Notes under the pieces: generated by a model
Seen by the model: the letters and a program-made list of their open reading frames with translations, nothing else
Databases searched by the model: none
What the model was told of the DNA's origin: nothing
Part shown: piece by piece, positions 1 through 64,000 of the stretch
Layout: each line of letters begins with the position of its first letter
How positions within the stretch are numbered: the stretch's first letter is position 1
Position numbers and translations under genes: made by a program
Source: Candidatus Dojkabacteria bacterium
Lineage (GTDB): Bacteria > Patescibacteriota > Dojkabacteria > J137
Length of the DNA: 64,000 nt
Direction of reading: 5' to 3'
NCBI GenBank assembly: GCA_040006935.1
Contig: JBDTVZ010000001.1
Span: forward strand, 231,772-295,771

Positions 1-1752
1 GGAGGGGATGTTATTTCTTTCATAGGCGATTTTGGTGTTGGAGATTATAACAATGATGGCTTGAATGATATAGCAATGAGCTCACAAAATGCTAATTCAT
101 TTGCTGGAGGGGTATGGGTAGTAATGTTTCAAGGTAGCTTGATAACGAATCTAGACTCAGTATTAACTGCTTATCTTGCAAATGATAATTCGACGGACGT
201 TTCAGTAACAAGGCAGACAGCGATTCAGAATATAAGAGTATTCAAAGGTAGCACGCCAATAGCAGAAGTCTCTGTGGACTTCCCAGCAAATTCTTTTGCA
301 GATAAAAATTGGGGCAGTGTTTCTGCTGATACCGATACAACTCTAGGAAAATCCTTTACCAATAGTTTATTCACGGCAGAAGGTGTTAATGGAACAGTAT
401 CACTATATATTCCAATTACATTAAGTACAGCTGGAGGCACAGTAGTAATTTGCCCTAATGCATTTTCATTATCAGAAGTAAGTTTGCTATGTCCAAATAG
501 AGTTGAATTTGCAAATGGACAAACGCAAAATGTTGCAGGCTCATCTGTTACTGTAACTCAAGAAAATATTTTGGGAATAATTTATTGGAAAGCAACTGGG
601 AATACTGCAGTAGGAGGGATATCCAAAGCACCAGTTATAGTTCCTCCTCCAGCAGGAGTTGGTAGTCCAGGTCCTACATCATTCCCAACTTCTTTCCCAA
701 CGAATTCTGGTGGTGGTAGAACTATAGACACCTCAGAAGATTTACCAGTTAATACAGGAAAAATTAATCCAGATATTATAGATATTTCAATGAATATCCT
801 AAAGAACGAAGCAGTGAGAGTTGCTCCCGAAGTATTATTAGGAGCTTTAGCAGTTGCATATATTTTTTCAATAGGTGCAATTACACTTGGAGTTTTTGGA
901 TTAGGTGGAACGCATTTTGGATTAGATTTATTTTTAAATATTCTGAGAATTTTAGGATTATTACCTAAGAAAAGGAAACAGGGTTATGTTTATAGTACAG
1001 ATAGCAAGAATGGTATTTCCCTGGCATTAGTGGATATTATTGATGCACGAAGCAATAGGTATATTTCCTCGATGATTACAGATTTCGATGGTTCTTATTA
1101 CGAACCATATTTAGAAAAAGGTAGTTACTTATTTAAAGCAAGACAAGCTGAGTATAGTTTCCCAACTCAAAATCAAAGGCCTGCGGGGCTTTCCGTTTAT
1201 GATTACTATAAAGGAGAAAATGTTGCAGTAATTACAGATCGAGTAGAGCAAGCAATTGTAGTACCTATGGATCAACATGAACAATGGATGACTTCCCAGC
1301 AAGGTAAAGATTCTACAAATATATTCTGGATTCAAATAATAAATGTATTGAATTGGTTTGTAATACCTTTCTGGGTTTTATCTGTTCTAGTTGCATTAAC
1401 TAACCCAGATACTTTCAATATTATAATTGCAGCATTCTATACAATATTAATTTTATTCAGAGTTAAAGATCTATTAAAAAGACCAAGCCTAAATGGAATA
1501 GTCACTAATAGAATGAATGGAAACCCTGTGCATGGTGCCGTTGTACAACTTAAAGATAGAGATGGTCAATTGATAGGAATTAGTAGAAGTGACAAAAAAG
1601 GAGAATATGAATTTTTTGTCCCAAGAGGAAAATATTCACTATTTATAAGTTCCGATGGATATATTAGTGGAGAAGGTATTGGAAGTTCTATCCGACAAGT
1701 CAATTTAGGCGAAATACATTCGCAAGATTTTAATTTAACTCCAGTTGTTTAA
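1..1752 (+). CDS. Surface or membrane protein, 5' partial, with FG-GAP/VCBS-like repeat, TM segments and a CarboxypepD_reg-like C-terminal domain
   Basis: The reading frame is open from nt 1 (GGDVISFIGDFGVGDYNNDGLNDIAM is a DxNxDG calcium-binding repeat). Several hydrophobic helices occur mid-protein. The C-terminal stretch NGNPVHGAVVQLKDRDGQLIGISRSDKKGEYEF resembles the carboxypeptidase regulatory-like fold. Confidence 0.45.
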   Translation, partial: GGDVISFIGDFGVGDYNNDGLNDIAMSSQNANSFAGGVWVVMFQGSLITNLDSVLTAYLANDNSTDVSVTRQTAIQNIRVFKGSTPIAEVSVDFPANSFADKNWGSVSADTDTTLGKSFTNSLFTAEGVNGTVSLYIPITLSTAGGTVVICPNAFSLSEVSLLCPNRVEFANGQTQNVAGSSVTVTQENILGIIYWKATGNTAVGGISKAPVIVPPPAGVGSPGPTSFPTSFPTNSGGGRTIDTSEDLPVNTGKINPDIIDISMNILKNEAVRVAPEVLLGALAVAYIFSIGAITLGVFGLGGTHFGLDLFLNILRILGLLPKKRKQGYVYSTDSKNGISLALVDIIDARSNRYISSMITDFDGSYYEPYLEKGSYLFKARQAEYSFPTQNQRPAGLSVYDYYKGENVAVITDRVEQAIVVPMDQHEQWMTSQQGKDSTNIFWIQIINVLNWFVIPFWVLSVLVALTNPDTFNIIIAAFYTILILFRVKDLLKRPSLNGIVTNRMNGNPVHGAVVQLKDRDGQLIGISRSDKKGEYEFFVPRGKYSLFISSDGYISGEGIGSSIRQVNLGEIHSQDFNLTPVV

Positions 1753-1788
1753 TAGTATAATCATCAAAATAATTATTAAGCAATTAAT

Positions 1789-2778
1789 ATGAAAATTAAA
1801 ATCACAGAATTAGAAAATCTAGTACACAAAGCTATTCTTAAATATGGTTATTCAGAAAAAGAAACTAATGTAATACAAGAAATTTTAATATTTGCTCAAC
1901 TCAGAGGAAATAATCAAGGAGTTGTGAAGTTAATAGGAAAAGGAATTCCTAAGAGAGAAATAGCAGCAAAACCAAAGATAATTAAAGAAACTCTAGTTTC
2001 TGCACTTGTAGATGGAAATGCTACACATGCAATGATTGTTATGGACTATTTAGTAGATCTTGCAGTTGAAAAAGCTAGGAAATCCGGAATAGGAATTGCA
2101 GGAAATTTCAATACATCAGAATCTACCGGAGCATTAGGATATTATGTAAATAAGATTGCTGAAAAGGGGTTAATAGGCTTAGCCTTTGCATCAGCACCAT
2201 TTCAAACAACTGCACCCGAAGGTTCAAATGAAGCAAAATTCTGCACAAATCCACTAGCTTATGGAATTCCTACAGAAAAGGACCCGATCATTTTAGATAT
2301 GTCTACTTCTGCAATGGCATATTATGGATTAATTGAAGCCAAAACTGCTGGGAAAGAGGTTGCAAAAGGAACAGGTTATGATTCAGAAGGAAACGAAACT
2401 ACAAATCCCGCAGAAATTATGTCGGGTGCTCTTAAAACCTTTGGCGGACATAAGGGATCAGGTTTAGCATTAGTAGTTCAAGTATTAGCTGGAATTTTTG
2501 TTGGTTCTGAGTCTTTCAATAGTGATAGTGATAATGCTGGGAATCTAGTTATGGCAATTGATCCTGAAATGTTTATTTCTTCTGATAAATTTAAGAAAGA
2601 TGTTTCTGAAATGATTTCAAATATAAAATCTGCGAGAAAGTTACCAGGAGTAGATGAAATTCTTGTACCAGGTGAACGAGGAAATAAGTACAAAGATAGT
2701 AATATTAAAAAAGGCGAAATTGAAATTGAAGAAAATTTACTAAAAAGCTTGAGGAACCTGGTAGAGGAATTGCCCTAA
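1789..2778 (+). CDS. Ldh_2 family (malate/L-lactate/sulfolactate) dehydrogenase
   Basis: 329 aa. A GGHKGSGLALVVQVLAG block and overall layout resemble Pfam Ldh_2. Confidence 0.55.
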   Translation: MKIKITELENLVHKAILKYGYSEKETNVIQEILIFAQLRGNNQGVVKLIGKGIPKREIAAKPKIIKETLVSALVDGNATHAMIVMDYLVDLAVEKARKSGIGIAGNFNTSESTGALGYYVNKIAEKGLIGLAFASAPFQTTAPEGSNEAKFCTNPLAYGIPTEKDPIILDMSTSAMAYYGLIEAKTAGKEVAKGTGYDSEGNETTNPAEIMSGALKTFGGHKGSGLALVVQVLAGIFVGSESFNSDSDNAGNLVMAIDPEMFISSDKFKKDVSEMISNIKSARKLPGVDEILVPGERGNKYKDSNIKKGEIEIEENLLKSLRNLVEELP

Positions 2779-2830
2779 AATGCCAGAAATTTTTAACAAA
2801 AACCTAAAATCCTTCTAAGATTAGGCTAAT

Positions 2831-2880
2831 TTTGTCAGAAAAAAGTGAGAAAATGTCAAAATTTGTATTGCAATACATTT
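2831..2880 (+). promoter_or_regulatory. Conserved upstream motif copy 1 (TTGTCA ... AAAATGTCAAAATTTGTATTGCAATACATT), putative promoter/operator of the RHS operon
   Basis: A near-identical ~35-nt motif recurs at 14141..14195. It contains the perfect palindrome TGTATTGCAATACA about 53 nt upstream of the 2933 start codon. Confidence 0.35.
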
Positions 2881-2932
2881 TTTTTATTCCTTTTTTAGGT
2901 TAGAATCCATTAGTAAAAATTTATATACTAAA

Positions 2933-4165
2933 TTGAGATTCTGCATGAATACGAGAATAAATTTAAAAAACCTTATGAAATCACGCAAGCGATTTTTAAT
3001 TTTATTGTTAATAATTGCATTTTTTATTGCAGGTATATTATTTTTAGGTCAAAACAATCCGCAGTTTATTACAAATGAGCAAATAAAAGGCCCAGATGCA
3101 CCAGTAAACCAAAGTGTTAGCGCAGAAGATTTAAATTTAAACTTGGATAAGTCAAGAGTTCTAATGTCTCAGGATGGAAATTCCATGCTAATACTTAAGG
3201 AAATTGATGAAAGAACTTCTTCTTTAACTACAACAACATATAGCCTCACGCTAAATAATAGCAAAGGAGAAATACTCAAAGTAATAGAAGAGAATAACAT
3301 TATAAATTCCAATTTTATTGATAATAATTTTATAGCCTATCAAATTATCGGTGACAATGCAGGAATATATAGATATGATATGTTAAACAATACAAAGCTT
3401 TTAATTCAAGAAACTTCTGACACAGAAGCGTTTAAATACTTTGCCTTTCTAAACTCAGATGAATATTTGCGCATTCAACCAAGAACTGGACAGGTTGGTT
3501 TAGTGAAAATATCTATTGGAGCAGATTTCCCATTAGGAGAGAAAGTGATTCCTACATTAGGAAGTTATTCTTCAACAAGTGCTTATTCTTGGCCAGCAGC
3601 ATCACCAGATAGTAAATATATAACTCTTCTGGATTCAGCTGGAGAAAATGGAACAGAATTAATTGTAACCTTTACTGGTAATCAAAATATCAATAAGCAA
3701 TACTTAAACATACCCATTGGCAACTTCCCTAGCCAATTAGCAAGTAATGACGCACCCATAAGCTGGAGTTCGGATAGCAAAATATTAATATTAGGCTATT
3801 TTGGAATTGCAGTAAATCTTGAGGATAAGTCTATTATTTATAATGCTGGTAGTAACACCTTTGGAATGAAATTATCTCCTGATAATACGTTATTATTAGT
3901 AAATAAAACGGAAGCACCTACAATAGAGAGCTTTGATAACAAACAAGCTTATAATTTACCTCCATATATTTCCGATTTCGGTTGGTTAAGTAATAAGTAT
4001 GCAATTTTAGTAATAGGGCAAAACTTATATTTATATAATATTTCTAATAGTGAACTCACAAAAGTTATCGAAGATATTGCAGATTTCCAGATAGTACATA
4101 CTGATGGGAATGGGAATGCTGTTATAAAAAAAGATTCTACTTTATTAAAAGTTACAACAATATAA
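2933..4165 (+). CDS. Signal-anchored secreted protein with PD40/TolB-like beta-propeller repeats
   Basis: N-terminal hydrophobic segment. Repeated SPDSKYITLL / SSDSKILIL / SPDNTLLL blades. The stop lies 1 nt before the RHS gene start, suggesting translational coupling. Confidence 0.4.
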   Translation: MRFCMNTRINLKNLMKSRKRFLILLLIIAFFIAGILFLGQNNPQFITNEQIKGPDAPVNQSVSAEDLNLNLDKSRVLMSQDGNSMLILKEIDERTSSLTTTTYSLTLNNSKGEILKVIEENNIINSNFIDNNFIAYQIIGDNAGIYRYDMLNNTKLLIQETSDTEAFKYFAFLNSDEYLRIQPRTGQVGLVKISIGADFPLGEKVIPTLGSYSSTSAYSWPAASPDSKYITLLDSAGENGTELIVTFTGNQNINKQYLNIPIGNFPSQLASNDAPISWSSDSKILILGYFGIAVNLEDKSIIYNAGSNTFGMKLSPDNTLLLVNKTEAPTIESFDNKQAYNLPPYISDFGWLSNKYAILVIGQNLYLYNISNSELTKVIEDIADFQIVHTDGNGNAVIKKDSTLLKVTTI

Positions 4166-4166
4166 T

Positions 4167-7100
4167 ATGCTCAAGAAACTACTTATTGTTACATTTTTAT
4201 TTCTATTCTTAACTTCCACAACTGGGAAAGTTGCTGCATTCTCATTCGATCCATTTGATAAATATGGGAAATTTCTACCTTGGCTAACTAATCCATCGTG
4301 GAGAGATAACCAACAAATGGTAATCACTTCTACCCCAAATGGACATCTTTCCAACTTTGGTTATAGAGCAGTTGATTTTGCAAGAAACGGTGGGGACGCA
4401 GCTACGATAGGTATTCCCGTTTTAGCTATTTCTGATGGAGTTGTGGAGAAAGTTGGTAATGATCCTCAAGGATGGGGGAACTATGTAATACTTGATCATC
4501 AGAATGGGTACAAAACAAGATATGCACATTTAGGCCTAGTAGTATTAAATAGTAGTGATGTGGGACATGCGATTAGAAGAGGGCAGGAAATTGGGGAATT
4601 TGGAAATACTGGACGTGTTACTAGTGCAAATTTGGAATTAGAAATGATGAATTCAGCTAATGGTGCAATTGACCCTATTGCAGATGGGAGAGCTTTCCAA
4701 GGATTTATTTCAAATAGTCAAGTGAGTGTATCTTGGCAAAGCCCAATTACTAGCTTTAACCACGATCACGCCTTTGTTAAATCCACAAATGATGTAAGGC
4801 CAAATGATCCCGGGAATCCTTGGGATCCACCTGTTATAGACCCATTAGACAGATATTTACAAAATTATGGATATTTATTCCCAAGTGGAATGGTTGCAGA
4901 ACCTATCAATACTGCATTAGGATCTTTTTTACATAGAAGCAATGATTTAGAATTTAATAATCCTTCTGGACCAGAATTTAAATTTGAGAGAGTTTCTAAT
5001 TCTCCAGATCAATTTATAGGATTTAATGGTTTAGGTTGGACAAATACATTCAATATTAAAGTTCTTGCGAACCCAGATAATACTTTCTCTGTGAAATTTG
5101 AAGATGGTAGAGGAGAAAGTTTCAAAGAAGTCGATACTGACCCAAACACATACACAAGAGATTTTCAGAAACTAACTGCAGAAAGTTTAGGAACATTAGT
5201 AAGACTTGATGCAAGTAATAATTATAGATTTCAATATACATCGGGAGATAAAACAATATATCTATTCAATTCGGATAAAGGTTCTTTAGCTTGGGGAAAA
5301 ATTGAAAAAATTACTTCAGTTGATGGAAAATCTATTAATTTTATTTACGATTCAAACGGGAATTTACAAAAAGCATCTGATTCATTTGGAAATTGGATGA
5401 CATTATCTTTTGGGCAAGATAAATTACTAGACACTTTAACAGGTTCTGATGGCTCTGTAATAAATTATTCATATAACTTTGATGGTCGATTAACTTCAGT
5501 TACAAAAAATAACGGTGGTGCATGGACTTACGCATATGATAGTCAAGGACGAATTACAACTATCATAGATGCAGAAGGTAAAACAGTTGTTGCAAAAAAT
5601 ACTTACGATAGTGCAGGAAGAGTAATTGAACAAATAGATGGAAATGGTGGAACAACAAAATTAGAATATACCTCCGACGCTTCCAATAATAAGTCTACAA
5701 AAATTACAGATCCATTAGGAAATGTCACAGTTCAGCTTCATAATGCAAATAACTATTTAACTGAAGAAGATAGAGCAGATGGGACTTCGATTAAGAAAGA
5801 ATACAACGCACAAGGTAAAGTAACAAAAGAAACAAATGAGTCAGCAGTCGCAACATTATATGAGTATGATGCTAATGGCAATACTACAAAGGAAACTCAT
5901 GCTGATGGTTATATAAAAGAAACTAAATATAGCTCACAAAATCTTCCAATAGAAATAAAAGATCCATCTGGAATTATTTCGATGGAATACAATAATGCTG
6001 GAAGAAAAACAAAAGTAACTGATCAGTTAGGTTCTGTATCTACTTATCTATATGATGCAAATAATAATTTAATAAAAGAAATTAATAATAATGGTAATGC
6101 AAAAGTATATGCATACAATGCAAATGGACACTTAGTTGAACAAAGTGATTTTTCAACTTCCTCTGATTTGAAATATGAGTATGATGCTCGAGGAAACCAA
6201 ACTAAAGTAACAGATGCTTTGAATAATGTTTCTACTTTTACATATGACGGAAGGAATCATTTAGTAAAGAGTACAGATAGTAGAGGAAGTGTGAAGACTT
6301 ATGCATACGATAGAAATGGCAACCTTGCATCCGAAACGGACGAAGCTGGTGCTGTCAAAACTTATAGAAGTGATAATAATGAAAATATTGTTGAAATTGC
6401 TTATCCAAGCCAGTACTTACAATATCCTACAAAACAAGTTGGAATATTAAATAATAGCAATACTTTAATTGATGAAAAATTTAATACTAACTTATCAAGG
6501 TGGGATGTTTCAAATAGTAATGTGCAAATTATTGGGAAAACTTTATTAACTAAAAATAAAACAACAGACTCTAAAATATATTCAGTGTGGTTAGAACCAA
6601 AGCTTGATCAAGAGTATTGGTTATCTGCTTTGTATAAAACTGCCAATGCTACTGCTCCTCAATTTAATATTGAAATGTATGATGCAAACTTTAATTTTGT
6701 AAGGAATGCAAAACCACTGGGATTAACTTGGAATGGTGGTACTTTTGACGGTTGGGATAACGAATACCGAAATGCATTCTACTTCCCAGAGGATTTGTGG
6801 AAAGGAAGTCAGGTTTCAATTATCAAATATGCTCGTTTAATTATCACTCTACCGGCTGGAAGTAATGGAACTGAAGGTACAACTATTTTGGATGATATTT
6901 ATTTAGGGCATTTGAATAGACCAATTGCAAAAATTATTAATTACAAAGGAGGTTGGTTAGGTGAGAAAATGATTTTAGATGCAACAGGTAGTTGGGATTT
7001 TGAAACTAATATTAAGAAAGCATATTGGACAGAAATAACTGGACCTGAAGTTTCAATTAATGAGGAATCCAACAAACTTATGAGTAGTTTTGTAATTCCA

Positions 7101-10100
7101 GCGCTGGATAAAGATACTGCATTTACTTTCAGATTAATTGTAGAAGATGGGAATGGAGTTAGAAGTATTGCCAGAACAAAAACCCTTGTTATTAAAAAGA
7201 ATACATTACTCCCAACAGAACTTAATAATGTAAGTAATGAAGTTCAGGATGATTTTATTGATCCGAACGACCCAACTTCACAAATTGATACGAGCTCCCC
7301 ACCAATTCTTGTAAATGTTACAGAGCAATTTGAATACGACAAAAATAATAATCGAATAAAGTATAAAGATAAAAATGGAAATATTACTAGGTATACATAC
7401 AACAATCGAAATGAATTAATTAAAACCGATAGTTATGGAGCAGGAGTTTCAATACTAAGCTCACAAATTTTTGCCTATGATAAAGTTGGAAATATTATTA
7501 AGAAAACTGATTTAACTTCTCCTGGAATTAACCAAGATGGAAACATAACTAGATTTATTTACGATTCTTTAAACAGAATTACAGAAACAATAAATCCTGA
7601 TGGAAAATCTCAAAAAATTAAATATGACATTCTTGGAAGAGTTATCGAAAAAACGGATTTAGAAGGAAATGTAACTAAATACGAATACGATGCATTAGGA
7701 AGAAATACTAAAATGATTGATTCTAGCAATGCAGCTACCATATATAGTTACGATAGAGTAGGCAATATGATAAAAAAAATTGATACTCTTGGAAACGCAA
7801 CTATTTATGCATACGATTCTTCAGGAAGAACTAGTGGGGTAAGAAATGCTATAGGAGATGTTGCTAATTATGTTTACGACTCAGTTGGAAATTTAATTGG
7901 TCAGAGAAATTTTGCAGGAGAATTAACAATTTTATCTTACGATGGGAATAATAATCTAATTGGGCAAACAAATACATTAAATTTAAAAACAAATTTTGAA
8001 TACGATTCTCGAAATAATTTAACAAAAATTACAGATCCAAATGGAGATTATACAACCTATAATTACGATGCAATGGGAAATAAAGTTAGAGAAGTAGATG
8101 CTTTAGGACAACAAAAAAATCTGGTGTACGATAATAATGGAAACCTAATTCAATTTACTGGAGAAAATGGCGAAAGTATTAAGACAAGTTATGATGGCCT
8201 TAATAGAAAAATTGCAGAAGTGGATCAGAAAGGGAATACTGTAAAATATCAATACGATTCACTAGGTAATGTTATAAGCCAGACAGATAAAAATGGGAAT
8301 GGGACAAGTTATAAATACGATAAGAATAGAAACGTAATCGAAATTGTAAATGCACTTGGTGATAGTCAACGAATTGAATATAGTCCAAATGGAAACATTT
8401 TAAAGACTATCGATCCGCTAGGGAATGCTACAACATACAAATATAATAATTTAAATGAAAATATTGAAACAATAAATCCAATTGGTGGATCAATTAAATC
8501 TACTTTTGATTCATTAGGTCGATTGACATCAAAAACGGATTTACAAAATAAAGCTACAACATATGCTTACGATTCATTAGGAAATGTAATAAAAATTACA
8601 GATAGAATAGGGAACGAAACTTCAATTGAGTACGACAAAGTTGGGAAAGTTATAAAAGTAACAAAACCAAATGGGGCAATATCTCAAAGTGAATACGACT
8701 CAATTGGAAGACTTGCAAAAGATATTAATGCGGAAAATGGAGTTACAACTTACGGTTACGACAGTGCTTCAAACTTAATCTCTACAACATTGCCAAATAA
8801 TATTACAACTAGCTTTGGATATGATTCATTAAATAGAAAAGTCCATGAAAGTGTTGCAGGAGTTTCTAAGAGTAGTGAGTACGATTCAATTGGAAGACTT
8901 ATTAAAAGTATAGATGCTAATGGGAATCAAACTAGTTATCAATATGATTCCGTAAATAATATTGCAAAAGTTACAAATCCAAGAGGCTTTAGTACTAATT
9001 TTGAATACGACAATAATGGAAATTTAACTAAAGTCACAAATGCAAAGGGCACTGCTACAACTTTTGAATATAATGGATTAAATCTTCAAACAAAAACTAC
9101 ACAAGCAGATGGAACAACTCTATCGCAAGTTTATGATAAAGATGGAAGAGTAGTGAAAAGTATTGATCCAAAAGGAAATTCTATAGGGAATTCTTACGAT
9201 GCTCTTGGAAGAATTGTAAGTAATAAAAATCAGTTAGGAAATTCAACAAGTTATGAATTTGATGCAAATGGTAATGTAGTTAAAAAAACTGACGCGGAAG
9301 GTAACCTTACAAAGTATGCATATGATAGTTTAGATAGATTAGTCAAAGTTACAGATGCTTTAAATCACGATACTAACTATGAATATGATAATGTTGGAAA
9401 TTTAACTAAGGAGATTAATGCCAATAATAAATCGACTATAAGAAATTATAATAAATTGAATCAGTTGAAGGAGGAAACAGATCCTCTTGGAAATAAAGTT
9501 AGTTATAGCTACGATTTAGCGGGAGATTTAGTTTCTAAAGTTAAAGCCGATGGAACTGTAGTAGGTTACTCATATGATGCTTTAAATAGATTAAACACTA
9601 TTGGATTTAGTGATTCTAATCAAAATGTAAATTATGAGTATGACAATGCTGGAAATATTACAAAAATACAAAAAGGTAATAGTGTAGTTTCATTTATTTA
9701 TGATGAGAATTCAAATCTAATTTCTGCAACACAAGATGGAAATTCTACAGTTTCTTATAGTTACGATGAACTTAATAACCAGTCTCAAATTAGGTATCCT
9801 AACCAAACAATTGCTGAATTTGACTATACGGCTTTGAATCAAGTCAAAGATTTGAGCATTAAAAAGAATTCTGCAATTTCTACAACTCAATTTGGTTACG
9901 ATGCCAACGGGAATTTAACTTCTCAGGTTAATCCAAATGGGTCCCAAATTTCTAAAGATTATGATAATACAAATAGATTAACTAAAGTTTCTGATATTTC
10001 AATTACTCACGATAGCGAGGGCGTGACAAACACATCTAATATTGCAGAGTTTAATTATAGTTTAGATAAAAACGGAAATAAGTTGAGCGAAGGATTTAAG

Positions 10101-12500
10101 TTAGGCGATGGAGCTGCTGCATTGGTCGGCACAAAAGATTATAACTACGATAGCTTACAAAGATTAACAAAAGCTACTGTAACTCATAATTCAGTCGGAC
10201 AAAATGTTGTTGATTCAATTGAAGAATTTGGCTATGACAATATTGGAAATAGAGTAAATCTCAAAACAACAAATGTGTCATCTCCAGCGGAGTCGAGGGA
10301 TGCGGAATTAAATTATTCTTACAACGATGCAAATCAATTAATTGAAGATTCTGCTAATAATTACTCTTATGATGCAAATGGAAATAGAATTAGCAAAACA
10401 GGTAAAGATGGTAATAAAAGTATTCAATACTCTTACGATCTTGCAGATAACTTAACGAATGTTCAAAGCAATATTAGCGGAAAAAATTATAATATAAGTT
10501 ATAACTACGATGGGTTAAATCGAAGAGTTGAGAAAAGTATTAATAGTACTAATAGCAATTTCTATAGTGATGTCTCTTATATTAAATATGCTTATCTTGG
10601 AAAATCCTTTGATACTATTTCTCAGGATGTAAATGGAACTATTCAAAACTTTTACAGAGCTGGAATTAGTAATATTGAGCCTACTTTAATTGCGAGTGAT
10701 TTAATAAGTCCAGCGGTTAAAGTAACAGATCCTGTTGTGCAAAATGATGAACCAGAAGTGCCAGCTTCGTTCCCAGTGTCATATCCTGGAGATGAGGTTC
10801 CAAGTTCATATCCAGTTTCTTATCCTGATGATTCAGTCACTCCAGAGCAAACTCCTGTTGAAGATACTTCTGTAAATTTAAGCTATTACTTTAGAGATGG
10901 ATTAGATTCTGTTGTGGGTGTTTCGAATAAGAATTCTACTGTAGATTATTTAAACGAATATTCATCTTATGGAAAAATTAAAGACTCTTCTAAATTAGAT
11001 GTGTTTAATTCAAAAACATATTCTGGACAAGATTATGATGTTGAAAGTGAAATGTCTTATTATGGTTCGAGATATTATGATTCTGAAATTGGGAGTTGGA
11101 ATAAAATGGATAGTTATCAAGGAAATACATCTAATCCAAGTTCGAGAAATAAATATGCATTTGTAGAAAATAATCCAGTGAATAGTGTGGATGTGGATGG
11201 ATTTGCTGGCGAACAGATGACAGGTGATCAAGCAATTACTTATCTAAATGATCAAGTAACACAAACAAATACATTTATTAGCCAAGCAGATAAAGCTGCG
11301 GTAGATGGACAGAATAGAATAAACGATATTAATAATAGTTTAGCTACTTTATCTGCAGACGCTACTTCTAAATACTGGTCAGCACACCATGCATTAGAAG
11401 ATGAGTATACATATGTTTTGATGAATGGAGTTGTTGGAAGATTACAAGCTAGAGGCTACTCGTTGAACTATGGTCAGGTTTACAATTATCTTGGCAATAA
11501 AATTACTGAGAAATCGTATATTTATGCTGCCAAACAACAACAATATTACGCCGCTGCGCAGTTGTATGAATCCTCTGTACAAGAGAGAGATTATTTGCAG
11601 AATGATTATCTACCTCAAATTTCATCTGCTAAGATAGAAGCTTTAAAATATATTGATGATACGAATTCATTAAAAAGTGATGTTCAAAATCAAATAGATC
11701 AGATCAAAGCTGATGCTCAAAATAGAGCAAACGCCGCAGAAACTCAGAGAAATATTTCCCTGTTATTTGCAGGTGCGGGGGCAGTTATAGGTGGAACTAT
11801 TTGTGCAGTAGCGACTGCTGGTATTGCAACAGCTGGATGTGTGGCTGGTGGTATAGCATTAGTAGCTGGCGTAGGGTCTGCTGCAAACTCAGAAATAAAT
11901 AGACAAGATGCTATGTATACTGTGAAGACAGGTACATTCATGGACTCTAAAGCTAATTTCTTTAATAATTTAGGATTTGATAAAACAACTTCAAGTTCAC
12001 TAAGTAATGCAATAAATGTTGGTGGGAATGTAGCATTTGTGGTTTCTGGAGTAGCAGCTGTTGCGACAGGTGTAATAGCAGGTGTGGCTTTATTGGCACC
12101 AGTTATAGCTGGTGTAGGAACTACCACTGCTGCTACTGCCGCCACAGAAGCTACCGCAACTGGTGGAACTATCGCCTTAGGATTAGATGAACTAGGAAGT
12201 AGCTTAGATAAATTTGCAGAAGAAGTACAAGCAATCACTTATAAAGCCTTTGTACCCGCAGAGGCGCTTGCTACCTCTGACTGGAAACCCTATGTCTTGG
12301 AGAAATTAGCGGATGTTTCCACTAAGATCAACTTTAATCTAACAGGTATAAATAGTATTATGAATAGTGTTAGTAGAGCATCAGCAGGAATGGGAGGAGC
12401 TACTGATTGGGAATTATTGCAAATATACAATAACCCACAATTCTGGGATAGAGTAACATTTTTTCAGGATGGAGTGATAGTACCAAACCCTTTTAATTAA
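4167..12500 (+). CDS. RHS/YD-repeat polymorphic toxin with signal peptide, degenerate M23 domain, YD repeats, RHS core and glycine-zipper C-terminal toxin domain
   Basis: 2777 aa with an N-terminal signal peptide. LytM-like block at aa ~55-165. Dozens of YxYDxxGN repeats span aa ~330-2190. RHS-associated core (YYGSRYYDSEIGSW...NKYAFVENNPVNSVDVDGF) ends at aa 2346. A distinct 431-aa C-terminal domain follows. Confidence 0.85.
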   Translation: MLKKLLIVTFLFLFLTSTTGKVAAFSFDPFDKYGKFLPWLTNPSWRDNQQMVITSTPNGHLSNFGYRAVDFARNGGDAATIGIPVLAISDGVVEKVGNDPQGWGNYVILDHQNGYKTRYAHLGLVVLNSSDVGHAIRRGQEIGEFGNTGRVTSANLELEMMNSANGAIDPIADGRAFQGFISNSQVSVSWQSPITSFNHDHAFVKSTNDVRPNDPGNPWDPPVIDPLDRYLQNYGYLFPSGMVAEPINTALGSFLHRSNDLEFNNPSGPEFKFERVSNSPDQFIGFNGLGWTNTFNIKVLANPDNTFSVKFEDGRGESFKEVDTDPNTYTRDFQKLTAESLGTLVRLDASNNYRFQYTSGDKTIYLFNSDKGSLAWGKIEKITSVDGKSINFIYDSNGNLQKASDSFGNWMTLSFGQDKLLDTLTGSDGSVINYSYNFDGRLTSVTKNNGGAWTYAYDSQGRITTIIDAEGKTVVAKNTYDSAGRVIEQIDGNGGTTKLEYTSDASNNKSTKITDPLGNVTVQLHNANNYLTEEDRADGTSIKKEYNAQGKVTKETNESAVATLYEYDANGNTTKETHADGYIKETKYSSQNLPIEIKDPSGIISMEYNNAGRKTKVTDQLGSVSTYLYDANNNLIKEINNNGNAKVYAYNANGHLVEQSDFSTSSDLKYEYDARGNQTKVTDALNNVSTFTYDGRNHLVKSTDSRGSVKTYAYDRNGNLASETDEAGAVKTYRSDNNENIVEIAYPSQYLQYPTKQVGILNNSNTLIDEKFNTNLSRWDVSNSNVQIIGKTLLTKNKTTDSKIYSVWLEPKLDQEYWLSALYKTANATAPQFNIEMYDANFNFVRNAKPLGLTWNGGTFDGWDNEYRNAFYFPEDLWKGSQVSIIKYARLIITLPAGSNGTEGTTILDDIYLGHLNRPIAKIINYKGGWLGEKMILDATGSWDFETNIKKAYWTEITGPEVSINEESNKLMSSFVIPALDKDTAFTFRLIVEDGNGVRSIARTKTLVIKKNTLLPTELNNVSNEVQDDFIDPNDPTSQIDTSSPPILVNVTEQFEYDKNNNRIKYKDKNGNITRYTYNNRNELIKTDSYGAGVSILSSQIFAYDKVGNIIKKTDLTSPGINQDGNITRFIYDSLNRITETINPDGKSQKIKYDILGRVIEKTDLEGNVTKYEYDALGRNTKMIDSSNAATIYSYDRVGNMIKKIDTLGNATIYAYDSSGRTSGVRNAIGDVANYVYDSVGNLIGQRNFAGELTILSYDGNNNLIGQTNTLNLKTNFEYDSRNNLTKITDPNGDYTTYNYDAMGNKVREVDALGQQKNLVYDNNGNLIQFTGENGESIKTSYDGLNRKIAEVDQKGNTVKYQYDSLGNVISQTDKNGNGTSYKYDKNRNVIEIVNALGDSQRIEYSPNGNILKTIDPLGNATTYKYNNLNENIETINPIGGSIKSTFDSLGRLTSKTDLQNKATTYAYDSLGNVIKITDRIGNETSIEYDKVGKVIKVTKPNGAISQSEYDSIGRLAKDINAENGVTTYGYDSASNLISTTLPNNITTSFGYDSLNRKVHESVAGVSKSSEYDSIGRLIKSIDANGNQTSYQYDSVNNIAKVTNPRGFSTNFEYDNNGNLTKVTNAKGTATTFEYNGLNLQTKTTQADGTTLSQVYDKDGRVVKSIDPKGNSIGNSYDALGRIVSNKNQLGNSTSYEFDANGNVVKKTDAEGNLTKYAYDSLDRLVKVTDALNHDTNYEYDNVGNLTKEINANNKSTIRNYNKLNQLKEETDPLGNKVSYSYDLAGDLVSKVKADGTVVGYSYDALNRLNTIGFSDSNQNVNYEYDNAGNITKIQKGNSVVSFIYDENSNLISATQDGNSTVSYSYDELNNQSQIRYPNQTIAEFDYTALNQVKDLSIKKNSAISTTQFGYDANGNLTSQVNPNGSQISKDYDNTNRLTKVSDISITHDSEGVTNTSNIAEFNYSLDKNGNKLSEGFKLGDGAAALVGTKDYNYDSLQRLTKATVTHNSVGQNVVDSIEEFGYDNIGNRVNLKTTNVSSPAESRDAELNYSYNDANQLIEDSANNYSYDANGNRISKTGKDGNKSIQYSYDLADNLTNVQSNISGKNYNISYNYDGLNRRVEKSINSTNSNFYSDVSYIKYAYLGKSFDTISQDVNGTIQNFYRAGISNIEPTLIASDLISPAVKVTDPVVQNDEPEVPASFPVSYPGDEVPSSYPVSYPDDSVTPEQTPVEDTSVNLSYYFRDGLDSVVGVSNKNSTVDYLNEYSSYGKIKDSSKLDVFNSKTYSGQDYDVESEMSYYGSRYYDSEIGSWNKMDSYQGNTSNPSSRNKYAFVENNPVNSVDVDGFAGEQMTGDQAITYLNDQVTQTNTFISQADKAAVDGQNRINDINNSLATLSADATSKYWSAHHALEDEYTYVLMNGVVGRLQARGYSLNYGQVYNYLGNKITEKSYIYAAKQQQYYAAAQLYESSVQERDYLQNDYLPQISSAKIEALKYIDDTNSLKSDVQNQIDQIKADAQNRANAAETQRNISLLFAGAGAVIGGTICAVATAGIATAGCVAGGIALVAGVGSAANSEINRQDAMYTVKTGTFMDSKANFFNNLGFDKTTSSSLSNAINVGGNVAFVVSGVAAVATGVIAGVALLAPVIAGVGTTTAATAATEATATGGTIALGLDELGSSLDKFAEEVQAITYKAFVPAEALATSDWKPYVLEKLADVSTKINFNLTGINSIMNSVSRASAGMGGATDWELLQIYNNPQFWDRVTFFQDGVIVPNPFN
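4329..4661 (+). other. Degenerate (probably non-catalytic) LytM/M23 peptidase-like domain within the RHS protein
   Basis: YRAVDF sits where HxxxD is expected. NLELEM sits where HxH is expected. The central YAHL and the glycine-rich core are retained. Confidence 0.5.
6921..7200 (+). other. Ig/PKD-like domain inserted within the YD-repeat region
   Basis: The stretch IAKIINYKGGWLGEKMILDATGSWDFE...TAFTFRLIVEDGNGVRS is non-YD and beta-sandwich-like. Confidence 0.35.
11205..12497 (+). other. C-terminal toxin domain of the RHS protein with two Gly/Ala-rich glycine-zipper hydrophobic segments (putative pore-former)
   Basis: It lies directly after the DVDGF end of the RHS core. Hydrophobic segments: AGAGAVIGGTICAVATAGIATAGCVAGGIALVAGVG and VAFVVSGVAAVATGVIAGVALLAPVIAGVG. 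Confidence 0.5.
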
Positions 12501-12517
12501 ATTTTAACTACTAACTT

Positions 12518-12910
12518 ATGATTATAAAGAGAAAATTTAGCTTAGTAGGATGGAGTCCAACTTTCGGGAGGATTTTATACAGAAGTCCTGGCGATCATAA
12601 AGACACTATTAATCTGGATATTGTATTTATTGACACAAAATATATAAATGCACCTACGCAGTTTGAACTTGAATCCATCAAAGAGGTGACACAATTAGAT
12701 GAAGGTATGAATTTTTTATCAAATAATAAGATAGCGGCTCTGGAACAAGACTTAAAGGTTTTTGAGCTTTCCACTAAGACTCAAAAATTCTATATTGTTG
12801 CCTCATTTATCTCAATGTTTGAAAATAAATTGGAGCTTCTGGAACTACCTTTTGAGAAAGATAAGACATCTATAAAGTCTTACAAGCCAATAGACACTAA
12901 AGGTTTATGA
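12518..12910 (+). CDS. Hypothetical protein, candidate immunity protein for the RHS C-terminal toxin
   Basis: 130 aa, beginning 18 nt after the RHS stop on the same strand. Position is the only evidence. Confidence 0.3.
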   Translation: MIIKRKFSLVGWSPTFGRILYRSPGDHKDTINLDIVFIDTKYINAPTQFELESIKEVTQLDEGMNFLSNNKIAALEQDLKVFELSTKTQKFYIVASFISMFENKLELLELPFEKDKTSIKSYKPIDTKGL

Positions 12911-13048
12911 TTTATTTTCTTTTAGGGTGGCTGCACCAGAACTAATTAAATTTAAAAATTTATGCCTTCTAGAAGAGTTCCTAAAGAACAAAGTATTAGT
13001 GTCGATATCGTTTTACATCACGCATTATATATCCCTTAATATTATTTT

Positions 13049-13669
13049 ATGTTTCTAATTTCAAATTCAGTTACAAAAATAATTTCAATCGTAAGTTCAG
13101 AACCTACGATTCAAATGCCTGTCAGGTTTAGTATTAAATACATAGATAATACTAATTATAATAAACTTCTAATATTCTATATTGAATTTGATGGTAAGTA
13201 CTTAGAATTAGAGTTTAATTATAAAGAAGGTGATTCTCAAGGAATTCTAATTAGTTGTGAGTTGATTAATTATCATGAAAAGTTTCAAATAATTGATGGG
13301 ATTTACACTCTTAGTGAAGATATTTCAAAGGATATACCACTTTTCGATTTAAATAACGGATTTCAAATTGAACCCACAAAAAACCCTTATATAGTAAAGA
13401 AAAGTACTCACGATTTCGGATTAATAAAATACGAGAATGCTATCCAAATTAATTTTTCAACTTCTAAATCTAATAAAAAATTTACTATTGGAGAGAAGAT
13501 CCTCATAGGTTTAGATACAGATAATAATTTAAATGAAATTGTTATACTGAATTTATCCGATATCGAAGAAGATTTAATCAATCTCAAGTTAAGTGATCAA
13601 GAGAATAAAAAGTATGACCTATCTTCTGAAACTTTGAAGTATTTAAAAGAAACAAGGAATTTATCTTAA
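13049..13669 (+). CDS. Hypothetical protein, possible second or orphan immunity protein
   Basis: 206-aa soluble, acidic protein downstream in the same orientation. Confidence 0.25.
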   Translation: MFLISNSVTKIISIVSSEPTIQMPVRFSIKYIDNTNYNKLLIFYIEFDGKYLELEFNYKEGDSQGILISCELINYHEKFQIIDGIYTLSEDISKDIPLFDLNNGFQIEPTKNPYIVKKSTHDFGLIKYENAIQINFSTSKSNKKFTIGEKILIGLDTDNNLNEIVILNLSDIEEDLINLKLSDQENKKYDLSSETLKYLKETRNLS

Positions 13670-13691
13670 TAATATTTATTAAATATTTATA

Positions 13692-14111
13692 ATGTTACTA
13701 AGAAGATTAATTGCACGATATATTGATAACTTTTCAATATTAATAGCTTCCTTTTTACTGGGTTTTGGAGGATTTTTAATTGCTGGGATTATTACACAAT
13801 CTAATAAGATAGCTACTTTAATATTTTTTTGTATTTTTGTAATAGCATTTATTATTGTATACGTTATAGATTTTATTGTTCTACCTAAAAAGACAGGTAG
13901 TACTGTTGGGAAGAGAGTATTAAGATTAAAAATCATCAATGATAATGGTAGTGATTTAAAATATTCACAATTAATTATAAGAGAGATTATTGTACAAGCG
14001 GTTGGTTTTTTTGGAATATTTGGTGTAATTCTTCTACTGATGAGTTATTCAGGACCTCAACATAAGTTATTTTATGACAGTACATTAGATATGAATGTTG
14101 TTAAAAGATAA
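13692..14111 (+). CDS. RDD-family-like small membrane protein
   Basis: Two hydrophobic helices flank TGSTVGKRVLRLKIIND...REIIVQ, which resembles the RDD family. Confidence 0.35.
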   Translation: MLLRRLIARYIDNFSILIASFLLGFGGFLIAGIITQSNKIATLIFFCIFVIAFIIVYVIDFIVLPKKTGSTVGKRVLRLKIINDNGSDLKYSQLIIREIIVQAVGFFGIFGVILLLMSYSGPQHKLFYDSTLDMNVVKR

Positions 14112-14140
14112 ACATAGGAATTTAAGAAAGAAGATGAAAG

Positions 14141-14195
14141 TATAAGTAAATTTTGTCATTCTCTCGTAGAAAATGTCAAAATCTGTATTGCGGTA
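14141..14195 (+). promoter_or_regulatory. Conserved upstream motif copy 2 (TTGTCA ... AAAATGTCAAAATCTGTATTGCGGTACAAT)
   Basis: About 31 of 35 nt identical to 2846..2880, about 60 nt upstream of the 14254 start. Confidence 0.35.
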
Positions 14196-14253
14196 CAATG
14201 TTTTATTATTCATAGCAAGTTATAATATACCAATTATATATTACAAGTAACAA

Positions 14254-14784
14254 ATGAGTGAAGTTAAAGCAATAAAGCAAGGAAATAATGATGACTTGAA
14301 GAAGAGAAAAAATGTAAATAACGTAGCCTATTTGTTTGTTCTTTACGGATTTTTAGGATTTTTTGAGAATCTTCTTTTGGTAGGTCCAACAGCTCACAAA
14401 CCAGAAGTCCTTGTAACATTCATTATCGGATTTATACTTCTTGCTATACCTTACATTATACTTCCCCTAAAGGCGAAACAAACTTTAGATGTTAATTATG
14501 CAAAAGCATTGAAATTTTATTTATTACTAGTCATGGTAATCCCCACAATTGTATTATTTGTTGTATTTCTAATAACACATAACCTTGTAAGTATCCCTTT
14601 TTCTATCTTTGATTTATTGTTTTTTGGACTTTCATTTCAATTCGAAAATAATATTAAGGAGTTTAATCCAAAATTTAAATATTCCTTTAAACAATTTTTG
14701 AAAGTATTTGTTCCATCTGCTCTTTTATTATGTGCTGGATTTACACTGACTTTTATTTCAGGAATACTTAACGCAGTCAAATAG
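14254..14784 (+). CDS. Polytopic membrane protein (4-5 TM), hypothetical
   Basis: Hydrophobicity pattern. It shares the upstream motif with the RHS operon. Confidence 0.4.
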   Translation: MSEVKAIKQGNNDDLKKRKNVNNVAYLFVLYGFLGFFENLLLVGPTAHKPEVLVTFIIGFILLAIPYIILPLKAKQTLDVNYAKALKFYLLLVMVIPTIVLFVVFLITHNLVSIPFSIFDLLFFGLSFQFENNIKEFNPKFKYSFKQFLKVFVPSALLLCAGFTLTFISGILNAVK

Positions 14785-14808
14785 CATATTAATAAAACCA
14801 GATTAACC

Positions 14809-15762
14809 TTACATCTCACCATAGCCTCCAGCAAAAAGGCTAGAGGATATCGCATCAAAAGCATTAGTCACTAAAAGTTCTAACTGTTTTCTCTCAAAGC
14901 TAAATACGCTTGCTCCCTTTGGCATTTTTACACTAATTCTCTCATTTGGTTGGGCTATTCTTTTTGGTACATCTACTTGTCCTAACTTAATATTTCTCAT
15001 AATGGGAAGTACCCAGCCTTCTTCATCGGAAGTCTTGCAGCTAACGCCTATCACATAATTTGCATCGCACTCTTTTGCTTCTTCAACTCCATAACCTGAG
15101 ATTAAGTCTCCATCTGTAAAATATTCTGGTCCAATATTAATTGCTGGTGCAATTAAGGGAAAAGATGAGGAGGCTACCATTCCTGCAACAAAATCATGAA
15201 CGGTTTCAGGTTTAAAAATACGTTTCTTTCTTTTTTTCATATCAGTTAGTTGAAACCTGAGATTTGCGCGTAATTTAAATCCAATTCTTTTTTGTATTTC
15301 CTCTAAATTTGTAGGTGTATTTAGAAAAGGAATATCTTTCGAATAATATTGCGCAAAGGCCTGTCGAAATATTGATTCTGCATCTATTAAAGTCAAGTTG
15401 GGAATATGCCTTAATAAATACCAATAATAATGTTCCGGCGATATTAATGATTGATGAGAAAAAATAGCACTGTGGCTAAATAGGTTATGCAATTTGAAAT
15501 CAGCTACTGATTCTAAGATTTCCTTCCAACTATATCCAAGTGAGTAGAGTGTAAAAGGTATAGTCGCCGATGAAGATGCAATTATTAATCCTGGAGTTAT
15601 TTTCTGTTCTTCTAGCCACTTTATAATTCCTATCGATGCACCAAAAGCTAGGCTCAAACCACCTTTTATACTAATACATAAATCAGGTACTTGTCTTACA
15701 TTTTCCCAGTTTTCAAATGAATACTTTGCTATTAAAGGTTCTGGCTGATTTTGATCTAACAT
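14809..15762 (-). CDS. Hypothetical protein, possibly a divergent patatin-like fold
   Basis: KGGLSLAFGASIGIIKWLEE resembles the patatin Gly-rich block. IASSSATI sits where GxSxG is expected. A DGD occurs near the C-terminus. All are weak matches. Confidence 0.25.
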   Translation of the reverse strand: MLDQNQPEPLIAKYSFENWENVRQVPDLCISIKGGLSLAFGASIGIIKWLEEQKITPGLIIASSSATIPFTLYSLGYSWKEILESVADFKLHNLFSHSAIFSHQSLISPEHYYWYLLRHIPNLTLIDAESIFRQAFAQYYSKDIPFLNTPTNLEEIQKRIGFKLRANLRFQLTDMKKRKKRIFKPETVHDFVAGMVASSSFPLIAPAINIGPEYFTDGDLISGYGVEEAKECDANYVIGVSCKTSDEEGWVLPIMRNIKLGQVDVPKRIAQPNERISVKMPKGASVFSFERKQLELLVTNAFDAISSSLFAGGYGEM

Positions 15763-15776
15763 AAGCTTAGTATGTT

Positions 15777-16649
15777 TTATACAAAATTCATGTTCACCAT
15801 TTCAACATCCATTAGAAGGGCTAGACCACCAACACTTCCAGTATTATCTTTAAACATAGATTTTTTAAACTTAGGAACTTTAAATTGGAATTTTTTCATA
15901 ATCATTTGCTCGCTATACTTCATTAGTTTAGTCAAAAACGCATCTTGATTGGCAGCAAGTCCTCCACCAAAAATAAATATTTCTACTGGATGAAAAATTA
16001 GAAAGTTCATCAGTCCTTGTGCAAAGTACCGAGATGCCACAATCCAAGCTTCCTCATCTTTTAAATCTTCTGGCTTTAAACCGTACATTTCCATGAACCC
16101 TTTCCCCGAAGCGTATGCTTCTAAACAGCCTCGCTGTCCACAAATGCATTTTTCACCATCTGGAACTATGATTATGTGACCAAACTCTGTAGGGTAAATT
16201 AAATCTTTATTTTCAAACTTATTAATTCTAACTGCACCAACTCCAGTTCCAACAATTACAAAGCCCATTGATTTATAATCTTTTCCGTATCCAAAATATC
16301 TCTCCGCAAGTCCAGCAACAACCGCATCATTTTCTATCTTAACTTTACAATTAAGTTCTTTTTTTAAATCTTCACAGATATTAAAACCTTCCCAGTAGGG
16401 GAAGGAATCGGATCCAATAACGTTACCTTTGATTGGATTCATGCTACCAGTCATAGAAATACCAATCCCTTTAAGCTTTTCTTTGCCAGCCATTTCCTTA
16501 ATATTTTCTACAAATTTATTAATAGCATAGCCGTACTTTTCAAATTCTTTGCTTAGGAATTGTCTTTTTTCTATAAATGAATCTGGATCTAATTTAGTAA
16601 ATGAAGAAATTCGAATATTTGTTCCACCGATGTCGATCGTTATATACAT
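15777..16649 (-). CDS. ROK family sugar kinase (glucokinase-like)
   Basis: N-terminal IDIGGTNIR motif. ROK zinc motif CICGQRGCLEAY. Confidence 0.75.
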   Translation of the reverse strand: MYITIDIGGTNIRISSFTKLDPDSFIEKRQFLSKEFEKYGYAINKFVENIKEMAGKEKLKGIGISMTGSMNPIKGNVIGSDSFPYWEGFNICEDLKKELNCKVKIENDAVVAGLAERYFGYGKDYKSMGFVIVGTGVGAVRINKFENKDLIYPTEFGHIIIVPDGEKCICGQRGCLEAYASGKGFMEMYGLKPEDLKDEEAWIVASRYFAQGLMNFLIFHPVEIFIFGGGLAANQDAFLTKLMKYSEQMIMKKFQFKVPKFKKSMFKDNTGSVGGLALLMDVEMVNMNFV

Positions 16650-16658
16650 ATGAAGAAG

Positions 16659-17462
16659 TTAAATTTCAAGAATTATTCCAATAGGGCAATGGTCCGAGCC
16701 CATAATTTCGGGTCGAATATATGCATCTCTCAAATTATCTTTTAAAGATTCAGACACACAGAAATAGTCAATTCTCCAACCAACATTTTTTGCCCTAGCA
16801 CCACCAAAAGCTGTCCACCAAGTATATTTCCCAGCTTCATCTGAGTGAAATTTTCTAAAAGTATCAATAAAACCTGCCTCAACAATATTAGTAAAGCCTT
16901 CTCTTTCTTTATCTGTAAATCCGTGATTATTATGATTAGTATCTGGTCTTGCTAAATCAATTTCCTGATGAGCAACATTTAAATCTCCACAAAAAATCAC
17001 AGGTTTTATTTTTTCTAATTCTTTAATGTAAGTTAAGAAAGTTGGGTCCCAAAGGTCATACCTAAAAGGTAATCTTGAAAGATCTGGCTTGGAGTTTGGA
17101 GTGTACACACTAATTACAAAAAATTTCTCAAACTCAGCTGTTGTGACTCTACCTTCGTTATTTGCATCACCATAACTGTCTTGAATAGGTGTAACTTTAT
17201 CGCCAATTAAAATATTATTAGTAACTTTAATAGCCTTTTCCTTTGAGAAAATTGCAGTTCCGGAATATCCTTTTTTCTGAGCAGAATTCCAATACTCAGT
17301 ATATTCAGGTAAGTCGACTTCAGCTTGGCCCTGCATGGCTTTAATTTCCTGAAGGCAAATAATGTCGGGATTTTCTTGTTTTACATAATCAAGAAAACCC
17401 TTTTTAATAGCAGCTCGTATTCCATTAACATTCCACGAAATTATTTTGAGTGTTTTAGACAT
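16659..17462 (-). CDS. xth: Exodeoxyribonuclease III (AP endonuclease, Xth family)
   Basis: LKIISWNVNGIRAA, ICLQEIK and the C-terminal GSDHCPI motif. The ORF-track start at 17525 adds 21 non-conserved residues, so the start is placed at MSKTLKI. Confidence 0.85.
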   Translation of the reverse strand: MSKTLKIISWNVNGIRAAIKKGFLDYVKQENPDIICLQEIKAMQGQAEVDLPEYTEYWNSAQKKGYSGTAIFSKEKAIKVTNNILIGDKVTPIQDSYGDANNEGRVTTAEFEKFFVISVYTPNSKPDLSRLPFRYDLWDPTFLTYIKELEKIKPVIFCGDLNVAHQEIDLARPDTNHNNHGFTDKEREGFTNIVEAGFIDTFRKFHSDEAGKYTWWTAFGGARAKNVGWRIDYFCVSESLKDNLRDAYIRPEIMGSDHCPIGIILEI

Positions 17463-17560
17463 TTGGTAATTATATCGCATGACATAGTTTCTGTCACCGG
17501 TGATAATCTTAGGGAAAGAGCACATTCTTTCCTACTAACACATGATTTAGACCTATCTCA

Positions 17561-17569
17561 TGGTATAAT
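17561..17569 (+). promoter_or_regulatory. Extended -10 promoter element TGGTATAAT upstream of the ABC-F gene
   Basis: TGnTATAAT lies about 30 nt before the ATG at 17600. Confidence 0.35.
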
Positions 17570-17599
17570 CAAGACTGGCATTATTTAATTCTAAATATT

Positions 17600-19045
17600 A
17601 TGGATAAGCAAGAAGTTATTGTCAGATTTGACAAAGTTACTTTTAAATACAACGATAAAAAGACAACTCTGGACGAAGCAGATTTCTCTGTACGTAAAGA
17701 CGCTAAAATAACAATAATGGGACAAAATGGTGCTGGAAAGAGTACTATTTTTAAATTATTGATCGGAGAATTAAAACCAACTTCAGGGAAAATCAATATA
17801 AAAGACGGATCTAAGATCGGAATTGCTCAGCAAATGATTGCAAAAGAATCCTTAGATTTGACAATCTTGCAGTATTTTGAATCGGCATTTGAAGAAAAAG
17901 TTTATGGAATTGAAAAGAAAATAAAGGATGTTTTAAGGACTGTAAATTTAGAAGTTCCGCTGGAAAAACAAGTGAAAGATTTATCTGGAGGACAAAAAGC
18001 GAGATTGCTTTTAGCTTTTGCATTAATACAAGATCCAGATATTTTATTACTCGACGAGCCTACAAATAATTTAGACCAGGTTGGAATCGAACACCTTACA
18101 GGATTCCTAATGTTTTACCCAAAGACCGTAATTGTAATTTCTCACGATGCAGATTTTTTAAATATGTTTACAGACGGGGTTCTAAACTTAGATACACATA
18201 CTCATAAAGTAGAGCAATTTGTAGGAAATTACTACGACGTTATTGCCCAAATAGAGGCACAGAGGGAAAGAGAAAGATTATTAAATGCTCGAATTGAAAA
18301 AAGTGTTAAAGATAGATTTGAAAAAGTTAATAAGTTGGGAGGAAAAAGTGTTGCTATGCGAAAACTTGCAAATAAAGTTAGAGAAGATATTGAAACTGAT
18401 CGTGAAAATATTGTAGAAGTTAGAAAAGAAGACAAAACTATTCCTGAATTTACAATTCCTGCACAACATACAATTACTTCTGTTATTCATATTACTTCAG
18501 TAAAATTTTTGAAAGAACATCAGATTCATGAAAGTAAGGTAGATCTAAAGCTATTTCGTGGAGACAGATTGATAATTAAAGGTCCAAATGGAATAGGGAA
18601 GAGTACTTTAATAAAGTCTTTGTTAAATCAAGAAGGGGCAAAAATTAGTGAAGATGTGCGAGTAGGTTACTACAGCCAAGATTTCTCTGAATTAGATATG
18701 AATGATACTGCTCTCAACTCTCTCAAAAGTGTAATGCAGGAAGTAGATATACCTAAGCTATATGCTACCGCAGGAAGATTTATGCTCACTGGAGAGCTTT
18801 TAAACAATAAAGTAGAATCTCTTAGTGAAGGACAGAAGGGATTACTTTGCTATGCAAGATTTATGTTACAAGAACCAGGACTATTAATAATGGATGAGCC
18901 TACAAATCATATAAATTTTAGACATATTCCAGTTATTGCAAAAGCTTTGGATGAGTATAAAGGTGTTTTAATTCTTGTGAGCCACTTACCAGATTTCGTG
19001 TCACAAATTAAGATTAAAGACGAATTAGATCTTCAAAGGCTGTAA
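17600..19045 (+). CDS. ABC-F family ATPase (two tandem ABC domains, no TMD)
   Basis: Walker A GQNGAGKST and GPNGIGKST. Signature LSGGQKARL and LSEGQKGLL. Walker B LLLDEPTN and MDEPTN. Confidence 0.85.
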   Translation: MDKQEVIVRFDKVTFKYNDKKTTLDEADFSVRKDAKITIMGQNGAGKSTIFKLLIGELKPTSGKINIKDGSKIGIAQQMIAKESLDLTILQYFESAFEEKVYGIEKKIKDVLRTVNLEVPLEKQVKDLSGGQKARLLLAFALIQDPDILLLDEPTNNLDQVGIEHLTGFLMFYPKTVIVISHDADFLNMFTDGVLNLDTHTHKVEQFVGNYYDVIAQIEAQRERERLLNARIEKSVKDRFEKVNKLGGKSVAMRKLANKVREDIETDRENIVEVRKEDKTIPEFTIPAQHTITSVIHITSVKFLKEHQIHESKVDLKLFRGDRLIIKGPNGIGKSTLIKSLLNQEGAKISEDVRVGYYSQDFSELDMNDTALNSLKSVMQEVDIPKLYATAGRFMLTGELLNNKVESLSEGQKGLLCYARFMLQEPGLLIMDEPTNHINFRHIPVIAKALDEYKGVLILVSHLPDFVSQIKIKDELDLQRL

Positions 19046-19171
19046 TTATTCGATACCTTGAAGTCCATTGATATTGACAAGTAAGGTAATATTCAAGATA
19101 ATATGACTATTAGTTCAAGAGATAACATATATATTTTTTCCAAAAAACTTGGACAACATTAAATTAATTTT

Positions 19172-19663
19172 ATGCTAGATTCCTCATATAATCTAAAAGA
19201 TTCAAAGTTCAATATTGTTTATAAGATCTTTTTCCTTAAATACAACCCAATAAGCGATAAGAATATATACATTGCACATATAATAAATTATGATATCTTA
19301 AAAGTTACAAATTTACCTTTTTGTCTTGATGCTCAAGATAAATGTATTCAATTACTATTAGATGAAGAAAAAAATATTACTAAGGAAAATACTATAATCT
19401 ACACTTTTTTTGATTTAAAGAAAGGGATAAGGGTACTTCCTGATATAAAGATCTTTTCACTGGGAGAAAATAAAAAGAAAACTATTGAGCAAGAAGGGAA
19501 AGTGTTGTTAGGAGGTATGGTGTTGATTGTTCCAGAGGGCTTTCTAAGGAAATATAAAAATAGTGTGGTCTCAGTGAGTAAATTTTTCAATCCTGCAACT
19601 AATATTGATGTGGTGGGTTCTTACGACGAGGCGATTGTTGCTATAGATAATTTTAAAAGCTAA
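19172..19663 (+). CDS. Hypothetical protein
   Basis: 163-aa ORF with no recognised motifs. Confidence 0.3.
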   Translation: MLDSSYNLKDSKFNIVYKIFFLKYNPISDKNIYIAHIINYDILKVTNLPFCLDAQDKCIQLLLDEEKNITKENTIIYTFFDLKKGIRVLPDIKIFSLGENKKKTIEQEGKVLLGGMVLIVPEGFLRKYKNSVVSVSKFFNPATNIDVVGSYDEAIVAIDNFKS

Positions 19664-19692
19664 CAAGGGTTTTTAGGCCCTTGTTAAACTTC
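19664..19692. terminator. Bidirectional hairpin terminator between convergent genes
   Basis: AACAAGGG-TTTTTAGG-CCCTTGTT stem-loop. Confidence 0.4.
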
Positions 19693-19694
19693 AA

Positions 19695-20600
19695 TTAGAT
19701 CCGAGCAATTGAAAGAGAACTTATTTGCATGTTCTGTTCGCTTACTGGGTTTCTAAAATTGATTTCGTAACCATTTGCACCTATTTGAGCTGATTGATTA
19801 TCAATAGAAAGCTCTAATGTTAGTGCAGGCATTGGCTGTGTAAGAGTATATTCACCAACTTTTTGTAAATTGATAAAGAACTTTACATTTTGAACGCCTT
19901 GGCTGTCTACTGACCATAAATAACTTGGTACAAACCAATCATTCATGTTAACAGTTGGAAGATCTGCTACATATAAAGGATTTAGTGAAACTGTGTTATC
20001 AACAACAGTTGCCTTGTATCCTGTAAAGAATCCACCAAAAGTTTGTCCATCAGTCCAATTGAATCCAATTGATTGTATTGGAGCAATATAACCTGTTGGT
20101 CCTAAAGGATTATTCCATAACCAGAAAGGATGACTTCCTACAGCAGCACCTGTACCATCTGCTTTATATCCAGATGAAAACTTCATTGTAGAAGTAACAA
20201 GAATTGGGTGACCTACAGTTGGTAACCATCTGTGAGGAGTATTGTAGCTATACCCATTTCTCTCTTCTGTTAAATCAGAAACCATAATAGATCCTGGGTA
20301 AGTTTGTGGCTTTAAAGTAAATTTAGCAACACCATTAACCTGAGCTAAACAGGCATCATAGTTGCAATCAACATTTTCTGCTTGAGAAAAACCTGTTGGG
20401 CCTCCGCTTTTTAGGGTTCTCCACCAGTATGATTGATTTGCAGTTGGACTTGGTGTTTGGAATGGTGCACTAAAATTATCAAAAACCAAATTTGGTGTTG
20501 AAAGATTAATGATTAATGCATTCACACCTGTTGTAGACATTGCCATTATGAGTAATGCGAGAACACTACCCACTCCAGCTTTACGAAGTATAGACTTCAT
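19695..20600 (-). CDS. Secreted hypothetical protein with signal peptide
   Basis: N-terminal signal peptide. Rich in Trp, Tyr and Asn, beta-sandwich-like. Confidence 0.4.
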   Translation of the reverse strand: MKSILRKAGVGSVLALLIMAMSTTGVNALIINLSTPNLVFDNFSAPFQTPSPTANQSYWWRTLKSGGPTGFSQAENVDCNYDACLAQVNGVAKFTLKPQTYPGSIMVSDLTEERNGYSYNTPHRWLPTVGHPILVTSTMKFSSGYKADGTGAAVGSHPFWLWNNPLGPTGYIAPIQSIGFNWTDGQTFGGFFTGYKATVVDNTVSLNPLYVADLPTVNMNDWFVPSYLWSVDSQGVQNVKFFINLQKVGEYTLTQPMPALTLELSIDNQSAQIGANGYEINFRNPVSEQNMQISSLSIARI

Positions 20601-20934
20601 AGAGTTAAGTTTAATAGATAAAAGTATAAGCGCTTATACAAGTGTATTTAATCATTAAGTTGTGTTTTATACTAGTGGTTGTTAGAAGCTAGTTAAACAT
20701 AGAATGTTCTTAGTTAATTAGATATATTGGAGATATAATAATTTCATAGTATATTTTACATAGTAATATCTTTTTACACACGTCGTGGTATTCTGACAGA
20801 TTTACCCTGTACTAATCGAGGTAAGGAACAAAGTCCACCTTACATGACAGTATATATTTTTTAATTTTGGCAGCAAAACATAAGTTTTCTTATACTGCTA
20901 TGATATAATTATCCATAATTTATAAGTTTTTATT

Positions 20935-21468
20935 ATGAAAAAATTACATCCAAATAGTATATGGTTATTCTTTATTCAGAATTTAGTAGGATGTTTCTTT
21001 GCAAGTTTCTTTCTTGCAATATTTAGTCTTAGTTGGACTATAGGTTTATTCGAAGATTCCTCTACAAAGAATGGGATCGTGGTAACAATGCTACTTATCT
21101 GTTCGATAGTATTCATATTAATAGTTATATTATCATATGTATTTGCGGTTTTATCTTACAATAATTACAAATATGAATTAAAGGAAGATGGATTTTATAA
21201 GGAGTCCGGAGTTATTACAAAAAAATACGTGACTATTCCATACGAGAGAATTCAAAATATTGATATTTATAGAGGTATTTTAGCAAGAATATTAGGACTT
21301 TCTGATTTACAAATTCAAACTGCAGGAATGAGTGCAGTTTATACAAATAAAGGTGCTTACGGAGTTAATGCAGAAGGAAGGTTGCCTGGATTGTCAGAAC
21401 AAGATGCAAAAGAAATTAGAGATGAATTAATCAAGAGGGCAAAAGGTTCTAAACATAGCGGACTGTAA
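20935..21468 (+). CDS. Membrane protein with bacterial PH domain (bPH_2, YdbS/YdbT-like)
   Basis: Two N-terminal TM helices followed by KKYVTIPYERIQNIDIYRGILARILGLSDLQIQTAG. Confidence 0.6.
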   Translation: MKKLHPNSIWLFFIQNLVGCFFASFFLAIFSLSWTIGLFEDSSTKNGIVVTMLLICSIVFILIVILSYVFAVLSYNNYKYELKEDGFYKESGVITKKYVTIPYERIQNIDIYRGILARILGLSDLQIQTAGMSAVYTNKGAYGVNAEGRLPGLSEQDAKEIRDELIKRAKGSKHSGL

Positions 21469-21487
21469 ATTATACAAGTATTTAGTC

Positions 21488-22468
21488 ATGCTCTACAGAC
21501 CTAAATTCGAAGAAGGTATAAAAGAAGAACCACTACATCTAGCACAAAGCATCCCTGATGCTTTAAGTGAGCTTCGAACTCTCCAAGGTGAGGAAAGATA
21601 TACAAAAAACGTTACAGTAATGCTACATTACTTTGTTTGGCCCAACACAGTCCTGTTAAATGAATTCGATATCCGTAATCTTTCAAGCTGGCATAGCAAC
21701 CTCGAATCATTAGATAAACAATCTTTTGAGTTTGTAAAAGAACAAATACAAAGAACGTTGTCTGCGTTAATACTTGCAGTCGAAATTACTAAAAAAGGTT
21801 ACACAGTAGACTTTATTCATTCTGCTGCAGATGTTGTATGGGCTTATGGAGAAATTCCAGGTCAACTTTATCCTTCTGATGTAGTAAGAATTTTAATTAG
21901 TCAAATCTCCGAAATTTATCCAGAGCTGAAGGAAGAACTAAATGCGCATCATATTGATTTAAATATTGATGGCAATAGTTCTAAAACTTCAATAGACGAG
22001 TGGAATCCTGTGGTAGATAATTTGAGACCAAATACTACAAGAGTTTTCTCTGTAACAACTCTTTATCATGCTGATAGAGTTTTAGCTTCAATATCAGATG
22101 GAAATATTAATAAATTGAGAAAATCTGGAATTTATACTATAACTTCTTTAGGCACTCCACTTTTACAAGAAGAAGGAGAGAAAGTGCCTAATTATAAGCA
22201 ATTCGTTGGAGAGGGTGACGATATGCAAATTAACCTTCCCGCTGAAGTATCCGAAATACTCAAAGCGTCTGCAATTACGCCATCTTTAATGAGAGATTTT
22301 AAAGATGATATAAAAGGACTAGTTACAAAAGTTAGCCCAGTGTTAATTGGCAAACTAGCTAGAGTAAGAGATCTTGATCCAGAATCAGGTGGTGCTCAAT
22401 TAGCAAACGAGCAAAGAAAATTTGTGAGAAGAAAATATGGTCATCCAACTGTAGTAGAAGAAAGCTAA
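21488..22468 (+). CDS. Hypothetical protein
   Basis: 326-aa ORF. Confidence 0.3.
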   Translation: MLYRPKFEEGIKEEPLHLAQSIPDALSELRTLQGEERYTKNVTVMLHYFVWPNTVLLNEFDIRNLSSWHSNLESLDKQSFEFVKEQIQRTLSALILAVEITKKGYTVDFIHSAADVVWAYGEIPGQLYPSDVVRILISQISEIYPELKEELNAHHIDLNIDGNSSKTSIDEWNPVVDNLRPNTTRVFSVTTLYHADRVLASISDGNINKLRKSGIYTITSLGTPLLQEEGEKVPNYKQFVGEGDDMQINLPAEVSEILKASAITPSLMRDFKDDIKGLVTKVSPVLIGKLARVRDLDPESGGAQLANEQRKFVRRKYGHPTVVEES

Positions 22469-22473
22469 CTCAC

Positions 22474-23736
22474 TTACTCGTATCTCAAAGCATCAATTGG
22501 ATTCAATCTCGCAGCTTTTGCAGCAGGATAAATGCCAAATATAATTCCAATTAAACTTGAAACACCAACAGCAAGCAAAATTGCATCCATTGTCACAACT
22601 CCTGAAAAATCCAAAAGTCTACTTGCTCCTATACTAATTGCATAACCTAACAAAATTCCGAAAATTCCTCCTAAAAGCGTAAGGATTACTGCTTCAATCA
22701 AGAATTGAATTAAGATATCAGTTGTTTGTGCACCAACGGCTTTTCGCAATCCTATTTCACGAGTTCTTTCTGTTACAGAGACAAGCATAATATTCATAAT
22801 TCCTATTCCTCCAACTAATAAAGATATCGCTGCTATTCCTGCGAGTAATGATGTTAAGACTCCTGTAATCTGACTAACTGTGGATAAGAGTTCACCTGCT
22901 GTGGTTAAAGAAAAATCTGCTAGAGATTTATCCTCAATATTGTGGTTTTTTAAAATAATATCTTCAATTTGAGATTTGGCTTGTTCTACAGTGTCGCTAG
23001 TAACTGCCTGTACTGTAAAACTATTGTAGTAATTAGTTTTGAATAAACTTAATGCTGTAAAATCTGGAATAAATGCTTCAGAGTTCGGATTATTAAAACT
23101 GAAATTACTTTCTTCTTTTTTTGCTAAAACTCCAATAATTGTAAATTCAGTATTTTGAACGGTTATTGTTTTATCTATAATATCAGTCGAATCAAAGAAT
23201 TCATGGGCAATTGAATCTCCTAGAATGATTACATTATCATTCCTATCGATATCATCAAGGTCCAAATACTTCCCACCAGAAAGTGGTAAGTCATTAATTT
23301 GGAAATACCGTGGAGAAACTCCCGCAACATTAAATCTTTCCTCAATTGCATCTAGTTTGAATATCGCATTGCTTGAAACAGTTCCACTAATATTCTTAAC
23401 CAAGTCTGTTGAAACTTGATCAAGTGATTGTAAATCCTCTTTTGTTAAAGTTTGAGGAGTCGAAAGACCAGCGCCTGGAGTTCCAGTTTGTTGCCTTTGA
23501 GATACTCCATTTTCAGATACTCTTGATGCAAGACTACTACCTGACATTACTGTTATATTTGTACTTCCAAGTCCAGAAATTTGATCTGTAATACTTGCTT
23601 GAACCCCGTTGCCTAAAGCGATTAATCCAATCACAGATCCTATACCTATTATTACTCCAAGTACTGTTAAGAAGCTTCTTCCTTTGTTGGATAATATTGA
23701 TCTAAAAGATTGTTTTAAAATACTATAAAGTTTCAT
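22474..23736 (-). CDS. ABC transporter permease, MacB/FtsX type
   Basis: N-terminal TM, large periplasmic domain, then a C-terminal FtsX-like 3-TM bundle. Confidence 0.8.
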   Translation of the reverse strand: MKLYSILKQSFRSILSNKGRSFLTVLGVIIGIGSVIGLIALGNGVQASITDQISGLGSTNITVMSGSSLASRVSENGVSQRQQTGTPGAGLSTPQTLTKEDLQSLDQVSTDLVKNISGTVSSNAIFKLDAIEERFNVAGVSPRYFQINDLPLSGGKYLDLDDIDRNDNVIILGDSIAHEFFDSTDIIDKTITVQNTEFTIIGVLAKKEESNFSFNNPNSEAFIPDFTALSLFKTNYYNSFTVQAVTSDTVEQAKSQIEDIILKNHNIEDKSLADFSLTTAGELLSTVSQITGVLTSLLAGIAAISLLVGGIGIMNIMLVSVTERTREIGLRKAVGAQTTDILIQFLIEAVILTLLGGIFGILLGYAISIGASRLLDFSGVVTMDAILLAVGVSSLIGIIFGIYPAAKAARLNPIDALRYE

Positions 23737-23758
23737 AATTTAGAATTTAAATCGTAAG

Positions 23759-24439
23759 TTATTTATTATTTTCAATATTAGTTACTTCTCCGTCTTTAAC
23801 ATGTATTATTCTATCTGCGTATTTTGCAATTTCATCTTCATGGGTAATCAGAACTATAGTTGCGCCCTCTTTATTAATTTCTTGAAATAATTGCATAATT
23901 TCGTTTGATTTCTTACTATCAAGGTTACCAGTTGGCTCATCTGCTAAGATTATACTGGGCTGCATCATTAGAGCCCTAGCAATTGCAACTCTTTGAACTT
24001 GACCACCGGAGAGCTCATTACTTTTATGATTCTTACGATCTTTCAAACCTACCTTTTCTATTAAAAATTCTGCTCTCTGACTTGGATTACTTACTTTTCC
24101 GTAAATTGAGGGAAGAAGCACATTCTCCAAAACTGTTGTTCTTGGTAATAAGTTAAATTGTTGGAAAACAAAGCCAATTTCTTTATTTCTAATCCTTGCA
24201 AGTTCTCTTCCTTTCAATTTACTTACATCCTTGCTGTTTAAAATATAAGTTCCATTTGTTGGAGTATCGAGCAATCCAAGTAAATTCATTAACGTAGACT
24301 TTCCAGAACCTGAGGGCCCCATTATTGCGACAAATTCACCTTTGTCTATAGTTAAATCAATGTTTTTAAGTGCATGTGTAAGCTCACCACCGTTTTTATA
24401 AGTCTTGTGTATGTTTTTTAAATCGATTAAAGCACTCAT
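23759..24439 (-). CDS. ABC transporter ATP-binding protein (MacB/LolD-like)
   Basis: GPSGSGKST Walker A, LSGGQVQRVAIARAL signature, ILADEPTGNLD Walker B. Confidence 0.9.
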   Translation of the reverse strand: MSALIDLKNIHKTYKNGGELTHALKNIDLTIDKGEFVAIMGPSGSGKSTLMNLLGLLDTPTNGTYILNSKDVSKLKGRELARIRNKEIGFVFQQFNLLPRTTVLENVLLPSIYGKVSNPSQRAEFLIEKVGLKDRKNHKSNELSGGQVQRVAIARALMMQPSIILADEPTGNLDSKKSNEIMQLFQEINKEGATIVLITHEDEIAKYADRIIHVKDGEVTNIENNK

Positions 24440-24522
24440 TTTTAGTTCTTAATAAATACGAACATCAGATAGTATATCATTATCATGCTCCGTGTTACAA
24501 TCTAGATAATTAAATTAATAAA

Positions 24523-25167
24523 ATGGACCCAGGACACATTGGATTTTTTAAAGCAGTAGGTAAAAATATAAATGGCTCTTTCCTCGAAATGGATGATGGT
24601 AAAGATTTATTCATGCCTCTAAACGAGCAACGTGGTGAAGTTAATATTGGTGAAGAATATTTAGTAATTGTATTTAAATACGAAAATACTCCAACACTGC
24701 TTTTATCTCAAAAAATTGACAAGCATTTAAAAACAGAAATAGAAGAGGGCGAATTGACTAAAAATCAAGAAGTTAGTGGTTATGTGTACGAATTGAATCC
24801 TCTTGGAGCAAAAGTAGCAATAAACAAAACTCACAAAGGATTAATATTTAAAAACGAAATTAATCAAGAACTTAAAGTAGGAGATCAGTTTGCCTTTTTT
24901 ATAAAAACAATTAGAGAAGATGGAAAAATAGATTTAGCTTTAAAAAAACAAGGATATAGAGGTTATATATCAAGCTCGACAGAACAAATTTTAAAAGAAC
25001 TTCAAAATGCCAACGGAGTATTACCTTACAACGACAAAAGTACCCCAGAGGAAATTAATAAAGTTTTTAAAATGAGTAAGAAAGTATTTAAAGAATCCAT
25101 TGGTAAACTTTACAAACAAAGACTTATAGGAATTAGTGATAAAGGTATAAGATTAGTTACAGAATAA
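24523..25167 (+). CDS. S1-like RNA-binding protein, CvfB/YitL-like
   Basis: S1-like beta-barrel blocks. The C-terminal winged-helix stretch MSKKVFKESIGKLYKQRLI resembles CvfB/YitL. Confidence 0.45.
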   Translation: MDPGHIGFFKAVGKNINGSFLEMDDGKDLFMPLNEQRGEVNIGEEYLVIVFKYENTPTLLLSQKIDKHLKTEIEEGELTKNQEVSGYVYELNPLGAKVAINKTHKGLIFKNEINQELKVGDQFAFFIKTIREDGKIDLALKKQGYRGYISSSTEQILKELQNANGVLPYNDKSTPEEINKVFKMSKKVFKESIGKLYKQRLIGISDKGIRLVTE

Positions 25168-25209
25168 GTCTCTTCAACACTAAGAAACCAGATTACTTAT
25201 AGTAATTTA

Positions 25210-25701
25210 TTAGACATTTCTTAAGTAATGTAGCATTTCTTCGGCCATTTCGTCTGTTTCTTCATCTACGCCGTAGCCTCCAAAGATATCGGTTAATCTC
25301 TCAAATACCTGCATCCTATCTGTATGATCTAATAGATTACCTCCCTCGTTTATAAAAGCTTCTTTTTGTAACATTTCAATTACAGATTCAGGAAGACGAG
25401 GATCTGACAAGATGTCAAATCTTGGATCCTTTAGTGTCACTTTTATTATATCTCCTCTAATCATTATATTAAACTTAGTATTTGGTATATCTTTATGTTT
25501 TTCATATGTGGCAATTAACAATGGGATAATTGGATGGCTACTACTCGAATTATTAAAGGAACCTTCTTCTGTGTAGATACCAAGGTCGACTAATTCGCCT
25601 CTATTTTGTATATTTAAAAGCGAATACAAATCTTTCATCATCTCTTTAAACGGTAATTTTTCAGGGTTTTCCATATTAATAACATTATAGATAATAAACA
25701 A
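25210..25701 (-). CDS. Hypothetical protein
   Basis: 163-aa ORF. Confidence 0.3.
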   Translation of the reverse strand: MFIIYNVINMENPEKLPFKEMMKDLYSLLNIQNRGELVDLGIYTEEGSFNNSSSSHPIIPLLIATYEKHKDIPNTKFNIMIRGDIIKVTLKDPRFDILSDPRLPESVIEMLQKEAFINEGGNLLDHTDRMQVFERLTDIFGGYGVDEETDEMAEEMLHYLRNV

Positions 25702-25799
25702 TCTTACACTTTCTCTCAGGATTTTATAAGTAGGCTGAACAGATGTGGTAAATCTTCAAATAATATATAATATTTAGCTAGTTCTTAAATAGACAATTT

Positions 25800-26225
25800 A
25801 TGAAATTAACAATTGAAGATAAAATTCCAAAACCTATTTCTGAAGTTTACGATGCAATAGTAAACCCTGATAAATTAATAAATTATTTTGTTACTAAAAC
25901 TTCAAACCAGATAATTGAAGGGAAGTCTGCAAGTTGGGATTTTGGAGAAGAAGGACAAGTAACAATCCGAGTTACACAATTAGAAAAAGATAAATTGATT
26001 GAGTTTAATTGGCCTGCAACTGGGTTAACTACAAATGTAGAAATTAAGCTGGAAGAAATTGATGTAAATACCACAAAGATAGTTATTTCCGAAGGAGAGT
26101 GGAAGTTAGACAAGGATTCTGTATCAATTATGGTTGGACAAACTCAAGGCTGGACTGGGTTTATTAACGGACTAAAATCTTACCTCCTCTTTAATATTAA
26201 TTTAAGAGAAGGTAAAAAGTTATAG
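25800..26225 (+). CDS. SRPBCC superfamily protein (AHSA1/polyketide cyclase-like)
   Basis: 141 aa with a layout typical of the Activator-of-Hsp90-ATPase-like fold. Confidence 0.4.
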   Translation: MKLTIEDKIPKPISEVYDAIVNPDKLINYFVTKTSNQIIEGKSASWDFGEEGQVTIRVTQLEKDKLIEFNWPATGLTTNVEIKLEEIDVNTTKIVISEGEWKLDKDSVSIMVGQTQGWTGFINGLKSYLLFNINLREGKKL

Positions 26226-26256
26226 AAAAAGCTCCTCACGGAGCTTTTTCTATACG
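26226..26256. terminator. Bidirectional rho-independent terminator
   Basis: GAAAAAGCTCC-TCAC-GGAGCTTTTTC perfect hairpin between convergent genes. Confidence 0.55.
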
Positions 26257-26267
26257 TATGAATTATT

Positions 26268-26669
26268 TTAAACTACATCTTCCGTTTTGCTTGAAAATAA
26301 ACCTATTACTACTGCAAAAATCCAAGCTATTAAATACCACACTAAAATTGCCATAACAGATGCTAATTCTAAATAGCCGCCTTCAACATTTGTAACTGGG
26401 AATATTCCTTGGAATGGTACTACAAAGAAGTTTGTTAAGCTAATCATAAAGCTTACAAACCCAGTTTGATTTGCTCCTAAGAGTAGCAATACAAATCTGA
26501 ATAAAATCAAAACATTAATTATAGTTACAAGAGTAAAAATAACCTGATTTACCTTGGAGACAAAGAAATCTCCTGAGAAAACATTATAGTTTGACCTAAC
26601 TGTTCTCTTAACAGTGTTGCCCATTGCATCCTGAGTTACTGTTGTTGACTCTTTGACGGTATTGTCCAT
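26268..26669 (-). CDS. YggT-like small membrane protein
   Basis: Two TM helices and an LLLLGANQ...PFQGIFP pattern reminiscent of the YggT family. Confidence 0.35.
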   Translation of the reverse strand: MDNTVKESTTVTQDAMGNTVKRTVRSNYNVFSGDFFVSKVNQVIFTLVTIINVLILFRFVLLLLGANQTGFVSFMISLTNFFVVPFQGIFPVTNVEGGYLELASVMAILVWYLIAWIFAVVIGLFSSKTEDVV

Positions 26670-26915
26670 GGAAGAGAAAATAAAAAGTATATATACATAC
26701 TACCAGTTTCCTGACAGGAATGGAACATTTCCCTTAAACTGACATTATGCACTGTGACCTATACCCCATAACTTTAGTTATTAAATGATAACTTTAATGA
26801 GTCCTGATTTTCAGGACGATTATTAGATTTATGTTGGCTTTAGCACGCCACTGATTATCTCTTGAATATATGTTTGTGGAGTTACTCAACTTTCCTCTCA
26901 ATATAAACACTTAAC

Positions 26916-26982
26916 TCCCTCCTTGCCTGCCTTGCCTGTCGGCAGACACGGTCGGCAGGCATGAACGTCAGGCAGGTTGATA
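26916..26982. repeat. GC-rich intergenic island with GTCGGCAGGCA / GTCAGGCAGG direct repeats (repeat family member R1)
   Basis: GC-rich segment just 3' of the giant gene. It shares CGGCAGGCA-type cores with 42815..42875 and 63110..63130. Confidence 0.4.
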
Positions 26983-26993
26983 ACGTTTAATTG

Positions 26994-29900
26994 TTACTCA
27001 ATCCACCAATCCAACCAAACACTTGCACCTCCACTTAATTCTCGATACTCAACTTTAATGGTGTGAAGACCAGCAGTCATATTTAATGTTGCATCATCTT
27101 CCTCATATCCATGAGGTCCCCAATGATCTATTGCGAGAGTTCCGTCAATCCAGACTCTTACCCCATCATCGCTACCTTCCATAAATGTATATGTGTCTGC
27201 ATCAAAGTAGAATTGTCCCTCATATCGAGCAGAGAAGTTGTTACTACTAATTCCACTGATTGGTGAGTTCGATCCCCAATCATAATCAACATTCGATGTG
27301 TACATAGACATTGTTGGTGTTCCTGTTAATGTTGCATTATTAAAGTATTTTGCACAGAACCTTCCAACGTCCACACAATTTGATGTTTGAGTTTGAGGAA
27401 GTGTCCAAGATAATCCTGCTGTAGCATCTCCTGTTCCATCGTAATATTCCATTTTGATAGCATGAGCTCCTGCTGTTAATGTAACTGTCGAAGAATTCAT
27501 AGTTGTTGTATGCGATGTCCAATTATTTATTTTTTGAACATTATCTACCCATAACCTAACTCCATTATCTGATGTTGTAACGAACGTATAACTTCCAGCA
27601 GTTGGGAAATTAATATTTCCAGTCCATCTTGCAGAGAAATTATTACTATTTACTGATGCATCGGGACTTCCTCCCCACCAGAAATTAGAAATTGTATCTT
27701 CACATCTTGTTAGAACTGGAGAGCCAGTTAAACCTGTATTGTTATAGTATTGCGCAGTAAATGTACAACTCGCATTGACTTTGAATAGAGCAGATTTGCT
27801 TGCTGTTGCTCCGTGTGAATCTGTTGCTATGAATTCTATATTCTGTTGACCAGTCCAGTTTACTGGTGTTGTTATTGTGACAACATTGCTAGCATTGATA
27901 CTTACAGTTAGCGGTCCATTATTTGCATAGCTCCAAGTGATTGGATCTGCAATATCTGGGTCACTTCCATAATTATCTAAATCGAATGTTGTAAAGCTTT
28001 GCCCTAATACGATTGTTTGTCCTGGAATTGTATTTACAACTGGATCATTATTATCAACAGGTTCAAAGTATTGCCATACTGATGCTCCTCCTCCTATTTC
28101 TCTGTACTCACCTTTTACTTGATGAACACCAGCAGATACGTTTATAGTTTTATAATCCTCTTGGTACCCATGTGGACCCCAAGAGTCTATTACTGCTTGA
28201 TTATCTAGCCAAACTCTTACTCCATCATCAGATGCTGTCCCAAATTCATAAGTTTCTCCTGTGAAAGTAAAGTTTCCTCTCCATCTTAACGAAAATGCGT
28301 CATCGTTAGTTATTCCATGTCCAGGACCCCATTGCTGCCAGTCTGCATCCACACCATTTTGTACTGCTACAAATACTGGACTTCCGGATAGAGTAGAATT
28401 ATTGAAATATTCTACACAGTAGAGATCACTTGGAATAGTATTGCAATTCCCTCCGTACTGATACCATACTAAAGCTACGACAGCATCACCCGTCGCTTCG
28501 TAATATTCCACTTTTACACTATGAATTCCTGAAGTCAATGTTATGTCATAATCATTATTTTCCCATGAGTGACTTGTCCAGTTATCAATTCTTAGTGTGT
28601 TATCTACCCAAACCCTAATTCCATTATCTGAGTTTGTATGGAAAGTGTAATTGCCAGCCGCAAAGTTTATATTCCCTTGGTATCTTGCAGAGAAATTATC
28701 TGCATTAACAGATGGATCCGGACTATCACCATCCCACCAGAAGTTTTGAACAAGACTTTCGCACCTTGTAAGAGCTGGGGTTCCAGTTAAGGTTTGATTG
28801 TTAAAGTATTGTGCAGTGAATTGTCCTGCACATGCGTCCACCACATTATTTACTTTGAATAGCGCAGAACTACTTGCAGTAGCAGCGGAACTATCTGTTG
28901 CTGTAAATGTAACCGATTGTTCGCCCACCCAGTTTGCAGGAGTTGCTACTGTAACTATATTGTTTGAATCGATATTTACAGTTAAAGGTCCGTTATTGCT
29001 ATAGCTCCAAGTTATTGAATCTGCAATATCTGGATCTGTGCCATAAGTATCTAAATCAAATGTTGTAAAATTTTGTCCTAGGGTAACTGTCTGGCTTGGG
29101 ATTTGTGTTACTACCGGTGTACTATTTGCAACTGGAACAAAATATTGCTCTATGATTGCATTTCCACCAATTTCTCGGAATTCACCTTTTACTTTGTGAG
29201 TACCAGAATTTACTCTCATAGTCTTAGCAGTTTCCTGATAACCATGAGGTCCCCAGTCATCTATTACTAATTGATTATCTAACCAAATTCTTGCTCCATC
29301 GTCTGAAATTTCATCAAATTTATATGTTCCAGTGTTAAAACTGAAGTTGCCCGTCCACCTTATAGAGAAACTATCATCATTAGTAATTCCATGTCCTGGT
29401 CCCCATTGTCCCCAGTCAGAATCTACCACTCGTTTTGTAGTTACAAATACAGGGCTTCCGGATAAATCAGAGTTATTGAAGAATTCTATACAATATAGAT
29501 TTGTTGGAACTGAATTACAATTTCCTCCATATTGATACCATGTTAAAGATGCTACTGCATCACCTGTTGCTTCGTAATACTCAACTTTTATATTATGAGT
29601 TCCTGCAGATAAAGTGATGTCGTAATCATTGTTTTCCCAAGAGTGACTTGTCCAATTATCAATTCCTAGAGCTCCATCAATCCAAACTCTAATTCCATTG
29701 TCTGAGTTTGTATGGAATGTGTAATTACCAGCAGCAAAGTTTATATTTCCTATCCATCTTGTCGAAAAATTATCTGCATTTACTGTTGCATCAGGACTTG
29801 TTGTTCCCCACCAGAAATTATCGATAACATCTTCACACCTTGTAAGAACCGGTGCATTAGTTAAAGTTTGATTGTTAAAGTATTGTGCAGTGAATTGCCC

Positions 29901-32900
29901 TACGCAAGCATCCGTGCTAACTGTGAAGGTTGCTGTACTATTTGCAGATGCATTTGCAGCATCAGTTAAAGTAAACATTATTGATTGAGATCCTGTCCAG
30001 CCATTTGGAATTGTTATAGTTACAACTTTTTGAGTATCAATATTTACACCCAAAGAACCGTTTCCTGAATATGACCAAGTTAGTGTATCGCCAGCATCTT
30101 GATCGCTTCCATAATTATCCAAATCAAATGTTGTAAAGTTCTGTCCTGTTGAAATTGTCTGACCAGGAATTTGACTTACTGTTGGTGGATTATTTGGCGG
30201 TGTATTAACTGTAAATACTGCCGTCGAACTTGCATTGGCGCTTAAATTATCTGTGGCTTTAAAAGTAATATTCTCCGTTCCAGTCCAATTACTTGGATAG
30301 GTTAGAGTAGCTACATTATTTACAATTGAAATTGAAATATTTGTATTTCCAGAGTAACTCCAAGTTACTGAATCTCCTGCATCCTGATCACTTCCATACG
30401 AACTCAAATTAATTGTTGAGAAATTTTGACCTCTAGTAATAGTTTGATTTGGAAGTTGATTTACAACGGGTGCGTGATTTGCATTTAGTAAATCAATTTG
30501 CAATTTTGCTTTTGCCCCACCTGCATTTTCAAAGTATTCCATTTTAACCTCATGTACGCCTGCTGTAAGAGTTTTAGATCCTGCATATGGAGTCTGACCA
30601 TCTTGATCAATCCATCTATCAACAACTAAAGTACCATCAACCCACAATCGTGTTCCATCATCTGTCCATGTCGTGAAGTTATAATTCCCTCCTGCTGCAA
30701 AGTTTATATTTCCTGTCCAACGAATAGAGAAGTTATCTTGTGGACACTCAATTTGATTTGTAATTGCTACAGGATTTAATGTTCCAGTTACTGAATTACA
30801 ATAGGTAATGAATATTCTTCCTAAGCCGCCTTGTCCACCGCCTCCAGAAGGTCCATTTTGATTTCCACCGTTTCCTCCGAGTGCTGTAGATAAGTTTGAT
30901 CCAAGATTAAAAATACTTCCATGTAGAATTATAGTTCCTGCGGCACCTCCACCTCCACCACCAACGTGGCTTCCAGCATTGTTCCCGCCACTTCCATCCG
31001 CATTAATTTTACCTTGAAGATTAATTACATTAGCATATCCAAATAGAATTCCTCCTCCATTTCCACCATTATTTCCATTTATTGTTGTGATATTTCTTCC
31101 TTGATACCCACCGCTAGCTCCACCACCAGAACCAAATAATACTGAAGATTGATCATTTACACCAATACTTGATCCTCCACCACCTCCACCTGTTCCAACA
31201 TCCGGACTATTCCATGAGTATCCTCCAGTTCCAGTATATCCTAATGCTTGAGAACCACCGTTAGAACCGGCAACCGAAACTCCTCCTCCATTTCCACCAC
31301 CTACTGTACTTCCGGCTAATCCTCCTGGCTGTCCATTTACATTACTATCGGATCCACCTCCGCCTCCACCTCCTGCTGTAGCATTTGCACCACCACCTCC
31401 TCCACCTGTTCCTTCATCACCTTGGCCTGAATTTAAGAAGTCATATCCTCCGGATCCAGCTCCTCCTGATCTTAAACCTGCAGGAGATGTTGCACCATTT
31501 CCAGAACCACTTCCACCTCCGTATGAACCAGTTCCATTTGGAGAATTACCTCCTCTTCCAACAAATCCATCTGTAGACTCACCATTAATCCCTCCTAGAT
31601 TTACTCCCACACCAACTCCTCCTCTGTAACCCTTACCTTTTAGGTCAATTATTCCTAAAGTTCCCACATTTACTGTGCCGTTTGCTTTGAATGCCATAAC
31701 TCCCCCTGTACTTCCATCCCAATTTGCTACAGTGAAGATTCCGTCTATATTAATATTTCTATATTGATTGACTTTTAGAATCTGAGCTACTGAACCACTA
31801 CCCACTGTATAAGTATTATTCAAATTATTTGTTAATGTTAAATTTGTTCCTGAAATACTTGCAACGGTATTGAATTCATACTTTCCCACTCCTGTTCCTA
31901 ACATTTGAATTATTAATATACTATCACCTGCAGTAAATGCACTTGAAGGTGCTCCACTTATAGTAACAATCTTTTGATTTGCAGCAGAAGTCAATGAAAC
32001 TGCACTTCTAACAGTATCTGTATAAACTGTCTGGTTTGTAGAAACACTTAGATCTCCTTCTCTTCCATCTCCTGTTTCGTTTCCTGGAGTTACTAGAGGT
32101 ACTGGACCTCCTCCCGCCCAATCAAAATCAATTGTGTCATCACATGATGTACCTACAGGAGTTCCATTTAACTCTTTATTTGGATAATATTGACCATAAT
32201 ATTGATTAGTTGAACAAGGCCATATTGTAAAGTTTGCACTCTTAGTTGCTTCTGCATGCCAATTGTCAGTTGCTTTAAATGTAATATTTTCTGTACCAGT
32301 CCAATTTGCAGGATAAGTTAAAGTTGCTACGTTATTCGTAATAGAAACTCCAATATTAGAATTACCTGAGTAACTCCAAGTTATTGTGTCTCCACTATCC
32401 TGATCACTTCCATAACTAGCTAAATTTATATTTGTAAAAGCTTCACCTGCTCCAATTCGCTGATCCGGAATAGTTGTTATAACAGGTGCATGGTTATTTG
32501 CTGGTTGAACAAAAAATTGTGCTAATGCATTGCCCGTTGCTTCGTAGTATTCCATTTTTACAGTATGTAAGCCAGCAGTTATAGGAGTAGCTTGAGATAA
32601 GTTAACCCCGGCATTATTTATCCATTTATCTATTAATAAATTAGCGTCAACCCAAAGCTTTGTACCATCATCTGTATTTGTCTGGAATATATATGTATTT
32701 GCAGAGAAATTTATATTTCCTGTCCAACGAATAGAGAAGTGATCTTGAAAACAATCCGTTTGAAGTTGTTTTGTTACCTCTAGTGCAGAGCCTGTTATGG
32801 CATCACAATATTCTATCCTTGTTCTACCACCTCCACCATTTCCACCACCTGCTCCTTGCGAAGGTGTTCCTGGTCCTCCATTCCCGCCATTTACTAATAA

Positions 32901-35900
32901 TTTATTTGTTTCAATATTTGCAGATTTTGTTTTAAGAACTATAGTTCCACCTGCACCTGCGCCTCCACCTCCTGCTAAGTTGTAGCCTCCACCTTGTGCT
33001 GAAGCACCATTACCACCTACCGAAGTTATTTGCCCTGTAATATTTAAAACATTTGCATCTATTAAAATTGCTCCTCCACCATTACCTCCAGCTCCACTAT
33101 CTGTTCCATCTTGGCCTGCTCCTCCACTTCCACCACCTCCACCAAAGTACAATTTTTCTACTTCGTTAGTTCCATAAGTTTTTCCTGGTCCTCCATTACA
33201 CCATCCATCTGATGAAGGTGATAAGCCTCCACCTCCATCTGTTTTATTTCCACCACCTCCACCTCCGGAAGCATGTTTATTTGAGTCCCAAACATAAACA
33301 TATCCATGTCCTGGACCCCCACCGTTTGCATTTGAATCATCATTTTGCCAACAATCAACAATGTTATTATTGTAATTTCCTAAATATCCTTCTCCTGCGT
33401 GTCCTCTGTCTGGATTATTTTCTGTTGTTCTGGAACCTCCTCTATATCCTTTTCCATCAACTCCTATGTCACCAACTACTGTAACAGTTCCTGTGGCTTT
33501 TATAGCTACTATTCCACCAGTTTGACCATCCCAATTATGAGCAGTTAAATGACCATTCACAGTTAGATTATGGTATTGTGCTACTTTTACAAATTGAACA
33601 ATATCACTACCACTCACTGTATATGTATTTGCTAAAGGTGAAGTTAATGTAACTGTGTTTCCACTAATACTTTGAATAATTCCATATTCATATGTTCCAG
33701 TAGAACTTCCAACCATTGAAACTATTATTAACCTATCTCCTTTATCTAATTGATTCATTGAATTCAATTTTATTTGATTAGATCCACTTGTTGCTGTTTC
33801 TGTTAAGTTTCCACGAATATCATCTGTATATATTGTTTGAGTTGAATCTATCGTCAAATCTGGCAAACCTTGAGCTACTGGGCCTAAATTTCCCCAATCA
33901 TAATCAATATTACTTACACAATTAGTAAATTCTTCACCTCCACTTAAAGTAGAATTTCCATAATATTGCATCGCGTACTGTCCTGTTGGACATGCTACGT
34001 TTACATTAATAGATGCGCTTGCACTTCCACCTGTATTTTGAACAGTTACTGAAATTGTTTGGCTTCCCAAGCTTCTTAAATTATAGGTAGCACTTGCAGT
34101 TGATTGTCCTCCAACTGGAGTAGGTGACCAATTGTAAGTTAAGTTTGAAGCGTCCGATGGACTTGCTAAAGCAGTGAATGTATTATTTTCGTTTACATTT
34201 ATTTGATTAGATCCACTTATATATACTTGAACAGGCGCAACATCTTGAACTCTAAAACTGCCTTGAGCACTCCATCCGGAGTCACCCATTGGTGTCCAAG
34301 ATCTTACATGCCAATAATATGGATTAGCTGACGCTGTTAGATCTGTTCTTGTCCATGCACTCGAATCGATCCATCCGGAACCTTGCATCGTTCCATTAGG
34401 AATATTTCCTCCCCATACATCTACTGTGTACCTATCTCCATTTCCAGTCCAAGTCATAACTACTGGTGTTCCAGGAAGGAAACTAGCATTTTCTTGTGGG
34501 GAAAGCGGAGTAGGTGTAACTGAGCCAGGTGGACAGCTGCCTTGGCAAACTTGTATTGACGAAGCTCCATCTCTTAATCCTTGAGCTACAGCATTCAAAT
34601 CTGATACATCATGATTTGTACGTCCGCAAATTCCATGAAAACCACCATCTGAACAGATTATTACTTCATACCCAGAAGTTACTCTTATTGACTCTGTTTT
34701 ATCATTTCTTAGTTCGGAAGGTGTATCCCAGAAACTTAAGTCTGAAATTGTTCTATCGCTAGTGAATGGATTTCCATCGTTGTAATCTCCAAGTCTATAT
34801 AATTTAAATGCTTCTGGACTTCTTCTTCTAACTTGAATTGATGACGTATTATAACCGAAAGGAATTCCTCCTAAATCAGTATTTGTTCCATTTGTTTGAT
34901 ATCTTCTTGCTCCATAGTTATCATCTTCGAATAGAACTACTTCCCAATTTCCTCCAATATCAATAGATTTCAATGTATCGTTTCCAAAACCTTGGGCTCC
35001 TAAACTAGGAATATCTTGAGTAACTAAGAAACAATCTCCTTGATGATCGTTCCAAGAACCTGTAACTCTACAAATTTTAACCCAATCATTATTATTTCCG
35101 GAAGGACATACATTAGTACTATAAACTTTCATAGATTCTACGCTGTTGTACCAACCTCCAACTGTTTCTAAATTTTGTACTGATGAATTGAAACATTGTG
35201 TATTTCCGACCAATCCGATATGCTGATCACTTAAAATTACGGACCAACCTGATGGTATAGACATTGATTTATATTGAGCACCTCTATCTGGGGCTTCAGT
35301 TTCTCCTACTCCAGCTTGTACCCTAATTGATGATGGATCGTAACCAGAATTTCCGTATAGAACTACTTTGTCTCCTGAGTTTCCTCCTCCTCCCGTTCCT
35401 GTTGGGTAACATGCATCTGGAGTTCCTGAAGGTTTTAATTCACAACCGTTATTACATTGTTGAACTACGCTTATACTTCCATTACTACAGTTGAATAGAG
35501 TATTTGAGTCCAAACCTAAAGTACTTCCACAATAATTTCCATTTCCTCCACTTGGACATGTTCCACCACCTGTTGACACTCCTCTACAAACATCAGCTGT
35601 TCCCGGTGGTTTTTGAATACAACCATTCGAACAAGTTTGAGTTTCTGTTTTTACACCATTTTGACAGTTATAAAGTTTGTTAGCAGTTAAACCAAGTGAC
35701 GATCCACAATACATTCCGTTTTGACCATTTGGACAACTGGAAGTACTAGAACCTGTGCTACAGAAGTCCGCTGTTCCTTGGGCCTGAACACTACAACCGT
35801 TAGAACATTGCTGAATAAGACTATTATTCCCATTTGTACATTGATAAAGATTTGAATCGTTAATACCCAATGTGACTCCACAATATTTGCCATTTTGATT

Positions 35901-37973
35901 ATTAGGACATGTATTAGAAGATACTGGAGGGGTACATGCGGTTAAAGCTTCTAAACTAAGACCAGTAGCTTGTGCACTACAAACACCACCATCCAGTGTT
36001 ATATTTAATTGATTAGATGTATTATAATTTACGAATAAGTGACCATACCCATATACTCCATTACTTACTGCAACAAAATCTCTTCCACCTGGATATATAC
36101 TTCCCGAAAAATTAAACGTTCCATTATAATTTATTGGTACTGATATAGAAACTGGTTGATTTCCTGTAGAAAGATAAACATAACCACTTCTTGCTACAGC
36201 GCCTGAAGCATTTGGTAGAAATACATATCCGGCAACAGAGCCATAAACTTGACCATCTAACTTAAACTCACCTGCGAATTGAGTTGAAGATCCAGGGCTT
36301 GTTGCGAATTCATGATGTTGTATCAAATTTTCAATAGCAGGTTGTCCATTATAAGTCTGATCAAGGTCTTTATATAAAGACATATGTGCATGACAATTAC
36401 TTGTACCTGAATTTCCAACTTCCCCTAGTTTTTGACCATAAGTAACACTATCCCCATCTGAAACCACTCTTAAATTAAGATGCGCTACTCTCAAGGCAAT
36501 ATTAGGATTTTCACTTGAACGAACAATGATTGTATTTCCATAACCCGAGTTCGAGAAATATGAAGCTATAACAATTCCTGCGAAGGGGGAATTAAAGTTT
36601 TGATTGCAGTCATTTGCACCATTGATCCTATTCCAATCTTCTGCCAACTCATCTGCCCCATGATGAGTATCTGTACTGTGGCCATTACCTGTTAGTGCCC
36701 AATCTAAAGTATCAAAAGGCCAAAACATATGTATAGGGCTAGAATTTAAATCTACAGCTTGTTGCGAAAAAACGATATTACTAGTTTGACTTGTAGACTC
36801 ATTGCTATTTCCATTAGTTGATGGTGTATTCGTCCCAATCTCCTTATTACCACCAAAAGCAACGACTTTCCCATCAAGATTCACTGTTTGTCCTAATGCA
36901 ATATCTAAAGCATAAATTCCTGCAACTTGTGGCGCTGCAAAGCTTGTTCCAGAAACCAATCCATAAGTTCCATCAACTTTAGTTGTTAAAATATCTCTTC
37001 CTGGTGCATAAATATCAATTTGAGGTCCGTAAGTAGAAAAGCTTGATCTTTGAAGGCTCTGATCAATAGAACCGACTGCGATTGAATTTTCATAAGCTGC
37101 TGGGTAGAGCACTCCTTCTTGTCCAGTATTTCCTGCTGCAGCAACTACTATTACGTTTTTAGATTTTGCATAATTTACAGCATTTTCTAAAAGAGTAGAG
37201 GTATTAGAGCCTCCCAAACTTAAGTTAATTACTTTTGCTTCGTGATCGGCTGCATAAACAATTGCGGCAGCAACATTTGAATAACTTCCTAATCCTTGGC
37301 TATCTAAAACCTTTAATGGCATTATTTTTACATTTGGAGCAATTCCTGCAATTCCAATGTTGTTATTTATATTAGCTGCAATTATTCCAGCAACACTACA
37401 CCCATGTCCTAAATCATCATTTACATTACTTGAATTATCAATAAAATTCTTTCCATCTATTATTTTTCCTTGTAAGTCTGGATGGTTTGCACAAACTCCA
37501 CTATCAATTACTGCTACTTTTACTTCTAATTGGCTTTGCTCAGTTGTCATTGAATCCCAAACTGATTGTACATTCATTGTAGATAATGCCCATTGTTCTG
37601 AATAACTTGGATCGTTTGGTGTACTTAAAGCTGCTGCATAGTAATCAGGTTCCTGTGCTGCAACAATTGTAGATTCTGGTAAGGCTGTATTATTTGAATC
37701 TAAATTAACAACAACGGAATTCAAATTTGCGATTTCACTTACTACAGTTGCGCCAATAGATTTAATGTATGCCTGTTTCTCCTCATCAGTAGCACCTGGT
37801 TTGAAATTCACAACTACTTGGTTTGGTACAGGATCTTTTGGAATTACGACATTAGAAAGATTCTCAGATTCGGAAGACTTTTTTATATATGTATAAACCA
37901 AAGAAAACACCGACACCACCAATGTGAGAGTTAGGATGAATAACGCATACCGTGACTCTTTGAATGTTTTCAT
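26994..37973 (-). CDS. Giant secreted multidomain protein with I9 propeptide, S8 subtilisin, M23 peptidase, Cys-rich repeats, ~10 PA14-like domains, cadherin-like domains and two Gly-rich beta-solenoid-like modules
   Basis: 3659-aa uninterrupted ORF with an N-terminal signal anchor. S8 triad candidates: VAVIDSGV, HGCSVAGI, GTSFAAPQVAG. M23 motifs: HHGAD, VAHLN, CHAHMS. Four CPNGQNGxYCG...C repeats. Repeated PA14-like units of the form FTAQYFNN...NFSARWTGNINF...SDNGIRVWVD. NHAPV...WSYSGN cadherin-like units. GKGYRGG followed by GGGG-rich runs. Confidence 0.85.
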   Translation of the reverse strand: MKTFKESRYALFILTLTLVVSVFSLVYTYIKKSSESENLSNVVIPKDPVPNQVVVNFKPGATDEEKQAYIKSIGATVVSEIANLNSVVVNLDSNNTALPESTIVAAQEPDYYAAALSTPNDPSYSEQWALSTMNVQSVWDSMTTEQSQLEVKVAVIDSGVCANHPDLQGKIIDGKNFIDNSSNVNDDLGHGCSVAGIIAANINNNIGIAGIAPNVKIMPLKVLDSQGLGSYSNVAAAIVYAADHEAKVINLSLGGSNTSTLLENAVNYAKSKNVIVVAAAGNTGQEGVLYPAAYENSIAVGSIDQSLQRSSFSTYGPQIDIYAPGRDILTTKVDGTYGLVSGTSFAAPQVAGIYALDIALGQTVNLDGKVVAFGGNKEIGTNTPSTNGNSNESTSQTSNIVFSQQAVDLNSSPIHMFWPFDTLDWALTGNGHSTDTHHGADELAEDWNRINGANDCNQNFNSPFAGIVIASYFSNSGYGNTIIVRSSENPNIALRVAHLNLRVVSDGDSVTYGQKLGEVGNSGTSNCHAHMSLYKDLDQTYNGQPAIENLIQHHEFATSPGSSTQFAGEFKLDGQVYGSVAGYVFLPNASGAVARSGYVYLSTGNQPVSISVPINYNGTFNFSGSIYPGGRDFVAVSNGVYGYGHLFVNYNTSNQLNITLDGGVCSAQATGLSLEALTACTPPVSSNTCPNNQNGKYCGVTLGINDSNLYQCTNGNNSLIQQCSNGCSVQAQGTADFCSTGSSTSSCPNGQNGMYCGSSLGLTANKLYNCQNGVKTETQTCSNGCIQKPPGTADVCRGVSTGGGTCPSGGNGNYCGSTLGLDSNTLFNCSNGSISVVQQCNNGCELKPSGTPDACYPTGTGGGGNSGDKVVLYGNSGYDPSSIRVQAGVGETEAPDRGAQYKSMSIPSGWSVILSDQHIGLVGNTQCFNSSVQNLETVGGWYNSVESMKVYSTNVCPSGNNNDWVKICRVTGSWNDHQGDCFLVTQDIPSLGAQGFGNDTLKSIDIGGNWEVVLFEDDNYGARRYQTNGTNTDLGGIPFGYNTSSIQVRRRSPEAFKLYRLGDYNDGNPFTSDRTISDLSFWDTPSELRNDKTESIRVTSGYEVIICSDGGFHGICGRTNHDVSDLNAVAQGLRDGASSIQVCQGSCPPGSVTPTPLSPQENASFLPGTPVVMTWTGNGDRYTVDVWGGNIPNGTMQGSGWIDSSAWTRTDLTASANPYYWHVRSWTPMGDSGWSAQGSFRVQDVAPVQVYISGSNQINVNENNTFTALASPSDASNLTYNWSPTPVGGQSTASATYNLRSLGSQTISVTVQNTGGSASASINVNVACPTGQYAMQYYGNSTLSGGEEFTNCVSNIDYDWGNLGPVAQGLPDLTIDSTQTIYTDDIRGNLTETATSGSNQIKLNSMNQLDKGDRLIIVSMVGSSTGTYEYGIIQSISGNTVTLTSPLANTYTVSGSDIVQFVKVAQYHNLTVNGHLTAHNWDGQTGGIVAIKATGTVTVVGDIGVDGKGYRGGSRTTENNPDRGHAGEGYLGNYNNNIVDCWQNDDSNANGGGPGHGYVYVWDSNKHASGGGGGGNKTDGGGGLSPSSDGWCNGGPGKTYGTNEVEKLYFGGGGGSGGAGQDGTDSGAGGNGGGAILIDANVLNITGQITSVGGNGASAQGGGYNLAGGGGAGAGGTIVLKTKSANIETNKLLVNGGNGGPGTPSQGAGGGNGGGGRTRIEYCDAITGSALEVTKQLQTDCFQDHFSIRWTGNINFSANTYIFQTNTDDGTKLWVDANLLIDKWINNAGVNLSQATPITAGLHTVKMEYYEATGNALAQFFVQPANNHAPVITTIPDQRIGAGEAFTNINLASYGSDQDSGDTITWSYSGNSNIGVSITNNVATLTYPANWTGTENITFKATDNWHAEATKSANFTIWPCSTNQYYGQYYPNKELNGTPVGTSCDDTIDFDWAGGGPVPLVTPGNETGDGREGDLSVSTNQTVYTDTVRSAVSLTSAANQKIVTISGAPSSAFTAGDSILIIQMLGTGVGKYEFNTVASISGTNLTLTNNLNNTYTVGSGSVAQILKVNQYRNINIDGIFTVANWDGSTGGVMAFKANGTVNVGTLGIIDLKGKGYRGGVGVGVNLGGINGESTDGFVGRGGNSPNGTGSYGGGSGSGNGATSPAGLRSGGAGSGGYDFLNSGQGDEGTGGGGGGANATAGGGGGGGSDSNVNGQPGGLAGSTVGGGNGGGVSVAGSNGGSQALGYTGTGGYSWNSPDVGTGGGGGGSSIGVNDQSSVLFGSGGGASGGYQGRNITTINGNNGGNGGGILFGYANVINLQGKINADGSGGNNAGSHVGGGGGGAAGTIILHGSIFNLGSNLSTALGGNGGNQNGPSGGGGQGGLGRIFITYCNSVTGTLNPVAITNQIECPQDNFSIRWTGNINFAAGGNYNFTTWTDDGTRLWVDGTLVVDRWIDQDGQTPYAGSKTLTAGVHEVKMEYFENAGGAKAKLQIDLLNANHAPVVNQLPNQTITRGQNFSTINLSSYGSDQDAGDSVTWSYSGNTNISISIVNNVATLTYPSNWTGTENITFKATDNLSANASSTAVFTVNTPPNNPPTVSQIPGQTISTGQNFTTFDLDNYGSDQDAGDTLTWSYSGNGSLGVNIDTQKVVTITIPNGWTGSQSIMFTLTDAANASANSTATFTVSTDACVGQFTAQYFNNQTLTNAPVLTRCEDVIDNFWWGTTSPDATVNADNFSTRWIGNINFAAGNYTFHTNSDNGIRVWIDGALGIDNWTSHSWENNDYDITLSAGTHNIKVEYYEATGDAVASLTWYQYGGNCNSVPTNLYCIEFFNNSDLSGSPVFVTTKRVVDSDWGQWGPGHGITNDDSFSIRWTGNFSFNTGTYKFDEISDDGARIWLDNQLVIDDWGPHGYQETAKTMRVNSGTHKVKGEFREIGGNAIIEQYFVPVANSTPVVTQIPSQTVTLGQNFTTFDLDTYGTDPDIADSITWSYSNNGPLTVNIDSNNIVTVATPANWVGEQSVTFTATDSSAATASSSALFKVNNVVDACAGQFTAQYFNNQTLTGTPALTRCESLVQNFWWDGDSPDPSVNADNFSARYQGNINFAAGNYTFHTNSDNGIRVWVDNTLRIDNWTSHSWENNDYDITLTSGIHSVKVEYYEATGDAVVALVWYQYGGNCNTIPSDLYCVEYFNNSTLSGSPVFVAVQNGVDADWQQWGPGHGITNDDAFSLRWRGNFTFTGETYEFGTASDDGVRVWLDNQAVIDSWGPHGYQEDYKTINVSAGVHQVKGEYREIGGGASVWQYFEPVDNNDPVVNTIPGQTIVLGQSFTTFDLDNYGSDPDIADPITWSYANNGPLTVSINASNVVTITTPVNWTGQQNIEFIATDSHGATASKSALFKVNASCTFTAQYYNNTGLTGSPVLTRCEDTISNFWWGGSPDASVNSNNFSARWTGNINFPTAGSYTFVTTSDNGVRLWVDNVQKINNWTSHTTTMNSSTVTLTAGAHAIKMEYYDGTGDATAGLSWTLPQTQTSNCVDVGRFCAKYFNNATLTGTPTMSMYTSNVDYDWGSNSPISGISSNNFSARYEGQFYFDADTYTFMEGSDDGVRVWIDGTLAIDHWGPHGYEEDDATLNMTAGLHTIKVEYRELSGGASVWLDWWIE
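36369..36731 (-). other. Peptidase M23 (LytM-like) domain of the giant protein with intact Zn-binding motifs
   Basis: HHGAD (HxxxD), AHL and CHAHM (HxH) at aa ~437-531. Confidence 0.6.
36894..37601 (-). other. Peptidase S8 (subtilisin) catalytic domain of the giant protein
   Basis: Asp, His and Ser motifs are intact at aa ~157, ~190 and ~343. Confidence 0.7.
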
Positions 37974-38284
37974 TGTAGGAGGTTAAAAAATAAGAAAATC
38001 CCATTTCTGGGATTTCAAGTTTTATTGTTGAATACTAATAATACAGAGTGCTGTAGTTTCTAGGTTAACTTGATTCATAAATGAGATTGCTCTGTAAATA
38101 AAATTAATACTTAACTTTATCTAAAGAGATGATATTATCTTTTGACATCATTTACAAAAAAATTTATTCCCCTTATAGTATTCGATATCTTGACTGATTA
38201 GGGAATGAAGGTGAGTGTTTTTGAAGGGAAAATGAAGAACCGAGAAAGCTCGGAAGCTCTCTCGGCAAATGTTAAATAAAATTA

Positions 38285-38830
38285 TTAGTAAAGGCCACCT
38301 TTTGGTCCACCCATTCCATAGCCCGGTCCCTTTGCAAAACCTGCATCTTTTTGTGCTTGAATAGTGCTCTGTACTTCCTCTAAAGTTGTATTTAAGCCTT
38401 TTGCATTTAAAGCATCTACTATTGATTGACCCATTCGAGTTCTCATTTCATTCATCTTTGCTTTTCTCTGAGTTTCTGTTAATCCGGATAAATCTGGCTT
38501 CTGATCAGTTTGATTAGCTTTCAATTCTGGCATTACATCAATCATTGCGATTAAGATATCTGCCTGCCTTTGAGTAAGTTTTCCAGCAGTTACTGCCTGC
38601 GCAATTTCTGTTTTTCGAGCAGCGTCTCTTTCTGCTTTTAGGTCGATGTGAACTGAACTCACTGCATCCTGAACTGTTGTTACGTCTAAACCTAATTTAG
38701 TTGCCAACCTTTGCACGAATTCTGTTGGAGTTCCAGTATCCGCTGCTGCGAAAACGAGCGATGGTGCAATTACACCAAGCGCTCCTATAGCAGCAATACC
38801 AAGGGCTCCCACCAATAGTTTCTTTTTCAT
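38285..38830 (-). CDS. Secreted hypothetical protein immediately upstream of the giant gene
   Basis: Signal peptide MKKKLLVGALGIAAIGALG, helical and charged, Gly-rich C-terminus. Confidence 0.4.
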   Translation of the reverse strand: MKKKLLVGALGIAAIGALGVIAPSLVFAAADTGTPTEFVQRLATKLGLDVTTVQDAVSSVHIDLKAERDAARKTEIAQAVTAGKLTQRQADILIAMIDVMPELKANQTDQKPDLSGLTETQRKAKMNEMRTRMGQSIVDALNAKGLNTTLEEVQSTIQAQKDAGFAKGPGYGMGGPKGGLY

Positions 38831-39005
38831 ATATTTGTTTCTAAAAATTAAACCATCTAACTCATCTCGTCGACTAGATTCTTATTAGATCACTTTATAT
38901 TAAACCTGACTAATGAATTTGTTATGAACTTGTTAAGAAGATGGGAAGAAAATGCAAACAGGATTATGCTTCACGGAAAGAGGAGAGTTGCTGTATAATT
39001 AAAGT

Positions 39006-39620
39006 ATGAATATGGGAATTGTAGAACAATATACAGAAACATTAGATAAGAACTCATTAAGAGGTATTTTTCTTCCTGACGGAACAGAATTAGAAATTGA
39101 TTTTGAAAACCCAGAAATTAATCTCGTTCCTGGACAACCTATTATTATTGAATATGAAGATGGTAGGCAAATACAGTTAATGCTTCAAGAAGGGATGAAA
39201 TATGAACCAGAAAGATTTTTGAGCAATAATGTAGATGTCTTAGATTCTGTCGAGAGATATAAGGACTGGGTAGAAATGTTAAAAGAGAGGGAGGGGGTGG
39301 AAGAACTTACAACAAAGCAGAAGCAATTTCTTGCAAGCAGAGCTCTTATGAGCATAAGACAATCAGAGCTTAGGAGAGGGAGTGTTATTCAGATTTCGAA
39401 TTTAAATCCTTTAAATGGGAAAGTAACAACACAGGCCTCTGACCCGATACCAGGATTTTTACTGAATTTAGGTACATTAAGATGCAATGCTGTGGATATT
39501 AGCCAAGAGGGTGTTATAAAATCAGTAAAAATAGCAATTTCTCCAGACTATGGGATACCAATGGGATATGATTTTGACAGGTTAACTTCTCTTCCTTCCC
39601 TTATCGCTGCCACTAGTTGA
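39006..39620 (+). CDS. Hypothetical protein
   Basis: 204-aa ORF. Confidence 0.3.
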   Translation: MNMGIVEQYTETLDKNSLRGIFLPDGTELEIDFENPEINLVPGQPIIIEYEDGRQIQLMLQEGMKYEPERFLSNNVDVLDSVERYKDWVEMLKEREGVEELTTKQKQFLASRALMSIRQSELRRGSVIQISNLNPLNGKVTTQASDPIPGFLLNLGTLRCNAVDISQEGVIKSVKIAISPDYGIPMGYDFDRLTSLPSLIAATS

Positions 39621-39674
39621 TGACAAATGAAGTGATTTTTGATATAATATAGTATTATTTATTTACTGTATTAA

Positions 39675-40439
39675 ATGGCAGATTTAGCATTACTAGACAA
39701 CCAAAAGCCACTTTCTATTGTTGAGAAGTATAATAGAGTGAAGTTGATAGTTATCGGGAATTTAGGTGTAGACCATTCTGAGAAGATTATTGCTAGATTA
39801 CAAGAAAATATGTCTGACGATAGGCCTTTATCATCAAAATTATTAGATCTTTCTCCAGATTTTAGTAAAAAGATTCAAACTCTAGCGATAAGCATGGTTC
39901 ATAAAGTTATAGAATATCTTAAAAGCCACGAAGATCAATTATACGAAGAATCTCCTGACAGAGCATTTGTGAGATTAATAGAGACTATTCTGGGAAAAGA
40001 TGGTATTTCTTCTGCAACAAGCGGAATAGGCATAGATGAAAAAGGTTTACAGAACCACAAACCATTTATGGAAGATACATTACCATTTATTACAGAATCT
40101 CTAAATGATAATGAAATTAAGAGAATCTTAGGTGACTGGTCTCAAAATATCAATTTAAAAGAACTTCTAAGAATTTCCTTAGACGAAGAGATTGATGCTA
40201 CTTCTTATAAAGTTATATTTGAAAGCGTAATTGAAGAATACTGTATAAGAGCTGGGAAAAATATGCCAACCCCGAAACAAATAGATGACTTATTTCGGCT
40301 TTACATAGATTATCTGAGAGATCTGAGCAAAAGAACTTATATTGAGACTATGGATTATGTAGATGACTTGATTGCTAATATAATTACAACAGTAATTGGA
40401 TTTCAAATGATCCTAAGATCTATGGATATGAGTATGTAA
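39675..40439 (+). CDS. Hypothetical protein
   Basis: 254-aa ORF. Confidence 0.3.
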   Translation: MADLALLDNQKPLSIVEKYNRVKLIVIGNLGVDHSEKIIARLQENMSDDRPLSSKLLDLSPDFSKKIQTLAISMVHKVIEYLKSHEDQLYEESPDRAFVRLIETILGKDGISSATSGIGIDEKGLQNHKPFMEDTLPFITESLNDNEIKRILGDWSQNINLKELLRISLDEEIDATSYKVIFESVIEEYCIRAGKNMPTPKQIDDLFRLYIDYLRDLSKRTYIETMDYVDDLIANIITTVIGFQMILRSMDMSM

Positions 40440-40457
40440 TAATTAGATTATTATCTA

Positions 40458-40492
40458 AGCGCCATTTGATTCCAATCAAATGGCGCTTTTTT
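40458..40492. terminator. Strong bidirectional rho-independent terminator
   Basis: AGCGCCATTTGATT-CCA-ATCAAATGGCGCT followed by TTTTTT, between convergent genes. Confidence 0.6.
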
Positions 40493-40496
40493 ACGA

Positions 40497-41315
40497 TTAT
40501 TCTTTTCTTCCAAACTTCAAGTAGACCTCAAATAACTCAATCCACTCTTCAAATTTGATTTCAGTAGGTCTTTTATTCAAATTGATTCCGTTATTTCTAG
40601 AAATAATTACGAGCTGTTTGTATGTAAAGAAATTTTTTAAAGAATGCCTAATGTCTTGTTTCCAGCTTGTAAAACAGTATGTTAGAAATTTAAGATATTC
40701 AGCCTTTGAGTTTTTTGGAATAATTGGCGGTTCTCTTTTTTTAATATTGATTACGGAAACTTCAACACTTGGAATTGGATAAAAATCACTTTTATGCAAA
40801 TGCATAATTACCCTACTTTCAAACCACGGTTTATATCTCATTGAGAATAAATTTTCCGAATTCCTTGATCCAGTTAGTCTTAAAGCCGCTTCCCTTTGAA
40901 TAATTAATGTAATTTCTATTGGTGGATTTGGTGCTTCTAAAAGTTTTCTAAAAATTTCTGATGTTAGTGCAAAAGGAATATTTCCTACTACTTTGTAATT
41001 TTTATTGAGAGGAAGTTGAAATTTAAGGAAATCCTGATTTATAAACTCAATATTAGATTGCTCACTGAAACTTTCACTCAATTTAATGTGCAAATCTTTA
41101 TCTTTCTCTATTGCAAGGAGCTTCCCACAGTGGTTAATTATATGCTCTGTTAAGGCTCCTTTCCCAGGTCCAATTTCAATTACAACATCGGTCTTTTGAA
41201 AGTGACACAGGCGGACAATCTCTACCGCAAGTCTTCGCGTTTTTATAAAATTTTGTGAATATCTAATGTGATATGGATTAGTTCGTTGAATCCTCGAACG
41301 AGAAAATCTCTTCAT
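40497..41315 (-). CDS. rRNA adenine N6-(di)methyltransferase, KsgA/Dim1/Erm family (full-length collinear with ErmC)
   Basis: YSQNFI, VIEIGPGKGALTE (SAM-binding) and GNIPFALTSEIF (NxPY-type). The C-terminal GINLN...EIKFEEWIELFEVY parallels the ErmC C-terminal domain. Housekeeping KsgA has the same fold and cannot be excluded. Confidence 0.75.
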   Translation of the reverse strand: MKRFSRSRIQRTNPYHIRYSQNFIKTRRLAVEIVRLCHFQKTDVVIEIGPGKGALTEHIINHCGKLLAIEKDKDLHIKLSESFSEQSNIEFINQDFLKFQLPLNKNYKVVGNIPFALTSEIFRKLLEAPNPPIEITLIIQREAALRLTGSRNSENLFSMRYKPWFESRVIMHLHKSDFYPIPSVEVSVINIKKREPPIIPKNSKAEYLKFLTYCFTSWKQDIRHSLKNFFTYKQLVIISRNNGINLNKRPTEIKFEEWIELFEVYLKFGRKE

Positions 41316-41558
41316 AATATATAAATAAAAAATATAGCCTTGACGGCAAAATAAGAAATTTTTTAGATCTCTTAAGCTATTTTTGATTTATATATTTACG
41401 TTCATTATGAAGTGGTAAGTTAGTTTTGATTATACCATAGCAGAATAAGATCTGGAGTATTTTATTTGATACTCTGGCTTTGGAATATTAATCCATTGAA
41501 TTATTATATATAGATTGGTAATATACATTGTTTCTTATTAACCCTATGCTTTCTAAAT

Positions 41559-42719
41559 ATGTCCGACATAATCGAAAATAACTTACTCAAACCTTCCCAA
41601 GGACATCTAACATGGGGAAATGAGATTACCTTGGAACCTAATATTATCGAAGGAGCGGAGGAAAACAGTGTTTTAAAAATCCAACCAGAAGTTGTGAACA
41701 TTTTTGACGATGAAGGCTGTCTACTTACTTTGAAAATTATTTACCATCTATCGCCCTCAATAACTACCGCTGAAAAAATTGAGATTAATACTATAACTTT
41801 GGGAGATTTTGGTCAAAATGACCCTATTAGAATGTGGATGACTGCAAGCCTAACTTCATCTCTTCTGAGTACTCCTGAATATTTAAGAGTAAGGTTAATG
41901 CAAGCAAAAAATATATATGGTACTGACGCTAGAATCAAATTAGATACACTTTTATATAATTGCTTGAATACTATACATAATACTGACCTAAAAGGGAAAT
42001 ATTCAGTTGGGAACATTCATAATTCTGTGAAGTGGCAAAAACTTCCTCCGGAAATTGTAGATGAAGTACAAAGAAGAATTAATAATCATTTACCTATAAA
42101 TTATCAATATTTAAATTATTTACTTGAAACACTAAATGTTCCAGAATTAAGCGCATTACAGGAAGCAGAACTTATTAGTCAACGTGCAATGGATCAGATG
42201 AATAGAAGCACAGATCATAAGATCAAAGTGGCAACTGGTAGTTTGGCTAAATCTATACAAAGTATTTACAAATCACTTTTAGAATTACTTCCTAGTATTG
42301 AGTTTAGGATAAACGATAAGGGGCTGGTGCTACTAGCAGATATCGATTATTACATGGGGAATTTTATAATCAATTTCAATAATCACTTAATTAGTGATCA
42401 AGCTGTGATTAATTTCGGTGCTTCCATTGTAGATTTAATACAAGTTGTTTTGAAAAGAAGTAAATCTTATATCACAGCGTCCGAGCTATCGATTATGAAT
42501 GCAATTGTTAGCGAAGAAATAATTAAAAGACTTTATAATGTAATAAAAGAATTTGATCCGCTATTAATAACAATGACTTTGGGGGAATTCGCAAGTAGTA
42601 TATATGATTTAAGTTCCAATAATTCAGATACTAATTTAAAGGAAATGCTCACAAAATCGGATAATTCTGCTCCGAGAATAGCAAGTTTACTTAAAATGAA
42701 GAGAATGTTCGAACAATAG
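41559..42719 (+). CDS. Hypothetical protein
   Basis: 386-aa ORF. Confidence 0.3.
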   Translation: MSDIIENNLLKPSQGHLTWGNEITLEPNIIEGAEENSVLKIQPEVVNIFDDEGCLLTLKIIYHLSPSITTAEKIEINTITLGDFGQNDPIRMWMTASLTSSLLSTPEYLRVRLMQAKNIYGTDARIKLDTLLYNCLNTIHNTDLKGKYSVGNIHNSVKWQKLPPEIVDEVQRRINNHLPINYQYLNYLLETLNVPELSALQEAELISQRAMDQMNRSTDHKIKVATGSLAKSIQSIYKSLLELLPSIEFRINDKGLVLLADIDYYMGNFIINFNNHLISDQAVINFGASIVDLIQVVLKRSKSYITASELSIMNAIVSEEIIKRLYNVIKEFDPLLITMTLGEFASSIYDLSSNNSDTNLKEMLTKSDNSAPRIASLLKMKRMFEQ

Positions 42720-42814
42720 CACTTGATTATTTAAAGGGTTCATATTACAATACCAGTATGGTATATTTAAATTCCTGCCAAAACTTCTTGATCGCTCGAA
42801 AATCCGGCATAGTT

Positions 42815-42875
42815 TGCTAGCCTAATTGCACGCCTACCTAACGGCAGGCAAGCCTATTTGGCTGCAGCAAACTTA
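42815..42875. repeat. GC-rich island (repeat family member R2) in the promoter region of the second ABC-F gene
   Basis: GCACGCCTACCTAACGGCAGGCAAGCCTATTTGGCTGCAGC stands out in AT-rich DNA. Confidence 0.35.
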
Positions 42876-42894
42876 CTTTCCTTACCTTAAATTT

Positions 42895-44331
42895 ATGATA
42901 CGAGCAAATAATCTTACAATTACATATGCAAAACTTATTTTTGGGAATCTCTCTTTTACCTTAGGTAACAACGAAAAGGTAGGTCTTGTAGGCCTTAATG
43001 GATCTGGAAAAACTACTTTATTACGAATTCTAATTGGTTTAGAGAAAGCAGATGTAGGTTCTGTAGAATTACAAAATGAAAAGATCTCATACTTACCACA
43101 AGAATATACTTTTGATGAGAGGCTTTTAGTTGGGGAATTTTTAGAAGAACTTCTAGATAATCCTAAAAATGAGATGTATATAGTGAACAGGATACTGGCA
43201 AAGCTACAATTTGATGTAGATATTTACCAAGAAATTAAAACATTAAGTGAAGGGCAAAAGATGAAGCTTTACTTAACTAAATTACTGACCGAAGAGCCTA
43301 CAATTTTGCTGCTCGACGAACCGACAAATCATCTAGATATAGATGGAATTATTTGGTTAGAAAGTTTTATAAAATGTTTCGAGGGGATTTGCATAATTAT
43401 TTCTCATGATAGAGAGTTTCTTAACAGCACAATCGATACAGTTTTCGAAATTGATGAGAATCAATTATTTGTATACAAAGGTAACTATGATGATTATTTA
43501 AAGCAAAAAGATGAATATTTAGAAAAAAGAAGTAACCAATACGTTTTACAAGAGAAGAAGAGAGAGAAGTTAGAGAACTTACTTCTTACAGCATATAAAA
43601 TTTCTAATGGGAGGAGACAATCAAAAGCTTTAAGCGCTGCCAGACATAGAATGGAAAGAGAAGTGACGCGAAATGAAATATCAACGTACAAGGAAGAAAA
43701 AATTGAAGGTTTAGATCTAAAAGGTTTTGTTCATAATAATAAATTTGTTTTAAAAATTCGAAACCTTAACTTTTCTTATAAAGATAAAATTATTTTCAAA
43801 AACGCAAATTTTGACATGTTTGGGAAAGAAAGAGTGTGGTTTTACGGTCATAATGGAATTGGGAAAACCACATTTGTAAAACTGATATTAAATATGCTCA
43901 AACCTGAAAGTGGCGAAATACGAATAGGTAACGCTTTAAGATATGTATACTTTTCGCAGGATCAATCACATTTGGACATGGAAGATACTGTTGAAAATTA
44001 TTTCATTACCCATACAGGAGTTTCATACGATAGTTCTTTTGGTGTTTTAGAAAAATTTTTATTTTCAAAGGATTTTAGAAAATCTAAGATAAAAACCTTA
44101 AGTCCAGGACAGAGAGCAAGGTTAACTTTTGCAGTTTTTTCTATGAAAGAGTACGATTTTATGATTTTAGACGAGCCAACTAATCATTTGGATATTAAAT
44201 CTAAAGAAGTAATTGAAGAAGCATTGCGTGATTTTCAAGGGGCAATATTACTAATTTCTCATGATCGATATTTTGTAGATTCTGTGGGTTACAATAGAAA
44301 AATTACAATAAAAGATAAGAAATTAATTTAA
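42895..44331 (+). CDS. ABC-F family ATPase (second paralogue)
   Basis: Walker A GLNGSGKTT and GHNGIGKTT. Signature LSEGQKMKL and LSPGQRARL. Walker B LLLDEPTNHLD twice. Start placed at MIRANNL because the 23-aa ORF-track extension runs over the GC-rich island. Confidence 0.8.
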   Translation: MIRANNLTITYAKLIFGNLSFTLGNNEKVGLVGLNGSGKTTLLRILIGLEKADVGSVELQNEKISYLPQEYTFDERLLVGEFLEELLDNPKNEMYIVNRILAKLQFDVDIYQEIKTLSEGQKMKLYLTKLLTEEPTILLLDEPTNHLDIDGIIWLESFIKCFEGICIIISHDREFLNSTIDTVFEIDENQLFVYKGNYDDYLKQKDEYLEKRSNQYVLQEKKREKLENLLLTAYKISNGRRQSKALSAARHRMEREVTRNEISTYKEEKIEGLDLKGFVHNNKFVLKIRNLNFSYKDKIIFKNANFDMFGKERVWFYGHNGIGKTTFVKLILNMLKPESGEIRIGNALRYVYFSQDQSHLDMEDTVENYFITHTGVSYDSSFGVLEKFLFSKDFRKSKIKTLSPGQRARLTFAVFSMKEYDFMILDEPTNHLDIKSKEVIEEALRDFQGAILLISHDRYFVDSVGYNRKITIKDKKLI

Positions 44332-44434
44332 ACAAGACTTTGATATCACTCCAGGTACAAGGTATATAAACGTTCACTGGTAATGATTCTCGATCGGGTG
44401 TATAGTTAGGTATCTTACTTTTTATCTTTTACAT

Positions 44435-44680
44435 ATGGGACTACTATTATCATTAATCGTAGGATTAATCGCAGGAGCTTTAGCTGGAAAGTTTATAGAA
44501 GGTAGAGGTTTCGGTTTGGTTGGAGACACAGTTGTAGGATTAGTCGGTGGATTAATCGGTGACGTTTTATTCGGATTACTAGGATTGGGAGCAAACGGAT
44601 CACTACTAGGAGAAGTTGTTGTCGCATTCATTGGTGCATGTGTTCTACTTGCAATAGTGAAAGCTTTCAAAGCTGCTTAA
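44435..44680 (+). CDS. GlsB/YeaQ/YmgE family (transglycosylase-associated) small membrane protein
   Basis: Repeated GxxxG pattern over 81 aa (LIVGLIAGALAG...GLVGGLIGDVLFGLLGLG). Confidence 0.7.
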   Translation: MGLLLSLIVGLIAGALAGKFIEGRGFGLVGDTVVGLVGGLIGDVLFGLLGLGANGSLLGEVVVAFIGACVLLAIVKAFKAA

Positions 44681-44699
44681 TAGTATAAAAGAGCAATTT

Positions 44700-44735
44700 A
44701 AGAGTTCCGGGGATTATTCTTCGGAACTCTTTTCT
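44700..44735. terminator. Bidirectional hairpin terminator
   Basis: AAGAGTTCCG-loop-CGGAACTCTT followed by TTTCT. Confidence 0.5.
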
Positions 44736-45270
44736 AATTTATATGATGTTCTTGATTTACCTTCACAATTAGATTATTAATCTCTTCCGAACTCATTACT
44801 ATAAGTCCAAGTTCTGTCGCGATCGATTCCATTGTATCCCTAACAATATCACCTCGTTCTTCCGGTTTAATTATTCTTTCAATTTCAAAGTGATATTTCC
44901 AATCCTCGCTATACTTTAGAGCAATTATTACATCTTTATAAAGATAATTTGTTCTCTTTTGATTGCTTCGCTGAACGTTTGTATACCCAAGCTCAGTAAA
45001 AATTCTTACAGTACCCTCAAAGTCCTCTGGATTTATCGGAATACTAAGCTCTTCTGCAAGCACCTCGGATGATAGTGCATTTTTATAAACGATCTTTGCA
45101 GTATTCTTGGATAAATATTTTGTAACTTTCAAGTTAATATTAGGAATAATAAAGAAAGCAACTTCTCGATCGTCAGGCCATTCTTTGGAACTTTCTTTAG
45201 ATAAGCGAGCTTTGACTTCATTAAATTTAATTTCTTCAAGTTGTCCTCTAAGTTCTAATTTAACGGCCAT
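44734..45270 (-). CDS. Hypothetical protein, possibly CYTH-like
   Basis: 178 aa. N-terminal E-rich beta-strand pattern LELRGQLEEIKF. Weak. Confidence 0.25.
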   Translation of the reverse strand: MAVKLELRGQLEEIKFNEVKARLSKESSKEWPDDREVAFFIIPNINLKVTKYLSKNTAKIVYKNALSSEVLAEELSIPINPEDFEGTVRIFTELGYTNVQRSNQKRTNYLYKDVIIALKYSEDWKYHFEIERIIKPEERGDIVRDTMESIATELGLIVMSSEEINNLIVKVNQEHHIN

Positions 45271-45334
45271 GAGTATATTATTTAAAAACCATTACTCTAT
45301 TTTACATCAAATATTATTTAGATGTGAGTAGACT

Positions 45335-46015
45335 ATGGGAATACAATTTGCGATTATATATATGCTTATTAAACTATCTTATAATAGATTTATGAATAGA
45401 CTCAGTATCTCAACGATTTTTCTAATATTAGTTAACCTTTTTACCATTGGTGTTGCTATCTGGCAAAATTGGTCTGGAGGAGAGGTGGTTCTACTTTACT
45501 ATATTCAGAGTTTAGTGATAGGGTTTTTTCAATTTTTTAAAATTCTAGATTTACAGAATTTCACAACTGAAGGAGTTTTAGTAAATGGAAATCCTGCAGC
45601 AGCTACAAGTGCAACTAAATATTTCTTCGCTGGGTTTTTTGTTGTGCATTATGGAATGTTTCATTTAGTTTATTTATTCTTTTTATTTGCCTTTATAAAC
45701 ATAGGTTTATTTCAACTCCTATTTTCACCATATTTTTTAATCTCAGTTTTATTGATTGTTTCTAATCATGCAATATCTTTTATTACAAATAGAGAAGAAG
45801 ATAGAAAGCGAAGGGTAAATATTGGGAAAATATTTATATTACCCTACGCAAGGATACTACCCATGCATTTGATTATTATCTTAATGGGATTTTTTACTGT
45901 AAATAAATCTGGAAACATGAATTTATTAATAGCATTTATGGCATTGAAGACAATCGCCGATGTAATTACTCACAATATTGAACATAGCGTGCAGAAAGAT
46001 GAGATTAAAAGCTAA
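45335..46015 (+). CDS. Polytopic membrane protein, hypothetical
   Basis: Multiple hydrophobic helices. Confidence 0.4.
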   Translation: MGIQFAIIYMLIKLSYNRFMNRLSISTIFLILVNLFTIGVAIWQNWSGGEVVLLYYIQSLVIGFFQFFKILDLQNFTTEGVLVNGNPAAATSATKYFFAGFFVVHYGMFHLVYLFFLFAFINIGLFQLLFSPYFLISVLLIVSNHAISFITNREEDRKRRVNIGKIFILPYARILPMHLIIILMGFFTVNKSGNMNLLIAFMALKTIADVITHNIEHSVQKDEIKS

Positions 46016-46016
46016 G

Positions 46017-46814
46017 CTAACCTTCTAAAGCTTTCTTACTCTCTAAGGCTTGTATTAAGTCTTCATGTTCAAAAACTACTATTCCACCTCTATCAGAAAA
46101 TTCTTTTATAACTGGAATTAATGGTATTGTAATATCATCTTCAGCACCTAGTGCGCATGAGAAGCTGCGGAAATCGCCAAATTGAGTTTTCCCAGATAAA
46201 TGAATTATATCTTGACTAGGGTCTAATTGACTTATTAGAATTGTAATAAAATCATAAATTTCATTTATAGTTTCTTGTTCTATCTCTCCACCTTTTTTTC
46301 TTGGATACATTATTCTTCCAATATCAAATACAAAAGGAATATGATGAAGGGTAGCCATATGGAATGCTCTCATAACATGCTTTGGATCAAATACTTTTGT
46401 CTTGGAATTTTCGACACCAATGATTAGTCCTGGAATCTTGGGGATATCATTCATAAATAGAGGCTTCACAGCAACTCCGTTTACACCTTCAGGAACATGA
46501 ATTGTTTTAATTGGAATCTCGTCTTCATAATGTATTAGTCCAACTACTTTTAAATGTGGAGATTTAAGATTAACTATATTTTCAACTGCATTAATAATTC
46601 CTGGAGTTAGATCGTTTAAATTTGGGAGGTGAATAACAACACTCTCTAAGTCACTTTTGTTAATAGCTATGATCAAATCATTCAAGTATTCCACATCAAT
46701 ATATTTTTCATTGATATATAGTTGTATACTTTTAAAGTTATTCTCTTGAGCTATCTCAACTGTTCGAATTAGGTCAAAATCTGGTGCAGCTGAGCTTGCG
46801 AATGCAGAAGTCAT
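46017..46814 (-). CDS. Xylose-isomerase-like TIM-barrel protein (AP endonuclease family 2-like)
   Basis: HLPNLN, LIIGVENSK and VFDIGR blocks resemble the Nfo/sugar-phosphate isomerase fold. Weak. Confidence 0.3.
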   Translation of the reverse strand: MTSAFASSAAPDFDLIRTVEIAQENNFKSIQLYINEKYIDVEYLNDLIIAINKSDLESVVIHLPNLNDLTPGIINAVENIVNLKSPHLKVVGLIHYEDEIPIKTIHVPEGVNGVAVKPLFMNDIPKIPGLIIGVENSKTKVFDPKHVMRAFHMATLHHIPFVFDIGRIMYPRKKGGEIEQETINEIYDFITILISQLDPSQDIIHLSGKTQFGDFRSFSCALGAEDDITIPLIPVIKEFSDRGGIVVFEHEDLIQALESKKALEG

Positions 46815-46914
46815 ATATTATTGGTATATAAATAGTATTACGGATTATAGTATTCTGAAGAATGATAGTCAATCTCTTAGATTGCTGTATAATTTATAAA
46901 TATTAAGAAATCAT

Positions 46915-47523
46915 ATGACAAACCATTTAGAAAAAATCGAAACTATAAAATTCCCTACAATCTACGGACAATTTAATCTCACAACTTACAGCACTGCATA
47001 TTCGAAACAACCAATTATGAAGTATGTAATTGTTTTAGAATCGAAAAAACAAAGCGATATTCCTTTAGTTCGTATACAATCCGCTTGTTTATTTGGCGAG
47101 ACTTTTAGAACAACCCAATGTGATTGTGGTACGCAGCTAGATATGAGTTTAAAATTATTATCTGAACAGGGTGGAATTTTATTTTATCTTGATCAAGAGG
47201 GTAGAGGACATGGAATTTTTAATAAAACTAGGGAATTGAAGTTACAGGAAGATGATTTGGATACTGTAGAGGCAAGTGAAAGACTTAATCTACAACCAGA
47301 CGAAAGAGATTACCAAGTAGTTATAGATATTCTCCACGAAATGAATATTAGAAAAATAAAATTAATTACAAATAATCCAAGAAAACTTATTGCATTTGAA
47401 TCAAGTGATATTGAATTGGTCGAAAGAGTTCCATTAGAAGTCGAAGTAACTATAGATAATTCAAAATATTTACATGCTAAAAAGCATAAGTTGGGACATT
47501 TATTAGGAAAGTATGTGAAGTAA
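46915..47523 (+). CDS. ribA: GTP cyclohydrolase II
   Basis: RIQSACLFGETFRTTQCDCGTQL, LDQEGRGHG, KLITNNPRK. Confidence 0.8.
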   Translation: MTNHLEKIETIKFPTIYGQFNLTTYSTAYSKQPIMKYVIVLESKKQSDIPLVRIQSACLFGETFRTTQCDCGTQLDMSLKLLSEQGGILFYLDQEGRGHGIFNKTRELKLQEDDLDTVEASERLNLQPDERDYQVVIDILHEMNIRKIKLITNNPRKLIAFESSDIELVERVPLEVEVTIDNSKYLHAKKHKLGHLLGKYVK

Positions 47524-47582
47524 TTATTATCTGCTCATTCTCTTTATGTTTATAAATCAAAGGACATTGTCATCATTACTAA

Positions 47583-47609
47583 TTGACATATCCTTCCTCA
47601 GATTATAAA
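47583..47609 (+). promoter_or_regulatory. Candidate sigma-70-like promoter (TTGACA, 15 nt spacer, TATAAA)
   Basis: TTGACATATCCTTCCTCAGATTATAAA lies about 25 nt upstream of the 47633 start. Spacer is short. Confidence 0.3.
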
Positions 47610-47632
47610 ATCCCCTGAATTAATTAATAACC

Positions 47633-48880
47633 ATGAATATTCAAAGCACAATTGAAAAAACTCTTTTGAGAAGAAACGAACATCCAAATTTTAAGCATGC
47701 TTATGATTTATTTATCAAGACCATTGAAACGCTTCCACTTGAATTAAGACCAAAGATCGATCCAAATAAAGTATATTTTTGTACCACACAAGAATATATA
47801 GACATAAACACAAGTTACTTTGAAAAAATAGGCAAGCTTAGTTTATATGAGGCAAAAGCAAATGCCATTAGCAAGTCCACTACCAATGGTGGATGTCTTT
47901 TAAGAGACACTGGAGAAATATTAATAAGGTATGATCCTAATTTAGAACAAATATTCAGAAATAATCTGGAAGCTTTAATTCATTATTTAAGAATTCTATC
48001 CCACGAAGCAGGACATACAGTTCTAACTAGTGTAGATTCAGTCTCATTAGAAGTAGCGGCAAAGGTTAATCTATTGAGTCCGGAAGTATTCAAAGAATTC
48101 TTAAGATCACATTACAATCTAGAACCAGAAGAATGCAGATTTGGTCTCTACGGAAATATGATTGATATGACAATATTAAAGACCGGAAGAATGGAAGAGG
48201 TGGGTATCGGAAGAAACAAGCGTCTAATTGAAATTACACCCGATATTTACATGCAATATATATGTTTTTTAAATTGGGCTGAAGAAAATAATATAAATAC
48301 TAAGGATAAAAATAGCATTATTCTATATGCACGCTCAAAGCATTTTCAAGCTGCAGTAACAGCTGATGAGCTCACAATTATTGCTATTGTACGGGCAGCT
48401 AGCATAATAGGATTTGAAAGATTAGTTAAATTATTTGTTACATGTCAAGATATTTTCGCAGATCAAAGTACTATAGACCTTTCTGATTCAGAAATAATTG
48501 CTGTGACTGAGATATTACAGGCAAGTCAATTACAAGAGTTAGTCCATGAAAGCATTGCAAAAATGGATATGTCTGTTAGGAAAGATGTTAAAACATATCT
48601 TGATCTAGCATTTTTAGCTCTGAGGCAAGCGTCAAAATCAATGGGAGCAAAAACATTTGGCAGAGTAATTCATGGAACACGCGAATCAGTTGAAAACGTA
48701 ACAGTAGAATCTGATGACTATACATTAGAGATATTAGAAAATGAGAATATAATACTACAGATTGCAACCACTATTTACACCCCTGCTGAAGATATTTCTT
48801 CTAAAGAGCTCATTGATAAAGCAAGGGCATTATTGATGCAGATCTCAGATGCAAAGAGAGGAGTTCCAATTAAGTTCTAG
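47633..48880 (+). CDS. Hypothetical protein with HExxH motif (possible metallopeptidase-like)
   Basis: LSHEAGHTV in a 415-aa ORF. Confidence 0.3.
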   Translation: MNIQSTIEKTLLRRNEHPNFKHAYDLFIKTIETLPLELRPKIDPNKVYFCTTQEYIDINTSYFEKIGKLSLYEAKANAISKSTTNGGCLLRDTGEILIRYDPNLEQIFRNNLEALIHYLRILSHEAGHTVLTSVDSVSLEVAAKVNLLSPEVFKEFLRSHYNLEPEECRFGLYGNMIDMTILKTGRMEEVGIGRNKRLIEITPDIYMQYICFLNWAEENNINTKDKNSIILYARSKHFQAAVTADELTIIAIVRAASIIGFERLVKLFVTCQDIFADQSTIDLSDSEIIAVTEILQASQLQELVHESIAKMDMSVRKDVKTYLDLAFLALRQASKSMGAKTFGRVIHGTRESVENVTVESDDYTLEILENENIILQIATTIYTPAEDISSKELIDKARALLMQISDAKRGVPIKF

Positions 48881-48883
48881 TAT

Positions 48884-49942
48884 TCAAGAATTCTTTTCAA
48901 TTACAATATATTTCCTTAAAGAATTTATTAACTCACTGCTCAAGGAGATATTTCGGGTAAGCATTTTCTTATTTTTATTTGAACCAAAAATTACTTTTAA
49001 CGGGATATCGCCAGGGTTTTCCCTAATTATATCTCTAATTCTCAATATTTCTTCGGCTTCTATAACATTTATTAAATTAATTATGAGTTCTGTAAAGGCA
49101 ATAAAATCATTCGTTTTCTTTTTCAATATTTCCTTTTCCGAAATTCTCCGCTCAAGCCTTTGAATATCTATTTCTGCAGGAAGTTGTTCAGGAAAGATTC
49201 CTTTTTCGTTTAGTAATTTACGAACCGAGAAGTTATTCTCTTTATGTTCTGCTTTGATATTTGGTTTTGTTCTGAGATCTTTAGATAAAGTATTAAAGGT
49301 TGTAATTTCAGTGGCAAGATCCTTTGCTTTTATAGTAATTGTAGGTAAATGGTCAGCTAACGAACCAGTTTTTATATTTAATTTATTCTTTATAACTCTT
49401 GTGGGCATATTAAATAAGGCTTGGTCCCCAACCGATCTAACCTCAGCTATATCACTACTTGTTAGTCCCTTTGAAGACAGCACGCCTGAGAATTTCTTTT
49501 CGGTTTCTTTTAATTTTCTTCTGGCTTTGATTCTCTCTATAATATGGCTCTTTTCTGTTTCCAGTTCTCGTTTTCGTGTTTGAGTGGCAAAATATGATTG
49601 TGCTAGTGCTATGGTTTCCTTTCTTGGATCACCATTTTGAGCTATAAGATAACATGCATATCTCGTTAACTTATAATCTACTGTTGGTCTCATTGCTTCA
49701 TTAGATCTTCCAGCGGCAATCTTAGACATTTTCGTGACCTCACGAAAATGTCCTTCAATTTGTGGATAGATTTTTAACATTGAAGTTTGTGCTTTTTTTA
49801 TGACTTTATGAAAACTTTCCCAAGTCTCGTACCCAAGCGTACTCATCAATTCTCTTGCGTACCAATATTCTTCATCCGCACCGTTTAGATGTTTTATACT
49901 ATCAAAAGTTCCAAATTTTGTGGTATTTATTTTATTTTCCAA
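48884..49942 (-). CDS. dinD: DNA-damage-inducible protein D (DinD) family
   Basis: YWYARELMSTLGYETWESFHKVIKKAQ and LTRYACYLIAQNGDPRKETIALAQSYFATQTRKRE parallel E. coli DinD. Confidence 0.65.
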   Translation of the reverse strand: MENKINTTKFGTFDSIKHLNGADEEYWYARELMSTLGYETWESFHKVIKKAQTSMLKIYPQIEGHFREVTKMSKIAAGRSNEAMRPTVDYKLTRYACYLIAQNGDPRKETIALAQSYFATQTRKRELETEKSHIIERIKARRKLKETEKKFSGVLSSKGLTSSDIAEVRSVGDQALFNMPTRVIKNKLNIKTGSLADHLPTITIKAKDLATEITTFNTLSKDLRTKPNIKAEHKENNFSVRKLLNEKGIFPEQLPAEIDIQRLERRISEKEILKKKTNDFIAFTELIINLINVIEAEEILRIRDIIRENPGDIPLKVIFGSNKNKKMLTRNISLSSELINSLRKYIVIEKNS

Positions 49943-50055
49943 TTGAGAAAATATGAAGTAGTTGTTAGTAGATCTTAGCAGTTGAACTCTTTTATTGTCA
50001 AATATATTATCCTGAATTGGGATTTTACTTACGGACTACTTATACAATATTATTC

Positions 50056-50130
50056 CTACCGCACCGAAAGCACGCTATAGCTTTTGTGCGGTCCATAGGG
50101 AATTGATAATTAGCTGTATTGCGAAAGTTC
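50056..50130. repeat. Structured GC-rich repeat (family member R3) with a 12-bp hairpin, CCGCACCGAAAG-loop10-CTTTTGTGCGG
   Basis: Homologous to 57005..57082, with a compensatory A/G-T/C change in the stem. Confidence 0.5.
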
Positions 50131-50171
50131 TGTATGAGATTAGTTCTGGTAAATTTACCTAGAAACAATAA

Positions 50172-51032
50172 CTATTCTACTAACTCAAACAGATTCATTA
50201 GAGTCTCCGCTTTCTGTTGATAAATAGCTTTTTTAGTTAAATCTCCACGAGCATTATTGGCTAAACACTCTGGATCAATATAATTATATCCATTTGGATC
50301 TGGATCTATTACCATACATGCCTGAGCTTCTGCTTCTGAAAAAACATCTGGTGCTTTAAATCTTTGCATGGCTTCTAGAATATCACCATTCTTTTCTGCA
50401 TAAATATACAATGTCATATCAAGCTCTGTAATTGCAGGGAAATTAGCTTGATATCCTCCAATTGTAGGAATTACAATAGCTTTTTCAGTACCAGGATAAT
50501 CCACATTAAAGCTATCTAATTTTGTAAATGCAGCTCCTCCACAGTAATAATAAAATGCCAAGAATGGCACTGATGGGAATGAATACCCTGCAGGATAACT
50601 AGATTCGTTATAACTAAAGATTTCGTCCATTAAACTGATTGCATTATTATAATCAGCAATTTCAGAATCATTTGCAGGTAGTATTTGTCTATTTATTACT
50701 AAAGTTTGAGATCGAATTGCTTCAGGATTATTCTTAATACCATAAATTTCCATTCCTAATTGTCTATCACAACCTTCATCTTCGTATGGTAATAAATCAA
50801 AATTTGCAGGAAATTTTAATCCTAAAGGCTTTTTAGCTACGATTGGTTTAATTTCCGGAATTGATATTGGAGGAGGTGTTACTGCAACGGGTGGGTTAAC
50901 AACATTATTATCTGGTGCTGGTCTTGTTGAAATATAGAATATAACTGCAATCGAGATGCAAAGAAAACATAAAACTAGTAATATTATTGCGATTATTGCT
51001 AAATTTCGTTTTCTTTTTAAGAACTCTGGCAT
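50172..51032 (-). CDS. Membrane-anchored extracellular hypothetical protein
   Basis: Start placed at MPEFLKRKRN followed by a TM helix. The ORF-track extension to 51227 would overlap the upstream GH gene. Confidence 0.4.
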   Translation of the reverse strand: MPEFLKRKRNLAIIAIILLVLCFLCISIAVIFYISTRPAPDNNVVNPPVAVTPPPISIPEIKPIVAKKPLGLKFPANFDLLPYEDEGCDRQLGMEIYGIKNNPEAIRSQTLVINRQILPANDSEIADYNNAISLMDEIFSYNESSYPAGYSFPSVPFLAFYYYCGGAAFTKLDSFNVDYPGTEKAIVIPTIGGYQANFPAITELDMTLYIYAEKNGDILEAMQRFKAPDVFSEAEAQACMVIDPDPNGYNYIDPECLANNARGDLTKKAIYQQKAETLMNLFELVE

Positions 51033-51102
51033 AGAAAATTTATGAAAAAGTATATTTCTTATAGGATATATTAAGTAGTCCAACAGTGCAACGTTTGAGA
51101 AT

Positions 51103-52131
51103 TTAATTAGCTTTAGGAATAGTGACGAGTTCTTCCCAAGATTGAAGAACTTTTTTTGAAATACCACTTGAAGATTTGAGTCCAATAGAACTAAATATTT
51201 CCGAAATTGATTTACTGCCAACATCATTAAAGAATATCCAATTTACAAATACAACTCTTTCTTTTTCTAATTCCTGAGTAAGCCAAATTAAATATTGAGT
51301 CTGCTTGTCTTCGGACCCGACATCTGTTAAACCCGAAATATTTGTACTCGATGGCCAACCTGTTTCTGTAATTGCAATTGGTTTGTTAGAATAATCTCTT
51401 AAAATGGAAAAGTATTGATCAGGAATCGAATCTATAGTTTTATAATCGAAGAAAGGGTAGACAGTAAGACCAATAATATCCATATTCCCTTCGAGTTCTT
51501 TAAAAGTATCCCAACCTTGATTTGATTCTCGTCCAGTTAAATAACCCTTTCCAATTAATGTTTCAAATTGGAATGTTGTGTAAACAGTCAATGTAGGGAA
51601 AGTTTTTTTTAGACTTCCATATATCTGTTTATACGCATTCACAAAATCAACTAGTTCGGGTGATCCGTTTTTAAAATTAAAATTAATTTCATTTCCAACA
51701 CTTAAGTATTTAATTTGTGGATATTTTTTAATTAAATCTGTTACCTTAGTAATATAATCAGATGCTGAATCTTTCCATTTTATATCATCTGAAATACCAA
51801 TAACAACTTCTAATGGTGTTTTTACACTTTGTGCGGATAAATCAACAACTTCTAAATGGTCCACTGTAGTATGTACTCCATATACTTCACTGTGAGAACT
51901 TATATTTGTAAAGAAATCCGATATTTGTTGTGATTGTGAATTAGGGAGTCCTACAGGAGAATATCCGGTAATTCCAACGAAATAGTTTCTTTGACTTATG
52001 GGCAAATCAAATGTTTTTCTAGTAGGAGTAGGTTTATATAATCCTGAAATGAATGAGACTAATCCTATTAATAAGATAATAATGACAATTGTAGGTAAAA
52101 CAAATTTTTTATTTTTAATCAACTTATCCAT
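51103..52131 (-). CDS. Glycoside hydrolase, clan GH-A-like, signal-anchored
   Basis: LSVGNEIN (acid/base NE) and IAITETGWPSS (nucleophile ETGW), as in GH5/GH17/GH26-type enzymes. Confidence 0.5.
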   Translation of the reverse strand: MDKLIKNKKFVLPTIVIIILLIGLVSFISGLYKPTPTRKTFDLPISQRNYFVGITGYSPVGLPNSQSQQISDFFTNISSHSEVYGVHTTVDHLEVVDLSAQSVKTPLEVVIGISDDIKWKDSASDYITKVTDLIKKYPQIKYLSVGNEINFNFKNGSPELVDFVNAYKQIYGSLKKTFPTLTVYTTFQFETLIGKGYLTGRESNQGWDTFKELEGNMDIIGLTVYPFFDYKTIDSIPDQYFSILRDYSNKPIAITETGWPSSTNISGLTDVGSEDKQTQYLIWLTQELEKERVVFVNWIFFNDVGSKSISEIFSSIGLKSSSGISKKVLQSWEELVTIPKAN

Positions 52132-52238
52132 TTGATTATTCTATCACTTTTTATATTTAATATGAGCAGCACGAGGTTTTTTAATTTCTTAGAATGTTAT
52201 ATACTTATATTTGTAATTAGTCAAAAATTGATGACATT

Positions 52239-52802
52239 ATGAATAAATTAAAGAATATCGTTTCGAATTTACCTTCAATTGCATGGGTAATACTATTGCC
52301 TCTTGGTATTTTCGCATTAATCGGCGGAATAATATTTTTATTCTTTATAATTTCTAGTGTTGAAGGAGCTGCATCTGTAATAATTCTTATTGCAGGAATA
52401 TTTGTTATTAGAGGAAGCGATAGTATAAATGTAAAGGGAGTTAAGGAGAAATCTTCTGGATTTATGGTTGGAGTTGGAATTGTATTTTTTGCGTTAATGG
52501 GAATGGCTATAGATCAACCAGGTAATTTTATTTATAACAAACCTATCGAGGTACTTTTCTGTCCAGCGGGAACATATTTGAGTCGAGATCAAATAGTAAG
52601 CCATCCTTTACCCGAGAGAACTGATATTACACAAGATTTTGATTGTGTGGATAGCACAGGGAATGCGGCAACTTCCATCGATATGTGGAATGTTATTTTG
52701 GTAAGATTCGTTGAGTATGTAATAATAGGATACATTCTGATTGGGTTAAATAAGCTTTTCAGTAAAAAGATAAAGGACGATAATTTATTTGTTACAAAAT
52801 AA
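52239..52802 (+). CDS. Membrane protein, hypothetical
   Basis: Three or more hydrophobic helices. Confidence 0.35.
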   Translation: MNKLKNIVSNLPSIAWVILLPLGIFALIGGIIFLFFIISSVEGAASVIILIAGIFVIRGSDSINVKGVKEKSSGFMVGVGIVFFALMGMAIDQPGNFIYNKPIEVLFCPAGTYLSRDQIVSHPLPERTDITQDFDCVDSTGNAATSIDMWNVILVRFVEYVIIGYILIGLNKLFSKKIKDDNLFVTK

Positions 52803-52804
52803 CT

Positions 52805-53245
52805 ATGACAAAAAAGAAAACCACAAATAATTTCATAAGAAATGCTGTAACAGGAGCTGCATTAGTTGGGGCCGGCGCATTAATGGCTGCTGCTGCTCTT
52901 AGTGACGATGATACTAAGAAAAAACTTAGCGAGGGAGCTAAAAAAGCTGGAGATAGGATTACAGAACTTGTAGAAGAATTAAAAGTTAAAGGTGGAAGCG
53001 CATACAAAGAAGCACTAGAGCAATTCGAAATACTCAGAGTTAAAGTAGAGAAAATGGTTGAAGAAGGTAAAAAGAGCGAAGAGTACAAAAAAGTTTTAGA
53101 AGGTATTTCGGACGTTACAGCTAAACTTAACGAAGCTAAGGATACTTCCGGAGATGAATTACAAACTCTTTTGAAGGAAGTAAAGTCTTCTGTTGATGAA
53201 TTAAAAGAAGAATACGATAAATATGAGGAGTCTTTCTATAATTAG
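52805..53245 (+). CDS. Hypothetical helical protein (YtxH/DUF948-like)
   Basis: N-terminal hydrophobic segment then a K/E-rich coiled coil. Confidence 0.3.
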   Translation: MTKKKTTNNFIRNAVTGAALVGAGALMAAAALSDDDTKKKLSEGAKKAGDRITELVEELKVKGGSAYKEALEQFEILRVKVEKMVEEGKKSEEYKKVLEGISDVTAKLNEAKDTSGDELQTLLKEVKSSVDELKEEYDKYEESFYN

Positions 53246-53267
53246 TAATATTTGTTAGGGAAACCAT

Positions 53268-53936
53268 ATGCAAAATTCTTTTTCTCTGAGAGGTGTTTTC
53301 AAAACATGGGCAGTGATTGCTATTACTGTTATTTTACTGACAGGACTTGTTTATATTGTAGGACAACAAATTCTAAGGAATTTGGCAAATGACCCACAAA
53401 TACAGACCGCCGAAGATTTAGTTGTTAAATTAAATGCAGGGCAAGATCCTACAACACTTCTAGTTTCCAATAAAGTAGATATGAACAAAAGTCTCTCTAC
53501 ATTCGGAATTATATATGATGATCAATACAATATTGTTTATTCAACAGGATTTCTAAATGACACTGCACCTGTTCCACCAGATGGAGTTTTCGAGGCAGCA
53601 AAACAAAATGGTGTAAATATATTAACATGGCAGCCAGGTATAAATATTCGAGATGCAATAGTTGTACAAAGATATGATACTGGATATATATTAGTTGGGA
53701 GATCTTTAAGAGAAGTAGAGAAGAGAGCGAATAATTTGCTTTTACTTTCCATAGCTGGAGGGTTAATTACTTTAGCTTCTACATTTGTTCTAACATTATC
53801 AATAAAATATTTTGAGAATTCAAGGAGCAAGGTTAGCTATTCTAATCCTGTTGCAGCGACTCCAATAGTTCCAGTTGCTCAAGTAGTGCCAATTACACCA
53901 CCGGTACTACCAACTCCAATAGTTCCTGCTGTCTAA
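53268..53936 (+). CDS. Membrane-anchored hypothetical protein with Pro/Val-rich C-terminal repeats
   Basis: TM helix at each end. C-terminal PVAATPIVPVAQVVPITPPVLPTPIVPAV. Confidence 0.35.
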   Translation: MQNSFSLRGVFKTWAVIAITVILLTGLVYIVGQQILRNLANDPQIQTAEDLVVKLNAGQDPTTLLVSNKVDMNKSLSTFGIIYDDQYNIVYSTGFLNDTAPVPPDGVFEAAKQNGVNILTWQPGINIRDAIVVQRYDTGYILVGRSLREVEKRANNLLLLSIAGGLITLASTFVLTLSIKYFENSRSKVSYSNPVAATPIVPVAQVVPITPPVLPTPIVPAV

Positions 53937-53964
53937 AAAGAGGGGGGGGTGAAATGAGATTATA

Positions 53965-55809
53965 TTATTTTTTTCTTTTCCAGAAGAAAGCTCTCATTGA
54001 ATTTATTAATGGGATAAAGTCAGTAATGAAATTGTAGAATGCTGCTCCGGAAGGAGTTAAAACTCCGCCAAATACTAACGATAATCCTAAAATATTTACC
54101 AAAACCCAGATTATATAATCTTGTTTGGCAATATTTAATATGAACTTTGATAAATCGATTACTTCTTTAACTTTAGTCAACTGATCATTTACAAGTATTA
54201 TATCTGCAGAATCTATCGCAGCATCAGAGCCTATTCCACCCATTGCAATTCCTACATCCGCAAGGCTTAAAGAAGCTGCATCATTTACACCATCTCCAAT
54301 CATTGCAGTTTTACTGTCTTTATTTAAAAAACTTTTTAAATATTTAATTTTATCTTCGGGCAATAAATTTGCATGGTACTCTTGGATTCCTGTTTCCTCT
54401 GCTATTGTTTTTGCGACTTTTTCATTGTCACCTGTCAGCATAATAATCCGTTCTATTCCCTCTTCACGTAGTTCTGATATTACCTTTTTTGTATCTGGTT
54501 TTAACCTATCGCTTAACGTTACAACTGCAAGAACTTCTTTGGAATTCGAAAGTATAGATGCATTAAAACCTTTTTCTTCAGCATTCATTATAAATTCCTC
54601 GTAATTCTTATTAATTTTTTTTACTTGATCCAATATAAACTGCCTTCTGCCAAAAAAGTATTTTTCTCCTTTGTAAACTACAGATATCCCAAGGCCTTTG
54701 AATTCTTTCAGTTCTTCATGTTTTACACTTTTAATTTTTTCCGACATTAGAAACTCTTCTATTGCTTCAGAAACAGGATGAATAGATCCCTGAACAATTG
54801 AAAATATTACTTTTAATATTTCTGATTTCTTTTCTAAGGTAAAGATTTCATTAACTTTTAGCTTTCCTCTTGTTAATGTTCCCGTTTTATCTACAATAAG
54901 TGTTTTCACTTCTCCAATGGCTTCTAAATATTTTCCTCCTTTAATTATTATTCCAAGCCTAGATGCTGCTCTCGTTCCACCAATAAATGCAAGCGGAACA
55001 GCAACTGCAATGTCATCAGCACAAACAACTAGTATTACTGAGAGAACTAAATTTAGATTATTAGTAATGATATAAAGAACTATAGTAACAATAAAAGTTA
55101 GAATTATATACCATTGCGCAAATCGGTCCGAACGCATGGTTATCTCAGGTTTATTTAATTGGGAATCTGAAACAAGTTGAATTATTTTCTCTAAGGCCGT
55201 ATCTTTTCCTACACGAACTGCTTCAATTTCCAGTTCACCAGATGTAACTAAAGTAGAACTCAAAACCTCCTCTCCTTCTTTTTTTTCTACAGGTAGAGAT
55301 TCCCCAGTAAGTGAAGATTGATCTAAAGATGCGCTACCATTTAGAATTTTCCCATCCACTGGAACTCTTTGTCCCAAGCCTACCAACACAATATCTCCAA
55401 TTTTTATATCATTAATTTTAACTTCTTCCACGCCATTCTTTGTTTTAATCCTTGCTTTTTCTGGCTTTAACTTTAAAAGACTCTTTATTGAATCTTCTGT
55501 TTTACGTTCTGTGTAACTATCTACAATTCTTGCTGTTGTAAGCATCAAATTTATAAATAGAGAAGAGAAGTATTCGTGATTGATTAGAGATAATAGTAAT
55601 GCAATGCTTGCCAGTAAATCCACAGTAATTTTTCGGTTCTTTAATGCTTTGAAAGTACTTATAAGAACGGGAACCAATGCGATCAGATTAACTATTAATG
55701 AAAAACCATCTCTAGTTTCCTGATGCATAAACACACCAACAGAAAATATTAGTGAGAATACTAAGAGGACAAGTATAAATAAATCAAAATAATACCAAAA
55801 CTTTTTCAT
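53965..55809 (-). CDS. P-type cation-transporting ATPase
   Basis: TGES, DKTGTLT and GDGVNDA motifs. 614 aa. No CPx motif, so substrate unclear. Confidence 0.8.
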   Translation of the reverse strand: MKKFWYYFDLFILVLLVFSLIFSVGVFMHQETRDGFSLIVNLIALVPVLISTFKALKNRKITVDLLASIALLLSLINHEYFSSLFINLMLTTARIVDSYTERKTEDSIKSLLKLKPEKARIKTKNGVEEVKINDIKIGDIVLVGLGQRVPVDGKILNGSASLDQSSLTGESLPVEKKEGEEVLSSTLVTSGELEIEAVRVGKDTALEKIIQLVSDSQLNKPEITMRSDRFAQWYIILTFIVTIVLYIITNNLNLVLSVILVVCADDIAVAVPLAFIGGTRAASRLGIIIKGGKYLEAIGEVKTLIVDKTGTLTRGKLKVNEIFTLEKKSEILKVIFSIVQGSIHPVSEAIEEFLMSEKIKSVKHEELKEFKGLGISVVYKGEKYFFGRRQFILDQVKKINKNYEEFIMNAEEKGFNASILSNSKEVLAVVTLSDRLKPDTKKVISELREEGIERIIMLTGDNEKVAKTIAEETGIQEYHANLLPEDKIKYLKSFLNKDSKTAMIGDGVNDAASLSLADVGIAMGGIGSDAAIDSADIILVNDQLTKVKEVIDLSKFILNIAKQDYIIWVLVNILGLSLVFGGVLTPSGAAFYNFITDFIPLINSMRAFFWKRKK

Positions 55810-55925
55810 AGGAATTTTTTTACTATGAATATATTACTCCGAAAGCTTTAGGAAGAAAAACTGTAAATAGAATGATCTGCAGATTCTCCCTTTGAAGGGA
55901 ATGTTCCACCTTGTATGTTCCTTTT

Positions 55926-56657
55926 TTATTCAACTACTGTCGTATACTTGCCAGAATTTATGATTGCTTTTGTTGCAGGCCTGTAAATCACTAGTAGTTT
56001 AGAATCGGGGAAGGTAGCAATAATATCGTCCTTTTGAACATTGGTGTAAAAGGACGAGTTACTTTCTTTAACTTTATCTTCATCCACAACTACGGATAGA
56101 TTTGGAGTTTCAGTAGAATCTGATGTGATCAATCCTACTTCTTTTACTTTAGCAACAACTGCATTAGTTGCATCTTTTTGTAACTTTGTTTGTTTAGCCA
56201 CTGGACTTTCTCCATCGTAAATCACCTTCTTTTCACTAACTCGATAAATTATCATTTTTGAAGTATAGCCAAGAACGTAGTCTCCATTCTGAGCATCTTT
56301 ATAAACTTCCGCAGTAAATTGATCTTGTTTTTTTAAATCATCAATGTTTGGAAGTATTTTATTATCACCAATTACTGCTACTACTGGAACTTCCGTTGGA
56401 GGAATCGCTGCCGCTTTAGAAACATCATTAATAACGTTTACTACATTAAGCTGGCTTAATAGGTTAGGTGGATTTACAATTAAAATTAAAAGAATTATTT
56501 GAAAAATGAAAAGCAAAAACATTGATATTTTTGTACTAGGAATATATTTACTAATGGAGTCTAAATTAAAATTAGAAATCTTTGTCTGTGGCATAGGTTT
56601 TTGCGAAAAAGAAGTTCTTTGCTGTTCACTAAATCTCAAATTATTTTCTAGAGCCAT
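55926..56657 (-). CDS. Membrane-anchored hypothetical protein
   Basis: 243-aa ORF with a TM helix near the N-terminus. Confidence 0.35.
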   Translation of the reverse strand: MALENNLRFSEQQRTSFSQKPMPQTKISNFNLDSISKYIPSTKISMFLLFIFQIILLILIVNPPNLLSQLNVVNVINDVSKAAAIPPTEVPVVAVIGDNKILPNIDDLKKQDQFTAEVYKDAQNGDYVLGYTSKMIIYRVSEKKVIYDGESPVAKQTKLQKDATNAVVAKVKEVGLITSDSTETPNLSVVVDEDKVKESNSSFYTNVQKDDIIATFPDSKLLVIYRPATKAIINSGKYTTVVE

Positions 56658-56800
56658 AAAATATTTATAAAAGACTATTTCTAACCAATCATATAGTATT
56701 TTGAAAATATGGGCAATGGAGATTAGAATGACAGAGAGATTTTATTTTATGAATTTGAAGTCCTGCTTTTCGGGAGAACGCTCGGCTTGTTTTTATATTA

Positions 56801-56872
56801 TGGATTTGGAGGGATTCGAACCCTCGGCCAATCACTTAAGAGGCGACTGCTCTACCACTGAGCTACAAATCC
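56801..56872 (-). tRNA. tRNA-Lys (anticodon CUU)
   Basis: Cloverleaf GGATTTG/CAAATCC acceptor, GCTC/GAGC D-stem, anticodon loop CTCTTAA, T-arm GAGGG-TTCGAAT-CCCTC. 72 nt, no encoded CCA. Confidence 0.8.
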
Positions 56873-56965
56873 ATTTCTGATTGAACGCTTTTATTGCTCG
56901 AAATATAAGTACATAAAGCGTAGTGAATGATATCATTTGAGTCGAAATATGTCCAGATTGAACGT

Positions 56966-57095
56966 TCCCTCTCCTTTTAAGGAGAGGGTTAGGGTGAGGT
57001 CATACCACACCGAAAGCATTACCTGACTTTTGTGTGGTCCTGATTGAGCTTTGCTAATTAACGGGATTGCAACGAAAATTGCATTACTCAGGAGT
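56966..57095. repeat. Composite GC-rich structured repeat (family member R4) with hairpin CCCTCTCC-TTTTAA-GGAGAGGG, GGTGAGG, 12-bp hairpin CCACACCGAAAG-loop10-CTTTTGTGTGG, and ACGGGATTGCAACGAAA
   Basis: Modules recur at 50056..50130, 58170..58282 and (inverted) 63098..63302. Confidence 0.55.
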
Positions 57096-57155
57096 GATAT
57101 TCTAACTCTTCTCTTTCCTCTGTTCACTTTTCTCTATTTGGTATAGACTATAATT

Positions 57156-57986
57156 ATGAACCCAGATTATTCTCCTCAAAACTTGTTGAAAAGCCTGGTT
57201 GATAAATTCTCCAAGAACGAAGAGGTATTCCTAATAGCAACTTTTGGATCCGCAATTAATAATGAAATGGACGATTATTCCGATGTGGATTTAATTATTT
57301 GCTCAAACGATTTAGCAAAAACTTATAGTGAATATCGCACTATTATAGAGTCAATTTCCCCAATTGTTGCAGTTTCACCATTTTATGCAGATAAACCTAA
57401 TGTTATTAGTGAAGTTATTTATCTAAAGAACTATAGTGCATTTCAAAAATTAGACTTAACAGTAATTCCATATCTGGGATATTTGTCAGACTTTAATCCG
57501 AACGTTTTTATAATGTACGAGAATCAAGTAGTTGATAGAACACTAAAAAGAGGAATTGTTAGAAAAAACAAACCAGCGGAAACTTTAGATTCGTGGATGA
57601 CTAACTATATGGGACTGGTTGTGGGTTTTGTGAAAACGTATAAAAGAAAAAATATGGAAATCTACAGATATTGGGATTTAGTTAAGGATGCGATGATTGT
57701 TTTACTCTTTGAGAAATATAATGGATGGAGTAAACAATTCGACAGGCCACGTTTAACTTCCGCTGAATATAAAGATCTATTCTATAGAAAAATTAGCAAA
57801 AGTGAATTCGATTTACTTTCACAAGTCTTGCCTCAAAGTGGGATTTTGGATATTAAGACTAGTTTTATTGTTTCATTCTTCTTATTTACTGAGCTACTAA
57901 GTATAAAATCTAGCTCGTTAAAAGAGTACATAAATTTAGAATTTCTAGACTACATTCGTGGCTTTATGCAAGAAGAGCTCCAGTAA
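57156..57986 (+). CDS. Nucleotidyltransferase-fold protein (ANT(6)/Lnu-like aminoglycoside/lincosamide nucleotidyltransferase family candidate)
   Basis: The N-terminal ATFGSAINNEMDDYSDVDLII matches the GS...DxD pol-beta NTase motif. The 276-aa length is typical of ANT(6). Confidence 0.4.
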   Translation: MNPDYSPQNLLKSLVDKFSKNEEVFLIATFGSAINNEMDDYSDVDLIICSNDLAKTYSEYRTIIESISPIVAVSPFYADKPNVISEVIYLKNYSAFQKLDLTVIPYLGYLSDFNPNVFIMYENQVVDRTLKRGIVRKNKPAETLDSWMTNYMGLVVGFVKTYKRKNMEIYRYWDLVKDAMIVLLFEKYNGWSKQFDRPRLTSAEYKDLFYRKISKSEFDLLSQVLPQSGILDIKTSFIVSFFLFTELLSIKSSSLKEYINLEFLDYIRGFMQEELQ

Positions 57987-58169
57987 TATATATGACTTTA
58001 CAGCTATAAATCTTAGCGGGTTTACGAGCTTTAGATTTATGTTGGCTTTAGCCCACCGCATTTTTTTGTTTTTGGCAGTTTTATACTGCATGAAGTTACC
58101 TTACTCTTTGATCGGGACAATCTCATAGAAGTTACGAAGTAACTCTTGCTGACAAGATGAACATTTATT

Positions 58170-58282
58170 TTCTCGCAGTGGGAGTTTGAGGGGAAATGTT
58201 TTTGACGTCATTGCGAGCCCGAGTTTAACGAGGGCGTGGCAATGAGGTAAGTTACAGAGTCACGGGATTGCTTCGTCATTTC
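58170..58282. repeat. GC-rich structured repeat (family member R5) abutting the msrA stop
   Basis: GACGTCATTGCGAGCCCGAG...GCGTGGCAATGAGG...GAGTCACGGGATTGCTTCGTCA. Its modules are reverse-complements of those in 63098..63210. Confidence 0.5.
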
Positions 58283-58809
58283 TTCCCATATTTCTCCCCG
58301 AGTTCCTTTCTAAATTTTGCAAGTTTTGGCGCAATTACAATAGAGCAGTAACCTGCATTAGGATTGTTCTTAAAATAATCTTGATGATAATCTTCTGCTG
58401 GATAGAACTTAGTAAAGTCTGTAACTTCAGTAACAATTGGTTTACTAAATACTTTATCCTCATCAATTGCTTTAATTACTTCTTCAGCATCCTTTTTTTG
58501 TTGATCATTATGATAAAAAATCGCAGATCGATATTGAGTTCCAACATCCGCACCTTGTTGATTCAAAGTTGTAGGATCATGAGTTTTTAAAAATATTTCT
58601 AATAACTCTTTGTAGGTTATCACTGATGGGTCAAATTCAAACTGAGTTGCCTCTGCGTGACCAGTAGAACCGAAAGAGACCTCTTCGTAACTTGGATTTT
58701 CCTTAGTTCCACCAGAATAGCCAGACATAACAGGACCAACACCTTTAACATTCTCAAAAATCTCTTCTGTACACCAAAAACAACCTGAAGCAAAAGTAGC
58801 GGTTTCCAT
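58276..58809 (-). CDS. msrA: Peptide methionine sulfoxide reductase MsrA
   Basis: GCFWCTE active-site motif and GYSGG. Conserved throughout. Confidence 0.9.
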   Translation of the reverse strand: METATFASGCFWCTEEIFENVKGVGPVMSGYSGGTKENPSYEEVSFGSTGHAEATQFEFDPSVITYKELLEIFLKTHDPTTLNQQGADVGTQYRSAIFYHNDQQKKDAEEVIKAIDEDKVFSKPIVTEVTDFTKFYPAEDYHQDYFKNNPNAGYCSIVIAPKLAKFRKELGEKYGKK

Positions 58810-58870
58810 ATTTGATAGTTAATAGTTAATAGTTAATAGTTAATAGTTAATAGTTAAAAGTTAAAAGTGA
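58810..58870. repeat. Tandem heptamer repeat (TAGTTAA)x5 plus degenerate copies
   Basis: TAGTTAATAGTTAATAGTTAATAGTTAATAGTTAAAAGTTAAAAGTGAATAGTTAA lies between the msrA start and tRNA-Arg. Confidence 0.7.
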
Positions 58871-58978
58871 ATAGTTAAGAACTCTTTAATTAGTATAAAT
58901 CTTGATGTCAGGATTGACAATAATAATGATATAATTGTCGCAGTTATCAACTGTTAACTCTTAACTTTTTAACTAGTA

Positions 58979-59052
58979 GCGCCCGTAGCTCAATTGGATA
59001 GAGCACTTGTCTTCGGAACAAGATGTTGGGGGTTCGAGTCCCTCCGGGCGTA
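58979..59052 (+). tRNA. tRNA-Arg (anticodon UCG)
   Basis: GCGCCCG acceptor (G1-U72), GCTC/GAGC D-stem, anticodon stem CTTGT/ACAAG with loop CTTCGGA, T-arm GGGGG-TTCGAGT-CCCTC. Confidence 0.8.
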
Positions 59053-59078
59053 TTTAATATAGAACTCTGTAAAATTTT

Positions 59079-59894
59079 ATGAGTAATACTATAAGACCTT
59101 TTTGGGAAACAGAGAATCAGGATCTTTTGTCTGCACTCTCACACCTCTTTAATACAACTCCAGAAAATGCTGAAAAAATTTCAAATGTAATTGGCAAGAC
59201 TTACGAATTTTATAGAATACTAAGAGGAACATTAAATTCTTCAGATAATTTTGAGCAAGACTCTAAGCTAGTTCTCCATATATCTAAAAAAATTCAAAAT
59301 AAACTATTAGAATTTACTTCTAACCCCGAGAAAGAATCTGATATTTTAGATTTAATACAGGAATACTTAGAAGAATTTAAATCAGAAGGTTACGAACCTT
59401 TTGCAAATACAAACATAAATGCGATGACGCAAACTATTATAAATTTCTCTTATTATATGAAAAAAGATATTAAGGATTTTATAAGTGTACTATTCTGGAC
59501 AATTTTAGATAAAACCAAATCACTTAATTATCGGGCTAAAAAGTTTGAAAAGTTTCTTATGGATAACAATATAAGAAGAATTAGATTCGTAGGACCTTTA
59601 GCTTCTGGTACTGTAGAATTATTAATTGTAAATTCTATATTTAGAAATTTACCTGATCAACTAGTGAAATATTTGAAGATACCATCTGGCATTACAGTAG
59701 AATATGATCCTATGGTGTTTATGTCTTCAGACCCAAATTCAAAAAATTATCAAAAAGTAGCACTACCTTCAGACTTAAAAGAAGGAGATGTAATAATAGT
59801 AATAGACGATGGATTTTCACAAAGAAGAGCCAAAGAAATAGAGGCTTATCTTCCAGCGAATGTCCTACTTTATCATACTCTCACTGAGAGATAA
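59079..59894 (+). CDS. Hypothetical protein
   Basis: 271-aa ORF. Confidence 0.3.
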   Translation: MSNTIRPFWETENQDLLSALSHLFNTTPENAEKISNVIGKTYEFYRILRGTLNSSDNFEQDSKLVLHISKKIQNKLLEFTSNPEKESDILDLIQEYLEEFKSEGYEPFANTNINAMTQTIINFSYYMKKDIKDFISVLFWTILDKTKSLNYRAKKFEKFLMDNNIRRIRFVGPLASGTVELLIVNSIFRNLPDQLVKYLKIPSGITVEYDPMVFMSSDPNSKNYQKVALPSDLKEGDVIIVIDDGFSQRRAKEIEAYLPANVLLYHTLTER

Positions 59895-59944
59895 TTAATC
59901 TCCTATTCTGGTAAAAACACTTTCCTCTAGTATAATTTGCTTCT

Positions 59945-61381
59945 ATGAAAGACGTCACTTTAAATTTCCTAGATCTAGAAACCACAGGAACAAATCACAA
60001 TAAAGACCGAATTATCGAAGTTTACGTTACTAAAGTGAAAAATAACAAAACTTTAGATACTTTCCACACCTTCATGAATCCAGGGTTTCGGCCAGATTCC
60101 TTTATACTCAACATGACAAATATTGATTATGGCGATTTACAAGCTGCACCTGTATTTGAAGATAAAATGGATGAGCTTTTTGAGTTTCTTGGTGAGGATA
60201 TGTTGGTAGCGCATAATGCTCGGTTTGATTACTCATTTTTGAAAAGTGAATTTAGAAGATACGGAATAGACATAAAAAATAATTATTGCTGCACTGTAAA
60301 ACTTTCTAGGATTTTATATCCTCAATATCAAAAACATAATTTGGACAGTATTATCGAAAGAATAAAATTTGGAGATGGCAAAAGACATCGAGCAGATTAC
60401 GATACAGAAGTTATTAAAAAATTTTTCTACTTAAGTTATGGCGAACATGGGCACGACGCTTTTGAAAATGCATTTAATTTATCTGTAAGAAAAGCTGCAA
60501 TTCCGGACAAGATAATGAATAAAGATTTGTCCAAAATTCCAAATACACCTGGAGTTTATATTTTCTTAGGGAAGGATGGTTTTCCTTTATACATTGGTAA
60601 AAGTATTCATTTAAAAAGTAGAGTAATGGATCACTTATACAACGATGTAAATTACAATAAAGATTTACAAATTAACCAGCAAATGACCGATATTAAAATT
60701 ATCCCAACTGCTGGAGAATTAGGAGCGCTATTAAGAGAATCTGCTTTAATAAAAAAGTATCAACCACTTTACAATAGAGCATTACGAAGAAATGAAAGCA
60801 TGGTTAAATTAAGAAGATTCTTTGATGAGAATGGCTATAGTAGATTAGATGTAGAAAGAGAAACTACTGTGGATACAAATGAACTTGAGGAAGTTGTTGG
60901 AATTTTTGGAAATAAAATATTGGTAAAAACAATGTTACAAGGTTATGTGAAAAAGTACGGACTTTGTCCAAAACTTTTAGGTTTAGAAAAAGGGAAAGGA
61001 GCTTGTTTTGCTTATCAATTAGGACAATGTAATGGTGCGTGTATTGGGAAAGTTCCAGTGAATGAATACAATGATTTATTTAGCAAAGTATTTGGAATGC
61101 ATAAAGTAGATATTTGGCCATTCGATGGTCCAATTGCGATTACAGAAAAAACTGGAGATTTAGAAGAAAAATTACTTTTTGATAAGTGGTGCTTTATTGG
61201 AACAAGCCTAGGAACAAGCGACGAAACTTTGATATCTAAACAAGTTTTTAATTTAGATACATACAATATAATTCGAAAGTTTTTAGAGAAAACTAAAACT
61301 ATTTCGGAGGTAATCACTGATGAGATTGATGAGTTTAAAATTTTGAATTTGAGTATTGATGACGTAAGCATCTCAGTTTAA
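59945..61381 (+). CDS. DnaQ-like DEDDh 3'-5' exonuclease fused to a GIY-YIG nuclease domain
   Basis: FLDLETTG, AHNARFDYSFL and HRADYDT (exonuclease), then PGVYIFLGKDGFPLYIGKSIHLKSRV (GIY-YIG). Confidence 0.7.
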   Translation: MKDVTLNFLDLETTGTNHNKDRIIEVYVTKVKNNKTLDTFHTFMNPGFRPDSFILNMTNIDYGDLQAAPVFEDKMDELFEFLGEDMLVAHNARFDYSFLKSEFRRYGIDIKNNYCCTVKLSRILYPQYQKHNLDSIIERIKFGDGKRHRADYDTEVIKKFFYLSYGEHGHDAFENAFNLSVRKAAIPDKIMNKDLSKIPNTPGVYIFLGKDGFPLYIGKSIHLKSRVMDHLYNDVNYNKDLQINQQMTDIKIIPTAGELGALLRESALIKKYQPLYNRALRRNESMVKLRRFFDENGYSRLDVERETTVDTNELEEVVGIFGNKILVKTMLQGYVKKYGLCPKLLGLEKGKGACFAYQLGQCNGACIGKVPVNEYNDLFSKVFGMHKVDIWPFDGPIAITEKTGDLEEKLLFDKWCFIGTSLGTSDETLISKQVFNLDTYNIIRKFLEKTKTISEVITDEIDEFKILNLSIDDVSISV

Positions 61382-62184
61382 ATACTGTTCCAATCTTTTT
61401 GAATTCTAACGATCTCAGGCAAAAAGGCTTCAAGATCTTTTAAGTATTTATAAAGTTCATCGATGTTTTTAAGTTTCATTACTTCTGTAATGATCAAGGA
61501 GTAATCGACTTTTGATTTAATTTTATTATTACTGATATTATGAGTGAAATCCATTATTTCAAAGCACTTTTCTACTACATCTTTCTCTAAAACCTCTTTT
61601 TGTGCGATCAATGTTCTTGAATACGGATGTGGTTTACGTTCACCGCAAACTGAGGCTATCATTTCATCTATTAATTCTTCAAATATCAAATCGTAAACTG
61701 AACTTTGTGGATATTCTAAAATTTCCGCTTTCCTTAATAAAAAGAAAAGAATATGACTTGCCTCATGTCTAAGATTAACTAAACTTTCATAGTCATCCGC
61801 TTCTAAATTTTCGTAGCTAGGTAATAACATAAAGTTTGTACCATTTTTTTGATTAACAGCCATACCCCTCACACCTGGTGCATCAATATTTTTACCAAAT
61901 TTTTGATTTAACTTTTTGAGCATGTCGTATGGAAGTCTTAAACAGTAAAGTCCTTCGCAAATTTCTACATACTTAACACTATCAATATTTTCTAATATTT
62001 CCTGGATATCAAAGTATTCGGATATTTGAGATAAGAGGTATTTAGAAGGATTATCTCTAAATTCGACTGAAATATTTATATTATTCTCAAAAAGTTTTAT
62101 CGCCTTACTTTTTTCTGTAAAGTCTAAGCTTTGTAATGCATTATAGTAATTATTTGCGACATTTGATAATTCAAAATTCTCCAT
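61378..62184 (-). CDS. Hypothetical protein
   Basis: 268-aa ORF overlapping the convergent upstream gene by 4 nt. Confidence 0.3.
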   Translation of the reverse strand: MENFELSNVANNYYNALQSLDFTEKSKAIKLFENNINISVEFRDNPSKYLLSQISEYFDIQEILENIDSVKYVEICEGLYCLRLPYDMLKKLNQKFGKNIDAPGVRGMAVNQKNGTNFMLLPSYENLEADDYESLVNLRHEASHILFFLLRKAEILEYPQSSVYDLIFEELIDEMIASVCGERKPHPYSRTLIAQKEVLEKDVVEKCFEIMDFTHNISNNKIKSKVDYSLIITEVMKLKNIDELYKYLKDLEAFLPEIVRIQKDWNSI

Positions 62185-62202
62185 TATTCTACAAGTTGAA
62201 TT

Positions 62203-62583
62203 TTATATAGGCTGATTATCTTCAGATTGATTTTCGTCAGCTAGCATTTTTTTCATTAATGCTTCCATTCTGTCTCCTAATTCTATTGCTTGATCTTGAT
62301 GGGTTTCACGGAATTCACTAATTACCCCTTTAAGTTCCACTTGCATTAAAGTTATATGTAAATCTAATTGAACCTTCTCCTCTTCGGTAGTTGTATCGCT
62401 GTGAAGTTTTTCATTTAAATCGTTTAGTTTCTTAGCAGTTTTTTCTACCTTAATTAAAAGCTCATCCAAGGTCATCTCACCAATATCTCTAGAATTATCT
62501 AAGAGATCCTTTAATGAAACATGTTTAACTGGTCCATTCTCTTCCTGTGGTGTCCCAATTACTTTGTAAGGCTTTTCATCCAT
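62203..62583 (-). CDS. Hypothetical acidic coiled-coil protein
   Basis: 126-aa ORF. Confidence 0.3.
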   Translation of the reverse strand: MDEKPYKVIGTPQEENGPVKHVSLKDLLDNSRDIGEMTLDELLIKVEKTAKKLNDLNEKLHSDTTTEEEKVQLDLHITLMQVELKGVISEFRETHQDQAIELGDRMEALMKKMLADENQSEDNQPI

Positions 62584-62618
62584 AGTAAGTACTTAAGAAA
62601 TATTATTACAATTATATA

Positions 62619-63071
62619 TTAATTACTTTTTCGACTCAACCACCAAGATAAAATCACCAAAACTGTAATTCCAGCAAAAGCCATTAAAGACATCATTGGA
62701 ATTGTTAGGAATCCGAATAGTTTGATATCTATTACTTCACAAGGTAATGCCTCGCTACAAGGAATAAAAGAAATATTTGGAGTTCCAGTTGATTGTATAT
62801 AAACATGATATATCGCGACTAAAATTCCTGGAACACTTAAGATTAGAAACCATGGTGAATTAATTTTCTTTTTAAATAAAATTAATAATGCAGCAATTGG
62901 GAGCAGTGGATACATGAAATATCTTTGTACATAGCAAAGATTACATGGTGGTAAGTTTAAGAAAAACTGAAAGTATAAACTTCCTGCAACAGATGCAAAT
63001 GAAAGTAAGAAGATTATTACGAGATAATCGTCTTTGATAAAGTTGATGAGTTTTGTTTTGTAGTTTTGCAT
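62619..63071 (-). CDS. Disulfide bond formation protein B (DsbB/BdbC family)
   Basis: Four TM helices. First cysteine pair in PPCNLCYVQR, second pair in FIPCSEALPC. Confidence 0.6.
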   Translation of the reverse strand: MQNYKTKLINFIKDDYLVIIFLLSFASVAGSLYFQFFLNLPPCNLCYVQRYFMYPLLPIAALLILFKKKINSPWFLILSVPGILVAIYHVYIQSTGTPNISFIPCSEALPCEVIDIKLFGFLTIPMMSLMAFAGITVLVILSWWLSRKSN

Positions 63072-63097
63072 AAGTTTTGTATTTAATAGTTATTTTG

Positions 63098-63302
63098 TTG
63101 TCATTGCGACCGTGCCTGCCGTCAGGCAAGGGGAGTGTAACGACGAAGCAATCCCGTGACTCTTGAACTTACGGGATTGCCACGTCCTCATCCCGATGAA
63201 TCGGGACTCGTCCTCGCAATGAGATCTTAAGCCTCACCCCTGACCCTCTCCTAAAGGAGAGGGTGGTTCGATCCGCCCAAGGCGGAGAGAACCGGGAGAG
63301 GC
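63098..63302. repeat. Composite GC-rich structured repeat (family member R6), inverted relative to R4/R5
   Basis: GTCATTGCGACCGTGCCTGCCGTCAGGCAAGG, GAAGCAATCCCGTGACTC, ACGGGATTGCCACGTCCTC and TCCCGA-TGAA-TCGGGA. CCTCACCCCTGACCCTCTCC-TAAA-GGAGAGGGTGG is the reverse complement of the R4 module. Confidence 0.55.
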
Positions 63303-64000
63303 TTATTCAAATTTCTTAAACAAAATAATCGTCTCATTATTCTTCAAAGCGTTTCTAGCATTTTCACAACTTGTTGGAATAATAGGTTCGTATAAATCTA
63401 TTACTGTACTAATTAAATAGCTTAAATTGTTTAATACTTTTTGTACTTTATCAGAATCTTTTTCAGACCATGGTGCGTTATCTTGAATATATTTATTTCC
63501 GTATTCTGCTAATTGAAATATTTCATCACATGCAAGTTTAATGTCAAAATCAGTATAAAGATTTTCGATTTTCGATTTTCGATTTTCGACTTCTTTTTTA
63601 AATTCTGGTTCTACAAGATCTGCATTATTAATTGACGCTTCTTTCTTATTAGCCAAATGAATAACTCGGTTTAATAAATTTCCAAAGTTATCTGCAAGTT
63701 TTGAGTTAAAGCTTGCTTTCAAGTCAGGTTCTAAATAAGCTGCATCTCCGTAAGTTGGGAGTTCGGACAGCATATAGAATCGAACTGCTTCGTATCCAAA
63801 TTTTTCTAATTGGTCAAATGGGGAAACTACATTTCCAATAGTCTTGCTCATTTTCCTTCCATCTGGTCCTAAAATAGTTCCGTGGCATAAGAACTTTTTG
63901 GAAGGTTCTAATCCTGCAGATAACAACATTCCTTGCCAAATTGCACATTGGAATCTTAAATTATCTGGTCCAAATATTTGAGTAACTGGCCACCATTGTT
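63303..64000 (-). CDS. metG: Methionyl-tRNA synthetase, C-terminal portion (5' end beyond window)
   Basis: KMSKTIGNVV (KMSKS motif), GYEAVRFYMLSELPTYGD, and an anticodon-binding helical domain. Confidence 0.8.
   Translation of the reverse strand, partial: QWWPVTQIFGPDNLRFQCAIWQGMLLSAGLEPSKKFLCHGTILGPDGRKMSKTIGNVVSPFDQLEKFGYEAVRFYMLSELPTYGDAAYLEPDLKASFNSKLADNFGNLLNRVIHLANKKEASINNADLVEPEFKKEVENRKSKIENLYTDFDIKLACDEIFQLAEYGNKYIQDNAPWSEKDSDKVQKVLNNLSYLISTVIDLYEPIIPTSCENARNALKNNETIILFKKFE

Follow-up and report, generated by a model that had tools for sequence, protein, structure and literature searches.

What does a giant Rhs protein do in a bacterium with a tiny genome, which of its parts is toxic, and by what route would it leave the cell? 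These questions are raised by a stretch of 64,000 nucleotides (herein referred to as the window) from the genome of a Candidatus Dojkabacteria bacterium, a member of the candidate phyla radiation (CPR). The locus is probably a WapA-type Rhs polymorphic toxin locus, encoding a Sec-exported and wall-associated protein, and its warhead is a small, widespread and unannotated terminal toxin domain with its own antidote gene, not the M23 domain found near the other end of the same protein.

The Rhs gene (4167..12500; all features described here lie on the + strand) is an uninterrupted open reading frame of 2777 aa, and a database entry for the same protein, MEP7103290.1, comes from a 516,739-bp contig. 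DNA repeats within the gene are only 61-80% identical to one another, and hence neither repeat collapse nor chimerism is indicated. The original prediction of an intact, frame-unbroken giant Rhs protein with a signal peptide, a LytM-like domain, a YD shell, an Rhs core and a long C-terminal region is thus borne out; indeed, RHS_repeat, Peptidase_M23 and Rhs_assc_core all give significant matches in Pfam and NCBIfam searches, and the same searches agree with it in detecting no LXG, PAAR or VgrG domain. By inspection of the translation, the N-terminus (MLKKLLIVTFLFLFLTSTTGKVAA|FS) resembles a Sec/SPI signal peptide (aa 1-24, 4167..4238), with a KK n-region, a hydrophobic core and a predicted cut at VAA|FS.

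The shell is preceded by a DUF6531 domain (aa 245-319, 4899..5123; E 2.3e-07 on a sub-fragment, above the gathering score), a domain that often stands before Rhs shells and serves as a plug region. RHS_repeat matches in 26 stretches (Pfam, E 9e-203), YD_repeat_2x is also matched (NCBIfam), and these hits together with the positions of YD motifs delimit two repeat blocks, at aa ~330-745 (5154..6401) and aa ~1051-2264 (7317..10958). Between them lies an insert of ~300 aa from which YD motifs are absent (aa ~746-1050, 6402..7316), made up of ~170 aa without a match, a K319L-like PKD/Ig domain (K319L-like_PKD, E 6.4e-05, below the gathering score) and a Pro/Asp/Ser-rich linker, and lacking any PDB sequence match. 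The second block runs into the Rhs-associated core (aa 2265-2346, 10959..11204), where TIGR03696 (Rhs_assc_core, NCBIfam) covers aa 2265-2345 with 53.7 bits (cutoff 32.5). In an alignment with 12 carriers of the family, the core is seen to retain both aspartates of the autoprotease motif (MDS... and DVDGF). As had been claimed, the core ends in DVDGF (aa 2342-2346); cleavage is predicted after F2346, beyond which a C-terminal region of 431 aa remains.

Within this region, the last ~110 residues (aa ~2668-2777, 12168..12500) form a domain defined by the motif ALGL..LD.FA...T.K...W...FNL.G...R...GGATDWELLQI..NP..W...G..VPNPF, with a predicted alpha/beta, TIR/SEFIR-like fold. Its closest relative is another Rhs C-terminus (P0001, 47% identity), and a profile searched against 1.84 billion representatives recovered 384 cluster representatives at E<=1e-3 (179 at E<=1e-10) from many phyla. 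In nearly all of 150 listed matches the similarity runs to the last residues of the protein; the carriers include RHS, SpvB/FG-GAP/TcdB-like (TcB/C-like), PT-HINT and PT-TG proteins, and most full-length carriers begin with a signal peptide. There is no Pfam model for the domain, and HMM searches link its sequence neither to TIR nor to any other Pfam family. Judged by its homologues, the terminal domain belongs to a polymorphic-toxin family that is widespread and unannotated.

Behind the Rhs gene lie four ORFs on the same strand (130, 206, 139 and 176 aa), whereas the original prediction had placed two small ORFs at the immunity position; an immunity gene does stand there. The first ORF (12518..12910, 130 aa, MEP7103291.1) is homologous to the ORF directly 3' of the toxin in another locus, L001 (E 2e-11), and matches an HMM built from other loci only at E 2.3e-20. 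In L001 and in 45 of 47 genome loci, a homologue of it begins within a few tens of nucleotides of the end of the toxin gene, and this conserved linkage identifies the 130-aa protein as the toxin family's cognate immunity protein. It has neither a TM segment nor a signal peptide, which points to a target in the cytoplasm and not in the cell wall.

In the cytoplasm, the terminal domain would act as an enzyme. Our best guess, from an AF2 model (pLDDT 90.6), is an N-glycosidase acting on NAD(P)+ or nucleotides, because the model shows a weak TIR/SEFIR/deoxyribosyltransferase-like fold match and the family has an invariant glutamate, Glu2749. The model would share the three-layer alpha/beta fold common to TIR/SEFIR (STIR), CD38-like and N-deoxyribosyltransferase-fold toxins (PMC12605009, PMC12356396). 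As in TIR-type domains, the invariant Glu sits on the helix that follows a conserved Trp; however, the domain is ~105 aa long against ~140 aa for TIR, HMM searches give no TIR match, and Foldseek against PDB returns nothing at E<0.1 (TM about 0.5). In a TIR-style register based on TIR motifs and not on a computed alignment, the canonical catalytic Glu position is moreover filled by Gln2752 and not by the invariant Glu2749.

Ahead of the terminal domain, aa 2347-2667 (11205..12167) make up the pre-toxin part, which by hydropathy consists of ~180 hydrophilic residues and then three hydrophobic windows rich in Gly and Ala (aa 2529-2574, 2614-2634 and 2636-2659, the latter two adjacent). Hydrophobic segments lie between core and toxin domain in about half of the carriers examined, and we propose a putative role in membrane insertion or translocation. 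The original prediction called the protein a glycine-zipper toxin. In a rival reading, this stretch would itself be the toxic principle, a membrane-depolarising pore former like Tse5, EsxX and CDI ionophore toxins, with the RDD protein and the 176-aa ORF as its immunity. We consider this unlikely, although such a pore former could also operate alongside the terminal enzyme domain. The hydrophobic stretches (aa 2529-2574 and 2614-2659) do have GxxxG spacing, two multi-pass membrane proteins are encoded downstream on the same strand, Rhs and LXG pore-forming toxins are known (PMC9637101, PMC10684867, PMC12744356, PMC11630599), and a Bacillus teneurin-like protein has a hydrophobic C-terminal domain that, when exported, permeabilises E. 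coli (PMC13018210). However, none of the searches found a homologue of the pre-toxin region or of its glycine-zipper part, and only the terminal ~110-aa alpha/beta domain combines conservation with immunity linkage. Likewise, neither the 139-aa RDD-family membrane protein (13692..14111; Pfam RDD, E 1.8e-17) nor the 176-aa multi-pass membrane protein of no known family (14254..14784) occurs in any other toxin-family locus, no link of the former to the toxin was found, and the latter, which has its own copy of an upstream element, may form a transcription unit of its own. Tse5 and other Rhs, LXG and CDI glycine-zipper pore formers share with our protein Gly-rich hydrophobic C-terminal segments that may insert into membranes (PMC9637101, PMC10684867, PMC12744356, PMC11630599), but here these segments precede a globular domain that is conserved, separate from them and paired with a cytosolic immunity protein, sequence similarity is nil, and the T6SS, T7SS or CDI delivery handle is absent. 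The remaining downstream ORF (13049..13669, 206 aa, cytosolic, weak DUF2283 match) has no homologue in other toxin loci and may be either an orphan immunity gene or a gene with no connection to the toxin.

It is still less probable that the protein is chiefly an adhesin with a teneurin-like role in attaching an epibiotic CPR cell to its host, the LytM domain and the insert binding the host surface and the toxin module being secondary or vestigial. Such a role would suit a giant surface-exposed protein whose LytM domain putatively binds the wall and whose insert is of PKD/Ig type, in a window with a second giant surface protein (S8, M23, eight PA14 stretches), and teneurin-like proteins have been discussed for cell-cell interaction (PMC13018210). 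Yet the aspartates of the core, the residues of the toxin motif and the immunity gene have all been preserved and fit their families well, which argues for a functional toxin-immunity pair.

The N-terminal LytM-like domain (aa ~61-170, 4347..4676) is confirmed by Pfam (Peptidase_M23, aa 78-169, E 1.4e-17), but the cell-wall-targeted action originally attached to it is not. Two of the three zinc ligands and one catalytic His are gone: HxxxD has become YRAVD (Y66 for a Zn-ligand His, D70 kept) and, downstream of H121, HxH has become NLE (N155 for the catalytic His, E157 for a Zn-ligand His), so that a wall-degrading function is not indicated. That the protein is a lytic toxin with an active peptidoglycan endopeptidase, as the Pfam match and the NCBI product name 'peptidoglycan DD-metalloendopeptidase family protein' might suggest, is very improbable given that HxxxD and HxH are intact in 9/9 ordinary M23 relatives in the alignment, that the endopeptidase equivalogs of NCBIfam score far under their cutoffs, and that the immunity protein is cytosolic. 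In EnvC, NlpD, ActS and DipM, stand-alone division or amidase-activator proteins that likewise have an M23 fold minus zinc ligands, ligand loss means binding or regulation instead of hydrolysis, and degenerate LytM domains of this kind bind peptidoglycan. The Dojkabacteria domain, which the ActS and DipM models (NCBIfam) match weakly and far below cutoffs, is unlike these factors in being fused to an Rhs toxin, and its degenerate motifs make it most likely a wall-binding module and not a lytic warhead.

Sec-exported, wall-associated Rhs toxins were known before, among them WapA, teneurin-like proteins and a Saccharibacteria Rhs protein; the Dojkabacteria protein belongs to this already-known kind of giant secreted "cocoon" toxin, and the undefined, unusual export route once proposed for it gives way to a recognised class in which signal peptide, wall-binding module and Rhs shell occur together (PMC12704120, PMC13018210). 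WapA-type toxins of monoderm bacteria (Bacillus subtilis, Streptococcus suis) have an N-terminal Sec signal peptide and a peptidoglycan-associated module, a LysM wall-binding region in WapA, and share with our protein the YD/Rhs shell, the Rhs core, a polymorphic C-terminal toxin, an immunity gene immediately 3' and an accessory gene directly upstream (PMC12704120). The wall module here is, however, a degenerate LytM/M23 domain and not LysM or the wall-binding repeats of WapA, the gene upstream encodes an orphan, apparently all-beta membrane protein where S. suis has SecF-like and SrtB proteins (PMC12704120), the ~300-aa insert without YD motifs interrupts the shell, a long hydrophobic pre-toxin part lies within a C-terminal region of 431 aa, and the host is a CPR bacterium. 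Neither the M23-Rhs fusion nor the partner gene was found in any relative, which counts against the WapA-type reading. Teneurin-like proteins of Gram-positive bacteria also combine Sec/SPI export, wall-binding domains, a YD shell around a cleaved toxic C-terminal domain (in certain cases hydrophobic) and immunity genes (PMC13018210); the FN-plug and NHL domains that define them were not seen in the Rhs protein, and TEN_YD-shell scores 34.8 bits against a cutoff of 50. Within CPR, a rhizosphere Saccharibacteria genome encodes a giant secreted RHS/YD protein of 2487 aa with an adjacent immunity gene (PMC6031116), which, compared by description only, is reported with extra carbohydrate-binding-type domains (PA14 and galactose-binding) and not M23.

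We hypothesize that Sec would export the Rhs protein, with removal of the signal peptide after VAA, and that the inactive LytM domain would anchor it on peptidoglycan, either in the wall of the producer itself, as with WapA, or in that of the target. The C-terminal region would be enclosed by the YD shell and cut by the core after DVDGF; counting against enclosure, a 431-residue cargo is ~3x the ~15 kDa usual for teneurin-like C-terminal domains (PMC13018210). Contact with a neighbouring cell would free this region, its helical, Gly/Ala-rich hydrophobic part would enter the target membrane and deliver the terminal domain to the cytoplasm, where it would act as an enzyme, and sibling cells would be protected by the immunity protein. 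The membrane-anchored partner may help export or assembly, as the accessory genes that lie upstream of wapA in Streptococcus suis suggest by analogy.

The partner gene (2975..4165, 396 aa from the NCBI start, MEP7103289.1) ends 1 nt before the Rhs ATG at 4167, as first described; its start had been put at 2831, but the earliest start is at 2933 (TTG), with another in-frame alternative at 2945 (ATG). The PD40 beta-propeller assigned to it stays unverified: no Pfam model matches even at E<=10, there is no PDB sequence match, and its sole database match is itself. A single-sequence AF2 model (pLDDT 39) has a TM helix and ~25 strands, and the partner is an orphan with an N-terminal signal-anchor helix followed by an apparently all-beta extracytoplasmic region. 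An element with the core AGAAAATGTCAAAATYTGTATTGC, containing the palindrome TGTATTGCAATACA, lies ~90 nt before the start of the partner gene (2848..2884) and again 50 nt upstream of the 176-aa ORF (14168..14204), two copies in the window against 0 expected by chance; their similarity spans ~60 nt, and a TAGAAT/TATAAT-like box comes after it. Because the same element precedes both, the 176-aa ORF may be co-regulated with the partner-Rhs unit. Elsewhere, the window also encodes the second giant surface protein, with its S8 and M23 domains and eight PA14 stretches.

The 2777-aa ORF on the forward strand at 4167..12500 (MEP7103290.1) is a genuine, intact Rhs protein. Its RHS assignment in the original prediction, made by a model reading the sequence alone, was borne out by significant profile matches: RHS_repeat (PF05593; Pfam) covers 26 stretches at E 9e-203, YD_repeat_2x (TIGR01643; NCBIfam) scores E 6.5e-144, DUF6531 lies at aa 245-319 (Pfam) and the Rhs-associated core (Rhs_assc_core, TIGR03696; NCBIfam) occupies aa 2265-2345 with 53.7 bits against a cutoff of 32.5. 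The suggestion that such a gene might be an assembly chimera has no basis, as the ORF is intact and the DNA repeats inside it are merely 61-80% identical. When aligned with those of 12 other carriers of the terminal toxin domain, the core reads ...GSRYYDSEIGSWNKMDSYQG...NNPVNSVDVDGF/AGE, and of the bipartite DPxG...DPxGL autoprotease motif it preserves the two aspartates (D2315 and D2342) and not the prolines that follow them, which are replaced. Cleavage is predicted after F2346 and would free the 431-aa C-terminal region (aa 2347-2777) that had been noted from the sequence. A YD-free stretch of ~300 aa, in which a K319L-like PKD/Ig domain scores below threshold, divides the YD motifs into one block at aa ~392-730 and another at aa ~1055-2260. 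In TcB of the Tc toxins, a beta-propeller comes after roughly the first 400 shell residues, a position comparable to that of this insert.

A word-indexed search with the whole C-terminal region returned a single protein (P0001), an Rhs C-terminus sharing 47% identity over the last ~110 residues. The profile built from these two sequences, searched against 1.84 billion cluster representatives, matched 384 proteins at E<=1e-3, 179 of them at E<=1e-10, and in nearly all of the 150 matches listed the match ended within the last few residues of the protein. As judged from these matches, the family is confined within the C-terminal region to its last ~110 aa (aa ~2668-2777). Its carriers comprise RHS proteins (e.g., P0115, which combines transglutaminase, DUF6531 and RHS), TcB/C-like proteins with SpvB, FG-GAP and TcdB_midN, and PT-HINT and PT-TG pre-toxin proteins; most full-length carriers open with a signal peptide or lipobox. 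Eleven positions are kept in at least 95% of 135 sequences (G2672, L2680, F2683, N2724, L2725, T2746, W2748, E2749, L2750, P2775 and F2776). In GTDB, the species representatives that carry the domain belong to many lineages, among them Paenibacillus, Lachnospiraceae, Comamonas, Polaromonas and Methylovulum, and the phyla Myxococcota, Planctomycetota, Actinomycetota, Verrucomicrobiota, Acidobacteriota and Dormiibacterota; the same scan returned no further genome of the candidate phyla radiation (CPR, Patescibacteria), to which Dojkabacteria (formerly candidate division WS6) belongs. No Pfam model matches the terminal domain of the window and none recurs among 36 family members even at E<=10, a PDB sequence search gave no match beyond chance, and the whole C-terminal region returned nothing meaningful from Pfam at E<=10 or from PDB sequences.

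The domain is accompanied by a recurrent small gene. On the metagenome contig that encodes P0001, an uncalled 124-aa ORF begins 16 nt past the toxin stop and is 26% identical (pairwise E 2e-11) to the 130-aa product of 12518..12910 (+), the first ORF after the Rhs gene in the window. An HMM built from these two sequences showed 45 of 47 genome loci to have a same-strand homologue where the toxin match ends or just past it, at E 1e-16 to 1e-36 for most, and an HMM rebuilt from those loci alone recovered ORF 12518..12910 at E 2.3e-20 and no second copy in the window. This recurrence marks ORF 12518..12910 as the predicted cognate immunity gene of the terminal toxin domain. The locus combines multiple YD repeats, an Rhs core, a recurrent C-terminal toxin and a downstream immunity gene, four hallmarks of an Rhs polymorphic toxin; a closed shell around the C-terminal region and autoproteolysis would be a further one. 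On the contig of P0001 (ENA ERZ27256021 k141_1214363; its sequence is that of our locus L012, Candidatus Dormiibacterota), the immunity gene at 1638-2012 was missed by the source annotation, which called a likely spurious 361-aa ORF further downstream instead.

The original prediction had two small ORFs follow where immunity genes normally sit; four ORFs follow, and comparison across the family supports the first of them as an immunity gene but not the other three: a 206-aa soluble protein (13049-13669), an RDD-family membrane protein (13692..14111) and a 176-aa multi-pass membrane protein (14254..14784), all on the forward strand, are absent from the other toxin loci and were dropped as family-linked immunity genes. 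The 206-aa ORF, which comes directly after the immunity gene, has a weak DUF2283 match (E 0.003, below cutoff) and an unusually low GC of 0.254, and is the sole member of its cluster; it could be an orphan that confers immunity to some other type of toxin. Elsewhere, no more than a C-terminal toxin-domain fragment, accompanied by two or three immunity-gene copies, occurs in Methylovulum psychrotolerans Sph1 (locus L033, 4001-8046), where the copies sit among overlapping ORFs of both strands, and in a second locus (L043, 4083-4830); such an arrangement resembles an array of orphan toxin/immunity cassettes. A C-terminal domain from M. psychrotolerans Sph1, conceivably the same one, is listed as a "nuclease" by fold prediction in the study of teneurin-like proteins (PMC13018210).

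The immunity protein lacks a signal peptide, a transmembrane segment and a Pfam match, and is predicted to be cytosolic, which argues for a toxin target in the cytoplasm rather than in the wall. The proposal of a cell-wall-targeted toxin therefore finds little favor, the more so as the M23 domain on which it leaned has lost its catalytic motifs. Neither toxin nor immunity protein has a Pfam model, an NCBIfam match (in scans of the window's own proteins) or a PDB sequence match. AlphaFold2 modeled the terminal domain from a 36-sequence alignment with an alpha/beta topology (pLDDT 90.6, pTM 0.84); Foldseek against the PDB found nothing at E<0.1, the best matches being SEFIR and TIR-STING at a TM of about 0.5, and sequence profiles did not place the domain in TIR or STIR. 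TIR/SEFIR-type folds commonly act on N-glycosidic bonds of NAD or nucleotides by means of a catalytic Glu, and in the toxin family Glu2749, part of the motif T-D-W-E-L-L-Q-I, is invariant. The TIR alphaC motif is S-x-W-C-x-x-E-L; if T-D-W-E-L-L-Q-I is written against it, the canonical Glu position corresponds to Q2752 and not to E2749. An NAD(P)+/nucleotide glycohydrolase is therefore our best guess, one that we hold to be rather doubtful, and not a finding. Toxin activity itself is something we infer.

The pre-toxin part between core and toxin (aa 2347-2667) has no homologue in protein searches. It consists of ~180 hydrophilic residues followed by Gly/Ala-rich stretches of hydrophobic character (aa 2529-2574 and aa 2614-2659), where the "glycine zipper" of the original prediction is indeed visible. 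Across the family, core-to-toxin linkers are mostly 70-280 aa, and about half of those examined carry hydrophobic segments, which suggests that a membrane-active pre-toxin region recurs in the family, its sequence varying.

At the other end of the Rhs protein, residues 1-24 (MLKKLLIVTFLFLFLTSTTGKVAA/FS) read by inspection of the translation as an SPI signal peptide with n-, h- and c-regions: KK in the n-region, a hydrophobic core of 11 residues and a putative VAA/FS cleavage site. A Peptidase_M23 domain follows at aa 78-169 (Pfam, E 1.4e-17). In our alignment, HxxxD and HxH are present in all nine ordinary M23 relatives; the Rhs protein has Y66-R-A-V-D70 and N155-L-E157 instead, retaining only H121 of the YAHL motif, and thus lacks both motifs of an active M23 metallopeptidase. 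In Staphylococcus aureus LytM numbering, two of the three zinc ligands (H210 and H293) and one catalytic His (H291) are lost. The domain is real but degenerate in sequence and, for want of these residues, should not be a peptidase; NCBIfam models of the endopeptidases and activators ShyA, DipM and ActS score far under their cutoffs. We infer that the LytM fold binds peptidoglycan. The public name of MEP7103290.1, "peptidoglycan DD-metalloendopeptidase family protein", derives from this degenerate 90-aa domain and is misleading for the protein. The M23-RHS fusion lacks comparative support, as a search with the N-terminal 378 aa gave, as its 80 closest relatives, ordinary short M23 proteins and no fusion, and scanning metagenomes with the first 418 aa gave no relative. 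The Rhs protein did not return itself in homology searches because the protein collection files it under an unrelated representative, a 52-aa JGI peptide (P0233), which hides it.

The gene directly upstream (2933/2945/2975..4165 by alternative starts, +) encodes a partner of 396 aa whose TAA stop, as originally described, leaves one base before the Rhs ATG (4165 vs. 4167). The partner, the Rhs protein and the four downstream ORFs form a row of six genes on one strand, and all six proteins are consecutive NCBI deposits (MEP7103289-MEP7103294), the partner being 100% identical to [quoted passage not shown] on a 516,739-bp contig. Its basic N-terminus is followed by ~20 hydrophobic residues and, because no obvious cleavage site is present, looks like a signal anchor. 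A single-sequence AlphaFold2 model renders the rest all-beta, but its pLDDT of 39 makes it unreliable. Searches of 5.8 billion proteins returned only the partner itself, and there was no Pfam match at E<=10 (PD40 included) and no PDB sequence match. The motifs ASPDSKYITLL, SWSSDSKILIL and MSQDGNSMLIL resemble PD40 blades by eye (SPD[SN]- and SxDG-like), and the PD40 beta-propeller first proposed for the partner is a reasonable but tentative idea. In Streptococcus suis, SecF-like and SrtB genes adjacent to and upstream of wapA are needed for export (PMC12704120), and by analogy with these accessory genes the partner would serve export or assembly.

Of the known systems compared, a Tc toxin is not supported, as SpvB, TcdB_mid, the FG-GAP propeller and a TcA partner were not found in the Rhs protein or its neighbors. 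Nor is T6SS, T7SS or CDI delivery: Pfam and NCBIfam scans detected no PAAR, VgrG, LXG or TPS/FHA handle in the Rhs protein, in agreement with the initial description, and the window encodes no T6SS or T7SS components. Gram-positive teneurin-like proteins use Sec/SPI export and wall-binding domains and carry C-terminal domains that average about 15 kDa (PMC13018210); however, TEN_YD-shell scores 34.8 bits in the Rhs protein, below its cutoff of 50, and neither FN-plug nor NHL was found. The WapA class of monoderm bacteria is defined by an Rhs shell with a signal peptide, a wall-binding module and a toxin-immunity pair (PMC12704120). The Rhs protein has a Sec-type signal peptide by inspection and, in its M23/LytM fold, a candidate wall-binding module; contact-dependent inhibition of neighboring cells, another mark of the class, would be expected of this uncultured organism. 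A Saccharibacteria genome encodes an RHS/YD protein of 2487 aa that bears PA14 and galactose-binding domains and has an immunity gene alongside (PMC6031116). Given these precedents, the locus does not fall outside known delivery classes and the architecture is not categorically new, so that the undefined export route once invoked gives way to the WapA and teneurin-like classes; the original observation stands, its interpretation in part. What is new is the degenerate-LytM fusion, the split shell with its insert, the orphan partner, a C-terminal region of unusual length whose hydrophobic pre-toxin part is unique, and the unannotated toxin-immunity family. A survey of polymorphic toxins does not mention M23, LytM, TIR or glycine zippers (PMC3482391), and motif-string searches of the teneurin-like study (PMC13018210) and of the collected papers yielded nothing relevant.

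Little is known of the means by which the ultra-small CPR bacteria attack their hosts, hold on to them or compete around them. The locus is plausibly a weapon with which a CPR bacterium antagonizes competitors or interacts with a host, and it requires Sec alone; as a complete toxin-immunity locus it is a concrete, testable candidate for CPR antagonism. A fuller scenario, which we consider quite improbable as a whole, would have a CPR epibiont direct a self-contained, Sec-exported Rhs cocoon against its bacterial host, and not against kin, to poison or manipulate it, with the inactive LytM domain as tether, the orphan membrane-anchored partner as helper, a C-terminal region bearing its own membrane-translocation module, and a warhead that founds a new, widespread enzymatic toxin-immunity family of TIR/SEFIR-related fold. 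The toxin-immunity pair is large (384 clusters at 50% identity in at least eight phyla), and the locus offers an entry point to this uncharacterized, widespread family; with the pair defined, many Rhs, Tc-like and HINT toxins could be annotated better, and there would be a new enzyme to characterize.

An element of ~60 nt occurs twice, at 2848-2884 (extended, about 2830-2900) upstream of the partner-Rhs unit and at 14168-14204 (about 14140-14215) 50 nt upstream of ORF 14254. The copies share a 24-nt core, AGAAAATGTCAAAATYTGTATTGC, identical save the Y, for which the chance expectation in the window is 0; copy 1 contains the perfect palindrome TGTATTGCAATACA, and a TAGAAT/TATAAT-like box follows each copy. 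Read as 37-nt flanking repeats, they might mark an inserted island, a view we did not adopt: no integrase is present and each copy lies just before a gene start with a -10-like box, for which reasons island boundaries seem less likely than a shared operator or promoter element, which this probably is. A promoter/terminator scan gave fewer matches than in shuffles and is uninformative in such AT-rich DNA (GC ~33% across the window).

The neighborhood consists of ordinary chromosomal genes (Ldh_2, patatin, ROK kinase, ABC transporters and a P-type ATPase). A second giant ORF (26994-37973, -; 3659 aa), the exact sequence of which is absent from the protein collection searched, combines a fervidolysin-type prodomain, S8 subtilase, M23, PKD, Big_9 and eight PA14 stretches. 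Here too the HxxxD histidine of the M23 domain is lost (NGAND), but HxH is kept (HAH). The 563-aa product of ORF 61-1752 has a carboxypeptidase-regulatory-like domain near its C-terminus (E 9e-16) and, from this domain content, may be another surface protein, which would enlarge the surface-protein cluster of the window.

Follow-up and report, generated by a model that had tools for sequence, protein, structure and literature searches.

Within the 64-kb window, by which we mean the whole stretch of Dojkabacteria DNA analysed, an Ldh_2 dehydrogenase gene lies 5′ of the first of two copies of a short repeated element (site 1), and a string of genes on the + strand lies 3′ of it. The second copy (site 2) follows the last open reading frame of an RHS operon and precedes the gene of a predicted membrane protein. 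The genes of this region are as follows.

2945 to 4165, + strand: gene X, 406 aa from ATG 2945; the 396-aa product in NCBI corresponds to ATG 2975.
4167 to 12500, + strand: RHS toxin gene, 2777 aa, with N-terminal Peptidase_M23, DUF6531 and RHS repeats.
12518 to 14111, + strand: three open reading frames 3′ of rhs, within the RHS operon, namely the three that follow.
12518 to 12910, + strand: 130-aa open reading frame in the usual immunity position, directly 3′ of rhs.
13049 to 13669, + strand: 206-aa open reading frame with a weak DUF2283 match.
13692 to 14111, + strand: 139-aa RDD-family membrane protein, last open reading frame of the operon; site 2 comes next.
14254 to 14784, + strand: 176-aa predicted multi-pass membrane protein (ABI721_01120), the proposed second target of the operator described below; no homologues.

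The X protein carries an N-terminal hydrophobic segment and has no Pfam match. A large protein search with the 406-aa and 176-aa proteins returned self-matches only, and the family membership of X was seen by local BLASTP against the neighbours of RHS homologues. The loci of the eight closest RHS homologues were fetched, all of them with the M23+DUF6531+RHS architecture, and wherever upstream DNA was present a gene of around 384–507 aa without a Pfam match precedes rhs. X is 27–30% identical to seven of these partner proteins (BLASTP, E 1e-35 to 1e-44), and the partner proteins and X are mutually homologous (local BLASTP, 25–39% identity, E down to 1e-100). Because the partner genes are homologous and always lie just 5′ of the M23-RHS gene, we regard these loci as orthologous two-gene operons.

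The first-pass annotation had named the 176-aa membrane protein as a candidate immunity protein. We find no support for this role, as the protein has no homologues and is unlike any gene in the related RHS loci. The slot directly after rhs is occupied in those loci by Imm11, Imm26 (weak), SMI1_KNR4 (weak) or Barstar genes, and the locus L030 has, 3′ of its rhs gene, an open reading frame with a faint DUF2283 match that is comparable to the 206-aa open reading frame of the window. Since the C-terminal region of the RHS protein contains Gly/Ala-rich hydrophobic stretches, a membrane-acting RHS toxin with membrane-protein immunity may still apply.

The repeated element itself had been described as a motif pair accompanied by a TTGTCA box, and the pair is real. 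Its 28-nt core, AAAATGTCAAAATYTGTATTGCRRTACA, has two exact matches in the 64-kb window, at 2850–2877 and 14170–14197 on the + strand, and each is preceded by the box AATTTTGTCA (2828–2837 and 14149–14158), which is identical in both copies; chance matches to the core were obtained in 0 of 100 shuffled sequences. A third copy of the core is absent from the 64 kb, even with up to 3 mismatches. The 14-bp palindrome claimed for the first copy, TGTATTGCAATACA at 2864–2877, is indeed perfect, and its counterpart in the second copy reads TGTATTGCGGTACA. The earlier extents needed adjustment, in that there are two copies as stated but the second spans about 14149–14199 and not 14141–14195, while the spacing of about 55–60 nt to a start codon holds for gene 14254 (56 nt) and not for the first gene (67 nt to ATG 2945 and 97 nt to ATG 2975). 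The similarity of the copies also reaches further 3′ than first seen, in both cases to a −10 hexamer 23 nt past the palindrome. The window sequence is matched without difference by a 1.5-kb Logan contig (SRR26386622). The parts of the two sites are listed below, with the promoter (P1) elements read from sequence.

2828 to 2837, + strand: box 1 of site 1 (AATTTTGTCA); holds the −35-like TTGTCA and forms an imperfect inverted repeat with TGTCAAAATT of box 2.
2848 to 2862, + strand: box 2 of site 1 (AGAAAATGTCAAAAT), ending in the 6-nt CAAAAT, the flank that adjoins the palindrome in other organisms.
2863 to 2878, no strand assigned: putative operator of site 1 (TTGTATTGCAATACAT), centred at about −42.5 from a predicted transcription start near 2913.
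2878 to 2883, + strand: −35 position of P1 at site 1 (TTTTTT), a poor −35 hexamer.
2901 to 2906, + strand: predicted −10 hexamer of P1 at site 1 (TAGAAT, with GT before it), exactly 23 nt past the palindrome.
14149 to 14158, + strand: box 1 of site 2 (AATTTTGTCA), the same sequence as box 1 of site 1.
14168 to 14182, + strand: box 2 of site 2 (AGAAAATGTCAAAAT), the same sequence as box 2 of site 1.
14183 to 14198, no strand assigned: putative operator of site 2 (CTGTATTGCGGTACAA), an imperfect palindrome, centred at about −42.5 from a predicted transcription start near 14233.
14198 to 14203, + strand: −35 position of P1 at site 2 (ATGTTT), adjoining the operator.
14221 to 14226, + strand: predicted −10 hexamer of P1 at site 2 (a perfect TATAAT, with GT before it), 23 nt past the palindrome and 27 nt 5′ of ATG 14254.

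A repeat finder reports the copies as a pair of 37 nt with 86% identity, 11,320 bp apart (family D17), and the longest unbroken run of identity between them is 15 nt. The spacers between box 1 and the core are unrelated in sequence and unequal in length (10 vs 9 nt), and across the regions between the conserved blocks the two copies resemble each other at the level of random AT-rich DNA. The retention of the blocks, with spacers that are unrelated and unequal, points to selection acting on the blocks and speaks against a recent duplication. Placed as direct repeats, the copies exactly bracket the RHS operon, 11,320 bp apart, as would suit a scar of insertion, i.e. att-like ends or a duplicated promoter carried by an 11.3-kb RHS segment and without present function. 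We nevertheless regard such a scar as very improbable, since there is no integrase or transposase between the copies and no marked change in composition, the identical blocks are 15 nt at most and separated by unrelated spacers, and elsewhere the same element occurs singly, 5′ of orthologous operons and of unrelated genes, always at promoter geometry. Nor does the motif occur at dozens of unrelated loci in the manner of a generic repeat: the low copy number (two in 64 kb, and no contig elsewhere with more than one or two), the short identical blocks and the lack of an integrase between the copies led us to reject a dispersed repeat, MITE or att site.

The same palindrome was found 5′ of the partner gene in L025 and L027, two loci from uncultured bacteria. 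The partner-gene promoter of L025 reads CCAAAATTTGTATTGCAATACAATGTTT...AAGTTACAAT, with TACAAT as the −10 hexamer, and that of L027 reads CTAAAATTTGTATAGTAATACAATGCAA...TTGTTATAAA, with TATAAA as the −10 hexamer; in both, this hexamer lies exactly 23 nt past the palindrome. The half-sites of L027 are intact and its central 4 nt differ, which is the pattern expected of a site for a protein dimer. Conserved across organisms are the palindrome, the AAAAT flank and the downstream −35/−10, while the TTGTCA/TGTCA boxes are present only in this genome, box 1 (AATTTTGTCA) not being kept in L025 or L027. In these two respects the comparison departs from the motif as originally composed. The palindrome is absent from four orthologous X-RHS loci (L030, L031, L034 and L036), so control by this operator is not universal for the X-RHS operon.

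What is conserved is the 16-bp palindrome TTGTAT-N4-ATACAA together with its AAAAT flank. Dyad symmetry, with half-sites kept and a variable centre, is seen among the five sites compared, which read TTGTAT-TGCA-ATACAT, CTGTAT-TGCG-GTACAA, TTGTAT-TGCA-ATACAA, ATGTAT-TGCA-ATACAA and TTGTAT-AGTA-ATACAA, and of the five copies that were found without searching for it, four have the flank CAAAAT and one has TAAAAT. In both window copies the −10 hexamer lies exactly 23 nt 3′ of the palindrome, so that the palindrome abuts the −35 position, and the centre of the operator is 30.5 bp 5′ of the first −10 base. If transcription starts 7 nt past the −10, i.e. near 2913 and 14233, the operator would be centred at about −42.5, a numbering that rests on the inferred −10. 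The −35 hexamers were assigned as the six bases right after the palindrome, assuming a 17-nt spacer, and on this basis are TTTTTT at site 1, ATGTTT at site 2 and L025a, TTGTTT at L025b, ATGCAA at L027 and TTGACA at L041. TG is common to most of these hexamers and is lacking at site 1.

This arrangement can be set against the promoters of the window at large, where ten genes have a perfect TATAAT 21–30 nt 5′ of the ATG, several of them also with TTGACA 15–18 nt 5′ of the −10. The promoter of gene 14254 fits the usual −10-to-ATG distance of this genome (27 nt), and the TAGAAT of site 1 (2901–2906) lies 38 nt from ATG 2945 and 68 nt from ATG 2975, longer than is usual. Shine-Dalgarno sequences were not seen before the start codons of the window genes, and TTAA is found 13 nt 5′ of the ATG in 11 of 50 genes. 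A Bacteroidetes-type promoter was suggested by the low GC content, the lack of Shine-Dalgarno sequences and a sequence, TAATTTTG, that fits TAnnTTTG; it was rejected as the source is a member of the Dojkabacteria and the window promoters are of the canonical TATAAT/TTGACA type.

On this evidence we consider it probable (about 0.75) that the element is the operator of a dimeric factor within a sigma-70-type promoter, through which the X/M23-RHS operon and gene 14254 would be jointly controlled. This interpretation draws on the dyad symmetry, on the conservation of the half-sites around a variable centre, on the presence of the element before orthologous operons whose proteins have diverged to about 28–41% identity, on its place upstream of a −35/−10 pair that fits the genome's own promoter pattern, and on the L025 copy, which has a minus-strand operon to one side of it and a divergent regulator gene to the other. 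A dimeric transcription factor would bind the 16-bp palindrome abutting the −35 and, once bound, bring the X/M23-RHS operon (from 2945) and gene 14254, for the 176-aa membrane protein, under shared control. The first-pass annotation had likewise suggested a common operator or promoter with co-regulation, and this idea gains support from the palindrome at a fixed 23 nt from the −10 in the RHS operons of two other organisms and in other promoters.

The TTGTCA/TGTCA upstream boxes of this genome may represent an additional site or an additional promoter. Were they the real promoter, or a tandem second one, TTGTCA would serve as the −35, followed by an 18–19-nt spacer and an extended −10, TGTCAAAAT; transcription would then start inside the palindrome (at about 2869 and 14189), which would act as a repressor operator at +1, like colicin SOS boxes. 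A consensus scan indeed gives TTGTCA-18-CAAAAT with TG before the −10 at site 2, TTGTCA-N15-21-CAAAAT is found in the window only at these two sites (0.22 expected), the L027 flank TAAAAT matches 5/6 of the −10 consensus, and TTGTCA/TTGACA boxes lie 5′ of the X gene in L034 and L036. However, no −35-like hexamer is found 16–19 nt 5′ of CAAAAT in L025a, L025b, L027 or L041, while the downstream −35/−10 is conserved, and the leaders would be 65–105 nt, atypical against the usual placing of the −10 at 21–30 nt before the ATG. We therefore hold it unlikely that the promoter lies in these boxes.

Box 1 and box 2 can also pair as RNA (AAUUUUG/CAAAAUU), a run of nine T follows the palindrome at site 1, and the minus strand of site 2 folds with z = −5.6, all of which could be read as an RNA element, i.e. 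a 5′-leader with two hairpins (box 1/box 2, and the palindrome with a U-run) that acts as an attenuator/terminator or a stability element. Against this, the two copies differ in their plus-strand folds, neither of which is significant (z = −1.0 and −2.0), the hairpin of the palindrome amounts to only −1.6 to −2.1 kcal/mol, a search for terminator-like sites found none, covariation is never seen in the stem bases, and box 1 is absent in other organisms. No Rfam 15 family was matched at gathering score around the sites, two tRNAs being the sole matches in the window, and a search around both sites with E up to 10 gave nothing credible. The L025 copy, moreover, has genes leading away from it in both directions, a minus-strand operon and a divergent plus-strand regulator gene, and the element sits upstream, not downstream, of a well-placed −35/−10 pair. 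These results leave an RNA element with next to no likelihood.

Further copies of the operator were found outside the orthologous operons. L025 contains a second exact copy of the palindrome at 18108–18123, with the minus-strand reading CAAAATTTGTATTGCAATACATTGTTT and TAAATT 23 nt on. This copy precedes a minus-strand operon that encodes a 325-aa protein (weak PD40 match), a CHAP-domain hydrolase and a 210-aa protein, and on its other side it lies 90 nt 5′ of a divergent gene for an HTH_3+GAF regulator, which is followed by a tandem paralogue. The 20-mer AAAATTTGTATTGCAATACA was found in 16 metagenome stretches, mostly intergenic, one of which was matched on both strands at the same spot, and the genes 3′ of the metagenome copies include secreted or membrane proteins without a Pfam match and one PEP-CTERM protein. 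In one of these loci, L049, the 20-mer lies 22 nt before TATAAT and 5′ of a homologue of the L025 XRE-GAF protein (44–55% identity, tblastn).

Pooling the non-redundant instances, a match to TATAAT of at least 5/6 is found at exactly +23 in 9 of 20 (binomial p ~3e-10 with a background rate of 2.4% per position), 15 of the 20 having been found by the 20-mer search, for which only the flanks are independent evidence. An apparent second peak of −10-like hexamers at +39 disappeared under a stricter criterion. The first three bases past the palindrome are ATG or TTG in half of the instances (10/20), and position −7 is C in 11/20. A scan of viral contigs with the centre relaxed served as a negative control and gave 62 matches, none with a TGCA centre and mostly in conserved phage sequences. 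The strict 24-nt pattern had no match in the metagenomes or viral contigs. A genome-collection scan with ATGTCAAAATNTGTATTGC gave 23 matches that were all rejected as chance (no TACA and no box 1), this pattern having been anchored on the window-specific ATGTC.

The position of the operator bears on how the factor would act. Stereospecific activation needs a fixed distance between operator and promoter, while repressor operators usually vary in position. The strictly fixed distance, together with the very poor −35 at site 1, leads us to give slightly better than even odds to a class-II-type activator that would touch RNA polymerase at the −35. With the same operator and promoter, the factor might instead be a repressor that occludes the −35 until a signal releases it, keeping the toxin operon silent. 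Most XRE-family regulators that lie near toxin or defence genes are repressors, and colicin and pyocin genes are kept silent by repressors of the LexA type or phage type. Repression would also suit site 2, where a consensus TATAAT, a G at −14 and a passable ATGTTT −35 may make an activator needless, and L041, in which a perfect TTGACA-17-TATATT adjoins the operator; on the regulator-gene side of L025 the operator lies 8 nt 5′ of TAGAAT, a repressing position. However, repression does not require the 23-nt distance from operator to −10 that is fixed in 9/20 instances, across varied genes and organisms, and the promoter of site 1 (TTTTTT −35, TAGAAT −10) would be very weak unaided. Repression is thus a serious possibility that we place below even odds.

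The closest analogue of an activating factor at this position is lambda cI at OR2/PRM. Bound at OR2, lambda cI activates PRM as an HTH_3/XRE-type dimer next to the −35, centred near −42, and the factor proposed here would touch RNA polymerase in the same manner. In both systems a palindrome of ~16–17 bp lies immediately 5′ of the −35, with its centre ~42 bp from the start of transcription (here inferred), and the candidate factor discussed below shares the Cro/C1-type helix-turn-helix (Pfam HTH_3) and the presence of the operator at its own gene. The systems differ in the operator sequence, in the lack here of a phage context and of tandem OR1-OR2-OR3 sites, and in the candidate factor having a GAF sensor domain and not the C-terminal domain of cI; activation is, in addition, only proposed here. 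Class II promoters dependent on CRP or FNR have the site centred at −41.5 and often a weak −35 hexamer. They share with the present promoters the dyad site against the −35, the fixed distance to the −10 and the weak −35, and the FNR site TTGAT-N4-ATCAA has the 5-4-5 geometry of TGTAT-N4-ATACA. The half-sites here are TGTAT/ATACA, unlike those of FNR or CRP (TGTGA-N6-TCACA), and no gene of the Crp/Fnr family was seen beside any copy.

A candidate for the factor is suggested by the genes next to the palindrome, as an HTH_3+GAF regulator gene adjoins it in two loci (L025 and L049) of about twenty. We consider it plausible, at somewhat less than even odds, that the factor is a regulator of this kind, with an HTH_3 (XRE) domain and a ligand-sensing GAF domain, that also controls its own gene. 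In the 64-kb window no HTH regulator was found by Pfam scans of essentially all open reading frames of at least 100 aa, and the L025 XRE-GAF protein had no tblastn match there. Viral-contig searches with the XRE-GAF protein or its alignment returned generic phage XRE proteins only, none with the operator, and beyond its HTH the candidate lacks any relative that has been solved or characterised.

The weak sequence match of the XRE-GAF candidate to PlcR is at the level of the HTH. The PlcR box of the Bacillus cereus group, TATGNAN4TNCATA, is the site of an activator that joins an XRE-type HTH to a ligand-binding domain, and the PlcR regulon comprises secreted toxins and degradative enzymes, with PlcR regulating its own gene. 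Alike are the 16-bp palindrome with 6-4-6 geometry and, for the factor proposed here, the pairing of an XRE HTH with a sensor domain, a regulon of toxins and degradative enzymes, and self-regulation. The half-site sequences differ, the sensor of PlcR is a peptide-binding TPR domain and not GAF, and the organisms are unrelated. PlcR boxes lie at variable distances from the −10.

A more tentative and rather doubtful extension is that the palindrome is the operator of an uncharacterised XRE-HTH + GAF family, whose cI-like dimer at about −42 would touch sigma and switch on an 'attack' regulon in bacteria of the candidate-phyla-radiation type. Such a regulon would consist of M23-RHS toxins with their partner protein, CHAP cell-wall hydrolases and secreted or membrane proteins. 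If true, it would rank with the earliest transcription-factor regulons to be defined for these uncultured bacteria and would provide a handle on the timing of attacks on host or competitor cells.

A literature search turned up no description of the exact core string, of this motif or of how RHS operons are regulated in Patescibacteria, and the control of transcription in this group appears to be little known. Palindromic operators that adjoin a −35 are commonplace in bacteria, and the value of the present case is in the organism group and the unusually strict conservation, with a 20-bp operator kept letter for letter across lineages whose orthologous proteins are only 28–41% identical. The operator and its fixed promoter geometry are usable for predicting regulon members in any related genome. 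The analysis yields a testable operator sequence, a candidate family of sensor-regulators and a set of targets dominated by a polymorphic toxin operon and cell-wall hydrolases, functions that likely matter in interactions with other cells.

The element was also compared with other known operators. Sigma-54, ECF, CodY, CcpA-cre, NtcA, GlnR/TnrA, ArgR and Rex sites were rejected for mismatches in spacing or half-sites, in an informal by-eye comparison with their consensus sequences. The LexA SOS box has the consensus CTGT-N8-ACAG (PMC8565304). As in the SOS boxes of bacteriocin promoters, a palindromic operator here precedes a toxin operon, and CTGT-N8-ACAA at site 2 is a 7/8 match to the consensus. 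However, site 1, L025 and L027 read TTGT-N8-ACAA/T, with CTGT at site 2 only and ACAG at none, the SOS boxes of colicin genes sit 3′ of the −10 and not 5′ of the −35, and the targets include neither LexA nor DNA-repair genes. PadR-type operators read ATGT-N8-ACAT. No PadR gene adjoins any copy and the flanking bases differ (TTGT...ACAA), but the TGT-N8-ACA core and its spacing are found in all copies.

Immediately 5' of the M23-DUF6531-RHS toxin gene lies the gene that we call X, and genes encoding members of the same family, of about 384-507 amino acids, take this position at all examined loci in which upstream DNA is present. The family has no Pfam match, and a word-based protein search with the X protein of the window, which carries a hydrophobic segment at its N-terminus, recovered only itself.

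X family members, in the window and in loci (L) holding RHS homologues, and the RHS C-terminal region
Window 2945-4165, X family member
L025 4706-6004, X family member
L027 4449-5972, X family member
L028 184-1338, X family member
L030 4720-5997, X family member
L031 4527-5981, X family member
L034 4643-5977, X family member
L036 4429-5670, X family member
Window about 11150-12500, RHS C-terminal region, after the NPVNSVDVDGF motif

The C-terminal region of the RHS protein (~440 amino acids) matches no Pfam toxin domain, and its long Gly/Ala-rich hydrophobic stretches suggest, at the level of sequence, a membrane-inserting toxin.

At site 2, the copy of the putative operator-promoter at 14149-14226, box 1 and box 2, with the spacer between them, make up a near-perfect palindrome with arms of 15 nt (14151-14182; ATTTTGTCATTCTCT cgt AGAAAATGTCAAAAT), for which the minus-strand fold gives a z of -5.6. 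The inner part of this palindrome is restricted to site 2, with no counterpart at site 1 (2828-2906). Two of the orthologous X-RHS loci, L034 (4440-4530) and L036 (4330-4360), are without the TTGTAT-N4-ATACAA palindrome and carry TTGACA/TGTCAA-type boxes 5' of X (TTGACAAAAATATGTCAAAAAC and AATTGTCAATTTT, respectively); these boxes are similar to the window-specific ones and could represent either ordinary -35 elements or a different site.

Several operator or RHS loci are adjoined by two-component system genes, which may be linked to the regulon.

Two-component genes near these loci
L025 2389-4611, HisKA_7TM kinase, directly upstream of the operator
L031 16115-17972, OmpR-type regulator and kinase, after the RHS locus
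L042 (stretch with an operator copy) 1754-2428, response-regulator-like ORF judged by eye, 398 nt downstream of that copy

Throughout the window, Shine-Dalgarno sequences are absent before the genes (for example, at the ATGs of 1789, 13692, 23759-24439 (minus strand) and 62203-62583 (minus strand)). TTAA, frequently in the context ATTTATTAA, lies 12-15 nt 5' of the ATG in 20 of 50 window genes, 11 of them having it at exactly -13, as does the X gene of L025; it may be a non-standard translation-initiation signal of this lineage. Ten window genes have a perfect TATAAT 21-30 nt 5' of the ATG, which implies that their leaders would be very short.

Elsewhere in the window, clustered ORFs with no Pfam match share the region 47633-52131 with a gene whose product has a BRO-N domain (48884-49942, minus strand), and this region could be a phage-derived patch. 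Beyond this cluster, greedy ORF selection leaves a 1-kb gap (51228-52238), mostly overlain by a discarded overlapping ORF (51103-52131, minus strand) with a weak Glyco_hydro_53 match. A single ORF of 3659 amino acids (26994-37973, minus strand) is flanked on either side by intergenic regions of 300 nt, and 9.1 tandem repeats of a 7-nt unit (ATAGTTA on the plus strand, TAACTAT on the other; 58815-58878) separate an msrA-like gene (58276-58809, minus strand) from a tRNA gene (58979-59052).

Follow-up and report, generated by a model that had tools for sequence, protein, structure and literature searches.

What might a peptidase fold be doing at the head of an Rhs toxin when most of its canonical histidines are missing? 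The question arises from a stretch of 64,000 nucleotides of DNA from a Candidatus Dojkabacteria bacterium (the window, below, is this whole stretch), in which an earlier note had described a degenerate LytM/M23 domain at the N-terminus of an Rhs protein and had proposed that it probably binds peptidoglycan or protein instead of cutting it and serves to target or anchor the toxin. All features discussed here lie on the forward strand unless the reverse strand is named.

The Rhs protein and its N-terminal fold

The gene at 4167..12500 encodes 2777 amino acids, in which Pfam recognises RHS_repeat in 33 stretches (PF05593, E=9e-203) and otherwise M23 and DUF6531 only, while NCBIfam matches YD_repeat (TIGR01643) and Rhs_assc_core (TIGR03696). 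The protein begins with a putative Sec-type signal peptide (aa 1-24, 4167..4238; MLKKLLIVTFLFLFLTSTTGKVAA, followed by FSF), whose n-, h- and c-regions were recognised by inspection of the translation; in the alignment of the family described below, all members have an equivalent hydrophobic N-terminus that ends in A or S and is followed by DPFxKYGKWLPW. Next come a family-specific segment (aa 25-60, 4239..4346) with the motif DPFDKYGKxLPW and a conserved His60 in TPNxH, for which there was no match among solved M23 structures or Pfam families, the M23 domain itself (aa ~61-170, 4347..4676), and a conserved linker (aa 171-244, 4677..4898; DGRxFQG ... W.SP..F ... NPWDPPVIDPLDRYLxNYGY) that has no Pfam match. 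The linker leads into DUF6531 (4899..5123; PF20148, E=2.7e-6, 28.1 bits against a cut-off of 24.1), the N-terminal plug of the Rhs cocoon, whose role as a lid has been described (PMC12704120). The Rhs repeat-associated core (aa 2265-2345, 10959..11201; TIGR03696, E=2.2e-14) ends in NNPVNSVDVDGF, and the C-terminal region beyond it (11202..12497) comprises a pre-toxin segment shared by the family, Gly/Ala-rich hydrophobic helices and a unique toxin tip that matches no Pfam family. The predicted product is a Sec-exported, WapA-like Rhs polymorphic toxin; at its N-terminus Pfam finds no CWB, LysM, SH3 or PGB domain, and the M23 module occupies that slot.

That the N-terminal domain has the M23/LytM fold is indicated alike by profiles, pairwise comparisons and a predicted structure. 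PF01551 (Peptidase_M23) matches aa 78-169 with E=1.4e-17 in the whole protein and 2.9e-19 in the N-terminal 278 aa, at 64-69.5 bits against a gathering score of 28.7, and hhalign aligns the family to canonical M23 domains with a probability of 99.75%. In a phmmer search against PDB sequences the first match is ShyA (3e-14), followed by Csd1/Csd2, DipM, zoocin A, lysostaphin, LytM and EnvC, such that the similarity to the active ShyA is higher than that to EnvC or DipM; in NCBIfam there is a weak resemblance to DipM and to ActS, which activates amidases. The AF2 model reaches a pLDDT of ~95 over aa ~78-160, and Foldseek gives 61 matches to this model at E<=0.001; the solved structures listed are M23 domains except 5gt1 (CbpA), with active and degenerate neighbours mixed in rank and showing no separation. 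The place given to the domain in the earlier note, 4329-4661 or aa 55-165 of the open reading frame, is the right one, PF01551, phmmer and the AF2 model with Foldseek bear out its assignment to LytM/M23, and the RHS repeats, DUF6531 and TIGR03696 do the same for the Rhs identity of the protein.

The positions of the M23 active site

The replacement is clearest at the second motif. N155-L156-E157 (4629..4637) stands opposite H-L-H in the phmmer, MAFFT, hhalign and family-profile hmmsearch alignments, with Asn155 in place of the catalytic His and Glu157 in place of the zinc-ligand His, and the earlier note was correct in equating NLELEM with HLHFE. It had also equated YRAVDF with HxxxD, and here the alignments diverge: MAFFT, phmmer, hhalign and two family-profile searches against PDB sequences give three different registers. 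The MAFFT register places Y66-R-A-V-D70 (4362..4376) at the motif, with Tyr for the His ligand, and agrees with conservation in the family, since G65, Y66 and F71 are invariant among close members and position 70 is Asp or, in three members, Asn. By contrast, phmmer pairs R73-N-G-G-D77 (4383..4397) with HNGTD, placing Arg at the His, and hhalign pairs GGD with GxD and lets the His column fall in a gap; R73-NGG-D77 is not conserved in P0068, P0071 and P0072. AF2 places a strand at Y66-D70 with low pLDDT (<50). When a profile was built from the ~54 N-terminal residues of the family, it found no counterpart in any solved M23 ahead of the 'TLGxPV' strand. From sequence the register is ambiguous, with Y66-RAV-D70 a plausible one of the three.

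Under all three registers (Y66, R73 or a gap) the His of HxxxD is missing, and an alignment with true His at the ligand positions was given by none of phmmer, MAFFT, hhalign and hmmsearch. The claim that the zinc ligands are replaced holds for the two His ligands but not for the Asp, as the window protein has one available under either register (D70 or D77), although it is not conserved in the family. Of the four positions that hold His in canonical M23 domains, three have lost it and one has kept it: H121 of YAHL (4527..4529) lies ~30 aa before HxH and does not vary, either within the family or among canonical M23 domains; a catalytic role for this extra His in active M23 enzymes has been described (PMC9662197). 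As aligned, this is an M23 domain without both His zinc ligands and without the first, catalytic His of HxH, which at the level of sequence agrees with the likeness to known degenerate LytM domains that had been proposed for it, and we infer that it is non-catalytic, most likely not an enzyme. The other M23 domain that the earlier note had compared with it, in a giant open reading frame on the reverse strand (26994..37973; PF01551, E=2.3e-10), does keep both motifs: it has HHGAD (aa 437-441), RVAHL and CHAHM (aa 527-531), and HHGAD and CHAHM align to HxxxD and HxH.

The conserved residues H60, Y66, D/N70, H121, N155 and E157 might still form a rewired site that binds metal or catalyses, in which case an unusual hydrolase would cut the wall during delivery. 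At the HxH positions, Asn and Glu are strictly conserved and not random, the close members all share H121 and the new His60, and Asp/Glu/His triads are able to bind zinc. However, the Asn at position 70 in three members and a first-motif region too diverged to align with any solved M23 both speak against such a site, and the M23 family is defined by H(x)nD and HxH, with members lacking them being degenerate, non-enzymatic folds (PMC9662197). We consider a rewired site quite improbable.

A rare family and its conserved neighbour

When 1.84 billion protein representatives were searched exhaustively, no more than eight relatives with the N-terminal module on an Rhs protein came up, and the family as used here is these eight (P0067-P0072, P0078 and P0080) together with the window protein, nine representatives in all. 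It was found by the exhaustive search only: a word-index homologue search, which misses this family, returned generic M23 enzymes alone for the N-terminal 330 aa and nothing at E<=1e-15 for the family alignment. No member was found among 185,579 GTDB species genomes; of two scans of genome contigs, the first matched nothing and the second only generic M23 cores at <=47% identity, with no full-module locus, and a scan of metagenome contigs with linker-specific patterns recovered the P0071 locus only. The exact sequences of the window's Rhs protein and of its ABC-F protein are absent from the contig index. The family is rare, and in the literature searched on degenerate LytM, on Rhs polymorphic toxins and on Rhs proteins of CPR/Patescibacteria there is no description of an M23-Rhs fusion.

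Within the family, the HxH positions read N-[LI]-E in P0067-P0072 as well as the window protein, D-I-Y in P0078 and H-L-Q in P0080. The six N-[LI]-E relatives are 47-61% identical to the window protein over the N-terminal query, and region by region their identity to it is 44-60% in the M23 core, 41-64% in the linker (31-33% for the outliers P0078 and P0080), 32-43% in the main repeat block, RHS-2, and 15-28% in the toxin tip. In six of the eight pairwise comparisons, identity is higher in the M23 core than in either block of RHS repeats, and in every comparison core and linker exceed the pre-toxin region and the toxin tip. These alignments indicate that the degenerate state is conserved and that the module is under purifying selection, and for this reason we do not take it for a decaying relic. 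A vestige of an ancestral active M23 lysin, functionless today, would account for the lost catalytic residues, but it fits poorly with a module better conserved than RHS-2 and the tip in all six close relatives and with the same substitutions being kept across members diverged to ~45% identity, and we regard it as very improbable; the related reading as a decaying pseudodomain was rejected on the same difference in conservation from RHS-2 and the tip.

At the other end of the protein, the predicted C-terminal toxin varies between otherwise homologous members. Toxin tips of the relatives match AHH (1e-13) and Colicin_E5 (4e-22), with WHH- and DUF4258-like matches below the cut-off, and P0072 carries a PT-TG pre-toxin domain. 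The 130-aa open reading frame that follows the toxin gene in the window (12518..12910) is a putative immunity gene by its position; it has no match among Pfam or NCBIfam families, and relatives have Imm11, DUF4272 or SMI1_KNR4 genes at this place.

On the upstream side lies a gene of 410 aa (2933..4165), here called the partner, with a predicted N-terminal TM helix and all-beta ectodomain, whose stop codon ends 1 nt before the Rhs ATG. Homologues of the partner (BLASTP E from 1e-112 to 1e-31) are found immediately upstream of the Rhs gene in all eight family loci with readable upstream DNA, including that of P0078, the most divergent, and at several of these junctions the two genes are 1 nt apart or overlap by 4 nt; for the outlier P0080, the 177 nt available upstream contain no coding sequence. 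A single-sequence AF2 model shows a helix at 18-40 and then ~26 short strands, with a pLDDT of only 41, and there are weak matches to WD40 and other propellers (E 0.004-0.06 for PDB profiles, 0.02-0.04 for Pfam WD40/DUF5050) that are suggestive only. We take the partner to be a TM-anchored, all-beta, probably propeller-like protein. This conserved membrane-anchored gene is absent from the earlier note. Scanning 2600-14300 for promoters and terminators does not define an operon, since promoter-like sites were fewer than in shuffled sequence and the forward strand had no terminator. The synteny of the partner is with the whole Rhs gene and not specifically with the degenerate LytM domain.

What the M23 head may bind

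Our preferred reading, which we hold tentatively, is that aa ~25-244 form a non-catalytic docking handle that retains the toxin on the surface of its producer, the ligand most likely being the ectodomain of the partner. The module, built on the M23/LytM fold, would precede the DUF6531 lid and stand outside the Rhs cocoon, and after cleavage of the signal peptide would keep the ~300 kDa toxin on the monoderm-like surface of the CPR producer by binding a ligand in the former M23 substrate groove. This ligand would be the co-encoded, membrane-anchored, all-beta protein, with peptidoglycan as an alternative or additional one. A monoderm envelope is part of the general background on CPR bacteria, to which Dojkabacteria belong; here we infer the envelope type of the host, as we do the retention at the surface and the identity of the ligand. 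Because the partner is conserved and abuts the Rhs gene in every readable locus, a protein partner is at least as likely a ligand as peptidoglycan, and the choice of the partner has precedents in SpoIIQ-SpoIIIAH, EnvC-FtsX/AmiB, Csd1-Csd2, DipM with its autolysin, and the N-terminal region of S. suis WapA with its accessory protein. More generally, degenerate M23 folds serve as protein-interaction hubs (PMC9662197; for DipM, PMC10336132), Sec-exported polymorphic toxins are anchored to the producer by N-terminal wall- or adhesion-binding domains (PMC3482391), and the NCWB region of WapA interacts with the co-encoded SrtB (PMC12704120). It is also conceivable that the partner acts in export, in folding or on the pre-toxin TM region and makes no contact with the degenerate LytM domain.

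Alternatively, the domain may be a peptidoglycan-binding anchor or targeting module only, and the role of the partner, in export or assembly, unrelated to it. The dead groove would then bind stem peptides or cross-links, either in the wall of the producer, giving a WapA-like retention, or in that of the target, giving adhesion. In other Sec-exported polymorphic toxins the slot filled by this domain holds LysM, PGB, CWB or SH3 (PMC3482391). The nearest sequence relatives are DD-endopeptidases of the ShyA/MepM type, whose groove binds cross-linked stem peptides, and the groove-lining motifs DHxNGY and YxHL are conserved in the family. However, wall binding in the characterised degenerate LytM proteins is generally ascribed to separate LysM or other domains, and an anchor to peptidoglycan leaves the strict co-occurrence with the partner unexplained. 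The degenerate LytM domains characterised in the literature consulted work through protein contacts (PMC9662197, PMC10336132), and we think a role confined to the wall possible but doubtful.

A further possibility is that the domain activates or hijacks autolysins in the manner of EnvC, NlpD, ActS or DipM, de-repressing an amidase or autolysin of the producer or the target such that a local opening of the wall lets the cocoon or the toxin cross. Degenerate LytM factors canonically act in this way (PMC9662197, PMC10336132), the weak NCBIfam similarity is to two of them, DipM and ActS, how WapA-type toxins of >300 kDa get across the wall is, according to PMC12704120, not known, and the window also encodes the giant surface protein with S8 and intact M23 domains. 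Against these stand the family loci, across which no amidase or autolysin is conserved, the Pfam architecture of the Rhs protein, from which the coiled-coil or LysM accessory domains typical of such factors are absent, and the greater similarity to the active ShyA than to EnvC or DipM, and we judge autolysin activation decidedly unlikely. With EnvC, NlpD, ActS and DipM the Rhs head shares an M23 fold without a complete zinc site, and by analogy with their retained groove, which binds instead of catalysing, the same is proposed for it. They are, however, separate periplasmic proteins that regulate division, carry coiled-coil or LysM domains and activate amidases or lytic transglycosylases, whereas the domain described here heads a 2777-aa toxin and has its own substitution pattern (Y or –, N, E) and a family-specific N-terminal extension.

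For docking, SpoIIQ-SpoIIIAH and Csd1-Csd2 are analogues, in that a degenerate M23 domain is purely a protein-docking surface for a separately encoded partner, as the Rhs head is proposed to be. The partners differ, being a YscJ-like ring protein of the sporulation channel in the first case and an active M23 protein involved in cell shape in the second, and we saw no sequence relationship between the SpoIIIAH or Csd partners and the Rhs partner. As a whole, the protein resembles WapA-type toxins (B. subtilis WapA; S. suis WapA-CT1, PMC12704120) in its signal peptide, an N-terminal region outside the cocoon with a proposed surface or wall association, the DUF6531 lid, RHS repeats, TIGR03696 core and polymorphic C-terminal toxin, and a downstream immunity gene, here putative. 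S. suis WapA is encoded together with an accessory protein that interacts with the toxin's N-terminal region (PMC12704120), and here an accessory gene abuts the Rhs gene; however, the wall-binding region is of CWB type there and has an M23 fold here, the accessory protein is a sortase there and a TM-anchored all-beta protein here, and the host here is a CPR bacterium, an ABC-F protein of the window being 100% identical to a Dojkabacteria MAG protein at NCBI. The same logic of a conserved N-terminal delivery domain with an adjacent accessory gene (PAAR/VgrG, EagR), a variable toxin and an immunity gene is found in T6SS Rhs effectors (PMC12704120 and general knowledge), but no PAAR, VgrG or T6SS genes are present here, and export would rely on a Sec signal peptide.

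A published study (PMC12704120) describes as unresolved how Sec-exported WapA-type Rhs toxins of >300 kDa are retained at the producer's envelope and how they traverse it. The TM-anchored partner, the Rhs toxin with its degenerate LytM head and the putative immunity gene make up a compact and conserved three-part cassette whose surface-handling parts are separable. As a long shot, the dead M23 head could be an EnvC-like 'key' that de-represses an autolysin of the target or host, or else a rewired H60/D70/H121/E157 site, with the membrane propeller of the partner as launch platform. If the key were real, a CPR bacterium would turn its victim's own wall-cleaving enzymes into passage-openers for a 300 kDa Rhs cocoon, a new Sec-based route across the cell wall for Rhs toxins that is independent of T6SS and T7SS. 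The family also documents Rhs polymorphic toxins with nuclease and RNase tips in the small genomes of Dojkabacteria-like CPR bacteria, which depend for their way of life on contact with other cells. A docking handle of the kind we tentatively favour would add interbacterial toxins to cell division, shape and sporulation as settings in which degenerate LytM domains are used.

Fold and lost ligands of the M23 domain

The Rhs toxin ORF of the window (4167..12500, + strand) encodes 2777 aa that begin with a Sec-type signal peptide, read by inspection as MLKKLLIVTFLFLFLTSTTGKVAA|FSF, and continue with Peptidase_M23 (aa 78-169) and DUF6531 (aa 245-319), 33 RHS-repeat stretches (all Pfam), YD repeats, and the Rhs-associated core TIGR03696 (aa 2265-2345; both NCBIfam). 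The protein has the features of both the M23 fold and Rhs polymorphic toxins. The M23 domain is genuine and well past chance: Pfam gives E=1.4e-17 for the whole protein and 2.9e-19 for its first 278 aa, scoring 64-69.5 bits where the gathering score is 28.7, and among PDB sequences the best match is ShyA (3e-14), with a V. cholerae zinc peptidase, Csd1/Csd2, StM23, DipM, zoocin A, lysostaphin, LytM, and EnvC also at the top. When aa 25-245 were modeled with AF2, pLDDT was ~95 across aa ~78-160, and the model's Foldseek matches are M23 folds, both active and degenerate. An earlier note, made by eye, had put such a domain at 4329-4661 (aa 55-165), which corresponds to the M23 domain.

In active M23 enzymes, H(x)nD supplies two zinc ligands, its His and its Asp, and the second His of HxH is the third; the other His of HxH is catalytic, as is a further His ~30 residues before that motif (PMC9662197). 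The HxH position is occupied by N155-L-E157 (nt 4629-4637) according to phmmer, MAFFT, family-profile hmmsearch, and hhalign (profile-profile, family against canonical M23, probability 99.75%), in agreement with the earlier reading of NLELEM for HLHFE; the upstream catalytic His is kept as H121 in YAHL. The companion reading, YRAVDF for HxxxD, is reproduced by MAFFT (Y66-RAV-D70, then a six-residue insertion) but not by phmmer, which pairs R73-NGG-D77 with HNGTD, or by hhalign, which puts NFGYR on the upstream sGFGxR motif, leaves the His column opposite a gap, and matches GGD to GxD. AF2 pLDDT is <50 over this stretch, and a profile restricted to the first ~54 positions of the family aligned to no solved M23. 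Although the methods disagree, family conservation favors the Y66-RAV-D70 register, with G65, Y66, and F71 invariant in the close family, whereas RNGGD gives way to RFLPE, RFLES, or RFHSS in three of the members. Whichever register is taken, no alignment places a His at H(x)nD, so the refuting outcome named in the earlier note, true His residues at the ligand positions, did not arise. An Asp is present in both registers, and therefore replacement is demonstrable for the two His ligands only, not for every Zn ligand as first claimed.

The protein departs from active M23 enzymes at both motifs. Of its three zinc ligands two are lost, as is one catalytic His, and since this loss is conserved across the family, the domain is very probably non-catalytic in the classical M23 sense; a rewired active site seems very unlikely.

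A second M23 domain in the window (E=2.3e-10), in a giant ORF at 26994..37973 (- strand, 3659 aa), does keep both motifs, as had been noted: HHGAD (aa 437-441, nt 36651-36665), RVAHL, and CHAHM (aa 527-531, nt 36381-36395) align to the M23 motifs. This ORF runs from a signal-anchor-like N-terminus and fervidolysin-like prodomain through an S8 subtilase and the intact M23 to long repeat modules, among them Gly-rich stretches and repeated ~200-aa units, and its G+C (36-40%) is above the window's ~31-34%.

Relatives and host

A word-indexed protein search with the Rhs N-terminus returned generic M23 enzymes only; relatives emerged when all 1.84 billion cluster representatives were searched exhaustively by HMMER with a 306-aa N-terminal query. 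Six proteins of 2571-3141 aa (P0067-P0072) cover the whole query at 47-61% identity (E 1e-60 to 1e-114), and the same search gave two outliers, P0078 (3414 aa) and P0080 (2800 aa). All eight are metagenomic, one on a 1.14-Mb contig; the full N-terminal module was absent from the GTDB species-representative genomes searched, and one metagenome scan recovered an already known member and none further. Common to all members are the signal peptide, DPFxKYGKWLPW, a conserved His in TPNxH, G-Y-x3-[DN]-F, DHxNGY, and YxH[LM]. The HxH position reads N-[LI]-E in the window protein and all six close relatives, D-I-Y in P0078, and H-L-Q, with the first His kept, in P0080.

With the window protein as reference, identity to the six close relatives is 44-60% in the M23 core, 41-64% in the linker after it, 50-58% in DUF6531, 42-49% in the first RHS repeat block (RHS-1), 32-43% in the main block (RHS-2), 26-38% in the pre-toxin region, and 15-28% in the C-terminal tip. 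The M23 core is about as conserved as DUF6531 in these relatives, and in five of them its identity exceeds that of both repeat blocks; the outliers are lower and ordered differently (M23 core 30% and main RHS block 36% in P0078, 45% and 29% in P0080). This conservation, together with substitutions at the lost catalytic positions that are fixed in the six close relatives, argues that the degenerate domain is a functional module and no relic. A vestigial head, which the lost residues alone would allow, is highly improbable given that the module is conserved in the family.

The window (G+C 30-40%) encodes an ABC-F protein 100% identical to an NCBI protein of a 'Candidatus Dojkabacteria bacterium' MAG, the next matches being Dojkabacteria or Patescibacteria. 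In CPR bacteria the envelope is Gram-positive-like and lacks an outer membrane; if this holds for the host, a Sec-exported protein ends at the wall or surface. The P0080 contig (L086 1..177 and 9389..13580) has a G+C of 44.5%, and proteins encoded next to P0080 carry SLH domains; P0080 therefore comes from a different, S-layer-bearing lineage. Rfam found tRNA-Lys(CTT) (56800..56873, -) and tRNA-Arg(TCG) (58979..59052, +) in the window and no other family at its gathering score.

Variable regions and downstream genes

Tips vary among members, as expected of polymorphic toxins: AHH in P0069 (1e-13), Colicin_E5 in P0070 (4e-22), and WHH-like and DUF4258-like matches, slightly under cut-off, in two other relatives. 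The window tip matched no family, and the C-terminal region of P0072 contains PT-TG. Genes downstream of the relatives' Rhs genes include Imm11, DUF4272, and SMI1_KNR4. In the window protein, the post-core region (11202..12497, aa 2346-2777) consists of a family-shared pre-toxin segment, Gly/Ala-rich hydrophobic helices such as LLFAGAGAVIGGTICAVATAGIATAGCVAGGIALVAGVG, and the variable tip. It weakly matches the phi29 gp9 tail-knob C-terminal domain, which holds a membrane-penetrating loop (E=0.006, possibly compositional). The Rhs core ends in NNPVNSVDVDGF (11169..11204, aa 2335-2346), with DVDGF against the usual cleavage motif DPxGL; relatives have DLWGF, DMYGF, DLYGF, DVDGY, or DRYGY.

The RHS array is split by a non-RHS insertion at 6447..7346 (aa ~761-1060) that is only 2-27% identical among members and has a weak K319L-like PKD match under cut-off (E=2.4e-4); P0078 has FG-GAP and Laminin_G_3 domains in its place. 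Possibly this insertion decorates the outside of the cocoon and serves as a variable receptor-binding part. A DUF2283-like ORF two genes 3' of the Rhs gene (13049..13669, +; E=0.003) has a faintly matching counterpart at the same place in the P0070 locus (L004 15332..15745), which suggests local synteny reaching past the toxin cassette. Other envelope- or surface-related genes by the cassette encode a protein with a C-terminal CarboxypepD_reg/prealbumin-like domain (61..1752, +; 563 aa) and a patatin-like phospholipase (14809..15762, -).

Upstream partner and proposed role of the head

A conserved gene that was missing from the earlier note's picture of the locus lies directly upstream (2933..4165, +; 410 aa), and a single nucleotide separates its stop codon from the Rhs ATG. 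Homologues (BLASTP E-values 1e-112 to 1e-31) occupy the same position in all eight loci with available upstream DNA, the most divergent member included; in the other loci the two genes either overlap by 4 nt or stand 3 to ~470 nt apart. Upstream of the P0080 gene are 177 non-coding nt before the contig ends, a short tandem repeat that translates as SQLPAHS-like units. Apart from weak hits to WD40/DUF5050 (E 0.02-0.04), the partner protein has no Pfam match. It has an N-terminal TM helix, the rest being predicted all-beta with ~26 short strands (single-sequence AF2, a poor model at pLDDT 41); a five-homologue profile matched only WD40 propellers in the PDB (E 0.004-0.06). These weak matches point to a probable membrane-anchored beta-propeller.

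DUF6531 serves as the lid of the Rhs cocoon (PMC12704120), so a module N-terminal to it would lie outside. In Sec-exported polymorphic toxins this slot is usually filled by wall-binding or adhesion domains (LysM, PGB, CWB, or SH3), which are thought to tether the toxin to its producer (PMC3482391); neither M23 nor LytM appears in that survey. By this precedent the head could bind peptidoglycan, the main rival and a possible but rather unlikely one, while the dead groove of known degenerate M23 domains binds proteins: amidases for EnvC and NlpD, several autolysins for DipM, Csd1 for Csd2, and SpoIIIAH for SpoIIQ (PMC9662197, PMC10336132). Activation of an autolysin by the head, after the example of EnvC, NlpD, and DipM, is unlikely; EnvC/NlpD-type factors share its degenerate M23 fold, but they are stand-alone proteins with accessory domains, whereas the head lacks those domains and is part of a larger protein. 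In S. suis, a co-encoded accessory protein needed for antagonism interacts with the N-terminal wall-binding region of WapA (PMC12704120). Taken together, the toxin-slot position, protein binding by dead grooves, and the WapA precedent make a non-catalytic docking or retention module outside the cocoon the most likely role for the head; the co-encoded, membrane-anchored partner would be its likeliest ligand, an assignment that we make tentatively.

The Rhs protein resembles WapA-type toxins but with a different head, and the literature searched described neither an Rhs toxin that carries an M23 or dLytM domain nor such Rhs toxins from CPR bacteria. We rate the dLytM head and its accessory gene as a new N-terminal module and accessory gene among Sec-dependent Rhs toxins, and the toxin head as a new context for degenerate LytM domains. 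While a dLytM-headed Rhs toxin may hold little surprise for a specialist, the family gives a practicable way into the question of how Sec-exported Rhs toxins of very large size are kept at the envelope and get through it.

Follow-up and report, generated by a model that had tools for sequence, protein, structure and literature searches.

A predicted Sec-exported RHS toxin with a probable composite tail and a soluble immunity partner

In Tse5 (PA2684) of Pseudomonas aeruginosa, an RHS shell and an aspartyl-protease core motif precede a C-terminal fragment with hydrophobic helices (PMC9637101, PMC10684867). This fragment, Tse5-CT, is 149 aa long and wholly membrane-inserting, and the immunity protein encoded beside it, Tsi5, is predicted to contain two TM regions (PMC9637101). 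The term glycine zipper is absent from these two primary Tse5 papers. In Tde1, a T6SS DNase of Agrobacterium tumefaciens, a glycine zipper is required for membrane permeabilisation and prey entry, and a soluble cognate immunity protein neutralises the toxin (PMC10240207). The LXG toxin EsxX of Staphylococcus aureus is a glycine-zipper membrane toxin whose locus encodes two kinds of protective protein, soluble ones and polytopic membrane ones (PMC12744356). Two other arrangements are also relevant (background and PMC9424206). In WapA/WapI of Bacillus subtilis, a wall-associated YD-repeat protein exported by Sec ends in a toxin that varies, and the immunity protein next to it is cytoplasmic. CdiA-CT is a bipartite tail whose N-terminal entry domain carries the C-terminal toxin across the inner membrane.

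The window analysed here, 64,000 nucleotides of a Candidatus Dojkabacteria bacterium, carries an RHS gene whose 2777-aa product matches Pfam RHS_repeat (E 9e-203, in 26 stretches) as well as Peptidase_M23 and DUF6531; a Pfam search of this protein returned no PAAR or T6SS features.

2933–4165, forward strand: 410-aa protein with a single N-terminal TM anchor, without family match
4167–12500, forward strand: RHS polymorphic toxin gene, 2777 aa
4167–4238, forward strand: Sec-type signal peptide (MLKKLLIVTFLFLFLTSTTGKVAA/F, predicted cleavage site)
4398–4673, forward strand: Peptidase_M23 domain, aa 78–169 (E 1.4e-17)
11190–11204, forward strand: end of the RHS core, DVDG/F, a variant of the DPxGL autoproteolysis motif, where the tail begins

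Since only 1 nt separates the stop codon of the 410-aa ORF from the start of the RHS gene, the two genes are probably co-transcribed. The core terminates in YAFVENNPVNSVDVDG/F (NNPVNSVDVDG/F) at the boundary aa 2345/2346; the role of the DPxGL motif in autoproteolysis has been described (PMC9637101), and autoproteolysis would occur here at DVDG/F. Because F2346 is encoded by nt 11202–11204, the tail start that the original prediction placed at 11205 practically coincides with the predicted site of cleavage. The tail comprises 432 aa: a polar region, two hydrophobic stretches and a terminal 113-aa globular domain.

11205–11756, forward strand: polar, helix-prone pre-toxin region, aa 2347–2530, lineage-specific, with low-confidence helices
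11757–11885, forward strand: Gly/Ala-rich hydrophobic segment 1, aa 2531–2573, SLLFAGAGAVIGGTICAVATAGIATAGCVAGGIALVAGVGSAA
11886–12017, forward strand: polar loop joining both hydrophobic segments, aa 2574–2617, no relatives found
12018–12146, forward strand: Gly/Ala-rich hydrophobic segment 2, aa 2618–2660, VGGNVAFVVSGVAAVATGVIAGVALLAPVIAGVGTTTAATAAT
12159–12497, forward strand: terminal globular domain of an unnamed putative toxin family, aa 2665–2777
12411–12413, forward strand: codon of Glu2749 in the motif GATDWELLQI, candidate catalytic residue
12518–12910, forward strand: predicted cognate immunity gene, 130 aa, soluble, without signal peptide, 17 nt past the toxin stop

The original prediction described the region after the core as two long Gly/Ala-rich hydrophobic stretches with the (G/A)xxx(G/A) spacing of a glycine zipper. 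The stretches are there, but the description passed over the roughly 185 polar, helix-prone residues ahead of them and the globular domain at the end, and the spacing does not bear the weight put on it: at i+4 it is not above that in shuffles of the same residues (p 0.6–0.9), GxxxGxxxG does not occur and GxxxG only three times. What does set the segments apart is composition. Each is 43 residues long, Gly and Ala make up 53% of segment 1 and 44% of segment 2 against 14% of the whole protein, and none of the 86 residues is charged (P about 2e-9 for a protein of this composition). On approximate translocon-scale values, their apparent insertion energies range from +0.6 to +2.1 kcal/mol; in membrane proteins encoded nearby, the strongest TM helices come to −1.4 to −5.9 kcal/mol. 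A homologue search with the pre-toxin region found none and AF2 models it at pLDDT 30–50; as it is both without homologues and poorly modelled, the role we give it rests on composition and analogy.

The terminal domain, in contrast to a tail made of hydrophobic helices, has an AF2 model with an alpha/beta fold (pLDDT 89.7, pTM 0.83), and it shares 46–60% identity with the C-terminal ends of proteins that are otherwise unrelated. A profile search with it retrieved 496 protein clusters at E ≤ 1e-3 (228 at E ≤ 1e-10); among the 150 listed of these 496, the match lies at the C-terminus or within about 25 residues of it, in proteins of 71–2539 aa. Thirty long members carry Pfam matches to RHS repeats (14), FG-GAP (4), SpvB (3), TcdB_mid (2), PT-HINT (2) and PT-TG (1). 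Comparison of these proteins shows the domain to be modular and, as far as homology can tell, it is a widespread C-terminal module of polymorphic toxins, presumably toxic itself. Glu2749 is invariant in alignments of 30 and of 44 sequences, a Thr and an Asn are near-invariant and an Arg is largely conserved; the window's domain keeps all of the family's invariant and near-invariant residues. Pfam, NCBIfam, PADLOC and PDB sequences gave zero matches, and the best Foldseek hit has E 0.12, the weak matches being SEFIR/TIR, SIR2 and nucleoside deoxyribosyltransferase. The model thus hints weakly at a TIR/deoxyribosyltransferase-like fold, and activity as a nucleotide or NAD-type N-glycosidase is a guess that we offer with considerable doubt. 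The original prediction had named confident homology to a soluble enzymatic toxin fold as the finding that would speak against it, and what we found is largely that, with the enzymatic activity a presumption. With this soluble domain, confidently modelled and matched by 496 clusters, the tail is more than a pore former.

The gene that follows is conserved as well. An immunity-family homologue is the next gene in 40 of 43 genome loci, from more than eight phyla (E 1e-20 to 1e-59), and each of three metagenome contigs (L001, L003 and L004) carries one, the L004 copy cut by the contig end; in L001 the gene after the toxin domain matches the window's 130-aa ORF with a BLASTP E of 2e-11. In tblastn the window's ORF alone matches about 38 of the 43 genome loci. 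Because a homologue adjoins the domain in 40 of 43 genomes and the three metagenome contigs, we take the ORF to encode the cognate cytoplasmic immunity protein, a partner previously considered unclear. It lacks a TM helix, as had been stated, and has no hydrophobic segment of any kind; nor is there a TM-like or signal-peptide-like stretch in any of the 43 immunity-family ORFs from genome loci. Comparison among these loci shows both the pairing of the two families and the cytoplasmic nature of the partner proteins. Some loci have domain-only ORFs of about 110 aa together with the partner gene, which is tandemly duplicated in L043 and present as an extra copy in L034. The pairing holds with or without a hydrophobic segment in the toxin, and it is no longer puzzling that the immunity protein beside a membrane toxin should be soluble, because the 130-aa homologues track the terminal domain regardless of that segment. 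Neither family has an entry in Pfam or NCBIfam, though the toxin domain is widespread.

Further downstream, and upstream of the 410-aa ORF, lie other features, among them those on which the earlier assignment of immunity had drawn.

13049–13669, forward strand: 206-aa soluble ORF, weak sub-threshold DUF2283, not conserved with the toxin family
13692–14111, forward strand: RDD-family membrane protein, 139 aa, 3 TM (E 1.8e-17)
14254–14784, forward strand: 176-aa multi-pass membrane protein, formerly the favoured immunity candidate
2849–2877, forward strand: 29-nt intergenic element, copy 1, GAAAATGTCAAAATTTGTATTGCAATACA, 56 nt upstream of the ORF at 2933
14169–14197, forward strand: 29-nt intergenic element, copy 2, 57 nt upstream of the ORF at 14254

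The ORFs at 13692 and 14254 do encode multi-pass membrane proteins, and the upstream motif said to link 14254 with the operon is real: GAAAATGTCAAAATYTGTATTGCRRTACA has two matches (2849–2877 and 14169–14197) against 0 expected, and in copy 1 a T-run comes after the palindrome TGTATTGCAATACA. As candidates for cognate immunity, however, both were rejected, since neither has a homologue in any of 47 related loci; 14254 has none in the metagenome scan either. By analogy with EsxX, where ExiAB and ExiCD set the precedent (PMC12744356), a membrane protein here may still have a secondary protective role.

Of 54 homologues in which a core motif could be recognised, 33 have no hydrophobic segment in the core-to-toxin linker, which makes such a segment dispensable for the payload; the other 21 have one, and several of their segments are Gly/Ala-rich and unrelated in sequence. 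In 24 long homologues the linker holds 2.4 hydrophobic segments per 1000 aa and the upstream part 0.065, an enrichment of about 37-fold that points to a role tied to payload delivery. We know of no hydrophobic pre-toxin module in WapA. A membrane role for the Gly/Ala-rich module is plausible, and Tde1 provides a precedent for segments that would serve in target-cell entry (PMC10240207). We therefore regard a composite tail, in which a Gly/Ala membrane module and a soluble toxin domain with its 130-aa immunity partner are borne by a Sec-exported RHS shell, as the probable arrangement. A polymorphic toxin with signal peptide, M23 peptidoglycan peptidase, YD-repeat shell and 432-residue tail would be exported by Sec and its tail freed from the shell by autoproteolysis. 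The two uncharged, marginally hydrophobic stretches would then become embedded in the target membrane and bring the enzyme domain across, or let it through; the payload, the last 113 residues with invariant Glu2749, would act in the target cytoplasm, and the soluble 130-aa protein would protect the producer.

Compared with Tse5, the window protein has the same order of RHS shell, core motif and hydrophobic helices, but its tail is 432 aa long and ends in a globular domain where Tse5-CT has no soluble domain, and its conserved partner is soluble whereas Tsi5 is a two-TM membrane protein. Tse5 is delivered by the T6SS via a PAAR-like N-terminus and VgrG, the window protein having a Sec signal peptide and an M23 peptidase instead. 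What holds of the reading proposed earlier is a Gly/Ala-rich module with a plausible membrane role; the tail is not built like Tse5-CT. Tde1 is similar in joining small-residue/GxxxG-type hydrophobic motifs and a cytoplasm-acting enzyme domain in one polypeptide (PMC10240207), but in that small T6SS effector the motif is N-terminal, in a part that is also the binding site for the adaptor Tap1, whereas the window's segments lie inside an RHS tail, are longer (2 × 43 aa), have a function assigned by analogy and precede a payload that is not Ntox15. The downstream mix of soluble and membrane ORFs resembles the EsxX locus; ExiB (DUF5085), however, binds the glycine zipper itself, while the 130-aa ORF has no DUF5085 match and varies together with the terminal domain, also in proteins that lack a hydrophobic segment, and EsxX is secreted by the T7SS rather than by Sec/RHS. 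The toxins of WapA are tRNases, and CdiA has folded entry domains that make use of specific inner-membrane proteins, unlike Gly/Ala-rich hydrophobic helices (background and PMC9424206). Glycine-zipper segments can be toxic alone, as in EsxX and in the DNase-independent growth inhibition by Tde1 (PMC10240207), an observation that counts against the composite tail.

It is accordingly conceivable, if unlikely, that the Gly/Ala helices are a toxin, or a second one, that forms depolarising pores, with 13692 or 14254 protecting the producer from outside and the 130-aa protein covering the terminal domain only. The two long, uncharged stretches would suit such pores, glycine-zipper depolarising toxins exist, EsxX among them needing soluble ExiAB and membrane ExiCD (PMC12744356), and within 1.8 kb there are two genes for membrane proteins, one of them behind the operon's 29-nt element. 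Yet the conserved unit paired with immunity is the terminal soluble domain and not the hydrophobic region, hydrophobic-linker loci have no multi-pass gene consistently after the immunity gene, and the two membrane proteins lack the homologues noted above. The lack of PAAR or T6SS features and of significant zipper periodicity, a tail three times the length of Tse5-CT and differently organised (PMC9637101), and the failure to detect similarity between this tail and any entry in the PDB sequence file, which includes Tse5, all point the same way. The hydrophobic stretches might instead act in the producer, as a stop-transfer or anchor or as compressible filler packed inside the RHS shell, which we consider distinctly improbable. 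As the protein has a Sec signal peptide, any hydrophobic segment inside it would encounter the translocon, and the low AF2 confidence of the region is consistent with flexible filler, as is the disorder of Tse5-CT within its shell (PMC10684867). The translocon scale, however, rates the segments as no more than marginally hydrophobic, so that they should stop transfer poorly; a filler linker is normally polar, whereas none of the 86 residues here is charged, and analogous segments recur in the pre-toxin linkers of distant homologues.

Hardly probable at all is that the terminal domain is a receptor-binding or regulatory module with the 130-aa protein as its chaperone. No enzymatic family match was found for the domain, as such a role would have it, but it sits C-terminally on RHS, PT-HINT, PT-TG and SpvB/TcdB scaffolds, occurs as domain-only ORFs beside a partner gene that can be duplicated, and keeps its Glu, Thr, Asn and Arg. 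C-terminal position, domain-only ORFs with a partner, partner duplicates and conserved polar residues are hallmarks of polymorphic toxin/immunity cassettes.

The locus encodes an RHS polymorphic toxin whose tail is composite and whose soluble immunity partner can be clearly identified. Its features are as follows (residue numbers are those of the RHS protein).

4167..12500, + strand: RHS gene, 2777-aa protein
N-terminus of the RHS protein, + strand: Sec-type signal peptide (sequence reading)
aa 78-169, + strand: Peptidase_M23 (Pfam, E 1.4e-17)
RHS protein, + strand: DUF6531 (Pfam)
aa 2347-2530, + strand: polar, helix-prone region of the tail (sequence reading)
aa 2531-2573, + strand: Gly/Ala-rich hydrophobic stretch 1, 43 residues (sequence reading)
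aa 2574-2617, + strand: polar loop of the tail (sequence reading)
aa 2618-2660, + strand: Gly/Ala-rich hydrophobic stretch 2, 43 residues (sequence reading)
aa 2665-2777, + strand: terminal domain, 113 residues (sequence reading)
12518..12910, + strand: 130-aa ORF, putative immunity gene
13692, + strand: RDD-family protein (Pfam, E 1.8e-17)

Pfam finds RHS_repeat in 26 stretches of the 2777-aa protein (E 9e-203), as expected of a YD/RHS shell, and among PDB chain sequences the solved Rhs shells, including that of Tse5 (8cp6), match the repeat region with E values of 1e-38 to 1e-41. The repeats are interrupted by a non-repeat insert of ~320 residues (aa 745-1065, window 6399-7361), which has a weak PKD-like match below the cutoff (E 2e-4) and may be a receptor-binding module. 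The RHS core ends with YYDSEIGSWNKMDSYQG and then NKYAFVENNPVNSVDVDG, directly followed by F at aa 2346. This motif is a variant of the DPxGL type in which DVDGF replaces DPxGL, and the variable tail begins there. The role of the RHS core-end motif in autoproteolysis has been described (PMC9637101), and we infer that the present protein is cleaved at this motif. Since the core-end F is aa 2346, the start at 11205 given in the original prediction sits at the expected autoproteolysis point.

When the whole 432-aa tail was used as a query for homologues, Gly/Ala words dominated the search and the 8000 candidates scored yielded a single relative, P0001, a metagenomic RHS fragment that has no Gly/Ala stretch and aligns over the last ~140 residues of the tail only (46% identity, E 4e-27). 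The terminal region alone retrieved two further relatives (P0002 and P0003), while the helical N-part of the pre-toxin region and, in metagenomes, the inter-segment loop (aa 2574-2617) retrieved none. A four-sequence profile, A3, comprising the window domain and its three relatives, was scored against 1.84 billion representative proteins and matched 496 of them at E<=1e-3, of which 228 reached E<=1e-10 and 31 reached E<=1e-30. Among the 150 matches listed, which range from 71 to 2539 aa, the domain ends at the C-terminus or within about 25 residues of it. In a set of thirty long members, Pfam detects RHS repeats (14), FG-GAP (4), SpvB (3), TcdB_mid (2), pre-toxin HINT (2) and pre-toxin TG (1), and DUF6531 and teneurin-like shells also occur in this set. 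Such C-terminal placement on varied scaffolds marks mobile polymorphic-toxin domains, and by its sequence relatives the terminal domain is a module of this type, carried on differing delivery scaffolds.

Proteins carrying the domain are named "hypothetical protein" or "RHS repeat-associated protein" in the databases. Neither the single sequence nor a 44-sequence profile matched Pfam, NCBIfam, PADLOC or the PDB sequence file, and against PDB sequences the profile found nothing even at E 10. Invariant in the 44-sequence alignment are two Leu, Glu85 (Glu2749 of the RHS protein), a further Leu and a Pro; a Phe, an Ala, Phe-Asn (in FNL), Thr and Trp (in GATDWELLQI) and a C-terminal Asn-Pro-Phe are near-invariant, and the window's copy holds every one of these residues. 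AlphaFold2 predicts a small alpha/beta domain (pLDDT 89.7, pTM 0.83), and in a model of the whole tail the pre-toxin part is poor (pLDDT 30-50). A Foldseek search of the PDB and of BFVD (viral models) returned nothing below E 0.1. The weak matches, namely SEFIR 9ot1 (E 0.12, TM 0.52), TIR-STING 9lmq, SIR2 8sxx and NDT 4mcj, together with viral and phage nucleoside 2-deoxyribosyltransferases at E 0.3, share one recurring theme of SEFIR/TIR, SIR2 and nucleoside 2-deoxyribosyltransferase folds; Pfam gives no TIR or NDT match for the domain. The 64-kb window holds no second copy of the toxin, the immunity gene or the RHS core.

Comparison of related loci identifies the partner of this domain. In the metagenomic locus L001 an uncalled ORF that starts 16 nt past the P0001 gene is homologous to 12518..12910 (BLASTP E 2e-11, 26% identity, 110 residues), and the contigs of P0002 and P0003 carry the same immunity family after the domain, the P0003 copy being truncated where its contig stops. 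Scanning a single genome per species with the 4-sequence alignment revealed 43 loci with the toxin domain, in Paenibacillus, Lachnospiraceae, Eubacterium, Myxococcota, Planctomycetota, Verrucomicrobiota, Gamma- and Betaproteobacteria, Acidobacteriota, Actinomycetota, Dormiibacterota and Thiomargarita. The ORF directly 3' of the toxin stop matches the immunity profile in 40 of the 43 (E 1e-20 to 1e-59), so that the pairing holds in these 40 genome loci and the three metagenome contigs, with L015, L025 and L042 as the exceptions. In tblastn the window's 130-aa ORF by itself already finds its counterpart in about 38 loci, with Lachnospiraceae (33% identity, E 3e-14) and Paenibacillus (31%) scoring best. 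Not one of the 43 immunity-family ORFs of those loci contains a TM-like 19-mer or a signal-peptide-like core. Taken together, the pairing, the matches of the window's own ORF and the lack of any membrane or signal stretch identify the 130-aa ORF as the cognate, predicted cytoplasmic immunity protein of the terminal domain. A cytoplasmic immunity protein would in turn place the toxin's target in the cytoplasm. The immunity proteins match nothing in Pfam, NCBIfam or PADLOC, and an identical-sequence look-up of the 130-aa protein returned no record; the GTDB representatives do not contain it either. Both families are undescribed in the libraries searched.

Some loci vary this arrangement. In two of the exceptions, the gammaproteobacterial L015 (4309-4575) and L025 (4311-4577), a shared 88-aa ORF replaces the usual family after the toxin domain and may represent an alternative immunity family. 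Tandem or extra immunity genes occur in L043 (4104-4445 and 4438-4833) and L034 (7690-8034), and toxin-domain-only ORFs of about 110 aa are found in L016, L017, L021, L031, L035, L039 and L047; loci that pair such an ORF with an immunity gene exist. These arrangements resemble orphan cassettes or immunity islands.

The original prediction had hesitated over a soluble 130-aa partner and had looked instead to the membrane proteins at 13692 and, as the favoured candidate, 14254. The consistent position of the soluble family directly after the toxin domain removes that hesitation, and the membrane candidates find no counterpart in the related loci. When RDD 13692 and ORF 14254, as well as ORF 2933, ORF 13049 and the pre-toxin region, were compared by tblastn with the 47 related loci, none of them gave a homologue, and ORF 14254 has no relatives in the metagenome scan. 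Nor does a multi-pass membrane gene consistently follow the immunity gene in the related loci, even where linkers are hydrophobic. EsxX, a glycine-zipper toxin, has immunity proteins of two kinds, soluble and membrane-bound (PMC12744356). By analogy 13692 or 14254 could give secondary protection, but we think it improbable, and the comparison of loci lends it no support. The idea that the 130-aa protein binds the glycine zipper in the manner of ExiB we rejected because the family accompanies the terminal domain in loci where there is no hydrophobic segment, domain-only ORFs included.

The preference for 14254 had rested on an upstream motif shared with the operon. The motif is real: the 64 kb hold exactly two copies of a 29-nt element (2849-2877 and 14169-14197), each with TAATTTTGTCA about 10 nt upstream. 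A palindrome within the element can fold into a weak hairpin of 5 bp, after which comes a T-run, and the two copies flank an 11.3-kb cassette of ORF 2933, the RHS gene, the immunity gene, ORF 13049 and the RDD gene. The element may serve as an operator or promoter, implying co-regulation, or as a weak terminator given the hairpin and T-run, or its copies may be direct repeats bounding the cassette. The element matches no Rfam family (Rfam finds two tRNAs only in the window), and promoter and terminator scans stayed at chance level. Whichever of the three readings applies, none makes 14254 an immunity gene. The starts at 4167, 12518, 13049, 13692 and 14254 have no recognisable Shine-Dalgarno sequence upstream.

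The two Gly/Ala-rich hydrophobic stretches that gave rise to the pore-former proposal do exist. Gly and Ala make up 53% of stretch 1 and 44% of stretch 2 (14% of the whole RHS protein), and none of their 86 residues is charged (P about 2e-9 under the protein's composition), which confirms the observation and sets it well apart from chance. The proposed (G/A)xxx(G/A) spacing is less secure: there are many small-xxx-small triplets, but small residues at i+4 are no more frequent than in shuffles of the same segments (p 0.6-0.9), and we counted only three GxxxG and no GxxxGxxxG. On the opposite strand of this coding stretch lies a 164-aa ORF (11744..12238, -), which we dismissed as a composition artefact that most likely stems from GCN/GGN codon runs.

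Among the 54 homologues with a recognisable core motif, 33 have a linker without a hydrophobic segment, and this, with the existence of domain-only ORFs, indicates that the stretches are dispensable for the payload. They are not accidental either, because the other 21 have such a segment between core and toxin domain and because, in 24 long homologues, hydrophobic segments number 2.4 per 1000 residues in the pre-toxin linker versus 0.065 in the rest of the protein (~37-fold). Gly/Ala-rich linker segments are also present in P0028, P0036, P0022, P0065, P0119, P0148, L028 (Myxococcota) and L009, with no detectable sequence similarity to the window's stretches; those of Eubacterium L010 are hydrophobic but less Gly/Ala-rich. 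On the translocon hydrophobicity scale the best 19-mers of the window's stretches score +0.6 to +2.1 kcal/mol, and in ORF 2933, the RDD protein and ORF 14254 the strongest TM helices reach -1.4 to -5.9 kcal/mol. The stretches are thus marginally hydrophobic, which would permit Sec export and packing inside the RHS shell and still leave them able to partition into a membrane afterwards.

A Tse5-like tail, as originally proposed, is difficult to reconcile with these data. Tse5-CT has 149 aa, inserts into membranes as a whole and is delivered by a T6SS, and the adjacent Tsi5 is predicted to contain two TM regions (PMC9637101, PMC10684867); the phrase "glycine zipper" is absent from both primary Tse5 papers. 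Similarity at sequence level is seen between the RHS repeat region and the Tse5 shell, within an E range that includes other Rhs shells. Whereas Tse5-CT is short and without a soluble domain, the window tail is 432 aa long and ends in a confidently modelled soluble domain; Tse5 has a PAAR-like N-terminus and VgrG, whereas the window protein has a signal peptide, M23 and DUF6531 and no Pfam PAAR match at its N-terminus; and the conserved neighbour is soluble rather than a 2-TM protein. The tail therefore departs from the Tse5 family in three defining features. It also has no match among PDB chain sequences at E<=1, in a file that holds Tse5 entries but perhaps not the 149-aa CT chain.

Tde1 offers a published precedent. 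This DNase needs its glycine zipper both to permeabilise membranes and to enter prey (PMC10240207), and the same translocation role has been proposed for the N-terminal hydrophobic helices of T6SS Rhs proteins (PMC9825190). Like Tde1, the window tail has Gly-rich hydrophobic stretches in cis with a toxin domain predicted to act in the cytoplasm, and a soluble immunity protein. This precedent, the linker enrichment and the marginal hydrophobicity suggest that the tail combines a translocation module, the Gly/Ala stretches, with a payload, the terminal domain. A bolder conjunction, which we hold to be rather unlikely as a whole, is that the helices are a convergently evolved self-translocation device taking an enzyme over the target membrane for Sec-secreted RHS proteins without an injection machine, and that the payload belongs to a new toxin family, widespread across phyla, whose members have a minimal TIR/deoxyribosyltransferase-like fold and destroy NAD or another nucleotide.

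The terminal domain and the 130-aa protein resolve the mismatch of a soluble partner beside a seemingly membrane-directed toxin, and define a toxin/immunity pair absent from Pfam and NCBIfam that comprises about 500 clusters at 50% identity and spans genomes of Bacillota, Myxococcota, Planctomycetota, Verrucomicrobiota, Proteobacteria, Acidobacteriota, Actinomycetota and Dormiibacterota. The invariant Glu2749 is an obvious mutational handle. The segment enrichment upstream of the payload in unrelated contexts makes a translocation role of the Gly/Ala helices a testable hypothesis for how RHS/WapA-type toxins might get across the cytoplasmic membrane of a target cell without an injection apparatus.

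The DNA looks like that of a poorly sampled, low-GC lineage (about 32% GC), and many ORFs of the window are without a Pfam match. GC falls to 24-26% at 13000-14000 (ORF 13049 and the RDD gene) versus 30-37% in the neighbourhood, and rises to 37-41% in the RHS tail because of Gly/Ala codons. A second giant ORF (26994-37973, -; 3659 aa) has subtilase S8, M23 peptidase, bacterial Ig and eight PA14 domains; with the RHS protein it makes a pair of M23-bearing giant surface proteins within 64 kb, which suggests a cell-wall-attacking lifestyle. Finally, amid several ORFs without a family match, the ORF at 48884-49942 (-) carries a BRO-N domain, of a kind typically found in phage and mobile elements.
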